A DNA stretch of 64,000 nucleotides, from positions 3,100,001-3,164,000 of the forward strand of contig OZ251225.1 of the NCBI GenBank assembly GCA_965240325.2, given 5' to 3'. A model generated the notes under the pieces. That model ran no database searches. It was not told where the DNA came from and saw only the letters and a list, made by a program, of their open reading frames with translations. The stretch is from Rebecca billardiae RCC1528. Lineage: Eukaryota; Protista; Haptophyta. A program made the position numbers and the translations under genes. This document shows positions 1 to 64,000 of this stretch, piece by piece (the first letter of the stretch is position 1; every line of letters starts with the position of its first letter).

Positions 1-2
1 CG

Positions 3-1196
3 GCGCTGCAGGCGTGGCGGCGCGACTTCAAGGCGCGCGAGGGCGGGCGCGAGCCGCGCATCTGGTTCGACCGCGCGTGCATCGACCAGGAGGACGTGAG
101 CGCCGACCTGCCCTTCCTCCCGGTCTACCTCGCCGGCTGCCACCAGCTGCTGATCCTGTGCGGCACAACGTACCTGCAGCGCATGTGGTGCGTGGTCGAG
201 CTGCTCGTGTTCGAGCAGATGGGCGGCGACGACGTGCAGATGTACCTGCTGCCCGGGCTGGAGGCGGAGGCGCTGGGCAGCTTCGAGCTGGCGGGCTGCC
301 GCTGCGCGCTGCAGTCCGACTTTGAGCGGCTGCAGTCGGCGATTGAGAGCGCAGTCGGCTCCAAGGAGGACTTCAACCAGCTCACGCGCGCGCTGCTCGC
401 GCGCTCGCGCACGGCGACGCTGACTCCGGCCGAGCTCGCGGCGGGCGCTTCGGATCAGCACGACGGGAGCTCGCGGCGCAGCAGCTCGAAGGCGCCCGTC
501 TTCTCCGGCAACCGCCGCGCCTCGGCGCTGCGCGGCCGCTCGCCGGTCAAGTCGGCCAACCCCGGGCCCAGCGCGATCGAGGCAGGCACGGCCGCGGAGC
601 CGAGCGGCGACTCGGCCGCGCTCGCCACGCCGCGCCGCCGGCTGCGCGACAAGCACCTCACCGCGATCGTGCTCGTCGTCGCGATGGCCCTCGGCTTCGC
701 CGGAGGCGCGATCGGCGGCGCCGCGGGCTCGAACGCGGCGTGCGCAGAGTGCGAGCGCATGGTCGGCGCGCCGCCGCCGCGCGACAAGGCCCACGCCGTC
801 CGGCTCGGCGAGCGCCGCTTCACCGTGTGGCGCACGCCGGCCACGTGGCGCGAGGCTCGCGCCGAGTGCGCGCGCAGGGGCGGCGGGCTCGCCACGGTCA
901 GCTCGGACGCGCAGCGCGCCGCCGTGCGCTGCCTGCTTTTCGACGACGTGCGGCCATCGTGGATCGGGCTCTCCACGCGCGGCGACCCGGAGGACGAAGC
1001 GACGTGGCGCTGGACGGACGGCAGCCGGGCCGTGGCGCACAACAGCTGGAAGGCGGATCAGCCGCGCGAGCCCGACGAGGGCGGCGAGCCCGCCGCGGGC
1101 GACCCGAGCGCGTGCGCGAGCACGCTCGCCGGCTGGTGGGCCGCGGAGTGGTGCCAGCACGAGCGCAGCTACGTCTGCGAGTTCGCTATCGACTGA
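3..1196 (+). CDS. Partial (5' end outside window) TIR-like domain + single TM helix + C-type lectin domain protein
   Basis: Frame open from base 3: ALQAWRRDF..IWFDRACIDQ..LPVYLAGC..LLIL.GTTYLQRMWCVVEL (TIR-like, WCxxE); hydrophobic LTAIVLVVAMALGFAGGAIG (~658-726); CTLD motifs TWREARAEC..LATV..WIGL..WRWTDG..W..QP..C..W....C......VCE; stop at 1196. Confidence 0.8.
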   Translation, partial: ALQAWRRDFKAREGGREPRIWFDRACIDQEDVSADLPFLPVYLAGCHQLLILCGTTYLQRMWCVVELLVFEQMGGDDVQMYLLPGLEAEALGSFELAGCRCALQSDFERLQSAIESAVGSKEDFNQLTRALLARSRTATLTPAELAAGASDQHDGSSRRSSSKAPVFSGNRRASALRGRSPVKSANPGPSAIEAGTAAEPSGDSAALATPRRRLRDKHLTAIVLVVAMALGFAGGAIGGAAGSNAACAECERMVGAPPPRDKAHAVRLGERRFTVWRTPATWREARAECARRGGGLATVSSDAQRAAVRCLLFDDVRPSWIGLSTRGDPEDEATWRWTDGSRAVAHNSWKADQPREPDEGGEPAAGDPSACASTLAGWWAAEWCQHERSYVCEFAID

Positions 1197-1240
1197 CACT
1201 GATAGTGGCAGCGGCTGATCACACGATGACTGCCTCGGAT

Positions 1241-1628
1241 AGTGGTTTGAGGTTGGGTGAGGGTGGTGGTTGGTTGGGGGCTGGCCAGGGTAGGGCTGGA
1301 GGCTTCGGCCGCCAGTCTGATCACCCGGAGCCCGTTATTATATATTATAAAACTATAAAGGGGAAATTTAAAAACACCGTCACCGGTCGGCAGGACTTAT
1401 TAACGTGATCTCATCACGCGTATATTTGACTACCCCCCCCCCCCCCATACCCCCATATGTGTTTTTTCTGTATGTCGTCCGGTTCCACGGTATTTGATGG
1501 TCCTTTGGTTCCACTTTTAAATTCCCCTTTATAACGGGCTCCGGGTGATCAGGCTGGCGGCCGAAGCCTCCAGCCCTACCCTGGCCAGCCCCCAACCAAC
1601 CACCACCCTCACCCAACCTCAAACCACT
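1241..1628. repeat. Inverted repeat: ~98-bp copy of the LINE 3' end (1241-1338) facing the LINE 3' end (1531-1628), plus inner TATAAAGGGGA(A)TTTAAAA inverted pair (1354-1373 / 1515-1533)
   Basis: agtggtttgaggttgggtgag...ggagcccgttat is the reverse complement of ataacgggctcc...ctcaaaccact with one mismatch noticed (gtctga/gcctga). Confidence 0.9.
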
Positions 1629-4600
1629 GACCGAGACACCTAGTGTCTTGACACCACTCCACTGTGGACAGCCCGCCTCCAGAGGGGGCGGGGGTATGCC
1701 ATTGCCAACAGCATACGAGCCCAACACTGTGGGGTGGTCCCAGGTACAAGCAGTGTACGGCCTTGCAATTCAAGATCACCGAGTTTGAGCCGAGTCGGCA
1801 GAAGGGGCACCCCCTAGGGTGCCCCAGTGTGGGCAGAGGGCCAGCCACTAGCCGATCCCTGCGCGGGGAAGGGAACTGAGGGGACTGTCATCGAGCCCAG
1901 TAGCTGGGCAGGGGTCTGGGCCACTGGCCCTGGCAGCGAGGCGCCTGTATTTCACTCGTGCAGCTATGGAGGCAGAGGGGGTCATGTCAGACATGTGTGC
2001 TACATCGGGCATCAAGTCCGGGCGTGGGCCGCTGTAGGAAGCAAGCAAAGTGGTGGCGATGGCTAATACGCCTGGGGAGGTGTCGTTCGCTCGCCTCTTC
2101 CTGCTGCGCTGTGCAGGGGGTAGTGTGCTCCGCTGCGGCACATTTGCCTGGCGGGGTGGGCAGTGTCGTTTGGGCGGGGGGCTGTCTTGCCGAGCTTGAC
2201 TAGAAGGAGGCAGCCTGCGCCTGGGGGCTGCCAGTGGCCTGGCAGAGCCAGCAGGTGGCTGTGTGGCCGCTGTCCAGTGACTGACTGTGTAAGGTCGCTA
2301 TGAGCTCAGTTACCAGTGTGACTGCCAGCAGCCGGGTCTGCCTCCATCTCAGGGCCCCCATGTGTCAACACATTGTCCGGCGGACCCACATTGCTGCGAG
2401 CCAGCGGGGTGGCATATTGGAGCGGCCATGCCACAAGAGGTGTGGCAGGCTGCAGAGGCCACGCAATCACCATAGGGAGGGGGCGAGCACGCTGAAGGGG
2501 CCACGCCTGCGAGAGTAGCTGGGGGCGCACGTGGTGGTGACCGCGCGCTATGGGCTGGTGCAGGTTGGCCTGCCCCGCGCCTGCCTGCCAGCCCTGGCCA
2601 GCCTGGGCAGGGGGTTGCTGCTGGATGACAGGTGGTCCTTGCAACTGATTATATGCATGGCAATCGCCCCTCCTGGGCCTGCCTGTGCCTGTGGGAGTGG
2701 GGGCTGCCCCCCTGGGCCGTGCCCAGGCGGCGGCCGAAGCTCCCTGGCATGTCGAAGGAGACGTCCTGCCTTCGACAGCTGGGAGTCCACGTCCTTGCGG
2801 GCCTGCATGATGCCTAGCCCTGCCTTCAGTAAGGCCACGTGCATGGTCCTGCCGAGATGCACGTTGCCCCCCACAGTGGTCTTCAGTGTGCTGGGCACCC
2901 TGCCCATGAGAGCAGCCCCAGAGCACACGTGACGTGCCAAGTTCCATGCTGCAGCCTGTCCCTGCATGAATGGCTCAATTACATGCGATACGCTTCTGGC
3001 AGCAGCCATTCGGTAGGCATCGACCTCAGGGCACTCAGAGAAGAGGTGGTGCTCAGTATCTGGCGCTGGATGTAGCAGAGGAGCATGATCGCAGAGGGGG
3101 CAGGCATCGCTAAATGCCGCCCCCGACTGGAATCGCACAGAGAGCAACGTCGGGTCTCGCAGGGCAGCAGGCTGCAGGAACTCATATCCGTGGTGGAGTA
3201 TGTAGTAGGCAGGCACAGTGTTGGCCTGCCAGGTCCGTAGTACGCCAGTGGAGGCCTCTGGCCACACGCCGGTCCATTCACCCACCAAGTCACAGCTGGA
3301 CTTGGTGGCTTGCAGGTGGGTTGCCCTTTGTGATAGCACACTGTCATACACAAGGGGCTTGATTCGGCCTGCCACTGGCTCTCCATCGGCCAGCTGTACC
3401 ATTGCATGGGAACCCGCATTTGGGTGGCCACCTCTCTTGTGAGTCACACAGGGGGTTGTGGGGTCAGAGCAGCAGAGCTTGGCCCCCGCATCGCTGCATG
3501 CGTTGAGCAGGGTTTTGGGGTTCATCCCTGCTTGGAGCAAAGCAGCCACACTGTGTTGGCTGACAGTGCAGTGCTGGTCCCCCGGGTTGTGTGTGAGGCT
3601 GAGGTGTCGCGCAGCAGCATCGTCAGCAGAGTGCACCTTGACATGCTCAAATGAAGTGGTGCTGCCATGCCGCAAGCGGCGCCAGCCCACCAGGCTCATG
3701 ACCCTGGCGATGTATGGGGCGTAAGCGTGGTGCCCCTGCCGAAGCCGTCGGTCCCAGGGGTCGTTTTGCCACATTTCGGCGGCCTTTACCATTTCCTGCA
3801 GGTCAGTGCACACCAGCAGGTTGGCGGTGGGGTCTATCTGCACCAATGCATCTGTGATGGCCATGAATTCGGCTGGGCCTGGTGCCTGGTGCCCCGCGAA
3901 CTTGGAGCAATACACATGCACAGGGGCAGTGTAATTGTTGCCGTTGAAGAAGGAAAAGGCACACGCGGCCTGCCCGTTCTCTGCATCGAATGAGCCATCA
4001 GTGGCCACCATTAGCATGCCAGGTACAGGAAGTGCAGGCAGATGGCGGGGATTGGGTGGATCACAGACAGTACGCTTGGCAGCAGGCACGTGCCCCAGGT
4101 ACCTGTAGTAGCTCTGGTCGGTCAGGACTGCCCTCAGCATATCCCTCACTGCCAGTATCACCGCCGGGCGGGACCTATGTGGCAGTGAGGACAGCTCCGC
4201 ATAGAACGCAGTGGAGACCATCTGTCTTGGTGGCTGTTGCATGAGCACACCTAGCAACACGTGCTGGGTACCGTCCACCAGTGAGTGCTCGATCCGGCTG
4301 AGCATCTCTCCGTTCGCGTCAGGAAGGCCGTGTGGCGCCAAGCAGGGGAGGGCAGCTGCCCCTGGCATTGCGGCGAGTCTTGTATATGCCCTGTGGGTCC
4401 GGTTTGTGGCCAGCATCCCGAGCCCGGGGGCCAGCTGCTGCATCAGCTTGCTGCCGAGATTCACTTCGGATGGGAGCAGTGCCCACCCCATGCGTCGTAT
4501 AGAATTTCTCCCGGTGACGATGGTGGAGGCAAATGTAGAGGCGCCGCGTACGCGCGCCCGTGCTGGGTGCTCTACTGATTGCAGGGCACCCATGGCTGCC

Positions 4601-7600
4601 ATGGACGTGCGCGCACATAGCCCACGTGGGTCATCTGCCAGGAAGTGGTAGTACGCGTGTGCCTGGACACTCTCCAGGTGCGCATGTAGATTGATGAGGC
4701 CTAGGCCCAGGAACTGGGGAGGAAAGCACGCTGCCTCGTATGCGATGCGCCCTGGCAGGGCAGCACTCCTGACCACTGGCTCCACCATGAGGCTTTGCAG
4801 CTGGTTGAGTCTGCCCCTGGACATGCCAACCACCTCGTAGAAGTAGAATAATATCGACGTGACATCCCACACAGTAAGCAGCTTTTTGGTCTCGGTGCAG
4901 CAGTCAGCTGCCTGCACCCGCGCGGCGGCTTTGGCCACTCTGGCCTTGAGACTGGCGAACATCCTGTCAGTTGCCAGATGAATGTTGTGTCAGACTGGGC
5001 ACCAGTCCTCGGAGACACCGTTCCACAGGAGTCGCGGGTAAGTTTCCGCATCTACCCGCACGCCACCGGCGGAGGCACGATCCGACACTATCTCGGCCAG
5101 TCCGGAGCCCCAAACCCCGTGGGTTTGGGGCTGCCCGACCCATCATCCGATGATGTGACCCCGTCCGCCTGCCCCTTCGGGGCCGGTCCTTAGCCCGCCT
5201 GGTCGCTTCCGGTGGACCTATCGCCCACACGCGCGGTAGGGAGCACCCACGCTTCTTCTTCAGTCTAACATGGTACCGGAGTCAGCAACGAGACGCGCTC
5301 GTTACCGGACCCGACCTCGCTGGCGCAAGGAACGCGCTCGCGCGCATCGCGCATTGCGAGCTCGCGAGACGATTCACATCCAAGTCGGATGGTCCAAGGC
5401 AGGCTAGCCCAACCGCGGCAGCCTTCAAGGAGGAGGTGCTGACGTACCTCATTCCGACGACATTCGCGTCGTCATCGTGCGCCGAGTCGCACGCCCTGCT
5501 CAGATGCTGGAGGAGTCTCGACACCAAGTCGATTGACTTCATGAATGCAGCCCTCGACCGCCAAGATGGCCGAGCAGCTTGCAAGGAGGAGATGAGGCGC
5601 GATCTACGCGTTCACTAGGCGACAGCGGATACGATCACGTCGATCGACACCGCGCGCCGCTCGATCATCTCCGCGCTCGCTATGTGCAGCTTCTTCGTGA
5701 CACGCGGTTGCGAGGCAGCGTCATTCTGCGGCCGAAGCCGACACAAGGTTCTACGCGTGAGACCAGTCCATGTCCCATTGCACCAGCCCACACGCGGTGG
5801 TGCACCGTCGCCGTCGACGCGACCCATCGAGGAGGAGCAGGCAGGTGGATCTCGGTAAGTCCACAGCAGCTGGCACGACCACACGATCACTCGATCAACT
5901 GCCTGGGGCACCACGCCCCCGTCGACGCCCAAGCCGAGCCCGAGCCTGGTCAGCCAGCTCGGCAGGCGTCCATTCACTGGAGTACGACTGCTCGGACGGA
6001 TTCGCGAGCAACTCCAGACGTCCCTCGATCGCTGCTGCGATTCGCAGCTTCCGGACAGCTTGGCAGCTAGACAGTCGGGCACGCACACGCACGCTCGCCT
6101 TACGGCTTACGCCCCCACTCACACTTACGCACACGCGCACGCGCACTCAGGCACCGCACCTCGCTGTGGTCGGTGAGGAGGAGTGTCAGACTGGGCACCA
6201 GTCCTCGGAGACACCGTTCCACAGGAGTCGCGGGTAAGTTTCCGCATCTACCCGCACGCCACCGGCGGAGGCACGATCCGACACTATCTCGGCCAGTCCG
6301 GAGCCCCAAACCCCGTGGGTTTGGGGCTGCCCGACCCATCATCCGATGATGTGACCCGTCCGCCTGCCCCTTCGGGGCCGGTCCTTAGCCCGCCTGGTCG
6401 CTTCCGGTGGACCTATCGCCCACACGCGCGGTAGGGAGCACCCACGCTTCTTCTTCAGTCTAACATGTTGGTCACCACCCCTGCATACGTGAAGTATTCT
6501 CCATCCTGCAACGTGTCTATGGGAGCAGCTTGTCCAGTTGCCCTGTGTTGATGACCTGTATTGGGTCCACCTGTGCGTGCCCAGGGGGCACATACACTGC
6601 CACCTTGGATTTGGGGTAGTTGGGCTCCATATCATAGTACCACAAAAAGTCGATGAGGTCCTGCATCATGGCTGTGATGTCTGCTCTGCTGTGCGCGTAC
6701 AAATTGATGTCGTCCATGATAGCAGTGGCCACCACTGTCACCTGCCCTGCAGCAGCGTCCGCGTCGTCTGAGCTGCATTTGGACTGTACATGGTACCCTC
6801 CATGCCTGCTCTTCAGGTACCTGAGGAACATGTTGATGAACAGGCAGAACTTAGTGGAGCTAGCAGGGTCACCTTGCTTCGTGCCACACCGTAAGCGTAC
6901 ACTATCAGTGGGCCAGTATGGCGTCCTCACCACCACATCATGCCCCTCTCCTAAGGAGCGCATGAGGGTATAAAACATGGCTGGGTACCCATGGCTGCGG
7001 AAGCCATCCTCAATGCCTTGGTATGGCACCGTGTCGAAGGCCTTTTGAATGTCCATCAGTGCACAAAACAGCGTGCGCCGGGAACTGTGTGCATCGGCCA
7101 CCACGTTGGCAAAGACAGCGACTTGCTGTACCACTTGCCCACCCTCTCTGCTGGCAGCCTGTTCCGGCTCGATTAGCCTGAGCCTGTCGGACGCAGCTTG
7201 CATGGCGTTGTTTTGGTGTCTTGCCATGATTTTGTACACCACACTGTTGAGTGTTATGCCCCTGTAATTCCCGAGCACGTGCATATCCCCGTGCTTGTGT
7301 AGTGAGACAACCTCCCCTTGCTGGAGTCCGTCCAGAAGAGTCCCTGTCGAGTACATGACTGCGCAGAGATTAGATATAATAGTGGCGATCGGGCCAGGGT
7401 GCCCTGTGACCTGTCCCCTGTCCCCTGGCTGCCCCCTGCTGGGCACCAGTCTGCTGTGCAGCGTGCTGCCTGTGTGTGCGCGTGCCGCTTGGCAGTACAG
7501 GCTCGTCGCGCTCGGCATGGTGGCCTTCCAAGAGCTTGAGTACATTGTACTGTATGCCATCTGGACCAGGCGCCGAGTTGCCTCCCACCTCAGATGTGAT

Positions 7601-8335
7601 GATGTGCCGTATTTGCGCGGGGGTGGGTGGCGTTCCGAGGGCGGTGACATATGCGTCCCCCTGATCAGTGTGCCATGCGGCCCTAATGTCGTGCCACATG
7701 TGACCTCCAGCGTGCCAAGGAGGCCTGCCCCCTGGCCGAGTGTATTGTCGCTCCAGAAGGCCCTGGTAGTGCCCCCTGTACTCCGATTTCACATCGTCAA
7801 CGCTGGTGGCCAGTGCCCCATCGCTCCTTCTGACGATGGTCGGCAGTGTGATGGGGTCCTTGGCATACACCATGACACGCAATTTATGCGAGTTCTTTTT
7901 GGTCTCAACCTTGACTTTGGCGAACCACGCCCTCTTTTGTTCCTCAGCCTGCTGCTGCCACACAGCCTTCACTTCCGCGCGGCTCGTCCTGCATTGCTGC
8001 TGCACGATTTGTCTCCAGCGCTGGTGGGACAGAAATGGCCCTACCGGCACCTGTCCGTGAGGCCCCATTGCCACTTGTGTCCAGTGCTGGGACTGTGCAG
8101 CTCCAGTGCCCCAGGTCCGCTCGTACCTGCGCATTGCTCTGCGTACTGCTGGACCAGCTGGCAGCCCAGCAGCTGCTCTGTTAGCCAGAATATCGCCTGC
8201 ATGCAGCGCAGCAGAAGCAGCATCTGCTTTGGATTTGTGTTGACCCGCTGCTGCGCCCGCTGTGGCTGGTCGGATCTTCAGGGGCGTGTCTGGTTGTCCG
8301 TCAACTCGGCCAGCCGCTTGGACAGATGCAGATGA
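1531..8335 (-). mobile_element. Non-LTR retrotransposon (LINE), 5'-truncated and frameshifted; RT, RNase H and C-terminal Zn-binding motif; interrupted by an LTR element at 4988-6465
   Basis: Minus-strand segments: SAPGPDGI (7370-8134 frame); NYRGITL, DIQKAFDTV, GTKQGDPASS, IMDD (6517-7650 frame); YFTYAGV thumb motif; RNase H ATDGS..AEF..CTD..HVKVH..D and CPLC..EHHLFSEC (2548-4962 frame). No endonuclease domain visible; 5' boundary approximate. Confidence 0.9.
4988..6465 (+). mobile_element. Non-autonomous LTR retroelement (TRIM-like), 1478 bp
   Basis: LTRs 4988-5270 and 6184-6465 (TG...CA; one C indel noticed between them); 5-bp TSD TGTTG at 4983-4987 and 6466-6470; PBS TGGTACCGGAG at 5271; purine tract GGTGAGGAGGAG just before 6184; no pol ORF in the 913-bp interior. 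Confidence 0.95.
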
Positions 8336-8688
8336 TCAGCCATCATGACGAGCCAGTAAAATAATAGGGCTGCATGTTTCGTAATGAAATCGCCGTCTGG
8401 GGGTAATAATGCCACAGGCTTCGTCGGATGATCACACCCTGCCACGGCCCTTGATCCGTGGCAATTTGACGAGCAATACGCTAATAAAGTACTCATTCTA
8501 TGATTTAACAACACCGCAGGACTTGTACAGGTAATGCGCGCAATCTTGCTCTCTATGACCCCCCATGTTGATCATAATTACCGCCCTTGTCATGATCATA
8601 AGCCAAGTGAGCTGCTGTGAAGGTTGGCGGTGGAGCGATGAGGCCGCCGAAATTAGTAAATCACGACGATCACCGCGAGTCCACGACG

Positions 8689-10028
8689 ATGCGCGTCGTG
8701 AGACGAGCCGGCGTGCTCCTCGCGGCGCTTGCCGTAGCCTCGGCCCTCCACGTCCAGCACACGCAGCTACGTGTCCCAGCACTACGCCGAGCATGCCCCC
8801 TCTGCGCCAGCGACTTGCTCTTCCGGGAGATGCAGGCGGCGATGACAAAGCGCGCCAACTTCGAGTATGAGCTCTTGGCGCCCAACCTGGGGCTTCTCGA
8901 GGAACCAGATCCGACGGACGTGCCGAGCGCGGTGGGGTTCGGTGGCGGGGTGATTGGGCGCAAGAAGAAGAAGAAGGGCACTGGAGCCGCGAACCCGCTC
9001 GTGGACCAGATCCCGCTGCTGCTGCACGCGATCAAACGCGACGGCGTCGTGAAGGTGAAGGGCGGGCTGCGGCGAGAGACGGCTTTGGCACTGCGCGAGT
9101 GCGCGCTGCGCGAGATCGAGATCGCTCGCGAGGTGGTGGCAAAGGACCCGTCGAAGAGTATGTTACGATTCAACGCGGAAGTCGAGCAGCCCCACAGGGG
9201 GACCCACCTCCTCCCCTTCGTCGACGAGGACACTTTGGCCGCTGGCGGTAGTGGCAACGACAGCCCGATCGTCCAGGCACTTCGCGAGCTGGTCGGCAAG
9301 GGCAGCGTGATGGGCACGCTGATCGCGAAGCACTGCGACGGGGACAACTCGGAGCTGCACGATCTCTACGCTCTGCGCACGGAGGCGGGCAGCTTCCAGC
9401 AGCCGGTGCGCGCCCCGCCTGCGCACAAACTGTTCGCGCGGGCTTGCGCCAGCCACGCACTCGTGCGCTGCTGCGCCGGCTGCTTTGCGCCGCCCGGGCC
9501 AGCAGTCTGATGAACGCGCGCGCACACGCTACCCCTCCTCACTTGCAGGTGCACTCGGACACGCCGTTTCAGGAGGCACCGCCCTTGCTCGCGATGTTTG
9601 TCGCCCTGCAGGACGTCACGCCTGAGATGGGCCCCACCCTTTTCATCCCAGGAACGCACCTGAACACGCAGCTGCGGCGGGACTTTGACGCCGGGCTGCG
9701 CGACGGCCGACGCGACGATGTACTTAGGAACGCGAACGCTAAGCTCGCCGTGTGCGAGGCGGGCGACGTCGCGTTTTTCGACATGCGCACGCTGCACGCG
9801 GGCTGCGCCAACCTGGAGCACGGTGGGTCACAGCGGCTCCACCTCGCTGTCACCTTCCGCAACGTGAACGCTAACGACGTCGACCTTGGCCACCTCTCCG
9901 CGATCCGGCACGGCTACCGGGAGCATATCACGCTTGGGGACCTGCGCAGGGAGCTGGCAAGGGCCAAACCGTTCAGGGACATGGGGGACGGCCTACAATC
10001 TCGGCCGCCTGCCGTGCCACTCATCTGA
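8689..10028 (+). CDS. PhyH-family 2-oxoglutarate/Fe(II) dioxygenase with probable bipartite plastid presequence; intron 9406-9548
   Basis: Spliced QQP|VHSD (HxD), FVALQDVTPEMGPTLFIPGTH, GDVAFFDMRTLHAGCAN..R; N-terminal signal MRVVRRAGVLLAALAVASA-L. Confidence 0.85.
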
Positions 10029-10650
10029 TGATGAGCCACGATGTCAACGGCTTGAAGTGACGAGCGCCGCCAAGGAGTGCGAGCCGATGAGTGCAGTCGG
10101 CGTCGCACGCGCCGCGTCACTGCGGCGCGGAGCGGCATCGCCGCGCCACCGCCCTGTCTTATTCGTCCTATCGAATGCCAGCAGATGCTGCTGACGAGGA
10201 TATGGAACGTAGTATGCATGGAGCATTGCAGTGATTGCTTTATTCAGCGCAGGCTGCAGGGCTGCACCGCGCCGCCGCGGCCCGTCCATCTTACATCGTC
10301 TAGGTCAGGCACTGACAGTACTGACACTCGGAGTCGGAGCGGAGCCGCGGAGTCCGGAGTAAGCCGACTACTCAGGGCCGGTCAGGCCCGCGGGCTACAG
10401 ACTTTTAAAGCTGATATGATGGGCCCATGGGCCTATAGATAGAGTCTATATCTCAAGCGGGCCTACGGAGCACCAGGCCCAGAGTGCCGCCGCCGCGGCA
10501 ACTGCGCAGTCACGGGCCTCATCACATCAGCGCCGTGCCACTGACACGGACACCATTGAGACTGATGACTACGATGACGAAGCTGCTTAGCGCCAGTAGT
10601 AGTAAGTAGTTGATGATGATTCCGTGATCACTTTGACTTATGCGCGACTG

Positions 10651-10686
<36 letters not shown>

Positions 10687-10692
10687 TATATA
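10651..10692. repeat. Compound (TA)n(CA)n(TA)n microsatellite
   Basis: Read directly from sequence. Confidence 0.9.
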
Positions 10693-10999
10693 TCGTCTAG
10701 TTACTCGTATTCGGATGATCGGCACTCGGCGCACTCGCCGCCGCGGTGCCGTGAGAGTCGCCCGTACGCCACAGTGCGACACTATCTACCGACCGAATAC
10801 TTCCGATTACTACTGCTTATAGCACGCAGCTGAGAGCAGACGACTACTCTAGGTATAGTAGTATACGGAAGAGAAGCTGAATATATTAGTAGTCGATATT
10901 ACATGATCAAAATACTCTCACGACGACAGTATGAGTAGTTCTGTAGTCTGCCGCCGATCAGAATCCGCCTCGGACTAACCGCGTGCACGTGCCGCGCGC

Positions 11000-12298
11000 T
11001 CAGCAGCGCGATCGATGCGCGGGACTGTGAACGCGCGCGTTCACACGGCGAGCGATGTCCCCAACCGCCTCGTCCGACACGACCCCGCGCTGCTGCCGCA
11101 CCGTGCGCTCGTCCTTGGCGTACTCGGCTGTCACTTCGACAGCGCCCTCATCGCCAAAGGCGAAGACGAAAGCGTGGCGCTTGCCCCATCCATCGGCGTA
11201 CATGCGCGGCTCGTCGTACGCCTCCTCGCACGGGTCCGTGTGCACCCAGCGCCCCGATCCGGGCAGGCGCACCTCGCACCAGCAGTGGTCCGCCCAATCA
11301 GCCACCCAGCGCGCCTCGAACCCAGCGCCCCGCAGGAAAAGCAGCCACGCAAATGAGTACTCGCCGCACCGGCCGCGGCGCGCGGCGAGGATCGGCCGGA
11401 TCGAGTTGAAGCGCACGAAGCGCGAGACGCGGCCACAGCCGCTCGGTCGCTCCTCGCCCCGCTCAGCCCCATCCGCGTCCTCCGCCTGATCGGCGTCTGT
11501 GCTGCACAGGTGGAGCTCAGCCGCGGACGCGGCGCCGAGCCAGCGCTCCAGCCGGCGCGGGCCAATCGCGCCGAGGATGTGCACGTGCTCTGGCTGCTCG
11601 GAGCCGCGGCTCGGGGTGGCACACTGCGAGTGCAGGCACCCCCTGTGGTAGTAGAGGAAGCGTTGGCGGAACCACGCCAGCAGTGCGCGCAGGTGCGCCT
11701 CAGCTCGCGCGTCGGCCTGTGGGGCAGCGAGCTCTGGTTCAACCGCGAGAGTGTTGTCCGCCGTCGGCGGCGGCGCGTCGAAGCGGCGCATGTAGCGTCG
11801 CGCGGCGCGGACGCCGCGCGCGTCGCGCCGGATGCTCAGCTGCCTGCGCGCATGCCCCTCGAGCTCGCGCTCGAACCGCTCGGCGGCGGACTCCGGCGCA
11901 CGCAGCGCCGCCATGGCGTCCTTGTTTGCGACCAGCAGCCGCTGATGGCGCCATGCGCGCTGGAGATGGGCCCGCGAGTCGGCGTCGTTCTCGATGGTCA
12001 CGTTGCGGAGCCGCGCCTGGTAAAACGCGGGGGACCCACCGCGCCTCCACGCGAGGAAGCGGCAGAAATCCTCCTCGTCCGCGCCGAGCGCGTACAGCGG
12101 CGGGCGGCCGCGCGCGTCGTACCGCAGCGCGGTGGTGCGCACGCGATCGCCCGCAGCCGCCGCGCGGACGAGGCCCGATCGCGGGCGCCGTAAGATACCT
12201 CTCGCGAACCCACCGAAGCCAAGCCCCACGCGAGCCCCCGCCACCGCGCCCACGATGCAAAGCAAGCACGCGAGGCGGCATGAAGGCGGCGATGCCAT
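11000..12298 (-). CDS. PNG1: Peptide:N-glycanase (PNG1/NGLY1-like transglutaminase fold) with N-terminal signal peptide
   Basis: RRGRCGEY, RWVADWADHCWCEV, RWVHTDPCE..YDEP.MY..GWGK (Cys-His-Asp triad); start MASPPSCRLACLLCIVGAVAG chosen over upstream in-frame starts that overlap the neighbouring gene or promoter. Confidence 0.85.
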   Translation of the reverse strand: MASPPSCRLACLLCIVGAVAGARVGLGFGGFARGILRRPRSGLVRAAAAGDRVRTTALRYDARGRPPLYALGADEEDFCRFLAWRRGGSPAFYQARLRNVTIENDADSRAHLQRAWRHQRLLVANKDAMAALRAPESAAERFERELEGHARRQLSIRRDARGVRAARRYMRRFDAPPPTADNTLAVEPELAAPQADARAEAHLRALLAWFRQRFLYYHRGCLHSQCATPSRGSEQPEHVHILGAIGPRRLERWLGAASAAELHLCSTDADQAEDADGAERGEERPSGCGRVSRFVRFNSIRPILAARRGRCGEYSFAWLLFLRGAGFEARWVADWADHCWCEVRLPGSGRWVHTDPCEEAYDEPRMYADGWGKRHAFVFAFGDEGAVEVTAEYAKDERTVRQQRGVVSDEAVGDIARRVNARVHSPAHRSRC

Positions 12299-12463
12299 CG
12301 CTGCCCCGTTCGCCCACCGGCGGGCTGGTCCGCCGCCAGCACTGGCAGGTAACTTTGGAGCCGGCATCGTGGCCGTCCCGCGCCCACGTCGAATCCGCGT
12401 GGTGGGCTGTTGGCACGCGCGCGAGCGGACGTCTGGGCGCACGCCCACCGTGGTGCTGTGGGC

Positions 12464-13306
12464 ATGACTTTGGGTGACGGCGCGCGTACAAAGAAGAGGA
12501 AGGCGCGCACGGATGCCGCGGACCCGGCGCCCACCACCCCTGGGGGTGAGTCGGACGTTGCTGCCCAGCCGGCGCGCGGCGCGGCCGATCCCGCCGCCGA
12601 CGGCCGACTGCTCTACATCGGCGGTCTGCCGTTCAACTACGAGGAAGCCGACGTGCGCGCTGCCTTTGGCGAGTGCGGCGAGATCAGCCACGTGCACTGC
12701 ATGCGCTTCCCCGATACGGGCAAGTTCCGGGGGATTGCGCTCGTGACGTTTGCAGACGCGGAGGCGGCCGCGCGCGCCAAGGCGTATGATGGCACGGAGT
12801 GGGAGGGGCGGTTCCTCGTGATCAAGCCGGGGCGCGCGCTGCCCAAGGGCGCGGGCAAGACCGCGGAGCGCGACGCCGACAGCGCGCGCGGCGTCCGGCC
12901 GGACGAGCGCCCCAAGCCGCAGGGCTCGACCACGGCGTACTGCGGCAACCTCAGCTTTGACGCGGACGAGGCGGCGCTGAGACACTTCTTCGCCGACTGC
13001 CCGATCGCCGGCGTGCGCATGCCGACGGACAAGGCGACGGGGCGGCACCGCGGCATCGCGTTCGTCGAGTTCGAGGACGACGCGGCGCTCGAGCGCGCGA
13101 TGGGCCGCAACGGCGAGCTGCTGCTCGGGCGCGAGGTGGCGATGCACTACTCCACCACGACCGGGCCCAGCGCCAAGCAGCGCGCGGCGGCGGCGGCGGC
13201 GGCACGGGCAGCACCGCAGGCTGGGGCGGCCGCGGCAGATGGTGGCGCTGGCCGACGCCGGAAAGGCGGGGTCGGAGCCAAGCAACGGCGTCAAGCGGCC
13301 AGGTGA
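12464..13306 (+). CDS. Two-RRM RNA-binding protein (nucleolar Nop13/nucleolin-like)
   Basis: LYIGGL..RGIALVTF and AYCGNL..RGIAFVEF RNP2/RNP1 motifs; KKRK NLS-like N-terminus; 3' end less certain. Confidence 0.85.
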   Translation: MTLGDGARTKKRKARTDAADPAPTTPGGESDVAAQPARGAADPAADGRLLYIGGLPFNYEEADVRAAFGECGEISHVHCMRFPDTGKFRGIALVTFADAEAAARAKAYDGTEWEGRFLVIKPGRALPKGAGKTAERDADSARGVRPDERPKPQGSTTAYCGNLSFDADEAALRHFFADCPIAGVRMPTDKATGRHRGIAFVEFEDDAALERAMGRNGELLLGREVAMHYSTTTGPSAKQRAAAAAAARAAPQAGAAAADGGAGRRRKGGVGAKQRRQAAR

Positions 13307-14107
13307 GGCCGCGGCCCGTGCCGATCCCGTACTCCCCGGCATCAGACGTACGTCGGGACGTTCCCCCGATGCGGCGATGTCTGATGTCTGCTGATGCCGA
13401 CCGGGGACGCACGCACTGTCGAGCTCGAACGCACGACGAGACAGTCGTCACTCGTCAGCAGTGACTCACCATCGGTCGCAGTGGGCGCCTCGGCGGAAGC
13501 CCTACCCTGGCCAGCCCCGCTTCTGTTATCATAGGTGGGTTTGTGGCTAGTATCAGTGGAGCGCCGCCACTATGAACCAGGACTCCGCAGCGGCTCGTCC
13601 TCATTAATACAGTACCCCCATACATGAGTAAAGTCGTTGGCGGATTGATATTGATAGTCATTATGTACGTTGATACAGTTACACGACGCGCTAATCTTAT
13701 CATATCAGTCGCTCATCATGATGAGGTCATACTTGCCCTACTGCGCACCCCATTATAGTATTATTCAGACCGTACCCACCTCCTGCCGGAAGTTACGTTT
13801 GAGGACCCCTCCGCCCTCCCCGTACAATCCCTACTTCGCTCGCGATTCAGCTGGATTCGCCGAGCGTTGGGTACGTACGCACCGGGCTCCTGTCGTCTCG
13901 ACGGGCTCTCGACCACAACCGGGTCCGGGAGCCGCGCCGGCTTCACCCCTTTGAGCACCCGAGTGAGCCAAAAGAGGCACAGGCATAAACGCACGCCGCC
14001 CCTGTCCACCCCACCGAGGGCGAGGGAGAGCCCCACCGACTCCGCGGGCGACAGCGGACTGCTCACGGGCAGCCGCGGCCCTCGGCACATCGTCGAGCGC
14101 GCACGCC

Positions 14108-15794
14108 ATGTGCACCGTTGTCGACATCGCGGCCCAGCTGCACTCGCTGCCGGATGCGGGCGCGACAGACGAGCCGCTTGACGAGGAAAGCTCGCAGGCG
14201 ATCGCGCAGCTCGCCAGGGCATTGTCAGAGGCGCGCAGCGAGGAGGACGAGTCAGCGCTCGTGAGTGATATTCGCCGCACGGGCGTGGTCGGGCCCATCG
14301 TGCGCATCCTCTCGCACCGCCGGGACGACACGCAGCTGATGTACGTCGGCCTCTCGATCCTAGTCAACCTCGCCGACGCGGGCGGGGCAGATGTGGTGCT
14401 TCTGCACAGGGGAGGCGACCTGCTCATCGAGCTGCTGAGCGCGGAGGATGTGAACATTGCGTACTACGCGGTCGCCGGCGTGCAGAACGTGCGCTGGCGC
14501 TGCGCGCACCCCGTCGCGCTGCCGCGCGCGCGCTCGCGCGCCGGCCGTGCGCTCACCCCCGGCTCACGCGTCCCCACGCGCGCGGTGCTCGCGGATGCGT
14601 GCGCAGCTGTCGTGCTCGCCCGACTGCGTGCACCTGGTGTTAGACGCGCGCGCCGACGAGCTGCTGCGCACGATGCTCAAAGAGAGCGAGAACCAGCACA
14701 TCAAGCGCTGCGCTGCGGGCGCGCTCGCAAACATCCGAGCGTCTGCACCGTACAAGGCGCGCCTGGCGGCAGAGCGCACGGCGGAGGAGCGCATGGCTGC
14801 GCAGGGCCCGCCGGCCTCGCCGTCCGCCTCGTCCACGTCGAGCCGAAGCTCCTTCAAGCCGCGCAAGTGGTCGCCGCGCTCGGAGGAGTCTCTGCAGCGC
14901 GCGCTCGAGGCGCGCATTAAGAGCGACGCGCTCGTGTTTGAAACGAGGTGGCGCGCCGCGGTGCTGCTGCAGGCGGCGGCGCGGCGCCGGCTGGGCGTGC
15001 GCGCCCTGCAGGCGCTGCAGTGGCGGGAGCGCGCGATCGACATCGCGGAGGTGCTCGACGGGGCCCACGATGACCTCGAGCCGCTCCCCGACGAGCGCGT
15101 CGCCGAGCTCACAGCGATCGCGACCCGCCTGCGCTCTGCGTGCGACACCTCGGCCGAGACCAAGGCCGCGGTGCTCAAGCTCGCCACCGAGCTCTCCGAG
15201 GCGGACGACGCGCTCTGCCTGCCGTTGTTGCGAACGGTCGCGCAGCTCGACCCGATCCGCCCGCTCGTGCGGCTGCTGAGCACCGTCGACCCGGCCGCGC
15301 ACGCGCACCTGATGCACATCGGGCTGTCCGCCCTTGTGAACCTCGCGGACATCGGCGGCGCCGCGCTGCTCAACCGCGCCGGCGGTGTGGACCTGCTGCT
15401 CCGCATGCTGCCGTCGTCGGACGAGTCGGTCGCGTTCCTCGCGGCCGCGGGTGTGCACAACGTGCTGAGCACGCGCAAGATGCTCGACGACGCGGAGTGC
15501 ATGACCGCGATGCTGCGGCACAGCGCGGAGGCCGCGCTCGACTCGCTTGTCGAGCACCCGAACGAGTCGGTGAGCAGGTCAGCGGCGGGCGCACTCGCCA
15601 ACCTCTCGCAATCCGCGGTGCTGCAGCAGCTGAAGGATGCGCTGGCCGTCGCCGAGCACTACAGGTCGCAGGCCCAGCTGGACATGCGCGAGCAGTCCAA
15701 GGGCGGCATGCCGGGCATCGCGGGCAGCTGCGACGGATCTCCGCGCTCCGTCGCGGCGGAGCTCGCCAACATGACCGTGTACGACGCTGTCTGA
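14108..15794 (+). CDS. Armadillo-type repeat protein with internal duplication and IQ-like motif; intron 14489-14606
   Basis: Two homologous modules (GLS.LVNLAD.GGA..G.DLL..L..AGV.N..AAGALAN) flanking AAVLLQAAARRRL. Confidence 0.7.
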
Positions 15795-16385
15795 CCGGAC
15801 GAGTCCGGGACCCGGGCGCACCCAGCCCCGCGGCGTCCTCGTCGCTGTCGTCACAGACCGCAGTCACGATGGACGATTGTACCTATTGCTTGCGCCATGC
15901 CTCGCGGCGCCCGCGGATTCTCATCGTCATAATAACTATTAAATTATTATAAATAATTATTAGAATAATTAAGCTGTTGACTAATAAGCTACTAATCCAC
16001 GGTAAGACTTAACACTCGCCTAACAGTTTCAGTCGACAAATCGACAAATCGACATACAGAATCCAGACGACAATCCTGCGAAATATTAATATATAGATAT
16101 TATATATATTTAAATAATTCGCAGCATCATCAATATTTGCCGCGGCGTGCCGAGCGCTCCGAACGAATTCTTATTCGAACTGTCAAAACGAAGGCGCTCA
16201 GGCGCTCAGCCACTCCGCGAGACCCGTGATGACGACAACCGAAACTTGGAAGACGAGGTCCGCGAATCCGGAATCGCGATGATATGGCGATTGTCGATTC
16301 ACAGACCCGGGCTGCTTCAACCGAAGGCCAGGCCGCAACGACTGCACCCTGCGTGCCACGACGGCCGAGCGGCACCGCCACCCGA

Positions 16386-17651
16386 TCAGTCAAGGTCCTC
16401 GAGCGACGCCTCCACGCGCGCGTCGTCGAGCTGCCCCTCGCCCTCCGCCGCGGCCGGCTCGGGCTTTGCGTCCGCCTCGGCGAGCGCGGCCTCGACCTCC
16501 TCCGCCGCGTCGTCCAGATCCTCGCCGAAGATGTCCGCCTCGTCCGCGTCCTCGAAGCGGGCCTGCGCGCCGTTGGTCGCGGCGCCCTCGGCCTTCTCGG
16601 CCTTCTCGCGCTCCTTCTCCTGCAGCTTGGCCCGCGTCCGCTCCTGCACGTACACCTGCTCGTCCACAGCGGGGAACTCGCCACGCGCCGCGCCCTCGGC
16701 ACTCCACTCGCGCAGGTAGCTGCGGCGCACGCGCGCGCAGGGCGGGGCGGGTGGCAGCGGGTGGGCGGCGCGAGGCAGCGGCGTCTGCGGGGGCCGCGCG
16801 GCACGCGGCGCGTACCGCTCGATGTGCTTGAACTTGCGCTCCACGGCGTATTCGAGCGCCGTCTTGCCGGCAGCAGCGGCTGCCTCCGCCGCGTCGGCGT
16901 GCGCGTCGGCGTGCTCCCCGACTGCTGCGTCGCCCGCGGGGGCGGGTGCATCGGCGCTCGCGCCGGCGTGGAGCGGTGCGTCGGTGGGCGGCGTGTCCGT
17001 CAGCTCCGGATCCGCGCCGAGCTTCATCAGCGCGTCCACCGCGCGCGGGCGGTTCCCGAGCACGGCGACCATGAGCGCCGTGCGACCCCACACGTCACGA
17101 GCGTCCAGCGAGCCCGCGTGCGCGTCAACAAGCGCGCGGACGACGCCCGCGTCGCCCGTGCCGCTCGCGCAGTGCGTGAGCGCCGTTCGTGCGTGCACAT
17201 CGCGAGCGGACGCGTCCGCGCCGAGCACGAGCAGCGCCTTCACGGTGTGCATGTGCCCCTTGCTCGCAGCGAGCATGAGGGGAGTCACGCCGCCGACGTC
17301 GGCCGTGTCCGCGGCAGCACCGCGCTCGGCGAGGAGCTGGATGGCGGGCGTACGGCCGGAGAAGGCCGCGTACGATACCGCCGTCCAGCCCAGGTGCGTG
17401 CGCGCGCCCACGTCGCACCCCTCCGTGAGCAGCTGGCGGACGAGATCGACGTGGCCGGCCTCGGCGGCCGTCATGAGCGCGGTGCGGCCGTTGGCGTCCA
17501 CGGCGCCGACGGGTGTGCCCTTCGCCTGCGCCGCGCGGAGGCCTTCGACCGATCCGCTCGCGACGGCGCGGAAGAGCTCGCGGACGTCCTCGGTCGACGG
17601 CTCACCCGTCGCTGCGGCCTCGCCCTGCGCGCCCAACTGCATCACTGCCAT
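16386..17651 (-). CDS. Ankyrin repeat protein with acidic C-terminus; intron 16720-16815
   Basis: GRTALMTAA..GH, GWTAVSYAA..G, GVTPLMLAA.KGH, GRTALMVAV, GKTALEYA. Confidence 0.9.
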   Translation of the reverse strand: MAVMQLGAQGEAAATGEPSTEDVRELFRAVASGSVEGLRAAQAKGTPVGAVDANGRTALMTAAEAGHVDLVRQLLTEGCDVGARTHLGWTAVSYAAFSGRTPAIQLLAERGAAADTADVGGVTPLMLAASKGHMHTVKALLVLGADASARDVHARTALTHCASGTGDAGVVRALVDAHAGSLDARDVWGRTALMVAVLGNRPRAVDALMKLGADPELTDTPPTDAPLHAGASADAPAPAGDAAVGEHADAHADAAEAAAAAGKTALEYAVERKFKHIERYAPRAARPPQTPLPRAAHPLPPAPPCARVRRSYLREWSAEGAARGEFPAVDEQVYVQERTRAKLQEKEREKAEKAEGAATNGAQARFEDADEADIFGEDLDDAAEEVEAALAEADAKPEPAAAEGEGQLDDARVEASLEDLD

Positions 17652-17851
17652 CTTGCCAACCGGCGACGGTTAGAGATGTGGGGCGGTTGCCCGCGCGACT
17701 GGTTCCGGACGACGCCCGCCCGGCCGGCCTTTTCCGGATCCAGAAGCGGAAGAAAAAAAACGATCAAAATCAGTTTCACATCATCATCATCATCGTTACA
17801 CGGCCCCCACTGACAACGTTTCACGATCTCTCGCGGTCGCGCGCAGCACCC

Positions 17852-20475
17852 ATGGAGCCCAGGCTGCGCGCGCTCGTGGCGGACGCGACTCGGCCCGAGC
17901 ACGCGGACCCGACGCAGCCGCTCGCCGCTGCGCTGCGCGAAGTGGACGTGGCTCAAGACCTCGGCCACACCAACCTCGACTCGCTCTCGCCCGAGGCGCT
18001 CCTCCTCTGCGCCGAGGCCGCGATCCAGGTGCGCGGACGGTGCCGCGCCCCCGCCGCGCCCGCGCTCGTGCGCCGGCCGCGCTCGTCGCTGAGCGCGCGG
18101 CCCGCCGCCTCGCGCGCGCCTCGCGCCGCCGCTGCTTCCCCGCGCGCACAGCTCGAGCGCTTCGAGGAGGCCGACCCGTACCTGCGGCGCTTCCTCCTCT
18201 CGAAGCCCGCGCCCAACCAGTTTCTTGTGCGCGCGTACTATGGCATGGCGCTGGTGGTGCACTCGCGCGTGCGGCACCTCAAGGCGGCGGAGCTGGTGAA
18301 CGGCGTGCTCGGCGCGCTGGAGTGGGTCCTGCGCGGCCTCGCCCTCGCGCGCACGCGCCCCGGCTACCGCTTCCTCGTGTACAACGGCTCGGTACATTTG
18401 TATCGCGTCGGGCGTGTGCTGCTGCGCGCCAGCCGCCGAGCGTCGCTGATCGGCGCGCTCAAGGCGGCGACGGCGGCGCTGGCGGAGGCGGAGGAGCCGG
18501 ACACGGCGTGGCGACTGCAGCTCGCCATCCAGCTCGTGTACGCCCACGCCGACGCGGACGACGCCGCCTCCGCCCTCGCCGCCGTGAGCGCCGCCGCGCC
18601 GCTCGCGGACGGTCTCGGCGCGGAGGCGGTGGAGCTGCTGTGGCGAGTGCAGCTGCACCTCGGCCGGGGCGACGTGGCGCGGCTGCGCAAGATGGCGGAG
18701 GAGAAGGCAGCCGCACCGCGGCTCAAGGCCCTCGCGCTCTGCGCCGCGCTGCGCGCCTCCGCCGCCCTCGACCACGGCGGCGCGCCGCCGCCCGACACAC
18801 ACGCGCAGCTGCTCGCGATCCTGACGGAAGTCGACCCTACGCTGGCTGAGGCGGCGCGCGCGGCGGTGGAGGCGGGCGGCGAGGCGCCGAGCAACGAGGC
18901 GGTGAGCCTGGTGCGCGAGGCGCCGCTGCACGAGGACCTCGTCGCCGCGGCGGGCGAGGTCGCCGCCGAGCTCGGCCAGCTCGACCTCGCGCAGGCGTGC
19001 GCGGAGCGGGTGATCCTCGGCGAGCGGCTCGGCACGCGCGTGCGAGCGCAGCTGGTGCGCGAGGCTGCGCGCGTGCGCCGCCTCGACGCGCACGAGGAGG
19101 GCACGGTGGCGGAGTCGAAGGTGTACACGCGGCGGATGGTGGGCGTGCGCATCGAGGCGCTCCGCCGCCTCGAGGAGGCGCTCAGCTCCGCGCAGCACGT
19201 CGGCGACGCCGATCTCATCACCGACGTAGTCCTGCTGATCCACCGGACTTTGCTGCCGCTGCTGCAGCCGGAGTTGCTGCCGGCGGTGCACCGCGCGCTG
19301 GCGCTGGGCGCGGCGGCGCTCGAGCAGATCGACTCGCCGCTCTCGGAGCTGCGCGCGCAGCTGCACGCCGAGCTCGCGCGCTGCGAGGTGCGCGCCGAGT
19401 TCCTGCACAAGGCGACGGCGCAGGTGTCGAAGGGTCTCGCGCACGACGTCACCGACGCGGCGGCGGGCGCGCGGCTCGAGCGCACGCTGCGGCCGCTCGC
19501 CGAGCGGCTGGCGCTGCGCACGGACGTGTGGGGCGAGCACGACGAGCCCGAGGTGCAGGCGTACCTGCGCTTCGAGCGCGCGCGCTCCACGCCCGAGCCG
19601 CGGCTGCGCCGCCAGGCCCTCGCCGAGTCTGCGCAGCTGCTCGCGCGCGCGCCGCTGCCCGCGGGCGCGCCGGCCGACGCGGTGCGCGAGCGAGCGCTTC
19701 TCTGGGGCGAGATGATCGCCGCGGCGTGGAAGGAGCGCATGGGGGAGCTGGTGCACGAGGTGGCGCCGCGGCTGCTCGAGCTCGAGTTCAGCCCGCACGA
19801 CGAGCCGCACGTCACGCGCGTCCAGGCCGAGGCGCACCTCGCAGTCGCCGAGGCGCACGTGCACGCGCTCGCGCGCGCCGGCCGCGCGCCGTGCTACCGG
19901 CCGCGGCCGGCGGGCGGCGGCGCGTCCGCGGACAAGGCGGGCGGCGAGGGGGGCGAGGGCGAGGCGGCGGCGGGCGCGGGCGCGGGCGGCGGCGCGGCGC
20001 CGACCGATTCGTCCCAGCCCGCGCCCGCCGACGACCTGCCGCCGCACCCGCCGCCGTCGTGGTTCGTGCGCGGGCCGGCCGCGGACGCGCCTCCGAGCGC
20101 TGCGGACGTTGACGAGCCAACTGCCACGGCCGAGCTCGTGGCGCTCGAGCACCTGCTGCGCGGGATGCGGCGCGCGCGGCTGCTGGGCGAGGAGTGGCTG
20201 CTGCTCAACGGGTGCGTGCACCTGTGGAACCACCACGTCCTCGCGTACGGCGCGCGCACCGGCGGCGCGCTCCCCCTCGAGCTGTACGACGCGACGCGCG
20301 AGGCTGTGCGGCACGTGCGCGCGCTGTGCAGCGCGCCGCAAAGCGTCGCTCGCACCGACCTGCCGTCCCTCCAGCTGGTGTGCGCGCTGGCGAACGCGCT
20401 GGCGCGGGCGCAGCTCGCGCTCGCGAAGGGCGGGGGCGACAAGCGCCCGCCGCCGGTCGACGACGAGCACGCGTA

Positions 20476-20513
<38 letters not shown>

Positions 20514-22588
20514 AGCAGGAGGCAGCGGCCAAGGCCGCGCAGGAGGCGGCCGCGGCCGCGGCGACAAGCGGAGCGGGCGCGGGCGCGGGCGCGGCGCCCG
20601 GCGGCGGCAAGGGCAAGAAGGGCGGCGCGAAGGGCTCGAGCGCGGCCAAGCCGGCGGCCGAGGCGCCCAAGGGCAAGAAGCCGCCGCCCGCCGCCGCCGC
20701 CGCCGCCTCCTCCGCCCCCGCGCCCGTCCCCGGCGGCGAGCTGAGCGCGGCCGCCGACGCTTGCCGCTGGGCGGCCGAAGTCGGCGCTGGCCGGCCGGCG
20801 GCGTATGCAGATGCAGTGCGCACGCTCGTGCGCGTGCAGATCGCGCAGGGGAGCAAGGAGCCGTGGGCGGTGGGCTCGGCGGACCCCGAGGCGAAGGCGA
20901 TCGCGCTGATCGACGCGATGGCGCTCGGCGCGCGCTCCGACCTCGCCGGCCTCGAGGCGGTCGAAGCGCTGCTCCGAACGGCGGGCGCGGCGGCGGGCGG
21001 CGGCGCCGACGGCGAAGCAGTCGGCGGCGGCGGCGGCAAGGGCGGCGGCGGCGGCAAGGGCGGTGCCGTCGCCGCGGTGCCGGCCGCCGCGCGGGCGCAG
21101 TCCGAGCTCGAGCCGCGGCACACGGGCGTCGCGCTGCACGCGCAGCTCTGGGCGCAGCTTGCCGAGCGCGCGCTCGCCCTCGGGCGCATGCCGGTCGTCG
21201 TGCGCGCGTGCGAGGCGGCGCTCGCGCTGCTGCGCGCGCGGATGGCGGCGCCGCCGTCCGCGCCGCCGATCGCGCCGTCCGAGTGGCGCTGGTTCGCGCT
21301 CGTCGAGTGGCTGCACGGCGCGGCGCTCGGCGCGCTCATCCAGGACGGCCAGCCGCGCACGCTCTCCGAGCAGCTCCGGCAGCAGGCGGCCTCGCACTAC
21401 GCCAAGGCAGTTGAGTATGCGCACGCGGCGCAGCTGCCCAAGCTGGTGCTCGCCGCGGCGCGGCGGTTTTGGGGGCAGACGCTGCCGCGCGCGCGCACGC
21501 CCGCCGCGCGCGCGCTCGCCGTGCCCGACGTGCGCCGCGTGCTCGGCGTGCTGCGCCGCTCGTCCGAGGGCGAGGCGCGCGGCGCCGCGCCCACGCCCGC
21601 GCCCGGCACGACGCCCAAGCGCGGCCGAGGCGCCGCGGCCGTTGCTTCCTCGCCTTCGCCGCTTGGCGCGCGCGGCGGCGGCGCCACGCCCGCGTCCGCG
21701 CGGCTCACGCCCGCGCGCACGCCCGGGCGCACGCCCGGCCGCAACACGCCGGGCGGCACCGTCGGCGGCACGCCCGGCGGCGTGGGCGGCGGCGGGGGGC
21801 CGGACGACGGCTCGGACTCGGACTCGGACGACGTCTCCGCCTCTGCGCAGCTGCAGCAGCAGCTGTACAGCCTCGTTCTCCTCTCGCTCTCCGAGCAGGC
21901 GCTGTGGGCGGACGGGCTGGCCGCGCTGGACGAGGCGTTCAGCGCGCTGCCGCCCTCGTGCCACGAGCCGCTGTGGGAGGCGCGCGTCACGCTGATGGTG
22001 AAGGGCGGGCGCGGGCGGCTCGTGGCGGGCGAGATGGCGCGCATCAAGGACGCCAAGCCCGACGTGCGCGCGGCCGTCTGGCTAGCGCTCGCGCGCGCGG
22101 CGCCGTCGCGCGCGGAGACGCTCACGGCGTTCAGGCGAGCGCTCGGCGCGCTGGCGGGCGAGCCGCTGGCGCAGGCGAACGTGTACGTCGAGTTCGGCGA
22201 GTGGCTCTTCGCGTCGGGCTTCCCGACGAAGGACGCGGAGGACCAGATGCTCGCGGCGGTCGACCTGCTGATGGACCTGGACGACGAGGCGGACGAGGGC
22301 GGCGCCGACGACGGCGGCGGCAGCGTGGCCGGCGGCGACGTCATGTCGCAGGTGATGTCCGATCTGGGGGCGGCGTCGGCCATCGACCGAGCGTCGTACG
22401 TGTCGGGCGCGGGGCGCGGCGGCGGCGGGCGCTCGGTCGCGAGCGGCTCGGTGGTCTCCGGCTTCTCCGCCGCGGGCGTGGGCAGCCCGCAGAGCGGCGC
22501 GCGCGGCGGGCGGCGCGCGGCCGCCGGCCTCGCCGCCACCTCCCTCGCCTCGGGCAGCATGGCTGGCAGCGTGGTCGGAAGTCGAGCG

Positions 22589-22623
<35 letters not shown>

Positions 22624-25600
22624 GCTCGGCGTGCGGCACTTCGAGCTGCTGATGCGCGTGTACTGCATGCTCGCGCGGATGGCGCCCTCGCTCGGCGCGC
22701 GCGTCGAGCTGCTCACAGTCGCGCACGCGTACCTGTGCCGCATGTGGGCTTCGACGGCCGTCGGCGCGTCCGTCGCGGAGGCGCGTCAGATTGCACGCGC
22801 GCGGCTGCAGGCGGCGACGGAGACGGCGGAGCAGAAGGCGGTGCGCGACACGCCGCTCGTGCCCGGCGCGTTCGGCGCGCCCGTGCACGAGCTCCCCGCC
22901 GAGCCCACCGCCTGGCTCACCTGGCGCGGCCCCTCCGACCGGCTGCTCGAGCTGCTGGCCGCCGACCGGCGCGACACGTGCATCTCGGTACGTTCCGTGA
23001 AACGTCCGGCGCTCACGCTGCACTACCTCGACTTCATGCGCGGCGCGCTGAGCGCGGCGGGGCTGGAGCTCGAGACGGCGGTGGTGCTGCGCACGGCGGA
23101 GCACATCGCCGCGCACATCCTCCCCGCCACCGCCGACGGCGCCGCCGCCGCGCCGCACCTCCTATGCCTGGTCACGCGCCGCCGCGCGGCGCTGTGCGAC
23201 GCACTGGCGATGGTGCCGCAGGCGGCGGCCGCGCGCGCGGCGGCGCCCGTCGAGCGGCTGCCGGCGGAGGCGGTGACGCGCGCGCGCGCGGACGCGGCCG
23301 CGTTCGAGCAGACCGTGCGCGAGGCGCGCGCCGCCGGCGCCGCGCCGCCCACCGGCGTGCACGCCGACCCGGCGGTGGCGGCGGCGCGGCTGCCGGCCGC
23401 GCCGCACGTGTGGCTGGAGCTCGCGGCCGTGCTGGCGGCCGAAGGCGAGTGGGCGGGGGCGGAGGCGCTGCTCGCGGAGGCGAGGGCGTACGCGGAGCGG
23501 ACGGGCGACGAGAAGCGGCTCGCGTGGGCCGAGCACCACCGCGCCGCGCTGCTCGCCGCGCAGGGCGAGCCCGCCGAGGCCGCGCGCGCCGAGGCGGCCG
23601 CGCAGACGCACGGCGCGGCCGGCCGCGCGCCGGCCGAGTTCTGGGCCGCGTCCGCGGCCGCGCTCGCGCGGTATTTGGACGAGGCGGCGGTGGAGGAGGC
23701 GGAGGCGGGCGCGACGGAGGCGGCGCTGGGCGCGCTCGAGCGCTGCGCGGCCGCGCTCCTCGCCTTCGCCGAGGCCCACCCCGAGTCCGCCGTGGACGCG
23801 AAGCGCGGACAAGGCCAGGTGCTCCTGGCAGGGGCACGCACGCACCGCGCGCGCGCGCTGCGCACGCGCGCGCGCGCGCTCGGCGGGATTGGCGCGGGCG
23901 GCGCGGAGGGCGGCGCGCGCGGCGGCGGGCTGGGCGCGGAGCCGGCGGAGCCCCTCGCCGGCGTCGGCGAGCGCTCGAGCACCTCGGCGGGCAGCGCCAT
24001 GTCCTCCGCCGCGGAGGTGATGGCGGCGGAGACTGAGGCGGCCATGGCGGCAGAGGCCGACGGTCGCTCGGCGCTCGGCGCCGCGCTCGCGGCCGCCGAG
24101 CTGTTCGGCGGGATGAGCGCGCTGCCTGAGCACGCGGAGGCGCTGCTGCTCGCGGCGGAGCTGTGCGAGGACTTCCCGCTGCCCGACGAGGGCGGGCTCA
24201 TCTCGCCGCTCGGCGTGCGCGAGGCCTCGCTCGCGCGCGCCGCCGAGCTTGCCGAGCGCGCGCAGGCGCCTGCGGCGCGCGTCGCGTGGCTGTCGCGAAC
24301 GCGGCTCACGCCCGTGCGCACGCCCGCGGAGCGCGCGCTCGGCCGCGTGGTGTGCGCGCGCGCGCGGATCGAGCTGCACCGCGCCACGCTCCAGGCCGAG
24401 CTCGAGGACATGCTCGCCGCCTCGTGGATGCCCGAGTACCCGCCGCCGCGCGCCGCGCCTGGCGAGCAAAGGGCGGAGAGCGCCTCGTCGGCCGCGGGCG
24501 GCGCCGGGGCGCGCGCCGCCGGCGGGCGGCGCAGCAGCGCGGCGGCCGCGCGCGCGGCCGGCGCCGGTGTGGAGGCGGAGGTGGCCGAGCTCGCGGCGCG
24601 CGCCGAGCGGCTCCGGGCGCTCAACCACGCCGTGCGCTCCTACCTCACGCCCGAGGGTAAGTTTGCGCGCGACAGCTCGCACGCGCGCCGCGCCGTCGCG
24701 CTCGCCGCGACCGCGGCCGGTCAGCTCGCCGGCACGGCGCTCGAGGCGGAGGCGGAGGCGGTGCGCGGGCGCGCGCTGCTGCAGCTGGCGCGCTGCGCAG
24801 GCGAGCTCGACGAGCCGGTGCGGCCGCCGCCAGCCGCCGACGCCGCCGACGCCGCCGAGCGCGCCGCCGAGCCCGGCGCACCGCCTGCCGTCAGCTCACA
24901 GCCGCGGGAGCCGATGGCGCAGCCGGTGGCGCAGCCGGTGGCGCAGCCGATGGCGCAGCCGGCCAGTCAGAAGAAGGGAGCAGGCGGCGGCGGCTTGAAG
25001 GCGGGCGACGCCGGAGCGAGCGCGGCGGGCGCGGCCGTCGAGTCGAGCTTCAAGCGCGGGAAGAAGGCGCAGGAGGACGAGGCGGCGGCCGACGCGCCGC
25101 TGCCGCCGATGCGCGCGCGCGCGCGGGACGCGCTGCGGCGCGCGCGCGCGCTTGGTCGGTACCACGGCCAGACAGCCGTGGCGGCGCAGGCGGCGCGCGC
25201 GCTCGCGGACGCGGTGGGCGGCGCGGACGCGGAGGAGGCGTGCGCGGCGCTCGCGCTCGCGCAGGCGCTCGAGGTCTCCGCGCGCGCGCGCGCGCTGTGG
25301 CTCTCTCAGACGGCGGGCGGCACCGTCGAGCGCCGCCGCCTGTGCCACCAGCTTGCACTGCGCCGGCCGCTGCCGCGCCCGCCGCGCCTTGACAGCGCCG
25401 CCGCGCTCGAGGCGGTGCTCGACAGCACCAGCCCGGCGTGGCGCGCGCTCAGCGTGCCGCCCTCGCCGCTGCACCTGCTGCTCGACGGCTCCGACGGCGA
25501 CGCGGCCGCTGACGAGGCGGTGGGCTGGCGGGCTAGCCTCGACGAGCACGCGGCCGCGCTCGGCGCCGGCTCGCTACTCGACGACGACGGCGCACAAACC

Positions 25601-27649
25601 GCGGACAGCCTCAAGAAGGGCGGCGGCAAGGGCTCGAAGAAGGCGGAGGCGGCGGGCGCGCCGAAGGGCGGCGCCGCGCCGGCGGCGCAGCCCGCGTGGC
25701 CGCCGCCCGCGCCGCAGCCCACCCTCCCCGCCCCCGAGCGCGGCCAGATGCCCGCGGCCTCCGGCATGCGGCTGCTGCTGCTTTGCCTCGCGCCAGCTGG
25801 CGACGCGCTGCTCGCGGTCGCGGCGCGCGCGGCCGCAGCCGCCGACGAGCAAGGCGGCGGCGGCGGCGGCGGCGCAAAGGGCGGCGGCGCCGAGCCCGCC
25901 GCGCCGCCGCGCGTCGCTCTGGCGCGCGTGCCGCTCAGCCCGCGCGCGCTGCACGCCGCGCTCGCGCGCGCGCGCGGCCTGCAGCGGCAGCTGTCGCGCG
26001 CCCGGCTGCTGCGCGCTCCGGACGCCCCGGCCGCACCGGCGGAGGACGAGGCGGGCGGCAGCGGCAGCGAGGAGGGCGAGGAGGCGGCGGAGGGCGGCGC
26101 GGGCGGCGCGGCGCAGCCGGAGCCGACCGAGGCGGCGGAGGAGCGCACGCTCGAGACCCTCCTGGCGCAGACCAACGGACTCCTCGCCGCGGTGGCCGAG
26201 GACGCCGCCATCTCGGCCGTGCTCGCGCCGACCGCGGCCGAGGCCGCCGCGGCCGCCGCCGCGGGGCGCGCGGCGCAGACGCACCTCGTGCTGTGCGCGG
26301 ACGCGGTGCTCGCGCCGCTGCCGCTCGAGGGCGCGCGCGTGTGCACGCGCCACCACGTCGCCTCCGTCTCGCGCGACTTCTCGTGCGCCTTTGTCGCGCG
26401 CAGGCTGCGCGCGCTGGCCACGCCCTCGCCGCCCGCAGCGCTCACGCGGTCGGGCTGGTCGTGGGTGCTGGACCCGGCGGCCGAGGCGGAGACGGTGCGC
26501 ATGCGCTTCGAGGCCGAGGTGCTCAACCCCCCCGCGGGCGGGCAGCTCGCGTGGCCGGCCAAGGAGTGGCCGCCGGGCCTCAGCGGCGCGGACGCGCACC
26601 CGTCCGCATCTGACTGGCAGGCGTCCCTCGAGCGCTGCCCGGCGTTTCTCTTCGTGGGCCTCTCCCGCTTGCTCGCGTACGCGCCGCCGGCCGCGGTCGC
26701 GACCGCCTCGCTCGAGGGGTGCGGCCTGGCGCTGCTGGCGGACGGCCTCTGCACGCAGGTGCGCGCCGCGCCGCCGAGCAGGGCCGCGCAGAGAGGGCCG
26801 CGCGCGACTCCGCACGCGCTCAGCCGCGCGCCCGCGCTCAGCCGCGCGCCCGCCTCGCCGCGCGCGCTCGCGCCGCGCGCGCTCGCGCCGCGCGCACGCC
26901 CGCCCCGCAGGCCTCGCTGCGCCGGCAGGGCAAGCTGGACAACAAGAAGACCGAGGCCAGGCTCAAGGCGGAGCGGCCGTACGAGACCGCGCTGCTGCTG
27001 GCCGTGCGCGGCACCCTCTGCGTCGTCCTCAACCAGTGGGTGCGTGCAGCGCGCACGCGCCGCGCGCGCGTGCGCGGAGTGCGCGCGCGCGGCGCGGCAT
27101 GCCGTCGGCGCCGCGCCGCGCTGAGCGCGTGCCGACGCCCGCCCGCACGCCCGCCCGCCGCCCTCGCCGCCGCAGGCAAGCACGCCGGCGGCTAACAGCA
27201 AGCTGCTGCACACGGTGCTCACGCAGCTCGCCGACGGCGGGCTCAGCGTCGCCGAGGCGGTGCAGGCCGCCGGGCGACACGCTCTGCTCGAGGCGCCACC
27301 CGCGCCGCCAACGCCCGCGCCGCCCACGCCCGCGTCGCAGACGCCCGCGCCGGCGGGCAAGGCGCCGCGCAAGGGGGCCGCGGCCACGTCCGAGCGCCCC
27401 GACTCGCGCGCGCAGTCGCAGGGGGCTGGCATCAAGCCGACGACGCCCGAGCCCTCGGCGTCTGAGCACGCCTCTCTGCCTCCGCCCTCGCCGCCTCCGC
27501 CCCCGCAGCGGTGCACGCAGCTCGCCCCCCTCGTCTACGGCACGCCGATGCTGAGGATGGGGGCGCCCGCTGCGCCCGGCGGCGCTGAGGCCGGTGCCAA
27601 GGGTGGGGCCGGCACGGCCGCGACCAAGACCAAGTCGGGCAAGCAGTGA
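17852..27649 (+). CDS. CFAP46: Cilia- and flagella-associated protein 46 (TTC40); introns 18029-18151, 26759-26910, 27040-27175
   Basis: LSPEALLLCAEAA, NQFLVRAY, YRFLVYNGSV match my recollection of the CFAP46 N-terminus; ~3100 aa helical protein; spliced frames join to the stop at 27649. Confidence 0.85.
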
Positions 27650-28490
27650 CGATGACTCTGACGACAGCGCGAGGAGTGCCCACTCTGCGCCAGCAGACAC
27701 ACAGCAGTGCACGGCAGACCGCAGAGGAGGCGGCAGAGAAGGAGAAAGCAGCACCCACCCGCCAGGCGATGAAGGCAAGCGAGACTATAGCTGCGAAGAA
27801 AGCGTGATGATGATCGAGAAGATTATTGCATCAGCAGATATGGGGACGCCTGGAAGCGGTTCCGAGGCGCCCCCATCGAATGCAGAGTGAGCACCCGGAG
27901 GGGTCCGAGGTGCCCGGTCGCAGAGAGCAGAATGAGTAGAAGTGACATTGTCATTGAGTGAGACATTGACAGGATTTGACAGCCCCGGCGGATGGATCGC
28001 GCGAGTAGTTGGCAGCAAGCAGGGCAGGTGCACGAGAGAGTGGAGAGAGCGAGGGCTGAGGGCGGCCGACCGCCGACGCACATGCACCTGCTGGAAGAAA
28101 CAACTCCCAGGGGAGGGGCAGCTAGCCACCAGCGCCGCGGTCACCCAGCAGCCACGCCGGCGCGGCGCCGCCGGCCCGCCAAGCCGCAAGTGCGCAGCCA
28201 GCGACCGTAGCGAGCGCGCTGACAGAGACGCGCATCGCTTGCCGAGCTGCGGGGCGGATCCGCGCGCCCCCGCGCCCAGTCCGGGCCTGGCTCAGCTTGA
28301 CGACAGGAAAACCTTCAGGCAGCCGGACCCTGGCTGCCAGCCCGCCCTCATGAGGGCTATACCGGTGAGTACCCGCATAACCGAGCGGTTACACAACTGC
28401 TTATTCCATAAGTGATGGGCGCGCAGCTGATCAGATGAGGCACACGAGGTCGTCATCATGCAGGGCGGTGCAGCAGGACGACCGCCAGCA

Positions 28491-29936
28491 TCAGCCAGCC
28501 AGCTCCCCGTACGACGGCCGTGCGCAGCAGTCCGGGTGGGCGCCACGCGCGTCCGAGAGCAGCTCGTACCCGGCCCAGCCCAGCGCGTGCACGCCGAGCA
28601 GCGCGCTCACGAGCAGCCGTGGCTCGCCCATCGCCGCCTGCCCCGTCCACGCGGGCAAGTGCCCGACGAGTGCGACGGCGAGCGAGGAGCAGAGCATGCG
28701 CGCGCTGAGCAGCAGGCCCGCCGCAGTGCCCGCCTCCTCGGGGAAGCGCTGCAGGCACAGGCTGAGCGTCTGCACGACGGCGAGCCCGCGCGCGAACGTG
28801 ACCACGACCATCGCGCACTCGAGCAGCGCGCAGCCCGCGCGCCGCGCGCGCGGCGCATCGCCCAGCAGCTCGAGGCCGAGCAGCAGCAGCGCGAGCGCGC
28901 ACGTGCCCAGGAGGAGGCCGAGCCTCAGCGTGCCCGCCCTGCCGCTGAGCGGGCCCTCTGCCATCGCGCCGACGCGCGGGGACGCCATCGTGCCCGCCAT
29001 CAGCCCCAGCCCGAGCAGTCCGAGCAGCAGCCCGGACTGCCGCAGCTCCACCCCGTACCACCCCTGCAGCACGTGCCCGCCCATGGAGACGTACGCATAG
29101 AAGGTGGCAAACCCGCCGCAGTCCGCGCAGAGGAAGGAGGCGTAGCGCGGGTCGGCGAGCAGCGCGAGCGCGCGCGAGAGGGCCGCGCACCACGCGCGCG
29201 CACCGGCACGCACACCGCCCAGCCCCCTCTTGGGCACGGGCGCGCTGGACGCAGCGGCGGCGGGCGCGGCCTTTTGGGGCGGCGCGGCGGCGGGCGCGCG
29301 GCGCGCGGGGGCAAAGTCGAGCACCCACGCGGCCACGCCCGCCGTGAGCGCACCCATCGCCGCGAGCATGCCCATGGAGCCGCGCCAGCCCAGCGCGTGC
29401 ACACACCACGTGCTCAGCCACGGCGTAAAGATCACACACAGCGCGCGCGTGGCCGTCATGCGCGCGAGCACGCGCTGGCGCTGGGCGAGGGCGGGGAACG
29501 CGTCCCTGATGTGCGCTTGCGCCGTCACCGTCGATACGGCCGCGCACGTTCCCTGCAGGGCAGCGCAGAGCTTCAAGACCGCAAGCGACTGCGTGGCGGT
29601 CGCGCCGAGCGACGCGCCGACGAGGACGGCCAGCGCTGAGAAGATGACGACGCGCCGGCCGAACGTGTCTGAGGCAGTGCCAGCAAACGGGTAGCTCACG
29701 CCCATCGCGGCCATCAGGACGGCAAGCGCGGACTGCATCGCCGGGACGTCGACGCGCAGATCCCGTGCCATCGTCGGCAGCGCGGGCGCGTAGCTCAGCG
29801 AGGCGACGGGCACCAACGCCGTGAGCAGTGCGAGCACGATGATCATTGCAACGGACGGGTCGGCGGTCGCGCTGCCGACGACGCTGCCGTCGTCGCCGTC
29901 GTCGTGGCTCTCGGCGCGATTCGCGCCCGGCTGCAT
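28491..29936 (-). CDS. MFS transporter, Bcr/CflA (DHA1) drug:H+ antiporter-like
   Basis: YAPALPTMARDL, motif A GTASDTFGRR, LGWRG, FPEEAGTAAG; about 12 hydrophobic segments. Confidence 0.85.
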   Translation of the reverse strand: MQPGANRAESHDDGDDGSVVGSATADPSVAMIIVLALLTALVPVASLSYAPALPTMARDLRVDVPAMQSALAVLMAAMGVSYPFAGTASDTFGRRVVIFSALAVLVGASLGATATQSLAVLKLCAALQGTCAAVSTVTAQAHIRDAFPALAQRQRVLARMTATRALCVIFTPWLSTWCVHALGWRGSMGMLAAMGALTAGVAAWVLDFAPARRAPAAAPPQKAAPAAAASSAPVPKRGLGGVRAGARAWCAALSRALALLADPRYASFLCADCGGFATFYAYVSMGGHVLQGWYGVELRQSGLLLGLLGLGLMAGTMASPRVGAMAEGPLSGRAGTLRLGLLLGTCALALLLLGLELLGDAPRARRAGCALLECAMVVVTFARGLAVVQTLSLCLQRFPEEAGTAAGLLLSARMLCSSLAVALVGHLPAWTGQAAMGEPRLLVSALLGVHALGWAGYELLSDARGAHPDCCARPSYGELAG

Positions 29937-30046
29937 CGCGGATGCTCACTAGTTGGTTGCAGGCGCGTACTTACTGTAGGCGCTCTCACGAAGGCGCCAT
30001 CGCTCCTCTTGTGTCTCGCCGCTCTCGCGACTCGCGACAAGCGACG

Positions 30047-31516
30047 ATGATGACACTTCCGGCCGTCTGCGTCACCCTCGCGCTCGCGGCAGCCTCGCCG
30101 AGGGGCATCGCCGTGGGCTCGACGTACCCGGCGAAGCACCGCTGCTCGCGCTGCGGGCTGTGCGACACGCCGCTCATCGCGCACGTGCGCGACGCGTGCG
30201 CCTTCATCGGCGAAGGCTTTGGGCGCATCGACAGCCTCGAGGCGGCGACGCATGGTCGCGCACGCGAGCTCGAGGAGGAGCAGGAGCTGTACTTCGGCGT
30301 GCACGAGCGCATCGCGAGCGCACGCATGCGCGAGTCCGTGCACGGCGCGGCGTGGACCGGCGTCGTCACCACCATCGCCGCGCGCGCGCTCGAGAGCGGC
30401 ATGGTGGATGCTGTGCTCGCAGTCGGCGCGCGCTCGCAGCAGCCGTACGAGCGGCTCGAGCCGGTGCCCACGCTGTGCCGCACGGCGGACGAGGTACGGG
30501 CGTGCGCTGGCGTCAAGCCCATCCTCTCGCCCTCGCTCGCGCCGCTCGACGCCGTGCGGCACGACCCGTCGATCCGCCGCCTGCTGTTTGTAGGCGTCGG
30601 CTGCCAGGTGGTCCCGCTGCGCTCAGTGGGCGCGGCCTCGCTCGGGCTGGACGAGCTGTTCGTGCTCGGGACGAACTGCGCGGACAACGTGCGCTCGCGC
30701 GAGGCGCTGCGCACCTTCCTGCACGCCGCCTCCGACTCGCCCGCCACGGCCGCGGGCTTTGAGTTCACGCAACATTACGAGGTTCACGTGAGGCATGCGG
30801 CGGGCGGCGGCGCGCAGGCGGGCGCGGGGCCGCGGGGGGCGGCGGGGCAGGCGGACGGCGAGCTGTACGAGCGCGTGCCCGTCTTCAGCGTGGGCGCGTC
30901 CGGGCTGAAGGAGGTCATCGCCACCTCGTGCCACGCGTGCTTCGACTACACCAACGCCCTCGCCGACCTCGTCGTCGGGTACATGGCAGCCCCTCCGCAG
31001 CGCGTGCGCATGGAGACGCACACGCAGTACGTCGTCGTGCGGAACGCGCGCGGGCGCAGGCTGCTCGAGCTGCTCGGCGAGGACGTCGCGCTCGGCGAGC
31101 TGCCCACTTCCGGCTCGCGCTTCGGCGCCGCGCGCGCGGTGACGGAGCAGGACCTGGATGGCCTTTTCCTGCCGTCGCAGGGTGGCGGCCGCGGCGCGCG
31201 CGCGCCGCCGCCGCTGCCGCGCTGGCTCGGCACGCTCCTGGCGCGCGCGCTGAGCGCGTTTGGCCCGCGCGGCCTCGAGTTCGCGAAGAACTCGGTGGAC
31301 TACCACTTCCTGCGCAACGCCGTGCACGCGCGCCTGCTCGACGGCGACGCGCGCGCCCGAGAGCGGATGCCCGCGCACGCGCGCCGCACCCTGTCGCAGT
31401 ACGGCGATCTCGAGTCCGAGCTCGTAGCCAGGTACCGCGCCGTGCGGCCGGCGGCGGAGGCGGGCGGCGCGCCGGGCTGGAGGATGCTGCGCTCGCCCGT
31501 GCGGCGAGAGGAGTGA
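30047..31516 (+). CDS. FrhB-family Fe-S flavoprotein (7-hydroxymethyl chlorophyll a reductase / ferredoxin-dependent 8-vinyl reductase type) with signal peptide
   Basis: YPAK..CSRCGLCDT..IAHV..ACAF, GAAWTGVVTTIA, FVGVGCQV, LGTNCADN, SC.ACFDYTNALADLVVGYM, GLEFAK.SVDYH.LRN. Confidence 0.9.
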   Translation: MMTLPAVCVTLALAAASPRGIAVGSTYPAKHRCSRCGLCDTPLIAHVRDACAFIGEGFGRIDSLEAATHGRARELEEEQELYFGVHERIASARMRESVHGAAWTGVVTTIAARALESGMVDAVLAVGARSQQPYERLEPVPTLCRTADEVRACAGVKPILSPSLAPLDAVRHDPSIRRLLFVGVGCQVVPLRSVGAASLGLDELFVLGTNCADNVRSREALRTFLHAASDSPATAAGFEFTQHYEVHVRHAAGGGAQAGAGPRGAAGQADGELYERVPVFSVGASGLKEVIATSCHACFDYTNALADLVVGYMAAPPQRVRMETHTQYVVVRNARGRRLLELLGEDVALGELPTSGSRFGAARAVTEQDLDGLFLPSQGGGRGARAPPPLPRWLGTLLARALSAFGPRGLEFAKNSVDYHFLRNAVHARLLDGDARARERMPAHARRTLSQYGDLESELVARYRAVRPAAEAGGAPGWRMLRSPVRREE

Positions 31517-32033
31517 GCGTTGAGCCGCGCGCTGCCGCCGGCATGCGCGATGCGTCGATTCTCATCGCGCGCGTCGGCGCTGGCGCGCGCGCGCGTTTTA
31601 AGATGGCCCCACGGCGCATGATTATAATTACCCGCGCATCGGGCGCACGTCGTCCTGACGCCAGCAGTCGCCAGCTGTCCTCTGGGAGCTGAGGGCGAGG
31701 TGCACGCGCTGACTGCTGTTGTATAGCTGCTTGTCACTTTGTCAGCTGCCCGTCGACGATCACGATATATGATGACCGCGTGTGCGACGCGACGGCATGA
31801 TGACGCGATATATGCGCCGATGCGCCCGCGATGACGATCGACGCGCGCGGCGCGATAATTAATATATATATATATATATATATGCATGCATATCATCGCC
31901 GATCGCGCGGTGAACGCCCGTCACGTGAAAACCCGCGGCCCCGCCGTGGGCCGCCGCGAGCCGCGCGACTGGCTCCGCCTCCGCGGCGGCAGATGCACGC
32001 CGACTAGGATGGATGGTGGCGATGGCTCGGCGC

Positions 32034-34434
32034 TCAGGCCCCATCGCCCCCGCCGAGGTCCTCCTCGGCCTCCGCCCGTCGACGGGCCCGGGCACCCCCT
32101 TGCCCGCCCAGCGGCGCGTCGTCGTCTGCGACCACCTCCGGCTCCGGAGCCTCCGCCTCCTCCTCCGCCTCCGCCTCCTCCTCGGAGCCCGCGCTCAGCC
32201 GTGCGTGCTCCTCCATGCGCTCCATCTCGGCGTCCTCCTTGTCCAAGTCGAGCGTCTCGATCGGCACGCCCCCCGGCACGCCGAGCAGCCCGCCCAGGCC
32301 CGCCGCGCCCCGGCTCACATCCTTGCCCCCGCCCTTGGCGCCGCCCGCCGCCGCCCCCTCTGCCTCGCCCTCCAGCGGGCGTGCGCACTCGCGCGCGCGT
32401 GTGGCGCGCCTGTGGACTGCTCGCACAATGTGCGGCACCGCGCGGCCAAAGTCGGGCCTCGGCGCGAAGGGCGAGCCCGAGCCGTACCGCAGCTCCTCCC
32501 GCAGCGCGAGCAGGTTGCGCCGCAGCCGCGCCGCGCGCTCGGTCCCCTCGGCGAGCGCGCGCTCCACCGCCTTGACCGGCGCCGCCATGAACCGAGCCAG
32601 CGGCACCTGAACAATGGCTGCCGAGTAGTCAAGCTCAGCGAGGAAGGGCAGGGGGATGCCGTCGGAGAGGACGATGGGGATGCAGCCCTGCACGCCGCGC
32701 ACGGGCGGGCGCACGCGCGGGGGGACACGCGTGCCCGCCGTTGTCAGCGCGCAGGCGCTGCGCTTCTGCCGCGCGCGCGCGGTGCCGCGTGAGGTCGAGG
32801 CGCGTGTGCGCGCGCGCGTGCACGCCGCGCTCACCGCCATGATAGCATCGTACAGCCGCCTCGAGGTGAGCGTGTCGCCGCGCGGGACGAGGCAGAACTG
32901 CGAGGAGAGCATCTCGCGCGCGTACATCCGCGCGTCGCGCTCGACCACGCTCGCGCCGCTCGCCGCGGCCTGCAGCCGGTTCGCGATGCCCGAGGCGACT
33001 CGGAGGAAGCGGACGCGCGCGCCCGGCACCTCAGCGCCGACCTTGACTAGCTTCACGCGCACGTCCTGGCCCTTGGGCGACTTCTTGTTGATCTCGTGGC
33101 CCGCGTTCATGCCGAAGGTGCCGCGGTAGTACAGCCGGATCCACCGCCGCGGGCCCCACACGTCGCGGAAGTCCTCGAGCTTGTTCGCCGTGTCGGCGGC
33201 GACGGTCGCGCCGAGGCCCTTGCGGCGCGCGCCGGCCGCGCCGCCGCCGGCCGCGGCCACTCCGGCCTCGCCGTCCGTCGCGACGCCGAGCTCGAGCTTG
33301 AGCTGGCGGCCCACCTCCTTGGAGGCGAGGCGCGAGGACGCGGCGTACGGGATGACCACGCGCGCGCACCAGCCGAGCCCGCCCCACACCTCCTCGTTCG
33401 CCAGGATGCTCGAGCGCAGCGTGCGGCGCAGCTCGCCGCCCACAGCCCACTGCGCGCGCGGGCCGCCAGACACCACAAAGTGACGGCCCGGGCGCGCGCG
33501 GAAGTGCGGCGAGCCGCGCAGCGCGGAGTTGGCGCGCCGCATGCGCTCGTCGTGCGTGCCGTGGCCGCAGTTGCCGCCGACGAACTTGGACAGCGTCGGC
33601 CACACGGGCACGAAGAAGACCTCCGCGTCGGCGGCGCGGTGCACGCGGCGCGGGTGCTGCGGCAGGTGGCGCGCGGGGCGAGTCAATAGGCGGCGGCGTG
33701 GGCGCGCGCGGGCGCGGCGGCGGCGGCGGCGGTGCAGGGCGCGGCGCGGCGCGGCGCGGCACCTGCATCAGGTACGCCGTCGTCCACAGCTCGGGCGCGA
33801 CGTGGTCGTACCCCTTGAGCCCGTCGCACGCCCACGGCTCGCAGCCGAACCGCTTGGCAAAGCACGGCAGCAGGTGCGAGAAGTTGTAACTGTCGGAGGT
33901 GTACACGAAGAAGGGGGGCAGCGCGCGCGGCGGGCCGCGCGAGAGGAGCACCGCGTCGCCCGACGGCTTCGGCCCGCCGCTCGCACCGCTCGGCGCACCC
34001 TTGGGCCGGCCCGACTTGCGGCTGAGGCCGAACGCCTCGTAAGGAAAGTCATCCGACAGCGCGTCGGTCGCGCTCGCGGCCGTGCGCGCCGCGGCGATGC
34101 GCGCGGCGATGGACGCGGCGGTGGGGCCGGTGCCCGACGCGGCGAGCACGCCGCTGAACCCCGACCCGTTCGTCGGCCGGCCCCATCGCGCCTGCGAGCG
34201 CGCGGCGCTCACGACCGCCGAGCGGAGCGCCGCGCGCTGCGTCTCGGTCGCCGCCGCACGCGCCGGCGCCGCGCGCAGGACGTGCTGCTGCAGCGCGCCA
34301 AGGCCCGCGAGGAGGACGCACAGAGCCAGCAGGCCGGCCCAGCGCGGGGCGGCGCTCGCCGAGAAAGGGCCACGACCGCGAATGGTGCGCCTCCTCCAGC
34401 GTCAAGCACGAGCGCTCGGCTGCGTGGCAGCCAT
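32034..34434 (-). CDS. Exostosin-family (GT47) glycosyltransferase, type II membrane; two introns (~33654-33762 and 32688-32834); in-frame TGA at codon 11
   Basis: DAEVFFVP, FCLVPRGDTLTSRRLYDAIMA|GCIPIVLSD...LPF...LDY; TM WAGLLALCVLLAGLGAL; start uncertain because of the stop at 34402-34404. Confidence 0.75.
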
Positions 34435-34592
34435 TGATCGCCACGACGGTTGGAGGGCCGCTGCCCGCTGCGCAGCCTGCGCTCGCTCGCCAAACGCTGG
34501 GGAGACTTCGGGCTTCGCCGCTTCGGCAGCCTCCATGCAGTCGGTTCAAAGCTTTTGCGCCGAGCGGCGGAAGGCGCGTAGCGCGGTCGCCC

Positions 34593-37328
34593 ATGCACCG
34601 AGCATCGGCGTCGACGCTACCGTGGTGGGCGCAGCCGGGCGCGGACGCGCCGCCGCCACCCAGCGGTGGCGAGCCGCGCGGCTACGCGCCGTACGCCGCG
34701 GCCCTGCCGCCCGGCCGCGCGAGCGCAGCGCAGTACGCGGCGGAAGGCGTCGCCGCAGCCGAGCGCGCGCGCGCGGCGGCCGCGTGGGGCAAGGAGCGGC
34801 AGCTCGCGGAGCAGACGCTGCGGCTGGACGAGCTCGAGCGCAAGCTCGCCGAGAGCCAGCGTGGGCGCGAGCTCGCCGAGGCTGAGCTCGCCTCTCTCCG
34901 CCGCGCACTCGGCGAGGCGAGCACGCGCGCGGCGATGCATGAGGGCGCGCCCGCGCGCGCGCTCGCGGCGGAGGCGCTGGCGACCGAGCAGCGCGCGCTC
35001 GCCGAGCGGGCGCAGGCGCAGGCCGATAGCGCGCAGCGCGCCCTCGACGGCGCGCGCGCGCAAGCCGACGAGGCGCGCGCGCGCGCGGAGGAGCTGTCGC
35101 GCGCGCTGCGCGGCGCGCGCGCCGACGCAGATTCGGCGACGCGGCGCGCGGACGAGGCGGCGGCCGCGCTCGGCGCCGCGCTCGACGAGCTCGAGGCGGA
35201 GCGCTCGCGCTTCGTCGAGGACAAGCGCGCCGCCGCCGCCGCCATCCGCTCCGAGCAGCAGCTGCGCGCCGACATGGACGGCACCGTCTCGCGAGCGGTG
35301 CGCGTCGCGCAAGAGGAGGCGGCCGCGGACGCGCGCGCGACCGCGGCCGATGCGAGCCGGCGCGAGGCGGAGACGACGGCGGTGCTCGCCGAGTGCCGCG
35401 CGGCGCTCGCGGCGGCGGAGGCGAAGTGGGCGGAGGCGGAGGCCGTGGCCGAGGCCGCCGCGCACAGCATGAGCGCCGCGCCGCGCGCGCCGCCTGCCTC
35501 GGCCCTCCGCGCCGGTGCGAGCGGCGGCGCCGCCGCCCACGACACGGCGGCGCTCGCAGCGAGCTCATTCGTCGACGCGATGGAAGCTGCCGCCGAGCGC
35601 ATCGACGCCGGGGTCGCCCTCGCCGACGAGTCCGCGCGCGCCGCCCACGCCGCCGCCTCCGCCGCCGAGCGCCAGAGCGCGCCCGCCGCCAGCTCGGCCG
35701 CCGCAGTCGCGGTGGCTGACTCGCCCGCGTGGGCGAGCGCGCGCGCGCACGCCGCGGAGATGGATGCGCGGCTGCGGGTGCTGGAGCAGCGCACGGCGGC
35801 GTCGGAGGCGTCGCGGCTCGGCGGCACGGCGCACGCCTCGCCGCCCGCCGCGCTCTCCGCCGCCGCCGCCGCCGAGCTGCGCGCGGGCTGCATGCGCGAG
35901 GCGCGCGCCATCCTTGCCGACTACGAAAGCGCGGCGCGGCGCGCGCTCGCTGAGGTCGAGGCGAGAGCGAGGGAGGGCGCGCGGAGGGAGGCGCGCGAGG
36001 CGGCGGCGGAGGAGCTGCACGCGGCGCAGCGCGCGGCATCCGCGTCCGCCGCCGCGCGTGAGCACGCCGTCGCCGAGATCGCCGCCGCGCAGCGCAGCGC
36101 GGCCGAGGCGGCGGCGGCGAGCGCGGCGGCCGTGGCGGAGTCGAGTGCGGCGCGCTCGCGCGCCGCGGCGCTCGAAGCGGAGTTGGAGGCGGCGTGGGCG
36201 CGCGCGGGCGCGGTGCAGGGCGTGGCGCAGCCGCCCGTCGTGCTCGGCGGGGCGGCGCACCGCTCGCCGCCCTCGCGCGCCGACGAGCTTCGCGCGGTGC
36301 ACGCCGCCGTGAGCGCGCGCGCGCCCTCGCCGCCACCGGCGCCGCCGCCCGGAGGCGCTAGCAACAGCGCCGCTGCCGCGGCCGCGATCCGCGCCGGCCT
36401 GGCCGTGTCGGTGGCCGAGCGGGACGCGCTGGTGAGCGCGCTCGGGATCGAGGTGCAGCGCGCGGAGATGCTCGCGCTCGGCGCGCTCAGGCACGCAGAC
36501 GCGTGCACCGCGCGCGCCGAGCGCGCCGTCGCGGACGCGGACGGCGCGCGCGAGCGCTCGGAAGCGGACAAGCGGCGGGCGGACGCCGCGGCCGAGGCGC
36601 GCGACGCGGCGACACGCGAGCTGGCGCTCACCGCGGCCGCGTGCGAGAGCGCGCGCGAGGCGGCGGCGGTGGCGGAGGCGCGCGCGGCGGAGGGCGCGCG
36701 CGAGGCCTCCGAGGCGCGCGCCGACGCCGCCGCCGCGCGCGCCGCCGCCGCCGCGGCGGACAGCGCGTCGTTGCAAGCGGACGCGCGCGCGACGGCCGAG
36801 CGCGGCGCGCGCGAGCGGCTGCTCGCTCAGGAGCTGCCCGCGCTGCGGCGCGCGGCGGACGCGGAGGTGGAGTCGGTGCGCTCGGCGCAGCGCGAGGCGA
36901 TCGCGGGCGCGCGCGACTCGCTCGCCGCGCTCGAGGTCGAGGCGTCGCAGTGGCGAGAGCGCTGCTCGCTGCTCGAGGCGGAGCGCTGGAAGGCGAGGGT
37001 GCGCGCGGCGGGCGCACCCGGCGGGCCGGCCGCGGACAGGGCGGGCGCGGACGCGCTCGGCGCCGCGGGCGGCGCGCCTTCACTCGCGCCCTCGCCCGCC
37101 GCGCCGCTCGACGCGTACGGGGCAGACACGGCGCCCGAGGCGCCGCCGCTCAGCCTCGGCTCGCTGCGCGCGCCGCGCGCACGCGGCACCCCGCTGAGCG
37201 CAGCGGGCACGTATCAGTACGCTGCCGGCGCGGACGCGGCGCACGGCGGCGGCGTGATGGGCGCCCCGGGCCACTACCTGCGCGCGCTGCAGCCGGCGCC
37301 CTCCGAGCTGCACGCCGAGCTGCGCTGA
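34593..37328 (+). CDS. Ala/Glu/Arg-rich coiled-coil protein, function unknown
   Basis: Long ORF with host-like codon usage and heptad-like composition, divergent from the GT47 gene. Confidence 0.65.
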   Translation: MHRASASTLPWWAQPGADAPPPPSGGEPRGYAPYAAALPPGRASAAQYAAEGVAAAERARAAAAWGKERQLAEQTLRLDELERKLAESQRGRELAEAELASLRRALGEASTRAAMHEGAPARALAAEALATEQRALAERAQAQADSAQRALDGARAQADEARARAEELSRALRGARADADSATRRADEAAAALGAALDELEAERSRFVEDKRAAAAAIRSEQQLRADMDGTVSRAVRVAQEEAAADARATAADASRREAETTAVLAECRAALAAAEAKWAEAEAVAEAAAHSMSAAPRAPPASALRAGASGGAAAHDTAALAASSFVDAMEAAAERIDAGVALADESARAAHAAASAAERQSAPAASSAAAVAVADSPAWASARAHAAEMDARLRVLEQRTAASEASRLGGTAHASPPAALSAAAAAELRAGCMREARAILADYESAARRALAEVEARAREGARREAREAAAEELHAAQRAASASAAAREHAVAEIAAAQRSAAEAAAASAAAVAESSAARSRAAALEAELEAAWARAGAVQGVAQPPVVLGGAAHRSPPSRADELRAVHAAVSARAPSPPPAPPPGGASNSAAAAAAIRAGLAVSVAERDALVSALGIEVQRAEMLALGALRHADACTARAERAVADADGARERSEADKRRADAAAEARDAATRELALTAAACESAREAAAVAEARAAEGAREASEARADAAAARAAAAAADSASLQADARATAERGARERLLAQELPALRRAADAEVESVRSAQREAIAGARDSLAALEVEASQWRERCSLLEAERWKARVRAAGAPGGPAADRAGADALGAAGGAPSLAPSPAAPLDAYGADTAPEAPPLSLGSLRAPRARGTPLSAAGTYQYAAGADAAHGGGVMGAPGHYLRALQPAPSELHAELR

Positions 37329-37740
37329 GCGCACGACGCGCAGCCCGCTCGAAGCCGAGACTCGAGCAGAGCTTACCCGGGTGTTGCTTGCTGGGGATCG
37401 GACCTACGACGTCCGCGGACGGTCGCGACTTCAGTCTTCACTCTTCTGACGAGCGAGTCTTCAGACGATATTCTAAGAGATGGCACAGCTAGCACATCGT
37501 CATCTATCACTATCGTCAGTTATAGTATCACGTCCACGACTACTGCGCTAGCAGCTCATGTCGCAGCAGTCAGGAGTGAGCAGTGATATATATATGCGCG
37601 CTGTTAAGTGTTATGCAATTTAATATAATTATTGCAATGACGTCACGGGCCGGACTTCGTCTTCGGTTATATCGGTAACGGGCCACGACTCTGACGGGTA
37701 ATGGGTATTATTATAATAATATATTATTATTATATTATAG

Positions 37741-39399
37741 TCAGCACGCGTCGCCGGGCGCGCCTGATGCTTGTCTGCGACGCTGCGCGCTGCCGCTGGC
37801 GCCGCGCGCCCCGGCTGTGTGTGCAAGGTCCAGCTCGGGCCACTCGTCGGCGCTGGTACCCGCCCTGCCGGTACTGCCGCCCGTGGCACTGTCGCTGCCG
37901 CCCTGGCCTGCTGTGGATCTGCCCCCGCCGCGAGCACTCAGGACGCCACCGCCGCCACGCGACGGGTAGGCATACGGCCCGCCGATCGGGTACGGCGCGC
38001 CACCGCCCCGACCGACCATGGCCGGGTATGCGCCATATGCGTACGCGCCGCCCGCGCCGCCCATGGCATGCGGGGGCGGCGCGTACGGCCCGCCACCAGC
38101 CGCACCGAGCGGCGAGCCGCCGCCCGGCACGTACTGGTGCCCCATGTACGGCACGTGGACGTCCGCGTTGGCCGGCGGCAGCCCCGCGGCGTACGGCCCC
38201 GGGCCGTAGGCCCCGTACGCCATGCCGTACAGCTGCTGCAGGTGGAAGGGCATGGGCGCAGCGTGCGGCTGCGGATGCGCCATTGGCTGCGAGCGGCCAG
38301 AGTGGCGCCCGCCGCTGCGCCCGCCGCCTCTGCCTCCGCCGCCGCCGCCGCCCGGCCCGCCGCCGCCGACCGTGCGCGACCGACGTGCAGGGGGCGCTGT
38401 GGCTGCCCGCGGCGTGGCCTGCTTCAGCTCCACCGCCTTGCCACCGATGCAATGAGGCTCTGCGCAACGCAGCGCGCGCGCGCGCGCGGCCGCGGGGCGT
38501 TGCGTCGGTCACGCGCCGCCGAGCGACGGGCAGAGGGCCGTCCGAATGGCGCACGCGCGGCACGCACCAAGTTCCTTCTGGTCGAGGAGTGCCGTGACCA
38601 CAGCGGCGTCCTCAAAGGTCACGAAGCCAAAACCGCGCGGCCGCTTGGTGTGCTGCGCGCCCGGTGTGACCCCGCCGTGCGCGCCATGCGCACGCGCGCG
38701 TGAGCGGCCGCGCCGCGCCTCGCCTCGCGCACCGCGCCGGCGCCGACGGCGGCGGAGCGCGCGCGTACCGAGTCATACATCAGAAGGGCGTCGACGACGG
38801 TGCCAAACTTCTCGAAGTACGCGCGGAACTCGTCGTCCGTGACAGTGTGCGCCACGCCTCCGACGAAAACCTTGCGCTTGTCCGCGGGCTCGGCACCGCC
38901 CTTGTGCGCGGCCTCGGCGGAGAGGTCGACGGCGGGCGCCGCGGCCGCGGCGATGGCGTCGCGTCGAGGCGTCGCGGTGCGCACCTTCACCTGCCGCCCG
39001 TCGATCGTGTGCTCGTCCATGTCGAGGACCGTCTTGGCAGCTGCGCTGTCGGCAAAGGTGACAAAGCCAAAGCCACGCGGCGCGCCCGACGAGCGGTCGG
39101 TGGGAATGTGCACGACGATGACCACGCCGTACGCCGAGAAGTGCTCGTGAAGCATCTCTGTTTCGGCGGTGCGGCGCGGCGCGGCGCCCGCTTGAACACC
39201 GGTGGCGGTACTGCGAGAGCCGATGCGCGCAGGGCACGTGCGCGCATCGCGCCGCGCGGCGCACACCCTCTGTCGTCGTCGGAGAGACTCCGCCCAGGAA
39301 AAGCTTGACGCCAGGGCCAGCGTCTGGCGCGATGGTGGGCACAGCCACCACGGGAGACCCCTCCTCCACCGCCGCCGGAGCGCCCTCCCCGCTTGACAT
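37741..39399 (-). CDS. hnRNP A1/Musashi/DAZAP1-like two-RRM protein with Gly/Tyr/Pro-rich tail; introns 39158-39266, 38653-38768, 38460-38567
   Basis: KLFLGGV, PRGFGFVTF, HTIDGRQV, KVFVGGV, FRAYFEKFG.V.D, RPRGFGFVTF, IGGKAVELKQA after splicing. Confidence 0.9.
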
Positions 39400-39509
39400 C
39401 GCCGCTCGCTTTGTGTTGATGAAGGCGGTGCTCAGGCGGCCGTCCGAGCGAGCGACGTCCAAAAACCTCCACCGGCGCACACACGGGGCGGCCGAAACAC
39501 ACTGCCACG

Positions 39510-40620
39510 CCATAGTAGGTTCGGGGGGAGCCCCGGACTGCAGTCTGAAAGCGGCCCCTTCAACTTTAGTGGGCACGCTGTGGCCGCATGGCGGCCGGCC
39601 GCCCGCCGCCCACGTGAACAAAAGTCCGTGCGCGGGCGTGGTGGGCACGCACGTGTCGATGGCGTAGGGCTGGCAGGTCCGTATATGTCATGGCCATCCC
39701 CAGGCGCGTTTGAGACCCCATCCCCGGCGCCTGAGGCACCACACATGCTGGCGATGACAGATGTCGTGTTCAGCACGGGTTGCTGTGCACGCGCCGGTAC
39801 GGCGGGGTGGTGCACACGGAGAGAGGGCCTAGAAAGGGGTGGCGTGCGTTCTCACAGGTCTGGTCTCTACTGACGTCGCCCGGCGCGCGCGTCGTGTGTC
39901 CCAGTAGGCTTGGAAGCCTCTTAAACACCGCTTCTTCCACTATACCACGAACACTCTTGCTTTTAAAACAAACATTACGCAACTGAGAGTTTTGTATGTG
40001 GCAGGTGGCGATGGGGCAGAGCCATGGCATGAGCTCAATTCCAGGGCGCAAGTAGCCGTCAAGTAGCCGGTTGAGCTGTCAGACTGCCCACGCAGGACAC
40101 ACAAGACCTAATGGGCTCCCTCTCTGCGAACTCTTCAGCCTGAAGGCCTCGCTGAGGGTACACGCCCAAGTGGTGCGTGTGTGAACAGTGAGCATGCTTT
40201 GACCGTCAGCCAACAAGAAGCACTGAACAGGCCGCCCATCCTTATGACGCGCGCGCCGGGCGACGTCAGTAGAGACCAGACCTGTGAGAACGCACGCCAC
40301 CCCTTTCTAGGCCCTCTCTCCGTGTGCACCACCCCGCCGTACCGGCGCGTGCACAGCAACCCGTGCTGAACACGACATCTGTCATCGCCAGCATGTGTGG
40401 TGCCTCAGGCGCCGGGGATGGGGTCTCAAACGCGCCTGGGGATGGCCATGACATATACGGACCTGCCAGCCCTACGCCATCGACACGTGCGTGCCCACCA
40501 CGCCCGCGCACGGACTTTTGTTCACGTGGGCGGCGGGCGGCCGGCCGCCATGCGGCCACAGCGTGCCCACTAAAGTTGAAGGGGCAGCTCCCGGACTCGG
40601 CCCCCGAACCTTACTATTGG
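39510..40620. mobile_element. Foldback-type element: 340-bp inverted arms (39554-39893 / 40246-40585), 352-bp spacer, imperfect outer termini TAGTA(A)GGTTCGGGGG
   Basis: Arms give identical translations on opposite strands (39580-39873+ equals 40266-40559-); no convincing TSD. Confidence 0.85.
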
Positions 40621-40645
40621 TTCGTCGTGGACGAATCGGATGAAT

Positions 40646-41266
40646 ATTGATGGTGCAAGAAAACCTAGAGCCCCGACCGTTACACGGGTATATTAGGTCT
40701 CAGCGGTATGATGGCCATCCGGCGAATAAGTCATTCTGGGTCTCCCTGACACCATGATACAGGCCCAACACCCCCGGGGACCTGAGCATCACCCTGGGAC
40801 CTAATATTGCAGTCTGAAGTTGGGTGGGTCACTCTCGACGACGGCACGCGGACGGTCGTGATGCACGCGGGACAGCACATCAGGGGCATTCGGTGCACTA
40901 GCGAGGGTGGCATACGATGTCATCCCGACGTATGCATCCGTAGTATACTTGCCCGGCCCCAGGCGCCCTGTCATCCGGCACAATGTCACGTGCGTGGGCT
41001 TCACGCGGTCGTGATCGCGGGGTTCAACATGCTGTTCCGAACGAGCGCACGCACGCGCGCCGGCGCGAGGCGAGCGAGAGGAATGCACCCCTCGCGTGCT
41101 CGCGCGGGCAAACGCACTTCACGAGCATCCCACAGGCGCCAAGAACTTCCTCCGATGGCGATGCGCAAGCCGCTAGCCCCCACAAGCGCGGGGCGAACCA
41201 CGCCGCAGGGCGGTGTCGCCGCTTCCCGCGCTGGGCCGGGGCTCTAGGTTTTCTTGCACCATCAAT
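40646..41266. mobile_element. MITE-like element, ~621 bp, 30-bp perfect TIR ATTGATGGTGCAAGAAAACCTAGAGCCCCG
   Basis: TIR at 40646-40675 and reverse complement at 41237-41266; flanked by AAT/AAT (or TA/TA if the TIR is 1 bp shorter). Confidence 0.85.
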
Positions 41267-41491
41267 AATAGATGGAACCCATGCCCCGATTGAGGGTATC
41301 GACGGTGAGTAGCTGTGTTAAGTGCTGACTTAACCAAGGGCCGTGGTTAAGTACCCGCACCTTGCCGCACGCCGATATTTCATATTAGCCCAGTCATCGG
41401 CTCGCTCGCTCGCTCGTCGCTCGACGCGCCGCTCTTGCCTTTCAAGCAAGCCGGCCCCGGTACCGGTCAAACCTCCGGCGCCGTGGTTGTC

Positions 41492-44234
41492 ATGCTGGTA
41501 TGCTGCGGCAAGGAGGACCAAGCGCGCCTGGTGGCGGAGAACGAGGTGGCCTCGGACGCGCCCGCCACTCGCGCGTCGGGCAAGTCGGACATGCAGCGCA
41601 CGCCCTCGAGGTACCAGGATGGTACGCTCAAGCGGTATGATGTCGTGCTCGTGCTGCCGCACTACGAGCTCACCGAGGAGGAGAAGAAGAAGGACGAGGC
41701 GAGCGTGAAGAAGCAGAAGGACAAGATCGAGAGCTTCAAGATGTTTCAACGTGAGGTGAAGAGCAGACTCAAGGCGGCCAACCTCCACACGCACATGTTC
41801 CGCGAGGCGACCGGCTCGGACAAGAAGGGGTCGCAGTTCGTGCTCGTGGGCGCGGACACTGAGCTGCTCAAGGACGCGGCCGAGGCGATCGGGCTGGAGA
41901 AGAAGCTCAAGCCGGTAGGCGCGCAGAGCGAGCACTACGAGGCGTACGCGTCGTACAAGCAGGAACACCACGACAAGTTCCGCGACGACGAGTACGGCGG
42001 CGGTGAGCGCAGCGCCCGCGCCGGCCGCGGCGGCGCGCGCGCATCGCGCCGGCCGCCGCGCGCGTGCTCAGGCGGGTCGGGGCGCGCGCGCGCTCGCACG
42101 GCGATCGCGCTGCGCAGGCTTCTTCACCTCCCTCGAGCGCATCAAGTGCCTTTTCCACATCATCGAGGGCCCGAATTACGCCGAGCCCGGGTGCGCAGAG
42201 CTCGACCTCGACAAGCTCGTGGCCGACGGCGTGCTCTCGAACTACTTCTGCATGGTGGACACGCAGCGGCTGAACGCGCTGAAGCCGATCTGGATCTACG
42301 GCAACCCGCTCCACGCCGCGCCGATCGCGCAGATCCACGATTACCTCGGCGAGAAGATCGCGCTCTACTTTGCGTGGATGCAGACGTACACGTCGTACCT
42401 GGGCGTGCTCGGCGTCGTCTCGCTCGTGCCCTTCATCACGCAGCTGGCGGTGAAGGGCGATCGCACGTTCGACAACTGGGCGGTGCCGATCTACGGCCTC
42501 GTCACCGTCGTGTGGGCGCAGGCCTTCCTCGAGCACTGGAAGCGCCAGCAGGCCAAGCTCGCGTTCACGTGGAACGTGGAGCAGTTTGAGGACGAGGAGT
42601 CGCTTCGCCCGGAGTTCCGGCAGGAGGTGCAGCGGCGGCACGAGCAGTGGCTCGAGAAGCACGATGTGGACGAGGAGCTCGCCCTCGTGACGCAGGTGCT
42701 CGACCCGCGCATGGCAGAGTTCCGCGTAGGCCGCTGGTCCAAGGCCGGCTTTGTGCAGGTGGACGAGGACGACGAGCTCTATGAGCAGCTCGAGCCGGTC
42801 GAGTACTTCGACGAGAACTGGCAGCAGCTGCGGCTCGTCATCTCGGCGAGCATCGCGGGGGTGCTCGTGTTCGTCATCGTGATCGGCACGATCGGGCTCA
42901 TGGCGCTCAAGGTCAAGCTCGCGACGCACGGCGGCTGGTGGGAGGAGAACGCCGCGCTGGTGAGCGCCTTCTTCAACTCGGCCTTCATCACGCTCATGTC
43001 GCTCCTGTGGAGCAAGGTCGGCATCATGCTCAACGACTGGGAGATGCACCGCACGGATACGGAGTGGGAGGACTCGCTGATCAGCAAGACGTTCGCCTTC
43101 CAGTTCATCAACTCGTACGTCGCCTCGCTGTACATCGCCTTCGTGCAGGGCTCCGCGATCGTCCTGCCGATCTTCCGCGGCGCGAACGGCGAGAGGCTGC
43201 GCGACCACTGCGTCGCCGACGACTGCTTCCGCGCGCTCTACTACCAGATGGCGATGCTCGTCGTGACGAAGCAGGTGACGCGGCACCTGCTCGTACTCGT
43301 CCCGATCATCTGGGCGTTCATCTCGAAGCGCCTCTTCCCGCCCAAGGAGGAGTCGGTGCGCGGCCGCAGCGCGCGCGCGACCTCGCAGTCGCTGCGCCGC
43401 CCGCGCGCGCCAGACCCCGCGCCCGCTGCGCCCACCCCCTGCGCCCACTCACCGGTCCCGCCTGCTGACGCCGCGCGTGCGCAGAGCAAGCTGCACGCCA
43501 TGGTCGTCGAGCAGTCGCGCCTGCAGCGATTCACGGGCACGCACAACGAGTACCTCGAGATGATCATCCAGGTGCCTAGCTCGTCGCGCGGCCGTGCTGC
43601 GCCGCGCTGCCAGCTACGCGGCGCGCGCGCGCGCGCCTGCGCACCGCGCAGCGCCATGGCTGATGATGATCGCCCTCGTCCCCGCTCGCTGCCCCGCGCG
43701 CAGTTCGGGTACGTGGCCATGTTCGCCGTGGCGTTCCCGATCGGCTCGCTCCTCGTGTACATCAACAACGGCCTCGAGAAGCGCTCGGACGCCGCGAAGG
43801 TCGCGCTCTTCTCGCAGCGCCCCAAGTACCTCGGCGCGCAGGACATTGGCTCGGTGCAGACGATGCTCGAGGTCGTGGCGCTCTCCTCCGTCTTCACCAA
43901 CTGCATCATCCTCTACCTCAGCTCGCAGGCGTTCCGTGACTACTTCCCGCGGTCGTGGCAGGAGCAGCACCCACGCTTCGCGCTGCTGGTCGTGACTCTC
44001 ATCTTCGAGCACGGCATCCTCTTCGCCAAGCAGATTGTGAACTGGGCGGTGCCGGACACGCCGGTGTGGGTCGAGATCGAGCGCGCGCGCAACAAGATGC
44101 GCCAGGCCTCGCTCTTGCAGCTCACAAAGGAGCAGCTCGAGCGCCAGGCGCAGCAGCGCTCGCGCTTCGCCAACCTCTTCAGGTCCACAGGCGATGACGA
44201 CTCGAGCGACGACTCGGAGGAGGAGTACGCCTAA
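41492..44234 (+). CDS. Anoctamin/TMEM16 family channel-scramblase; introns 42003-42117, 43356-43484, 43572-43703
   Basis: IHDYLGEKIALYFAW..Y, FLEHWKR, LNDWE.HRT..EWEDSLI.K.F.FQFINSY, EYLEMIIQ|FGYV.MF, N..E.RSDA.K, AQDIG, FEH. Confidence 0.95.
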
Positions 44235-44531
44235 GCGCGCCACGGCGGTACCCCAGCTGCCCGATGAGCGCGTCTGCAGTCCCTGCTGCAGAGGTGCCAC
44301 GTGTGCCACGTCACGGCTTGCGGACCCTCAGCGGTGCTCTGCTTTGAACGCAGCGGCGTGGCATTGGCCAACGTGACCGCCGACGCACGACCTCATCAGT
44401 CATCTCCGCCGGCGGCAGGTCTCACGGCTCTGCGTCCGCATCTCTTGGATCCTGCATGATGATGATGAGTGCATGAGCGGTCACTGACTAGTGACTACTG
44501 AGTGATGAGCCTTGACTTGACGGCCGGAGTC

Positions 44532-44990
44532 GGCTCTGGCTTCGGTTGACCCCTGCCAGAGACGGGCACTGTGAGCTCCTTCATGAAGTCACTCGTGAAA
44601 ACTGCACAGGAGGACCTCAATGGATGCCTAGATGATGACTTCAGAGCGATATTGGGCCAACAAGCACTTCCTCCATAGTTCAGACTCTATTTTTACTATG
44701 TATTTACCCATTTCAGACTCTGGTCAGAACACGGTCCGGGAGCGATCCGGATGCACCCGTAGCTATTTGAAATGTATCACCGGATTGGGTAAATAGCTAT
44801 GAAAAATAGAGTCTGAAGTAGTCATAAACTGAGTTTCACTCCCTGGGCACTTATTGGCCATCCATAGCAACCCTACTTGGGGCCCTGTGGGACACTTCGG
44901 GCGTTCATTCGGCCGCAGGAATGCGAAGATCATTTTCGGTACGCCCGGTTTCTATGACCGGACTGGCAGGGGTCAACCGGAGCCAGAGCC
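44532..44990. mobile_element. Probable MITE remnant: 28-bp inverted pair (44532-44559 / 44963-44990) enclosing a second imperfect 32-bp inverted pair (44679-44710 / 44786-44817)
   Basis: ggctctggcttcggttgacccctgccag vs ctggcaggggtcaaccggagccagagcc; ttcagactctattttt..tatttaccca vs tgggtaaata..aaaaatagagtctgaa. Confidence 0.65.
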
Positions 44991-45263
44991 AGTCCGACGG
45001 CGGCGCATCCATGAACATGATGAATGTGATGATTCGATCCAATATCATTAATGTAGTGAATATCGACAGACAACTCAGTGATGTCATCAGATCATCATCA
45101 ATAAATATATATCATGAATGATCATTCATCGATTTTGCGTGTCTCAGAGATCGTTTGATGACAAGCTGCTCCGATCCGCCCGACGGGCCCGATGACCGAT
45201 CCGGATCGTCGGCGCGCGCGGTGCCGCGCGCGCACGGCTGCCGCTGGCACCGCGGCCGCCCGT

Positions 45264-46373
45264 CTACTTCGTAAGCAGCTGCTCCATACGGAAGGCGAAA
45301 GGCGAGTTCGATACGTCGGGCGGTGCTGGCTCGTCGCGGAAGATCTCGCGCATCAACTGGCTCTGCTCCTTGTTCAGCCTGCGTGGCAGCACCACGTCCC
45401 AGTGCACGTACAGGTCTCCCACGCGCCGCTGCGTCTTGACGCCCTGCCCGCGCAGCATCGTGTGCGCGCCCGGCTGGGTGCCTGGCGAGAGCTTGACGCT
45501 GGACTCGCCGTCGAGGGTGGGTACGCTCACGCTCGCGCCGCACAGCGCGTCCACGAGCCTCACGGGCCGCACGACGTGGATGTCGAGCCCTTGCCGCTTG
45601 AAGACATGGTGTGGCTGCACGCGCAGCAGCACGTGCAGGTCCCCGGGCCGCTGCCCGCGCCCGCGCGGCGGGCCCCGGCCAGGGGCCTGCAGCTGCATGC
45701 CGTCGTCGACGCCCGGCGGGATGTTGAGCTCGACCACGCGCGGGCGCGCGTCGTTCGGCGCCTGCCACTGCACCTTCTTCGTGCAGCCCTCGACGGCCTC
45801 CATGAAGGTGAGCTCCATCTCCACCTGCACGATCGGCGCGAAGAGCTCGCTGAAGATGTCCGCGGCGCCGAAGCCGAAGGGCGAGCCGCCAAAGCCCTGG
45901 AAGCCGGCGAACGGGTTGCCGTCCGGCCCCGCCGAGTCCGGGTCCACCCCGGCGAACCCAAACTGGTCGAACGCTTGCCGCTTGGCGTCGTCGGAGAGGA
46001 TCTCGTACGCCTCCGTCGCCTCGGCAAACTTCTTTGCGGCCTCGGGGTTGTTCGGGTTGGCGTCCGGGTGGTGCTCGCGGGCGGCCTGATAGTACCGCTT
46101 CTTGATCTCCGCCGAACTCGCGGACCGCGGCACGCCGAGCACCTCGTAGGGGTCCTTCTTGAGCGCGCGCGGAACTGCGTTGGCCACGCGCACGCGAGGG
46201 CGCGCACGCGAGGGCGCCGCGCGTGAGCCAGCGCGCGTGGAATCGGGCGGCTGTCTTCGACGCAGCTCGTGGCACACACCTGTCGTTCGAAATGCCCTGA
46301 CGCAGGCCGGGTGTAGCCGTGGCGCCCGCTGCGCCGCCGCGAGACCTCCCAGCACGCGCGTGCTGGCGCGCAT
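45264..46373 (-). CDS. DnaJ/Hsp40 chaperone with mitochondrial-type presequence and no Zn-finger; intron 46175-46279
   Basis: DPYEVLGV..HHPD..AYEILSD J-domain, G/F region, IPPGVDDG, GDL.V C-terminal domains; Arg/Ala-rich N-terminus. Confidence 0.9.
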   Translation of the reverse strand: MRASTRVLGGLAAAQRAPRLHPACVRAFRTTGVCHELRRRQPPDSTRAGSRAAPSRARPRVRVANAVPRALKKDPYEVLGVPRSASSAEIKKRYYQAAREHHPDANPNNPEAAKKFAEATEAYEILSDDAKRQAFDQFGFAGVDPDSAGPDGNPFAGFQGFGGSPFGFGAADIFSELFAPIVQVEMELTFMEAVEGCTKKVQWQAPNDARPRVVELNIPPGVDDGMQLQAPGRGPPRGRGQRPGDLHVLLRVQPHHVFKRQGLDIHVVRPVRLVDALCGASVSVPTLDGESSVKLSPGTQPGAHTMLRGQGVKTQRRVGDLYVHWDVVLPRRLNKEQSQLMREIFRDEPAPPDVSNSPFAFRMEQLLTK

Positions 46374-46510
46374 CTTGCCAGAGGCGTCTCCAGACGTGGC
46401 CACTTCCGGCTTTGCACAAGCGATGGCTGGGGAGCCACGCGCCAGCAGGCCGCTCGCCACGGCCGCCCGCCCTGAGCCCCTTGACTGATCTGACAAGAGA
46501 CAAAGCCGCG

Positions 46511-47485
46511 ATGGCGTCGTCTCTCTTCACCTTCGTCGTGATGGCCAAGGGCCCATTTGAGAGGCAGCCAATCTGCCGACCGCTGGGCGGCGTCTACCAC
46601 TTTGGCAACTGCGACACGGCCGCGTGCACGCGAGCCAACCGCTCCTCGCCCCTGTCGCACACCGTCGACCCACTCTTCTTGGGCATCCCGAGAACCGGTC
46701 AGGTCTTTTGCCAGGCCGCGCGAATGTACGGCGGCCAGGAGTACCTCTACTTCCGCCGTCAGTCAGGCCACCACGCGCCGCTGAACGAGACGGACGTTGA
46801 GTCCACGCTCGCCCTTTTTCGCCGGCCGGAGGACCTGCTCATCTCCATGTACGAGTACGTGCTCATGTCGTTCCAGCGTCGGTTCCCGTGCTGCGACATC
46901 CGATGGGGGTGGCGCGCCAAGACAGTGGCGCGCGTGCGGCGGATGGCGCGCGATGGCGTACCTGCCGATCGCGTGATGGCCGCGCCCGAATATCGCGGCT
47001 GCCAGCTCAACATGCTGCTCGGCGCGCGCTGCCTCTCCGGCCACTTTGCCAACGCCAGCCAGCACGTCCAGCAGGCCGCCATCGCCAAGGCCGAGCGCAT
47101 CGTGGACCGTCTCCTCTTCGTGGGCATTCACGAGCGCTGGTTCGAGTCGGTCTGCCTCTTCAACTGGCGGATGACGGGCACGCTCTTCTGGACCAAGGAG
47201 CAGCTCCGGCGCGTGCACGCCGCGGCCGTGCAGCCGCCGCCGCCCAGCGAGACCAGGAGCAAGCCGCTGGAGCCACGCGACCAGGTGCGCGCTCGCATGC
47301 CACGAGATCAGCTGGACGCAGCCGTTTACGCACGCGCGCTCGCACGCTTCGAGCGCGACCTGGCGGCCGCGCCGCGGATCGACGAGAGCACGTGCGCGCA
47401 GGTTAGTCTGATGCAACCTCAGAGGCTCTGCCTCGCACCGTGCCCGCCGGGGGGCTCCTCGTCAGTGAGAAGACAACAACGATGA
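46511..47485 (+). CDS. Sulfotransferase-like protein
   Basis: FLGIPRTG (5'-PSB-like), FRRPEDLLISMYEY (3'-PB-like), FVGIHERWFESVCL, D..VY..A...F. Confidence 0.7.
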   Translation: MASSLFTFVVMAKGPFERQPICRPLGGVYHFGNCDTAACTRANRSSPLSHTVDPLFLGIPRTGQVFCQAARMYGGQEYLYFRRQSGHHAPLNETDVESTLALFRRPEDLLISMYEYVLMSFQRRFPCCDIRWGWRAKTVARVRRMARDGVPADRVMAAPEYRGCQLNMLLGARCLSGHFANASQHVQQAAIAKAERIVDRLLFVGIHERWFESVCLFNWRMTGTLFWTKEQLRRVHAAAVQPPPPSETRSKPLEPRDQVRARMPRDQLDAAVYARALARFERDLAAAPRIDESTCAQVSLMQPQRLCLAPCPPGGSSSVRRQQR

Positions 47486-47687
47486 TTGACGGAGTCGGTC
47501 CGAAGTGGCGGCCGCAGCTGATGCATTCCGGCTCCGCCGATGACTGCTAATTGTAGTTAGATAGACTATGTCTCTGATGATCAGAGTCATCCTCGTCGGA
47601 GTAGTCTTAGTGCCGTTATTAGTCTAGCTGCTGCTGAATAATCGCATGTTCATCAACGTATACTGCTCACTATGAGCATCAGCATCA

Positions 47688-50600
47688 TCATCGGAAAAAC
47701 ATCACGTTGTCGTCGAAAGTCAGCTCGCGCCGGCAGATGGCGAAGAGTAGCTCGAGGTCGGACTGCTCCGAGAGCATCGCGTACCGCATGCGCAGATTGG
47801 CAGCGCCGGGCGGCTCAATCTCGCCTGCGGGGCCCTCCCATGCGGTTGAGGCTGGTGGAGCCTCTGGCGCGCCCGCGGAGGCGCCGCCGTACGCGGCGCG
47901 CTCGATCGCTGATTGGAGTGCAAACAGCACGAAGGGCATGTCGTCGACAAAGACGCAGAGGTCGTGCTGCGCGCACAGTTCGCAGATGTGCTGGCGCCCC
48001 GCGCGGTCCTTGACGGTCACGACGTCCGCCACACCCGACTCGAGAAGCGCGTGCAGCTCGGATGGCGAGGCGCCCGTGTGCATCACCACCGTCATGTCCT
48101 CGGAGCGCATCTCGTGCAGCTGCCGCGCAATCTCGGCGCCCGAGATCTTGCCGTCAAAGGCCGGGGGGTCGAGGTTGTTGTCGAGGACGACGAGGATGCG
48201 AGCGCGTGCGTCGCCGGCGCCGACTGGGCGGAATGCAGCTGCCACGTCGCGGCCGGTGATGGTGCGTGGAAAGCCCGCCTGGACGGACGTGGCTGTGGGC
48301 GTGATGGCGTGCTGGCCGCTCGAGGCGTGCGCGCCGGGCTCGAGCGGCGGCGCCAGCTCAGGCAGCCCGAGTGTGTGCACCGGCGCCTGCCGTGGGGAGC
48401 CCTGCGGCGTGCTGCCGCTCTCGCCCAGCGACTCGAGCTGCGACACGCGGCGCGGCATGCTGCCCTTCTCGACGTGGCTGCTCCCGTCGCAGACGATCGA
48501 GCCGGCGCGCGAGCGCGCGGCCGACCTGATCACAGTGAGCACGCTGCAGCCGCTCGCCTCGTGGCCGAGCACTGCTGCTTCAGAGTTGTGCTGCGGCATG
48601 GACGAGGCCCGCCGCCAGCCGGACATGAGCGCGCCACGCCCGTGCCCACCGGTCTCCTTCGCGCGCTGTGCTGCGGCCACGAGGCGCTCGTCGATGGCGA
48701 ACGCCGCGCCGAGCGAGCTCGCGCGCGACGAGGCCGTGTGGGACGTGTTGAACGATGCGCAGCCCAACGGCTGGTCGCTCTCCTCCGATCTGGATTTGGA
48801 GAGGCCCAGCGGCACGGGCGTCAGGCCGGTGGGGTGGACGCTGGCTCCGGTGGGGCTCCGCGGGTGCGAGAAGGAGGCGTGCAACAGCGAGCGGCGCACA
48901 GCCATCGGCACGCCGCGCAGGATGCCGCTGGGCGATGGCGCGCTCGCACGAGATGGCGGATCTGCCGAGGCGGCCTCGACGGCCGAGCAGCCTGCGCCGA
49001 CAGCCTGCTGTGGCGGCGCCGGCGCCTTGGGCAGCACCTCGACGGGCAGACGCAGCTCGAGCGTGGCCGACTTGAAGCTCTCGTCCTGGCAAAACACCAC
49101 CTGGCCGCCCAGCCCCGCGACACGCTTCGCGGCCGGCACCAACCAGCGCAGCACGCGCGGGAGCGAGCTGTTGCCTGCGTGCAGAGCCGCGCGGGCGGCG
49201 CTCGAGCGCTTGGTGCGGCTGCGGACGCTCCCGCCGCCGGAGTCGGCGCGGCTCACGGCAGGCTGGAGGACGAGGCCGCTGCAATTGTCGTCGTCCATCG
49301 CGTACGAGCTCAGGCCCAGGTCCACGCCGCCCGTCTCGTACTGCACGCGCACTGCAAGCAGCGACACCGGCGTCGTCGCGGGCGTGGCCGAAGCTTTGAA
49401 GCTGCTCCCGAGGCTGCCGCCCGCGCGGCTCGGCTGGCGCCGCGGGGCGGCGTCCTCCTTCGGAGGGAGCAACGCGGGAGCCGCCGTGGGCGTGGCGTAT
49501 GGGCGCACGCCCGCCATGTCGCCGCGCGCCACCTCGCGTGCGCCTGGCGACGGCGCGCTGGACGGCGCGCTGCCACCGCCGCTGCTCACCATCGCCAGCT
49601 CGCAGCGCACGGCGCCGTGCGTGTGCCAGCGAGCGTGCGCGAGCGCTTTTGTGACGAAGCCGCGCACGACCCACGCCGGAACGCGCGCGTGCAGCTCCTT
49701 GGCCTCGTCGTCGAGAGCGTACGGCACGCCATGGAAGATGATCGCGGCGAAGTGCGCCAGGCTCACCGGCGAGGTGAGCGCCGCCTTGGCGTCGCTGAGC
49801 TCGTTTGCGTCGTCCACGATCAGCTTGAGCATCTGCGCCACCTGCTCCACCTGCTCGCCCGCAATCTCGACGCGCGGCACGAGCCACTGGGTGGGCGGCG
49901 AGGAGCGCGCGTGCTCGGCGAGGTTGTCCAGCTCCGAGCTCGCGTGGTACAGGTGGTTCAGCCCGAAGTGGCTCACCTCCGCGCGCAGCGCCTGCAGCCA
50001 CAGCGCGTGCATGAAGCCGGCGCGGCGCACCAACTCCGCGTGCAGCAGCGCGGGCACGCTCAGCAGCGCGCACAGCATCACCGGCAGCTCTGCGCGCAGG
50101 CCCGGCGCGAGGAGGTATGCGCTGCGTGGCTCCTCAGCCCACGCGCCATCGCCGGCGCTGAGCTCGATGCCGAGCGAGCCGAGCTGCCCGAGCAGCACGA
50201 CCGCGAGGGCAGAGTGCACGAGTGAATACCGCGCGCACAGCCCAACCTCGAGCGGTGCTAGGGCGAGCTCGAGCACGCCACCGAGCTCGGCGTGCACGTT
50301 TCCGGACGCGCGAGCGATGGGTATGAGAAAGGCCTGGCGTTGCACCGCGCGCACGAGCACGTCGAGCAGCACGGCCCAGTCGAGCGTGCCACGGGAGCAG
50401 CGGCGAGCGCCGTACAGGCCGGCGGCGGCAAAGCGCGCAGCACCCGTCACCATCGGGGTCACCGCGGCCATGACGTGCACGGTGGACAGCGGAGTGATCG
50501 CATCCGACGCGTTCGATGCGAGCAGCGCGAGCAGGCTGAGAGCCAGCGAGGTGAGCACCAGCGCGAGCTGCATGCCGCAGAGAAGCACGCCGTCGTGCCG

Positions 50601-50756
50601 AGCGATCAGATCTTCGCACACGCGGTTGAGCTCAGCAGAGCGCAGGCGGCCAGTGAGAATCGAGATGTCGTACCGCGGGTCGTGGGCGCCGCCATTGTGC
50701 GCGAGAGCGTGCGACGGGCTGCGTCCGAAGGGCGGGATGGAGTCGACCCACCACAT
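47688..50756 (-). CDS. Multi-pass membrane hybrid histidine-kinase-like protein with degenerate kinase core and atypical receiver domain
   Basis: About 5-6 N-terminal TM segments; EVSHFGLNHL H-box-like; degenerate N/G boxes; ILVVLDNNL..SGAEIARQL..VVMHTG..VADVVTVK followed by CVFVDD. Confidence 0.65.
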   Translation of the reverse strand: MWWVDSIPPFGRSPSHALAHNGGAHDPRYDISILTGRLRSAELNRVCEDLIARHDGVLLCGMQLALVLTSLALSLLALLASNASDAITPLSTVHVMAAVTPMVTGAARFAAAGLYGARRCSRGTLDWAVLLDVLVRAVQRQAFLIPIARASGNVHAELGGVLELALAPLEVGLCARYSLVHSALAVVLLGQLGSLGIELSAGDGAWAEEPRSAYLLAPGLRAELPVMLCALLSVPALLHAELVRRAGFMHALWLQALRAEVSHFGLNHLYHASSELDNLAEHARSSPPTQWLVPRVEIAGEQVEQVAQMLKLIVDDANELSDAKAALTSPVSLAHFAAIIFHGVPYALDDEAKELHARVPAWVVRGFVTKALAHARWHTHGAVRCELAMVSSGGGSAPSSAPSPGAREVARGDMAGVRPYATPTAAPALLPPKEDAAPRRQPSRAGGSLGSSFKASATPATTPVSLLAVRVQYETGGVDLGLSSYAMDDDNCSGLVLQPAVSRADSGGGSVRSRTKRSSAARAALHAGNSSLPRVLRWLVPAAKRVAGLGGQVVFCQDESFKSATLELRLPVEVLPKAPAPPQQAVGAGCSAVEAASADPPSRASAPSPSGILRGVPMAVRRSLLHASFSHPRSPTGASVHPTGLTPVPLGLSKSRSEESDQPLGCASFNTSHTASSRASSLGAAFAIDERLVAAAQRAKETGGHGRGALMSGWRRASSMPQHNSEAAVLGHEASGCSVLTVIRSAARSRAGSIVCDGSSHVEKGSMPRRVSQLESLGESGSTPQGSPRQAPVHTLGLPELAPPLEPGAHASSGQHAITPTATSVQAGFPRTITGRDVAAAFRPVGAGDARARILVVLDNNLDPPAFDGKISGAEIARQLHEMRSEDMTVVMHTGASPSELHALLESGVADVVTVKDRAGRQHICELCAQHDLCVFVDDMPFVLFALQSAIERAAYGGASAGAPEAPPASTAWEGPAGEIEPPGAANLRMRYAMLSEQSDLELLFAICRRELTFDDNVMFFR

Positions 50757-51009
50757 ACTTTACGAGGCCGGCAGGCCGCGGTGTTTTCGGCTGTTCGCGG
50801 CTTCGCGCCCGAAAGCTCGTCAGAACACAAATACTGGTAAAGGGTGTCCTTTGCCTTGATGGTCAGAGAAGGTTTCTCAGCAAGTATGCACGTGGGGTCC
50901 GGGGCACAGAACCTTCTCCCCGAGATCTCGCAATGTATAATCTCGTAGATTTGTCGCCGTACCTGGTAGTCGGAATTGACTTCGTCAATCTCGTCACGAG
51001 TTTGACTGT

Positions 51010-51179
51010 ATAAATCGATCTGCGACGAAAATTTGGCCTCGAAGCCGATTGGTCCGCGCCTCAAGTCCCATAGCAATGTGTGTGTTACGACCGAATTTAC
51101 GACCATTTCGGCGAGGCCGCAGGCCGCCCCAATTCTTTCAATTGATGAGCCGCCTGAGTTTCGTCGCAGATCGCTTTAT
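51010..51179. repeat. 21-bp inverted repeat pair (one mismatch) in an AT-richer spacer, possible MITE remnant
   Basis: ataaatcgatctgcgacgaaa (51010-51030) / tttcgtcgcagatcgctttat (51159-51179). Confidence 0.6.
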
Positions 51180-51479
51180 GCGCACGAAATGATGACGAAA
51201 ATCACACTGGCTGACTGGCTTTCATGCCGTCTCGAAGCCGAACCTCGCTCGGGGCACAGCAGGTCCATGCGCGAGGTGGATCGCGCTCCAGCAGCTCAAG
51301 GCGGCGCTCAAGCCATTCGATCGCGGTTCAGGCTATGCTCTGCCACCAGCGCCGACTTCGTGTCGACGATCGGGCACTGCCGACGACGAATCAGGAGACC
51401 TCCGCCGAGACCTGCGCCGTCCTACCTGTGTCGTTAAATCATAGAATGAGTCCGCAAACGTCGCGCTATACCGGCGCGA

Positions 51480-52640
51480 CGAGCGCGGACGCGGAATAAG
51501 TGAACGCCACGATGCCCCTCATCACGTCTGAAACAGCCTCCACTGCATGGCCAGAGGCCTAGGCGAACTGCAGCATGCTGACAGCATGGCGCATGGCAGC
51601 ACCGGCGTGCCCAAGCTGATGACGAACCGATGGAAGCCATGACCGTCTGCCGGGGCCCCGCCGGGGCAGCAACTCGAGAGTGAGCCACGGCGAAGGTTCG
51701 GGGAGCAGATAGCCCAGCGTCATCACGCCCAAGCACATCGCGAGGGCCCGCACCTGAGCCAGACCGATGCGGTGGAGGGACCAGCATCCAGCGCGTCGTG
51801 CATCGGTGCTGCGGCACGATCACTGTTGCCACTAGTTGCCGCCGTTCTCCCCGAACCTAATTAGGAAGAGCAGTGCAGCGACTGCGCTGACCGCAGGAGC
51901 GCAGAGCACGTCAGGCATAGCTGGCATGCGTCTCCACTGTTGATGCGATGATGCGTGGCGTGTCAGTTGCTGTCCGCGCCGTCGGGGGCGAAAGGTCCGG
52001 AGTCCGACTGAGTGCCGATCAGGCCACAGTCGTGACTGACACGCCATAGCCCTGGCCATGGCGTACAAGGGGATCCCGAAGCCACCCATATCGCACAGCA
52101 GCCCGCCGAGCGGTAGGCCAGCGCATTTATGCCCACGCAGCGCAGTGCCGTTCCTGGATGCCGATGCCAATAGGCGGGCGTGCTCGGGCCCGGCAGTCCG
52201 GTGAGATGTGCCAGAGATTGTGACGCGACCTCATACGTGGTGCTTGTAATGCCCTGCTCGAGGTGCATCACGAATGACGTCGCAAAGAACGTGCCCGGTC
52301 TAGCAACGGTTCGGGGCACTATGCTGAACACAGCGCACAGCACTGCTGGACACCAACCGCCACACTGCCGAACTTGAACTGGCAGCTGTCGAGGTCGAGG
52401 ACTGTGAGTCTCGACTGAGCCATGGCAATGCGACCGGCACCCAGTCGATGCCTGGCAACATGAAGCTGCTGAAGACGACCGCTGTGGCTGCCGATGAAAG
52501 GCCAGCGTCGGCAGCTGCCAGGGGGAAGAAGAGCGTAATGATATGGTGAACACGGCATCCCCAAGTCGGCGCAGCACTCAGTCGCGCGAGGAGGAGGATC
52601 ACGCTACAGAACTGCTGAGGTTGTAGCGCCGGCTCCACGA
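51480..52640 (-). pseudogene. Decayed MFS transporter (SLC18B1/VMAT-like) spread over several frames
   Basis: LFFPLAAADAGLSSAATAVVFSSF; GLPLGGLLCDMGGFGIPLY; ALAMCLGVMTLGYL in different frames with stops; boundaries approximate. Confidence 0.55.
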
Positions 52641-52879
52641 CGTGACAGCCGTCGTCACCCGTGTGCTGCCTGTGCTGGCGGTCTTGCCGTCTTCCGGGCC
52701 GACACCATCGCCCATGCCACCGGTGTGGCGGTGTCTGGCGGTCAGTCAGACTGTCACGCGACAGCTATGTATAGTCGTATGACCGCGTTCCGCGGTCTTT
52801 TTCCGTAGAACGAACGTAGTTCGGGGCCCGCGGCGCACCCTCCGTCGGCTGCTGTCTCAGTCTGACATGTGTAACAGTT

Positions 52880-54300
52880 CGCCTGAGCTGCCACCGCCAA
52901 CTCAGTCACTGCCGCCCACCGGGCCGGCGGGCCGAGGACTGTCGCCGCGGGTCCGCGGGCCGCCGCGGGGACTAGCGGCCGGCGCGCGCGCGCAGGCAGG
53001 GCGAGAGGCGCTGGCGCGGCGCGAGCCGGCGCGTGCGCGCGAGCGGGCGCACCTGCTTGAGGTACTCGCCCTGCGCCATGCGCTCGACGACGGGCCGCTG
53101 GTCGCTCGTGCCGGCAGAGCGAGAGCGCGCGCCACTGCTGGCCCCGGCCTGCCGGCTGCGCAGCCTCGCACCGAGACCGACCGAGCGGAGCTCGGGGCGG
53201 TGGAACGAGGCGAGCGGCGCGTCGCGCCTGCCGCCGCGCGTGCGCGCCTGCTCCACCGCGCCGCCGTGCTCGCCCGCCGCATCCTCCGCCGCGTCGGCCT
53301 CGAAGACGGCGGCTGCCAGCGGCAGGCTGAGCCGCGCGCCGGCTCACTCACACTGTGAGTCACACCCGCGGTCGCCTCGACGGCCAACTATCCACAGCTG
53401 CTCGAGCTGCTGGAGGGCGCCGCGACGATGGCGGCGCGGGCGCCCAGCGCGTCCGTTGCCGCGTCGCTCAGCTCGTCGAGCTCGGCGCCGCACTTCGCCA
53501 GCTTGGCGCCTAGCGCCTCCGCGTGTCACGTGCTCGTGCACGTCAGCCTGCTGATACGCCGCCGCCCATCGGCACTTCTGGCATCTGCGCGCGCAGCTGC
53601 TGCAGCTCGACGGCGGAGTCGTCGCGGCTGGCGGCGAGGGTGCGCACCGCGTCGATTGCCGAGGCCTGCAGCCCGGTGATCGCCGCGTCGACGCGCGCGG
53701 CGATTTCCCCACGCAGCCTCCTCGCGCCACGTGGCCGCCGCTCGCGTGGCAGGCAGCTGGGCGCCGCTGCGCGACCCGGAACCGGCGCGCGTTTCACTGA
53801 TGCTCCTGCTCGTCCTCACGCTGCTGCACCTCCGCGCCGCCGTCGACCGAGTTGAGGAGGAGCTCGCGCTCGGCGTCGAGGCGCGAGCTCGCGTGCTCGA
53901 GCTCGCCCTTCAGCCGCGCGAGCTCCGGGCGCATCCGGCTCATCAGCTCTGCCGCGCTGCCCCGCTCGCTCGCAGCGGCGCGCTCTGCTCCGGGCCGCCG
54001 TCGACTGAGTTGAGGAGGAGCTCGGGCTCGGCGTCGAGGCGCGAGCTCGCGTGCTCGAGCTCGCCCTTCAGCCGCGCGAGCTCCGGGCGCATCCGGCTCA
54101 TCAGCTCTGCCGCGCCGCTCGCTCGGCGGCGGCGGGCGGCGCGCTCTGCTCCGGTCGGCGAGCGACGAGCTCGCGTGCTCCGGACTCGGCTCGCCCTTGC
54201 GCGCTGCTCCTCGAGTGACGAACGCGCCCGCGGGCAGGTTGTTGCCCGTCGCCCCCGCCGCGATCTCGCCGCCCCCGCCGCGATCTCGTCGCGCATGTGT
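52880..54300 (-). pseudogene. Fragmented coiled-coil-coding sequence with an internal ~160-bp tandem duplication (53836-53993 / 53994-54154)
   Basis: AELMSRMRPELARLKGELEHASSRLDAE occurs twice in different frames; host-like codon usage broken by frameshifts. Confidence 0.5.
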
Positions 54301-54383
54301 CCGTGGCGCGCGCCTGCGAGGTGACAGGCGGGCCGCGAGCTCAGCCTCGGGGAGAGCGGAGCGAGGAGAGGGCGAGACGCGCG

Positions 54384-54528
54384 GCCTGCGAGGCGACAGG
54401 CGCGCTCGGGGAGAGCATTTTACCATTCACATTTACAAGTGATCAAGTTTCCCGTGCGCCTGCGAGGCGACAGGCGCGCTCGGGGAGAGCATTTTACTAT
54501 TCACATTTACAAGTGATCAAGTTTCCCG
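54384..54528. repeat. Two tandem ~74-bp copies (a degenerate third partial copy near 54311)
   Basis: gcctgcgaggcgacaggcgcgctcggggagagcattttac.attcacatttacaagtgatcaagtttcccg x2. Confidence 0.9.
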
Positions 54529-54898
54529 AGCCCTTGCCTTGCCGTTTTTATCGGTTGGCGGTTGGCGGCAATCTCATACTTAAAATCGCGCTCGTAACGA
54601 ACCGTTACACTAATGTCACGTCCAGCTGACGTCCAGATCGCACTTTACTTAAGGGAATCAGCTGGACGCGCTTATTTTCGGCCTAATAGACCTCTCTATG
54701 CGATCTCAAAAACTCGAAACTCGGTCTCCGCCAGCCCTAAAAATCGCCCCCCGTCCCTTTTTTCTTGATCAAAGATCTTTTTGAAACGTGGTTCGGGCCC
54801 GCTGGTGCGGGCTCCACGCTGCGCGCTCCGCCCTGCACCGCGGGCCATCATTGCTGGTCTAATACGACCGCCGTAGACTGTTGACCCTGTCGTTGTAT

Positions 54899-54920
54899 GA
54901 TATATATATATAAATAAATA

Positions 54921-54983
<63 letters not shown>
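54899..54983. repeat. Imperfect (TA)n microsatellite
   Basis: Read directly from sequence. Confidence 0.95.
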
Positions 54984-54986
<3 letters not shown>

Positions 54987-56324
54987 TTATTATCTTGGCG
55001 ACGTCGCGATGGTGCCCGCCGACGCGGCCCCCGCCCCGCTCGCTGGCCCCGGGTGCGAAGCACACGGGGCTGGTGGGGCGGGGGCCGCATGCCTGTGGTG
55101 CTCCCCCATGCTTATCTTCGGCAATCTCCTGCGCGCTCGTCGGCCTCGCGGCACTCCTGCTTGGCTGCAACATGACTACGACTAGTTCTACGACCTCTAC
55201 GACCACTTCTTCCTCCCTTCGTGCGCACGCGCTGGCCCTCGCAGGGCCAGTCGGACGCGGCGTGGGTGGCGGCACGAGCGCGGCCAGCGCGCTCGGCCTG
55301 CCTGCCTGCGAGCCTCCATGGATGCGTGCGCGTGGGGCCGGGTTCTGCCACCGTTCATTGCCAACAGCAACTGGGCACGGACCTGCGACGAGGCATGCCG
55401 CCTTTCCCCACGCGCCCTTCAGGTTGTCCCGGCTCAGCCGGTCGCTTCGGCGGCCGACGGGCCCTCGGCCGGCTCCCCCTTCCCGGGGACTCGGTGGGGC
55501 ACCGCCAGGAGTGTCTCGCGGCGGGCGGGCCGAGCGCGCGGGTCGCCAGCTGACCCCGCGACGTTCGATTCGACTGCTCTGCGCTGGCACGTGCACGCGG
55601 AGATCAACCACACGCAGCGGGTCCGGGATAGGCACTGGCACCCTCTTTCTCCAGCCGGCCGCCGGCTGCATCGCCTCGGGGGGCGATGCAGCAGGTGGAC
55701 GCCGCTGCACCCATCTGGCCCTTGGCGCCGGCCTCCACCGTGCCCCTCGCTCCACCCTAGGTGGGGCAGGGGGTGCGGGGTGTGACGAGCCCAGGGGCCA
55801 GGTTCCCCAGCATCAAGCACTGCATCTGCAGCAGCCCGCCGGTGGGCCGGGCTGCGACATCGACTACCACCTCATCTGCTTCATCGCCCAGAGCGCGCTA
55901 GGCGGCGCGCTCACTCTCCAAGCCTCTCTTCTGCAGCTGCGCGCCGCTTGGCCGGCGCGCGGCGACGCGTACTACGACCTCATCCTCATCCAGGCGCCCA
56001 CGCGGGCGCACGGGGGCGACAGCCGCGGCTGCCGCTTGCCGGAGCTGCTCGCCGCTAGGTCGGCGGGCGGCGACATCGACTACGACCTCACCCTCATCCA
56101 AGTGCTCCGGAAGGCGCTCGGCCGCGGCGGCATCTGCGGCTGCCGTCGCCGCCGTGTGCCCCAGGCCGAGGCGGTGCTCCATCCCGGCCCCGCTCCCGTA
56201 GGGGGGCAGGGCTGCGGGTGGCGCACTGTCTGACCTGGTCGGAAGGCGCGGACGCATTCTATGTGTCTGTTGCACTCTGAGCCTGACGCTTGTCCGATGC
56301 TGCCACGTCGTTAAATATATATAT

Positions 56325-58512
<2,188 letters not shown>

Positions 58513-58930
58513 CCATCGATACTCTGCGACTGCTGATCGACTGAGTCTCTCACTCTCTGCCCTACAGTGATGACGAGTCAGCCTGCTCGTAAATCATGGG
58601 CTGCCGCAAGACCGTATTATCCGCGTACTAGTTGTACAATGAGTGACAGACTGAGACTCTGGCACAGTCACGCCACCGAGTGACTTAGTGATATGAAGTC
58701 TCGTAGTCGTCCCAGCAGCGGACGTATACGTTCTAAGATCGTAGCTCAGCCTGTATCTGAGTACTACAGTACTACGGGAGTCTGAGTCGTCGCTACGAAC
58801 TGCATCAGCCACCAACTCGCCGTGCCGAACGAACTGCAGCCACCAACTCCGCGCCGAGTGAACGCGGTACTGTAACCAGGCCTCATCGGTTGTGGTTAGC
58901 GCACGTACTTAGTCTGCAAATGATCGAGTC

Positions 58931-59584
58931 TCAAGCAGCCGAAAGGTCCTGCCGGGCGAGCACGCGATAAAAGAGCACACCGTCATCCAGGACTTGTGTC
59001 TCGCGCATCGAGCACAAATCGACGCTCTGGAAGCATGCTGTACCAAACTGGGTGTCTGCGAGCGACTCCCACGCATCGCGAGGAATCCGTCTACTGGACT
59101 GAGGGCTGTCGGTGGCGTCGCGCTTCCGCTTCCCACGCTTCACGCGTGAGGTCTTGAGGAGCGTGACGTGTGGATTCCACCTCTCGCGCCAGGGCTCGAC
59201 ATCCACGCCTGCGTCGGCCAGGGCGCGATGAAGCGATTGCGCGTGCCTTTGTATCTGACCCAACGCCTCTCCTTCCACACGCGCGTACAGGACGCTTTCG
59301 TCAAACGATGCCATTCCATTCAGTGTGACACGCCACGGATAGCCAGTCTGTTCCACGTCCGCTCGTGGTGACGCGGCTAGCAGTGCCTGCACCGCGTTCT
59401 CAGCCTGTGCATCATCATCGCAGCGGAACACGAAAAGCGTGAGGTGCGACTTGTCAATCGGGACGGCACATTGCGCAAGGTGCGGCGATGCACGGACGAC
59501 GTCCTGCTGTGCGCGATGTAGGGAGTCCCGAACCGATGCATCCATGATGCGAAGCGCCAGAAAGTGGGTTGGGCGCCACCGCAT
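58931..59584 (-). CDS. AKAP7/ASCC1-like 2H phosphoesterase (2',5'-phosphodiesterase / LigT fold)
   Basis: RPTHFLALRI, two HxT motifs (HLTL, PHVTLLK), FG......VDLCSM..FY. Confidence 0.85.
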   Translation of the reverse strand: MRWRPTHFLALRIMDASVRDSLHRAQQDVVRASPHLAQCAVPIDKSHLTLFVFRCDDDAQAENAVQALLAASPRADVEQTGYPWRVTLNGMASFDESVLYARVEGEALGQIQRHAQSLHRALADAGVDVEPWRERWNPHVTLLKTSRVKRGKRKRDATDSPQSSRRIPRDAWESLADTQFGTACFQSVDLCSMRETQVLDDGVLFYRVLARQDLSAA

Positions 59585-59681
59585 CGTCGCGGCCGGCCGC
59601 AGGGCGGAGGCGACGCTTGCACAGTGCCTCCGGCCACCGGCTGCTGGCACACGATGGCCGCCCGGCCTCCACTTTTTTAGA

Positions 59682-60989
59682 ATGAGTGCTGTGCTCATCA
59701 CGAGGGCGGTGCTCGTCGCGCTGGCGGGAGTAGCCTGCGCAGGCGTGACGTCTCGCCCCGGGACTGCTCTCGTCGTGTTTAGGTGGAGGAGCCGGCACAC
59801 CTCGGGGTTTGCGCCGCCGTACGACCTCCCACACGAGGAGTTGCGGAGCCTCGTGAGCGCGGAGTGCGGGGAAATGCTGCAGCTCGAGCCGGCGGCGCAC
59901 GATGGCGAGCAACTGTGCTGGGCGCGAGGCGTCGAGCTCGCTGCATTGAGGCGAGCGTGCGAGCGCGCGATCATGGTGCACGCCGGGTATGTCGTCAGCT
60001 CATGCTCGAGCAGCTCGCTTGAGGATGCGGTGGCAGCTCCATGCGACTCGCGCGCGCTCGAGATTGTGGATTTGGAGAGCGCGCACAACACGCGGGAGAC
60101 GTTGGAGCAGCTGCGCCTCCGCGTGGAGGCGGCACAGCACACGCTGCGACCTGGCCCTGCTAGCCGGGAGCCGTCGCCCTCCGTCCTGCTCATTGCAGCC
60201 GGAGAGGGCGCTCGGCACCACCTCTACGCGCTTGGTGACTTGCTAGCTATTGGACTCGCCGGTGGGAAAGGCGCTCCCGGACGCACGACCCGGCGACGCC
60301 GCGGTGGGATTCTCGGCCAGTTTGCACTGGATCGGCGCCCGCACGTCGCCAAGACGACCATGGAGCCCGAGCTTGGCTTCCTGATGAGCAACCTGGCGGG
60401 GGTGCGTCCGGGGGCGCGGGTGCTGGACCCCTGCTGCGGCGCATGCGGGCTGCTGCTGTGTGCCGCGGCGCAGGGCGCCTCGTGGACGGTTGGCGTCGAC
60501 TGCGATGGCTCGTCTTTCGACGGCGCGCGGCTTGCATTCGACGAGTACGGGCTGCCACGACCTGCGCTCTGCGTCGCCGATGCGACCGATCCTGCAGGGT
60601 GTGAGGCACTCTGCCGCCACAGCCACTACGATGCCCTCCTCTGTGATCCGCCGTATGGCATGCAAGCGGCGCCGCGCGGCGCAGGTGCGTCGGGGTCGCT
60701 AGCACCTGGCGAGGCGGCAGTGCACGTTCCAGCACTGCTGCGCGGCCTGCTACGGCTTGCGGCTGATGCCCTTGTCCCCTCAGGGCGCATCGTCTTCTTT
60801 CTACCTGCGCGGCTCGAGGCGACGGTGCGGCCCGTGGAAGAGCTGCTTGGGCCGCTCCTGCCTGAGGCAGCACCCGGGGTGCCTCACGACGAGGCAGCAG
60901 ACGGCGCGTGCCTCCAACTGGTTTGCGCTCGCAAGCAGCGCTTCAGCGAGACCTTTGCGCGCTGGCTGGTTGTGATGCAGAAGTGCTGA
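59682..60989 (+). CDS. Trm11-like SAM-dependent RNA (guanine-N2) methyltransferase with signal-peptide-like N-terminus
   Basis: R.HVAKTTMEPELGFLMSNLA, VLDPCCG.CGLL, YDALLCDPPYG, L.PSGRIVFFLP, R.LVVM.K. Confidence 0.75.
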   Translation: MSAVLITRAVLVALAGVACAGVTSRPGTALVVFRWRSRHTSGFAPPYDLPHEELRSLVSAECGEMLQLEPAAHDGEQLCWARGVELAALRRACERAIMVHAGYVVSSCSSSSLEDAVAAPCDSRALEIVDLESAHNTRETLEQLRLRVEAAQHTLRPGPASREPSPSVLLIAAGEGARHHLYALGDLLAIGLAGGKGAPGRTTRRRRGGILGQFALDRRPHVAKTTMEPELGFLMSNLAGVRPGARVLDPCCGACGLLLCAAAQGASWTVGVDCDGSSFDGARLAFDEYGLPRPALCVADATDPAGCEALCRHSHYDALLCDPPYGMQAAPRGAGASGSLAPGEAAVHVPALLRGLLRLAADALVPSGRIVFFLPARLEATVRPVEELLGPLLPEAAPGVPHDEAADGACLQLVCARKQRFSETFARWLVVMQKC

Positions 60990-61446
60990 CGATGATCCGC
61001 GGGTTGTGAGCAGACTGCAGTATCACTTCTGCTGAGACTGATGAGTAACTTCGACTCGCCTGCTGACGAAGGCTGAACTCGGCTGCCGCTGTGAGTGTGA
61101 CATGCTGAGTCCTCCGGTCCGCTCGGACGGCCTGATGCCGGCGGCCGATATGATCGGCCGATCGGCGAGCAGGCTGCTATCCGACCGGCGGACAGCCAGC
61201 CTCACTTGAAGCAGTCTCAGTCGTCACGCGTCGTCATCATTGATGATGACCTAGACCGTCGTCATCATCAAGCACTGAGCACAGCTGAGCCTGAGTGACG
61301 CATATAACGCGAGGCGCCGAGGCAGTCACTCGGGCCGAGTCCGAACGGTAACGACATACGCGCAGTCTCTGCTGGCACTTGCTTCTCATGTGCGATGTCT
61401 GCCCTGCAACGAGTCTTCGCATGCGCCACCCTCGGAGCCAGCTCGC

Positions 61447-62082
61447 TCACTGCGACGAGACTCCCGATGGCTCGCTGAGCGCGTCGAGCTGCTGCTGGAC
61501 GAGGTCGAGCTTTGCGAGCAGGTCGTGCAGTCCATCACGATCGACATACATGCTCACGTGCTCCGTCGGCGCATCTGCGCCCGCGCCCGAGGCAAGGTTG
61601 AGCTGCAGGAGCGCGCCCGGCGAACGCCTGGGCCCCGTGCTGCTGTCCATGGCGTGGACATGTGCTTGCCAGTCAACAGAGAGCAGCGTGCGCTGCTGAG
61701 GCAGGGGCAAATCGCGCAGTCGTGCCCGCAGGCCAGAGCTCTCCGATTGCCACACCTCGCGCATCACGGCGGCGGCATCCGCGTGTAGGCCAGACGCGCA
61801 GAGCTGCGCCTCGAGGGAGTCTGCCCGCACTCCTGTCTGCGCTGCGCGCTCGAGCACGTGCGCGACGAGCTCGATGAGCGCATCCACGTCGGACGGGGCC
61901 CCACCCATCACGGCGCGGAGCTCGTCTAGCTCGGAGTCGGAGAATGGTGGCCTGTCACGCACATGCAGGGTATCTGCCACGCGCTTGACCACCACGCGTA
62001 GCTTCGCAGGGGCCAAGCGCGACAGAACAACCAGTCCTGGAGCGAGCTTTTCCTCCACGAGCGGGGGCGGCGGCGGCGCCAT
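61447..62082 (-). CDS. COMMD10: COMM domain-containing protein, most like COMMD10
   Basis: PFSDSELDEL, HVLERAA, L.SVDW..H, LLQL, L.DL..KLD.VQ.QLDAL. Confidence 0.75.
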   Translation of the reverse strand: MAPPPPPLVEEKLAPGLVVLSRLAPAKLRVVVKRVADTLHVRDRPPFSDSELDELRAVMGGAPSDVDALIELVAHVLERAAQTGVRADSLEAQLCASGLHADAAAVMREVWQSESSGLRARLRDLPLPQQRTLLSVDWQAHVHAMDSSTGPRRSPGALLQLNLASGAGADAPTEHVSMYVDRDGLHDLLAKLDLVQQQLDALSEPSGVSSQ

Positions 62083-62321
62083 CGTTCGTCACGTGTGATG
62101 TGATAGGCTGATAGCCAGCAAGTTTTCATCAGCGCACGATGAGTCGATGACGAAATGAAAATGAATTTAATGATGTCGTGATGGTGAGCAGCCGCCCCGC
62201 GGGCCCGGCCGGTGTGCAGCCTGCAGAGTGCAGGGCGCAGGCGGACCCGTCGCGGCTAAGTCTACTAGTAGCTAGAAGTGTTAGTGTCAAGATTAGCTCA
62301 GTCGACAAATGGATCAGTCGC

Positions 62322-64000
62322 TCAACCCGCACCCTGAAATGACGCGAATTCATCCAACCTGATCGTCTGCGTCGGCGGCATGATCAAGTCCTCGTTCACC
62401 TGCGCACCCGGCGGCGTGAAGGCGGCGGTGGTGGTGGTGCGGTCAGCCCGCGCACACGCGCGCCGCCGCAAGCGCGCTCCCCGCGTGCGAGCTCCGGCCC
62501 GGGCCGCACGAGTGGCGCGGCGACGAGTGGCGCGGTGCGCCACGGCACGCACCTTCGCGGCGAGGTATTGGTTCAGCAGCGCTTTGAGCTCGTTGTTCTG
62601 CGTGTTGAGCCCCGACACGTCCTGAATTTTGTGCGAGCGCGACAGCAGCAGCTCGTTGTACTTTTGCAGCGACTTCTCCAGCGCCTGCGGCGCGGCGCGC
62701 AGGGGCACGCTCGGTATCCGGCGCCACGCGCGCAGGCACGCGGCGGTGGCGCCCCGCGCGCGCGCGCACCGTCCACACGCGCGCCGTCTTGTCCGAGATG
62801 ATCCCGGCCATGCGGTTCCAAAACTCGACCTCCTCTCGGCTCGGGCCGGGCTGCTCGTCGGCCGCGTGCTTCTTGGCGGCGTGCTGCTTGCCGCGCGCCG
62901 CGTCCGCGCGGCGCTGGTGGTCCTCAACGAACGCCTTGATCGCCTTGATCGCGTCGTTCGGGTGGATGAGCTCGGCGTTGTCCGCGTCGGCCAGGAAGTA
63001 GGAGAGCAGCTTCTCGACGTCGGCCGCGTTCTCGACGCCGAGCACCTTGAGGATCGAGTCGATCTTGAGCAGGTTCTGCTCGTCGAGCGGCAGCGGATCG
63101 AGCAGCTTCTGCACCTTGGCCTCGACGAGGAAGTTGGCCTCGTCGCACAGGAGCTCGAGCATGCGCTTGATCTGCTCGTTGTCCATCTGCGCGTGCGAGA
63201 GCGGGCCCTCCTCCTGGTCGGTCGGCGCGACGACGATCGCCGCCTGGTCCGCCTCGGCGCCGTCCTGGAAGATCTGCTCCGAGGGTGGGTACCAGTTGAG
63301 GCCGAGCTGCTGCTCGTGGATCACCTTGTCCGCCTGCAGCACCTTGCGCATCAGCTCGGTGATCTCCTGCTCGTGCATGTTCCACAGGTCGCGGTACCGC
63401 CGCGTGTCCGCCTGCTCGAAGTGGTGGAACTTGCCCTGCAGCTCTTTGAACTGCTCGGTCAGCCGCTTGAACTCGTCGGTGAGCTCGGCGTTCTCCGCCT
63501 TGAAGCGGCGGTCCTCCTTGGCGTACTTGGCCTTGAGCCCCGAGAGCACGTCCTGCGCGCCGCGGCCGGGGGCGGCGGGGGCACGCGGGTTCGGCCGGGC
63601 GGCGAGGCTCGGGCGCGGCTGAGCGGCCCGCCTCGCCGCTCGGCGCGGCTCGGCGCGGCTCGGCTCGGGCGCGCGCGCGCGCGCGTGCCTGCAGCCGGGC
63701 GATCTTGCGCTTCTGCTGCTGGATGGTGGTGGTGTTCTCCTGGTCGCGCTCCTGCAGCACGCGGTAGTTGTAGTCGAGCTTCTCCGAGTTGAGCTGGTAC
63801 GTCGCGCGCATCTCCTCGAGGTCCTGCTCCAGCGTCTGGATCTCGGTCTCCAGCCGGATCTTGAGGATCGCGTAGTCCTCCGCGTCCTGCACGCGCTGCT
63901 TGTCGAGCCGGCGCTGGTCCTCCTCCGCGCGCGCCTGCCTGTTCTCGAGGAAGCGCACCTCGAGGTTCTGCCGCTTCTCCATCAGCTTGGAGAGCTCGAG
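62322..64000 (-). CDS. DRC1: Dynein regulatory complex subunit 1 (CCDC164), partial (5' end outside window); at least 3 introns
   Basis: DAEDY..LKI.LET.IQ.LEQ.LEEMRATYQLN.EKLDYN.RVL.ERD.EN; ADKVIHEQQLGL.W; QN.ELK.LLNQYL. Confidence 0.93.

What the first reader, a model, noticed from the sequence alone, without database searches (positions are those of the whole stretch)
3..1196. TIR-like domain - TM - C-type lectin: candidate glycan-sensing immune receptor with topology reversed relative to Toll-like receptors
Seen: one uninterrupted frame carries a TIR-like block (WFDRACIDQ..LPVYLAGC..TYLQRMWCVVEL), a low-complexity basic linker ending RRRLRDKH, one hydrophobic helix and a complete C-type lectin domain (WIGL, four Cys, QP/EPD loop). 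Established: the Glu in WCxxE is the catalytic residue of NAD+-cleaving TIR domains (SARM1, plant TNLs, bacterial Thoeris), which are activated by oligomerisation; CTLD receptors such as Dectin-1 are type II membrane proteins. Inference: the positive-inside rule places the TIR in the cytosol and the lectin outside, so clustering on a bacterial, viral or prey surface glycan could switch on NADase signalling in a unicellular alga. I do not know of a characterised receptor with this architecture. The N-terminus lies outside the window.
Basis: partly seen in the sequence, partly recalled or inferred. Interest (0 to 1): 0.82.

Follow-up and report, generated by a model that had tools for sequence, protein, structure and literature searches.

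The report
Algal membrane TIR/HET protein with lectin-like domain
This is the real second exon of an algal gene for a seven-helix membrane protein with an immune or cell-death type (TIR/HET-like) domain inside the cell and a C-type lectin-like domain outside, so it looks like a surface receptor, but neither sugar binding nor NAD+ cleavage has been shown.

Summary
Window 3..1196 (+) is one uninterrupted, strongly coding frame (GC3 0.96). It carries a TIR-superfamily domain, a basic linker, one membrane helix and a Pfam-significant C-type lectin-like domain (CTLD).

It is exon 2 of a two-exon gene. Upstream DNA from a public contig adds exon 1, with about six membrane helices and the first TIR strand, and a 253-nt GT..AG intron. 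The spliced protein has 785 aa.

The protein is therefore polytopic, not type II. The TIR/HET-like domain sits in the cytosolic loop between helix 6 and helix 7, and the CTLD is the extracellular C-terminus.

The fold is TIR-like: Z is 9.7 for a relative's complete domain, and the best matches are TIR domains (all 12 with Z >= 8). The sequence lies between Pfam TIR_2 and HET. The putative catalytic Glu is invariant in 49 relatives.

This copy's CTLD lacks the canonical Ca2+/sugar site (QPR for EPN, WAA for WND), so glycan sensing is weakly supported.

Four metagenomic relatives, each under 50% identical to the others, share the full architecture. Hundreds have only the multi-TM plus TIR/HET core.

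Multi-TM TIR genes induced by virus infection are published for Gephyrocapsa (PMC12489294). I found no paper on the CTLD version. The scan already noted paralogues elsewhere in this genome.

The parts
1..1196 (+). Window part of exon 2 of the gene. The reading frame starts at nt 3 and the stop codon is at 1194-1196. The exon begins 28 nt upstream of the window, at L001 3229, after a 253-nt GT..AG intron.
   Evidence: GC3 is 0.956 and GC drops to 0.52 after the stop codon.
3..437 (+). TIR/HET-like domain, missing only its first beta-strand, which is encoded in exon 1. In the spliced protein this is aa 389-533.
   Evidence: AF2 model with pLDDT 84.5. Plant TIR domains fill the top 16 Foldseek matches, E 0.018-0.16. 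The top 11 VIA matches are all TIR, Z 7.9-5.8. A family profile hits only TIR chains in the PDB. 20 of 49 relatives hit TIR_2 and 17 of 49 hit HET.
63..89 (+). WFDRACIDQ motif (a HET-type 'WxDxxCIxQ' block, at the beta-B strand and BB-loop region). W, D and C are invariant and Q nearly invariant in 49 relatives.
186..200 (+). WCVVE motif. The Glu codon at 198-200 (E66 of the window frame, E454 of the spliced protein) is the putative catalytic Glu.
   Evidence: Invariant in 49 relatives. Aligned on WCLNEL of the SNC1 TIR domain.
438..656 (+). Low-complexity Ser/Ala/Arg-rich cytosolic linker ending in RRRLRDKH (633-656).
   Evidence: GC3 is 0.936, which marks it as coding.
657..725 (+). Seventh transmembrane helix (LTAIVLVVAMALGFAGGAIGGAA).
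   Evidence: Kyte-Doolittle mean 2.36 over 19 residues. Five K/R lie in the 15 residues before it and one in the 15 after.
837..1184 (+). C-type lectin-like domain, long-loop form. The EPN/QPD position reads QPR (1059-1067) and the WND position reads WAA (1137-1145).
   Evidence: Pfam PF00059 E=2.1e-12. PDB matches to mannose-receptor-family CTLDs and tetranectin. Alignment with family CTLDs.

Best explanation
The stretch is exon 2 of an intact two-exon gene of a very GC-rich, haptophyte-type alga. The gene encodes a 785-aa polytopic membrane protein. Its parts, in order, are:
- a cytosolic N-terminus;
- about six membrane helices of no known family;
- a cytosolic TIR-superfamily domain of a type between Pfam TIR_2 and fungal HET, with the conserved Glu of NAD+-cleaving TIRs;
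- a disordered basic linker;
- a seventh helix;
- an extracellular C-type lectin-like domain.

Shown here: the gene model, the domain identities, the TIR-like fold, and conservation of the whole architecture in other organisms.

Inferred from the positive-inside rule and the disulfide-rich CTLD: the N-in, C-out topology.

Inferred only: the protein acts as a surface receptor. A ligand bound outside, by the CTLD and/or the 6TM module, would cluster the protein. The cytosolic TIR/HET-like domains would then self-associate and cleave NAD+ or make a nucleotide signal, leading to a defence or cell-death response. This parallels TIR domains in plants, bacteria and SARM1, and HET domains in fungi.

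The ligand is probably not a simple sugar bound the canonical Ca2+ way, because that site is degenerate in this copy.

My odds:
- architecture and TIR-superfamily assignment: about 0.9;
- receptor-like role in biotic or cell-cell recognition: about 0.5;
- NAD+-consuming catalysis: about 0.4;
- glycan as the ligand: about 0.25.
For: Frame and domains:
- The frame is uninterrupted and holds a significant CTLD.

Gene model:
- Logan contigs L001 and L002 supply the upstream DNA.
- The GT..AG intron of 253 nt joins ...VDAFVSHS to WHDDPEAKW..., which restores the family's nearly invariant 'DAFxSHSWxD..KW' block.
- The spliced protein aligns end to end with P0024 (E 5e-81), P0039 (E 3e-71) and P0057 (E 9e-45).
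- GC3 is 0.92-0.96 in both exons and in the linker.

Topology:
- The membrane helices and the K/R distribution fit an N-in, 6TM, TIR-in, TM7, CTLD-out model.

TIR-like fold and family:
- The window part gives Foldseek matches to plant TIRs, E 0.018-0.16, and VIA Z 7.9 with the top 11 all TIR.
- The complete domain of relative P0039 gives Foldseek RUN1 TIR E 2.8e-4 and VIA Z 9.7, with all 12 chains at Z >= 8 being TIR.
- Pfam hits among 49 relatives: TIR_2 in 20 (best E 2.4e-6) and HET in 17 (best E 2.7e-3).
- The Glu is invariant and aligned to the plant TIR WCxxEL motif.

Distribution:
- The architecture recurs in P0023, P0024, P0039 and P0057.
- P0057 is an uninterrupted 722-aa ORF on three contigs.

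Context from papers:
- HET is a remote TIR relative with the conserved Glu (PMC9153377, PMC10197012).
- G. huxleyi multi-TM TIR genes are expressed during virus infection (PMC12489294).
- Protist TIRs are active NADases (bioRxiv 10.64898/2026.04.20.719644).
Against: - There is no expression data for this gene; no RNA run was listed.
- The window protein itself reaches no Pfam TIR or HET threshold. Its only hit is HET at 13.6 bits against a cut-off of 22.5.
- The structural scores are middling (TM-score 0.35-0.49, Z below 10), and the window model lacks its first strand.
- No solved HET structure appeared among the matches, so TIR and HET cannot be told apart by fold here.
- At most one of the five Ca2+-site-2 positions of the CTLD keeps a compatible residue (Q, as in QPD lectins): QPR replaces EPN, WAA replaces WND, and no Glu sits two residues before the Cys.
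- The fourth membrane helix is weak (Kyte-Doolittle below 1.5). With only five upstream helices the topology would conflict with the positive-inside pattern.
- Animal TIRs with the same fold act as scaffolds only.
Confidence: 0.6

Rival explanations
1. HET-type self/non-self or mating recognition. The domain works like fungal HET domains, as a cell-death trigger on contact with incompatible cells. The CTLD would mediate cell-cell or gamete recognition rather than pathogen sensing.
For: - The WxDxxCIxQ block is the only part that Pfam recognises in the window protein, and it matches HET.
- 17 of 49 relatives give weak HET hits.
- One Atlas cluster among the nearest is named 'Heterokaryon incompatibility domain-containing protein'.
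- The family is large and varied, like fungal HET families (PMC10197012).
- The CTLD lacks the sugar site, as in many protein-binding CTLDs.
Against: - No HET hit reaches Pfam's threshold.
- More relatives hit TIR_2 than HET, and with better E-values.
- Nothing is known about allorecognition in these algae.
- The biochemical mechanism of HET is itself unknown (PMC10197012), so this is a rival in biological role rather than in chemistry.
Confidence: 0.15
2. Scaffold-only TIR. The domain does not cleave NAD+. Like animal TLR and IL-1R TIRs, it would recruit other TIR/HET-like proteins, of which the genome has many, upon ligand binding.
For: - Structural matches include non-catalytic animal TIRs at the top: IL-18Rbeta Z 9.7 and MyD88 Z 9.6.
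- The genome and related plankton carry many soluble or multi-TM proteins with the same domain that could be partners.
Against: - The Glu aligned with the catalytic Glu is invariant in all 49 aligned relatives, together with W, D, C, R, W and C around the predicted pocket. This argues for chemistry rather than surface contacts only.
- Protist TIRs tested so far are active NADases (bioRxiv 10.64898/2026.04.20.719644).
Confidence: 0.15
3. Membrane transport or channel protein with accessory domains. The conserved 6TM module would be the working part (a channel or transporter), regulated by the TIR/HET-like loop. The CTLD would be an anchoring or matrix-binding add-on.
For: - The 6TM plus TIR/HET core is what most relatives share. 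Only a few carry a CTLD.
- The 6TM module is conserved in sequence across relatives (phmmer with exon 1).
Against: - The 6TM module matches no Pfam family and no named Atlas cluster, so nothing points to transport.
- The most conserved columns of the family are in the TIR/HET-like domain.
Confidence: 0.07
4. Artefact: a chance ORF in GC-rich DNA, or two genes wrongly read as one.
For: - GC-rich DNA gives many long spurious ORFs on both strands here.
- No RNA data were listed.
Against: - Both domains are significant.
- GC3 is 0.94-0.96 throughout, including the linker, and GC collapses right after the stop codon.
- The protein is colinear with four full-length relatives.
- One relative is an uninterrupted ORF on three independent contigs.
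Confidence: 0.03

Closest known systems
Multi-transmembrane and extracellular-region TIR-domain proteins of Gephyrocapsa (Emiliania) huxleyi, expressed during EhV infection and in resistant cells (New Phytol 2025, PMC12489294)
   Same: - Haptophyte proteins with N-terminal multiple transmembrane helices or an ectodomain, followed by an intracellular TIR domain.
- The glutamate is conserved.
- The structures resemble plant RPS4 and SARM1 TIRs.
   Different: - That paper reports no NBS or LRR domains in these TIR genes and does not mention a lectin domain.
- Here a seventh helix and a CTLD follow the TIR-like domain, so the TIR sits in an internal loop.
- I did not test whether the published genes are orthologues of this family.
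Fungal HET domain (Pfam PF06985), for example in HET-E/D/R NLRs and many HET-only proteins
   Same: - The block pattern looks shared. By my recollection of HET it is 'SHSW', 'WxDxxCIxQ' and 'RxWxxxE'. Only the middle block is matched by the Pfam model here.
- HET is a remote relative of TIR with a conserved Glu.
- Both are large, variable gene families.
   Different: - The score is below Pfam's threshold (13.6 against 22.5 bits).
- This protein is membrane-embedded, whereas fungal HET proteins are described as cytosolic NLR or single-domain proteins.
- The organism is an alga.
Plant TIR domains of TNL immune receptors (RPS4, RPP1, RUN1, SNC1) and SARM1/TIR-1, which are NAD+-cleaving TIRs
   Same: - They are the best structural matches.
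- The WCxxE(L) motif aligns on the catalytic Glu.
- They are activated by oligomerisation (established for those proteins).
   Different: - Identity is only 10-19%.
- There is no NB-ARC/LRR or ARM/SAM context here.
- Activity is untested.
Toll-like receptors
   Same: An outside binding domain, a membrane span and an inside TIR-fold domain in one polypeptide.
   Different: - No LRR ectodomain.
- Seven helices rather than one.
- The ectodomain is C-terminal rather than N-terminal.
- The TIR type is HET-like.
Animal C-type lectin receptors (Dectin-1, DC-SIGN, the mannose receptor family)
   Same: A CTLD with WIGL, four core cysteines and the long loop, exposed at the C-terminal, extracellular end. 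The closest sequences are mannose-receptor-family CTLDs and tetranectin.
   Different: - Not single-pass type II.
- I did not look for a hemITAM motif.
- The canonical EPN/QPD plus WND Ca2+ site is absent in this copy.
- Signalling would go through a fused TIR/HET-like domain.

Membership tests
C-type lectin-like domain (Pfam PF00059 Lectin_C) | Profile score above Pfam's gathering threshold | tested here: met
   48.2 bits against 22.6, E 2.1e-12, covering model positions 2-107 of 107.
C-type lectin-like domain (Pfam PF00059 Lectin_C) | WIGL motif and the four core cysteines (C1-C4, C2-C3) | tested here: met
   SWIGL is present. Cys 677, 759, 772 and 780 of the spliced protein align with the core Cys of PDB CTLDs.
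Ca2+-dependent carbohydrate-binding C-type lectins | Ca2+ site 2: an EPN or QPD motif, a Glu before the Cys, and WND | tested here: not met
   The EPN/QPD position reads QPR, the WND position reads WAA, and there is no Glu at -2 of the Cys (HMMER alignments; family alignment). Relatives differ: P0023 has EPN, and P0024 and P0118 have QPD.
TIR domain (Pfam TIR PF01582 / TIR_2 PF13676) | Profile score above the gathering threshold | tested here: not met
   The window protein has no TIR hit at E <= 10. 20 of 49 relatives hit TIR_2 (best E 2.4e-6). The one relative whose score was printed gave 24.8 bits against 28.
TIR domain (fold level) | Flavodoxin-like beta-alpha fold superposable on solved TIR domains | tested here: met
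   Window part: VIA Z 7.9 (rmsd 4.4, 128 aligned) with the top 11 all TIR. Complete domain of relative P0039: Z 9.7 (rmsd 4.3, 130 aligned), all 12 chains with Z >= 8 are TIR, and Foldseek gives E 2.8e-4. The scores are moderate, not high.
NAD+-cleaving TIR enzymes | Catalytic Glu at the WCxxE/SxWCxxEL position | tested here: met
   The Glu (E66 of the window frame) is invariant in 49 relatives. The profile alignment places it on the Glu of SNC1 'WCLNEL'. That this Glu is catalytic in plant TIRs rests on the literature (PMC9153377).
NAD+-cleaving TIR enzymes | NAD+ hydrolase or cyclase activity | not testable with these tools
   This needs a biochemical assay.
HET domain (Pfam PF06985) | Profile score above the gathering threshold | tested here: not met
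   13.6 bits against 22.5. Only model positions 46-62 match (the WxDxxCIxQ block). 17 of 49 relatives give weak hits, best E 2.7e-3.
Toll-like receptors | LRR ectodomain, single membrane span, C-terminal cytosolic TIR | tested here: not met
   No LRR hit. About seven helices, and the ectodomain is C-terminal.
Type II C-type lectin receptors (Dectin-1 type) | Single-pass type II topology with a short cytosolic N-terminal tail | tested here: not met
   Exon 1 adds about six further helices and a 63-aa N-terminus.

The most novel reading that the evidence does not exclude
A one-protein pattern-recognition pathway in marine phytoplankton. An extracellular CTLD, or another ectodomain in sister proteins, would directly switch on a membrane-embedded TIR/HET-type NADase. 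Contact with a virus, bacterium, grazer or foreign cell would then be turned into NAD+-derived signalling or cell death without adaptors. It would be one member of a large modular receptor family with exchangeable ectodomains, on a 6TM plus TIR/HET chassis.
Probability: 0.25. Interest if true: 0.85.

Novelty: new variant of a known kind. Interest (0 to 1): 0.6.

Why it matters
Virus-driven death and acquired resistance of haptophyte blooms affect ocean carbon and sulfur cycling, yet no algal receptor that senses infection is known. TIR-domain genes with membrane helices have just been linked, by expression only, to the Gephyrocapsa response to its virus.

This gene shows a concrete, conserved design in which such a TIR/HET-like domain is wired between a 6TM module and an outward-facing binding domain. 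That gives a testable candidate for surface sensing coupled to NAD+ chemistry.

It also bears on the evolutionary link between fungal HET and TIR domains, because this algal family scores against both Pfam models.

Tried and rejected
- RNA evidence: the look-up of sequencing runs listed no RNA run. Read laying was therefore not used, and the single-transcript test rests on homologues and the coding signature only.
- The word-index protein search found only the window's own ORF and CTLD-less relatives. I therefore ran the exhaustive HMMER search.
- The spliced protein could not be handed to structure prediction, because only unchanged sequences are allowed. I folded the window part, which lacks strand A, and the complete domain of the closest same-architecture relative, P0039, instead.
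- The 6TM module has no Pfam family and no named Atlas cluster.
- A quick maximum-likelihood tree of 107 TIR/HET-like domains was too poorly resolved to say whether the C-terminal CTLD was added once. One origin is not excluded. The N-terminal-CTLD form (P0118) groups elsewhere with SH-aLRT 91. The careful search did not finish.
- No second copy of the domain exists in this window (tblastn).
- Reading 'EPD' rather than 'QPR' as the EPN-equivalent is rejected. The printed HMMER alignments to the IgY-receptor (FcRY), DEC-205 and Endo180 CTLDs, and the usual W+4 spacing, place QPR there.
- Chance ORF is rejected.
- Literature searches for a CTLD plus TIR combination in protists or animals found none described. 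The library is incomplete.
Full report
**1. The observation**

Window 3..1196 on the + strand translates without a stop into 397 residues followed by TAG/TGA-type termination at 1194-1196.

- Pfam finds a full-length C-type lectin domain at residues 279-394 (E 2.1e-12, 48.2 bits against a gathering score of 22.6).
- The best PDB sequence matches are CTLDs of the mannose-receptor family (PLA2R, DEC-205, Endo180, the IgY receptor FcRY), tetranectin, CL-P1 and langerin.
- The N-terminal block gets no significant Pfam hit. Its only hit is a weak HET match (E 0.085, 13.6 bits) over the WFDRACIDQ block.
- The region is 72-78% G+C, where chance ORFs are common. The frame nevertheless has a strong coding signature. 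GC3 is 0.96 in the TIR-like part, 0.94 in the linker and 0.95 in the helix plus CTLD part, and G+C falls to 0.52 right after the stop codon.

The feature is real.

**2. The gene extends beyond the window**

The window's own 366-aa ORF is on record on two Logan contigs, which I fetched as L001 and L002. Window position 1 corresponds to L001 3257.

Upstream on the same strand lies an ATG-started ORF (L001 1842...) in another frame. It encodes several hydrophobic helices and ends its homologous part with ...GSVDAFVSHS. A 253-nt GT...AG interval (L001 2976-3228) separates it from WHDDPEAKW... in the window's frame.

Joining the two restores 'DAFxSHSWxD...KW', a block that is nearly invariant in 49 relatives. 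The spliced product has 785 aa.

It aligns end to end with three full-length relatives:

| Relative | Spliced protein range | Relative range | E-value |
|---|---|---|---|
| P0024 | 58-781 | 1-829 | 5e-81 |
| P0039 | 42-781 | 33-729 | 3e-71 |
| P0057 | 35-740 | 13-678 | 9e-45 |

Exon 1 also has GC3 of 0.92. L001 and L002 differ at two positions in the gene, one synonymous and one intronic. The window therefore holds exon 2, minus its first 28 nt, of an intact two-exon gene.

**3. Topology**

Hydropathy analysis of the spliced protein gives helices at 64-82, 99-117, 124-142, about 230-250, 272-292 and 607-629. There is also a weaker hydrophobic stretch around 167-190. The peak at 424-442 is the buried LPVYLAGCHQLLILCG strand of the TIR-like domain, not a membrane helix.

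Lys/Arg cluster in four places:
- just before helix 1 (6 in 15 residues);
- in WREWRHRRRRRGE after the weak fourth helix;
- after helix 6;
- in RRRLRDKH before helix 7.

The loops predicted to face outside are acidic or Cys-bearing.

The simplest model is N-terminus in, six helices, the TIR-like domain and linker in the cytosol, helix 7, and the CTLD outside. This also suits the disulfide-bonded CTLD.

This model is inference. It depends on the weak fourth helix. The TIR-like domain is an internal loop of a seven-helix protein.

**4. What the N-terminal block is**

The exhaustive HMMER search with the 397-aa product found 4051 proteins at E <= 1e-3. These include hundreds of cluster representatives that match only residues 1-~140, at 40-50% identity and E 1e-25 to 1e-34.

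An alignment of 49 of them (A2) shows invariant W21, D23, C26, L39, G54, R60, W62, C63 and E66 (window-frame numbering).

Sequence evidence:
- Scanning the 49 members against Pfam gave 20 hits to TIR_2 (best E 2.4e-6), 17 to HET (best 2.7e-3), 2 to TIR and 1 to ThsB_TIR.
- A profile of A2 against all PDB sequences returned only six weak hits (E 0.18-0.92). All are TIR domains.
- In one of those alignments 'LlvlaGetylsRLWCvvEl' lies on SNC1 'AIVIFSKNYASSTWCLNEL'. This places the invariant Glu on the plant-TIR glutamate that the literature calls functionally important or catalytic (PMC9153377).

Structural evidence:

| Model | Quality | Foldseek against PDB | VIA-align against PDB representatives |
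|---|---|---|---|
| Window part, without strand A | pLDDT 84.5, pTM 0.73 | Plant TIR domains fill ranks 1-16, E 0.018-0.16 | Ranks 1-11 all TIR, Z 7.9-5.8 |
| Complete domain of P0039 (same architecture, 50% identical) | pLDDT 86.2, pTM 0.80 | RUN1 TIR at E 2.8e-4; nearly all of the top 20 are TIR | Z 9.7 (IL-18Rbeta), 9.6 (MyD88), 9.4 (SARM1); all 12 chains with Z >= 8 are TIR |

These scores are moderate, and the tool's own note says that Z near 8 can be a common arrangement. Still, sequence profile, fold ranking and motif register all point the same way.

I conclude that this is a TIR-superfamily domain of a distinct type, with HET-like sequence blocks. No HET structure appeared among the matches, so fold cannot separate TIR from HET here. 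The remote homology of HET and TIR, including the glutamate, is in the literature (PMC9153377, PMC10197012).

**5. The CTLD is complete but not a canonical lectin in this copy**

In the printed HMMER alignments the EPN/QPD position is aligned with QPR. Examples are FcRY CTLD 'sqEPN', Endo180 'sdQPD' and DEC-205 'enEPN'.

The WND position reads WAA. No Glu sits two residues before the following Cys.

At most one of the five Ca2+-site-2 ligands is thus compatible. By comparison with the mannose-binding-protein site as I recall it, that is Gln in place of the first Glu, as in QPD lectins.

Relatives vary: P0023 has EPN, while P0024 and P0118 have QPD. The loop is acid-rich (EPDEGGEPAAGD), so non-canonical metal or ligand binding is not excluded.

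**6. Distribution of the architecture**

Among the proteins retrieved, 124 carry the TIR/HET-like domain.
- Most have three to six predicted helices before the domain and nothing after it. This is the 6TM plus TIR/HET core.
- P0023, P0024, P0039 and P0057/P0160 add a helix and a Pfam-significant CTLD at the C-terminus, as here.
- P0060, P0063 and P0097 add a C-terminal helix and other tails.
- P0118 (a 14-member cluster) has a signal-like start, an N-terminal CTLD, about seven helices and a C-terminal TIR/HET-like domain.

P0057 is an uninterrupted 722-aa ORF on three contigs of up to 8.9 kb, next to an intron-split cyclin gene. In another eukaryote, then, all modules are in one exon.

The quick tree could not resolve whether the C-terminal CTLD was gained once. 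The N-terminal form lies elsewhere.

On taxa: Atlas neighbours are eukaryotic, most commonly Haptophyta. A 43-48% identical relative without a CTLD is annotated in Diacronema lutheri. Others come from MMETSP and EukProt transcriptomes.

**7. How it probably works**

Shown: a conserved polytopic protein with a TIR-superfamily domain bearing the catalytic-type Glu, and a CTLD.

Inferred: a surface receptor in which events outside the cell cluster or rearrange the protein. The cytosolic TIR/HET-like domains then associate and consume NAD+ or make a nucleotide signal.

Three published findings make this plausible:
- TIR enzymes of plants, bacteria and SARM1 are activated by oligomerisation (established knowledge).
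- Protist TIRs were recently shown to be active NADases (bioRxiv 10.64898/2026.04.20.719644).
- G. huxleyi TIR genes with N-terminal helices or ectodomains are expressed early in virus infection (PMC12489294).

None of this has been tested for this family. The rivals are:
- a HET-like self/non-self death trigger;
- a scaffold-only TIR;
- a 6TM channel or transporter with accessory domains;
- an artefact, which is practically excluded.

**8. Novelty**

The multi-TM plus TIR core has been reported for Gephyrocapsa (PMC12489294). I found no paper describing a CTLD, or any ectodomain after a seventh helix, on such a protein, nor a CTLD plus TIR combination elsewhere. The library is incomplete.

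The scan itself has already noted paralogues with the same architecture on other pieces of this genome, and this same stretch in the neighbouring window. I used those notes only as leads and re-derived the gene model and domain assignments here.

I rate it a new variant of a known kind (a TIR-domain receptor) of moderate to good interest.

**9. Limits**

- No RNA run was listed.
- No biochemical data exist.
- The spliced protein could not be folded as such.
- The TM prediction is a simple hydropathy scan.

Noticed in passing
window 2548-7650 (- strand): A retroelement lies directly downstream of the gene. A 377-aa ORF (6517-7650) carries a reverse transcriptase domain (RVT_1, E 1.3e-18). An 804-aa ORF (2548-4962) gives a weak RNase H hit (E 8e-4, below threshold).
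   Followed up: partly
window 17513-27124 (+): A 3203-aa open frame has a CFAP46 N-terminal TPR hit (E 1.7e-13), a component of the ciliary central apparatus. This fits a flagellated eukaryote. The exon structure was not examined.
   Followed up: no
window 58931-60193 (-) and 11000-13342 (-): Two further genes: an AKAP7-type 2'-5' RNA ligase-like / 2H phosphoesterase domain protein (E 1.6e-33), and a transglutaminase-core / Rad4-like protein (E 4.7e-10).
   Followed up: no
P0118 (734 aa; 14-member cluster from ENA, Logan and JGI metagenomes): This protein has the inverse arrangement of the same modules: a signal-like start, an N-terminal CTLD with QPD and WDD (a more canonical sugar site), about seven helices and a C-terminal TIR/HET-like domain. 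Its TIR/HET domain groups away from the C-terminal-CTLD forms, which suggests a second, independent fusion.
   Followed up: partly
L001 1842-2975 (exon 1, outside the window): The 6TM module is conserved across relatives, together with a juxtamembrane 'AAGIAxLLxG...E.L' segment before the TIR/HET-like domain. It matches no Pfam family and no named Atlas cluster.
   Followed up: partly
L001 2976-3228: The intron is 84% G+C, richer than the exons overall, with canonical GT..AG ends. One of the two differences between the two Logan contigs lies in it.
   Followed up: no
L001 534-1643 (- strand, upstream of the gene): A divergently oriented 369-aa called gene with no Pfam hit on record lies about 200 nt from the start codon of this gene.
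   Followed up: no
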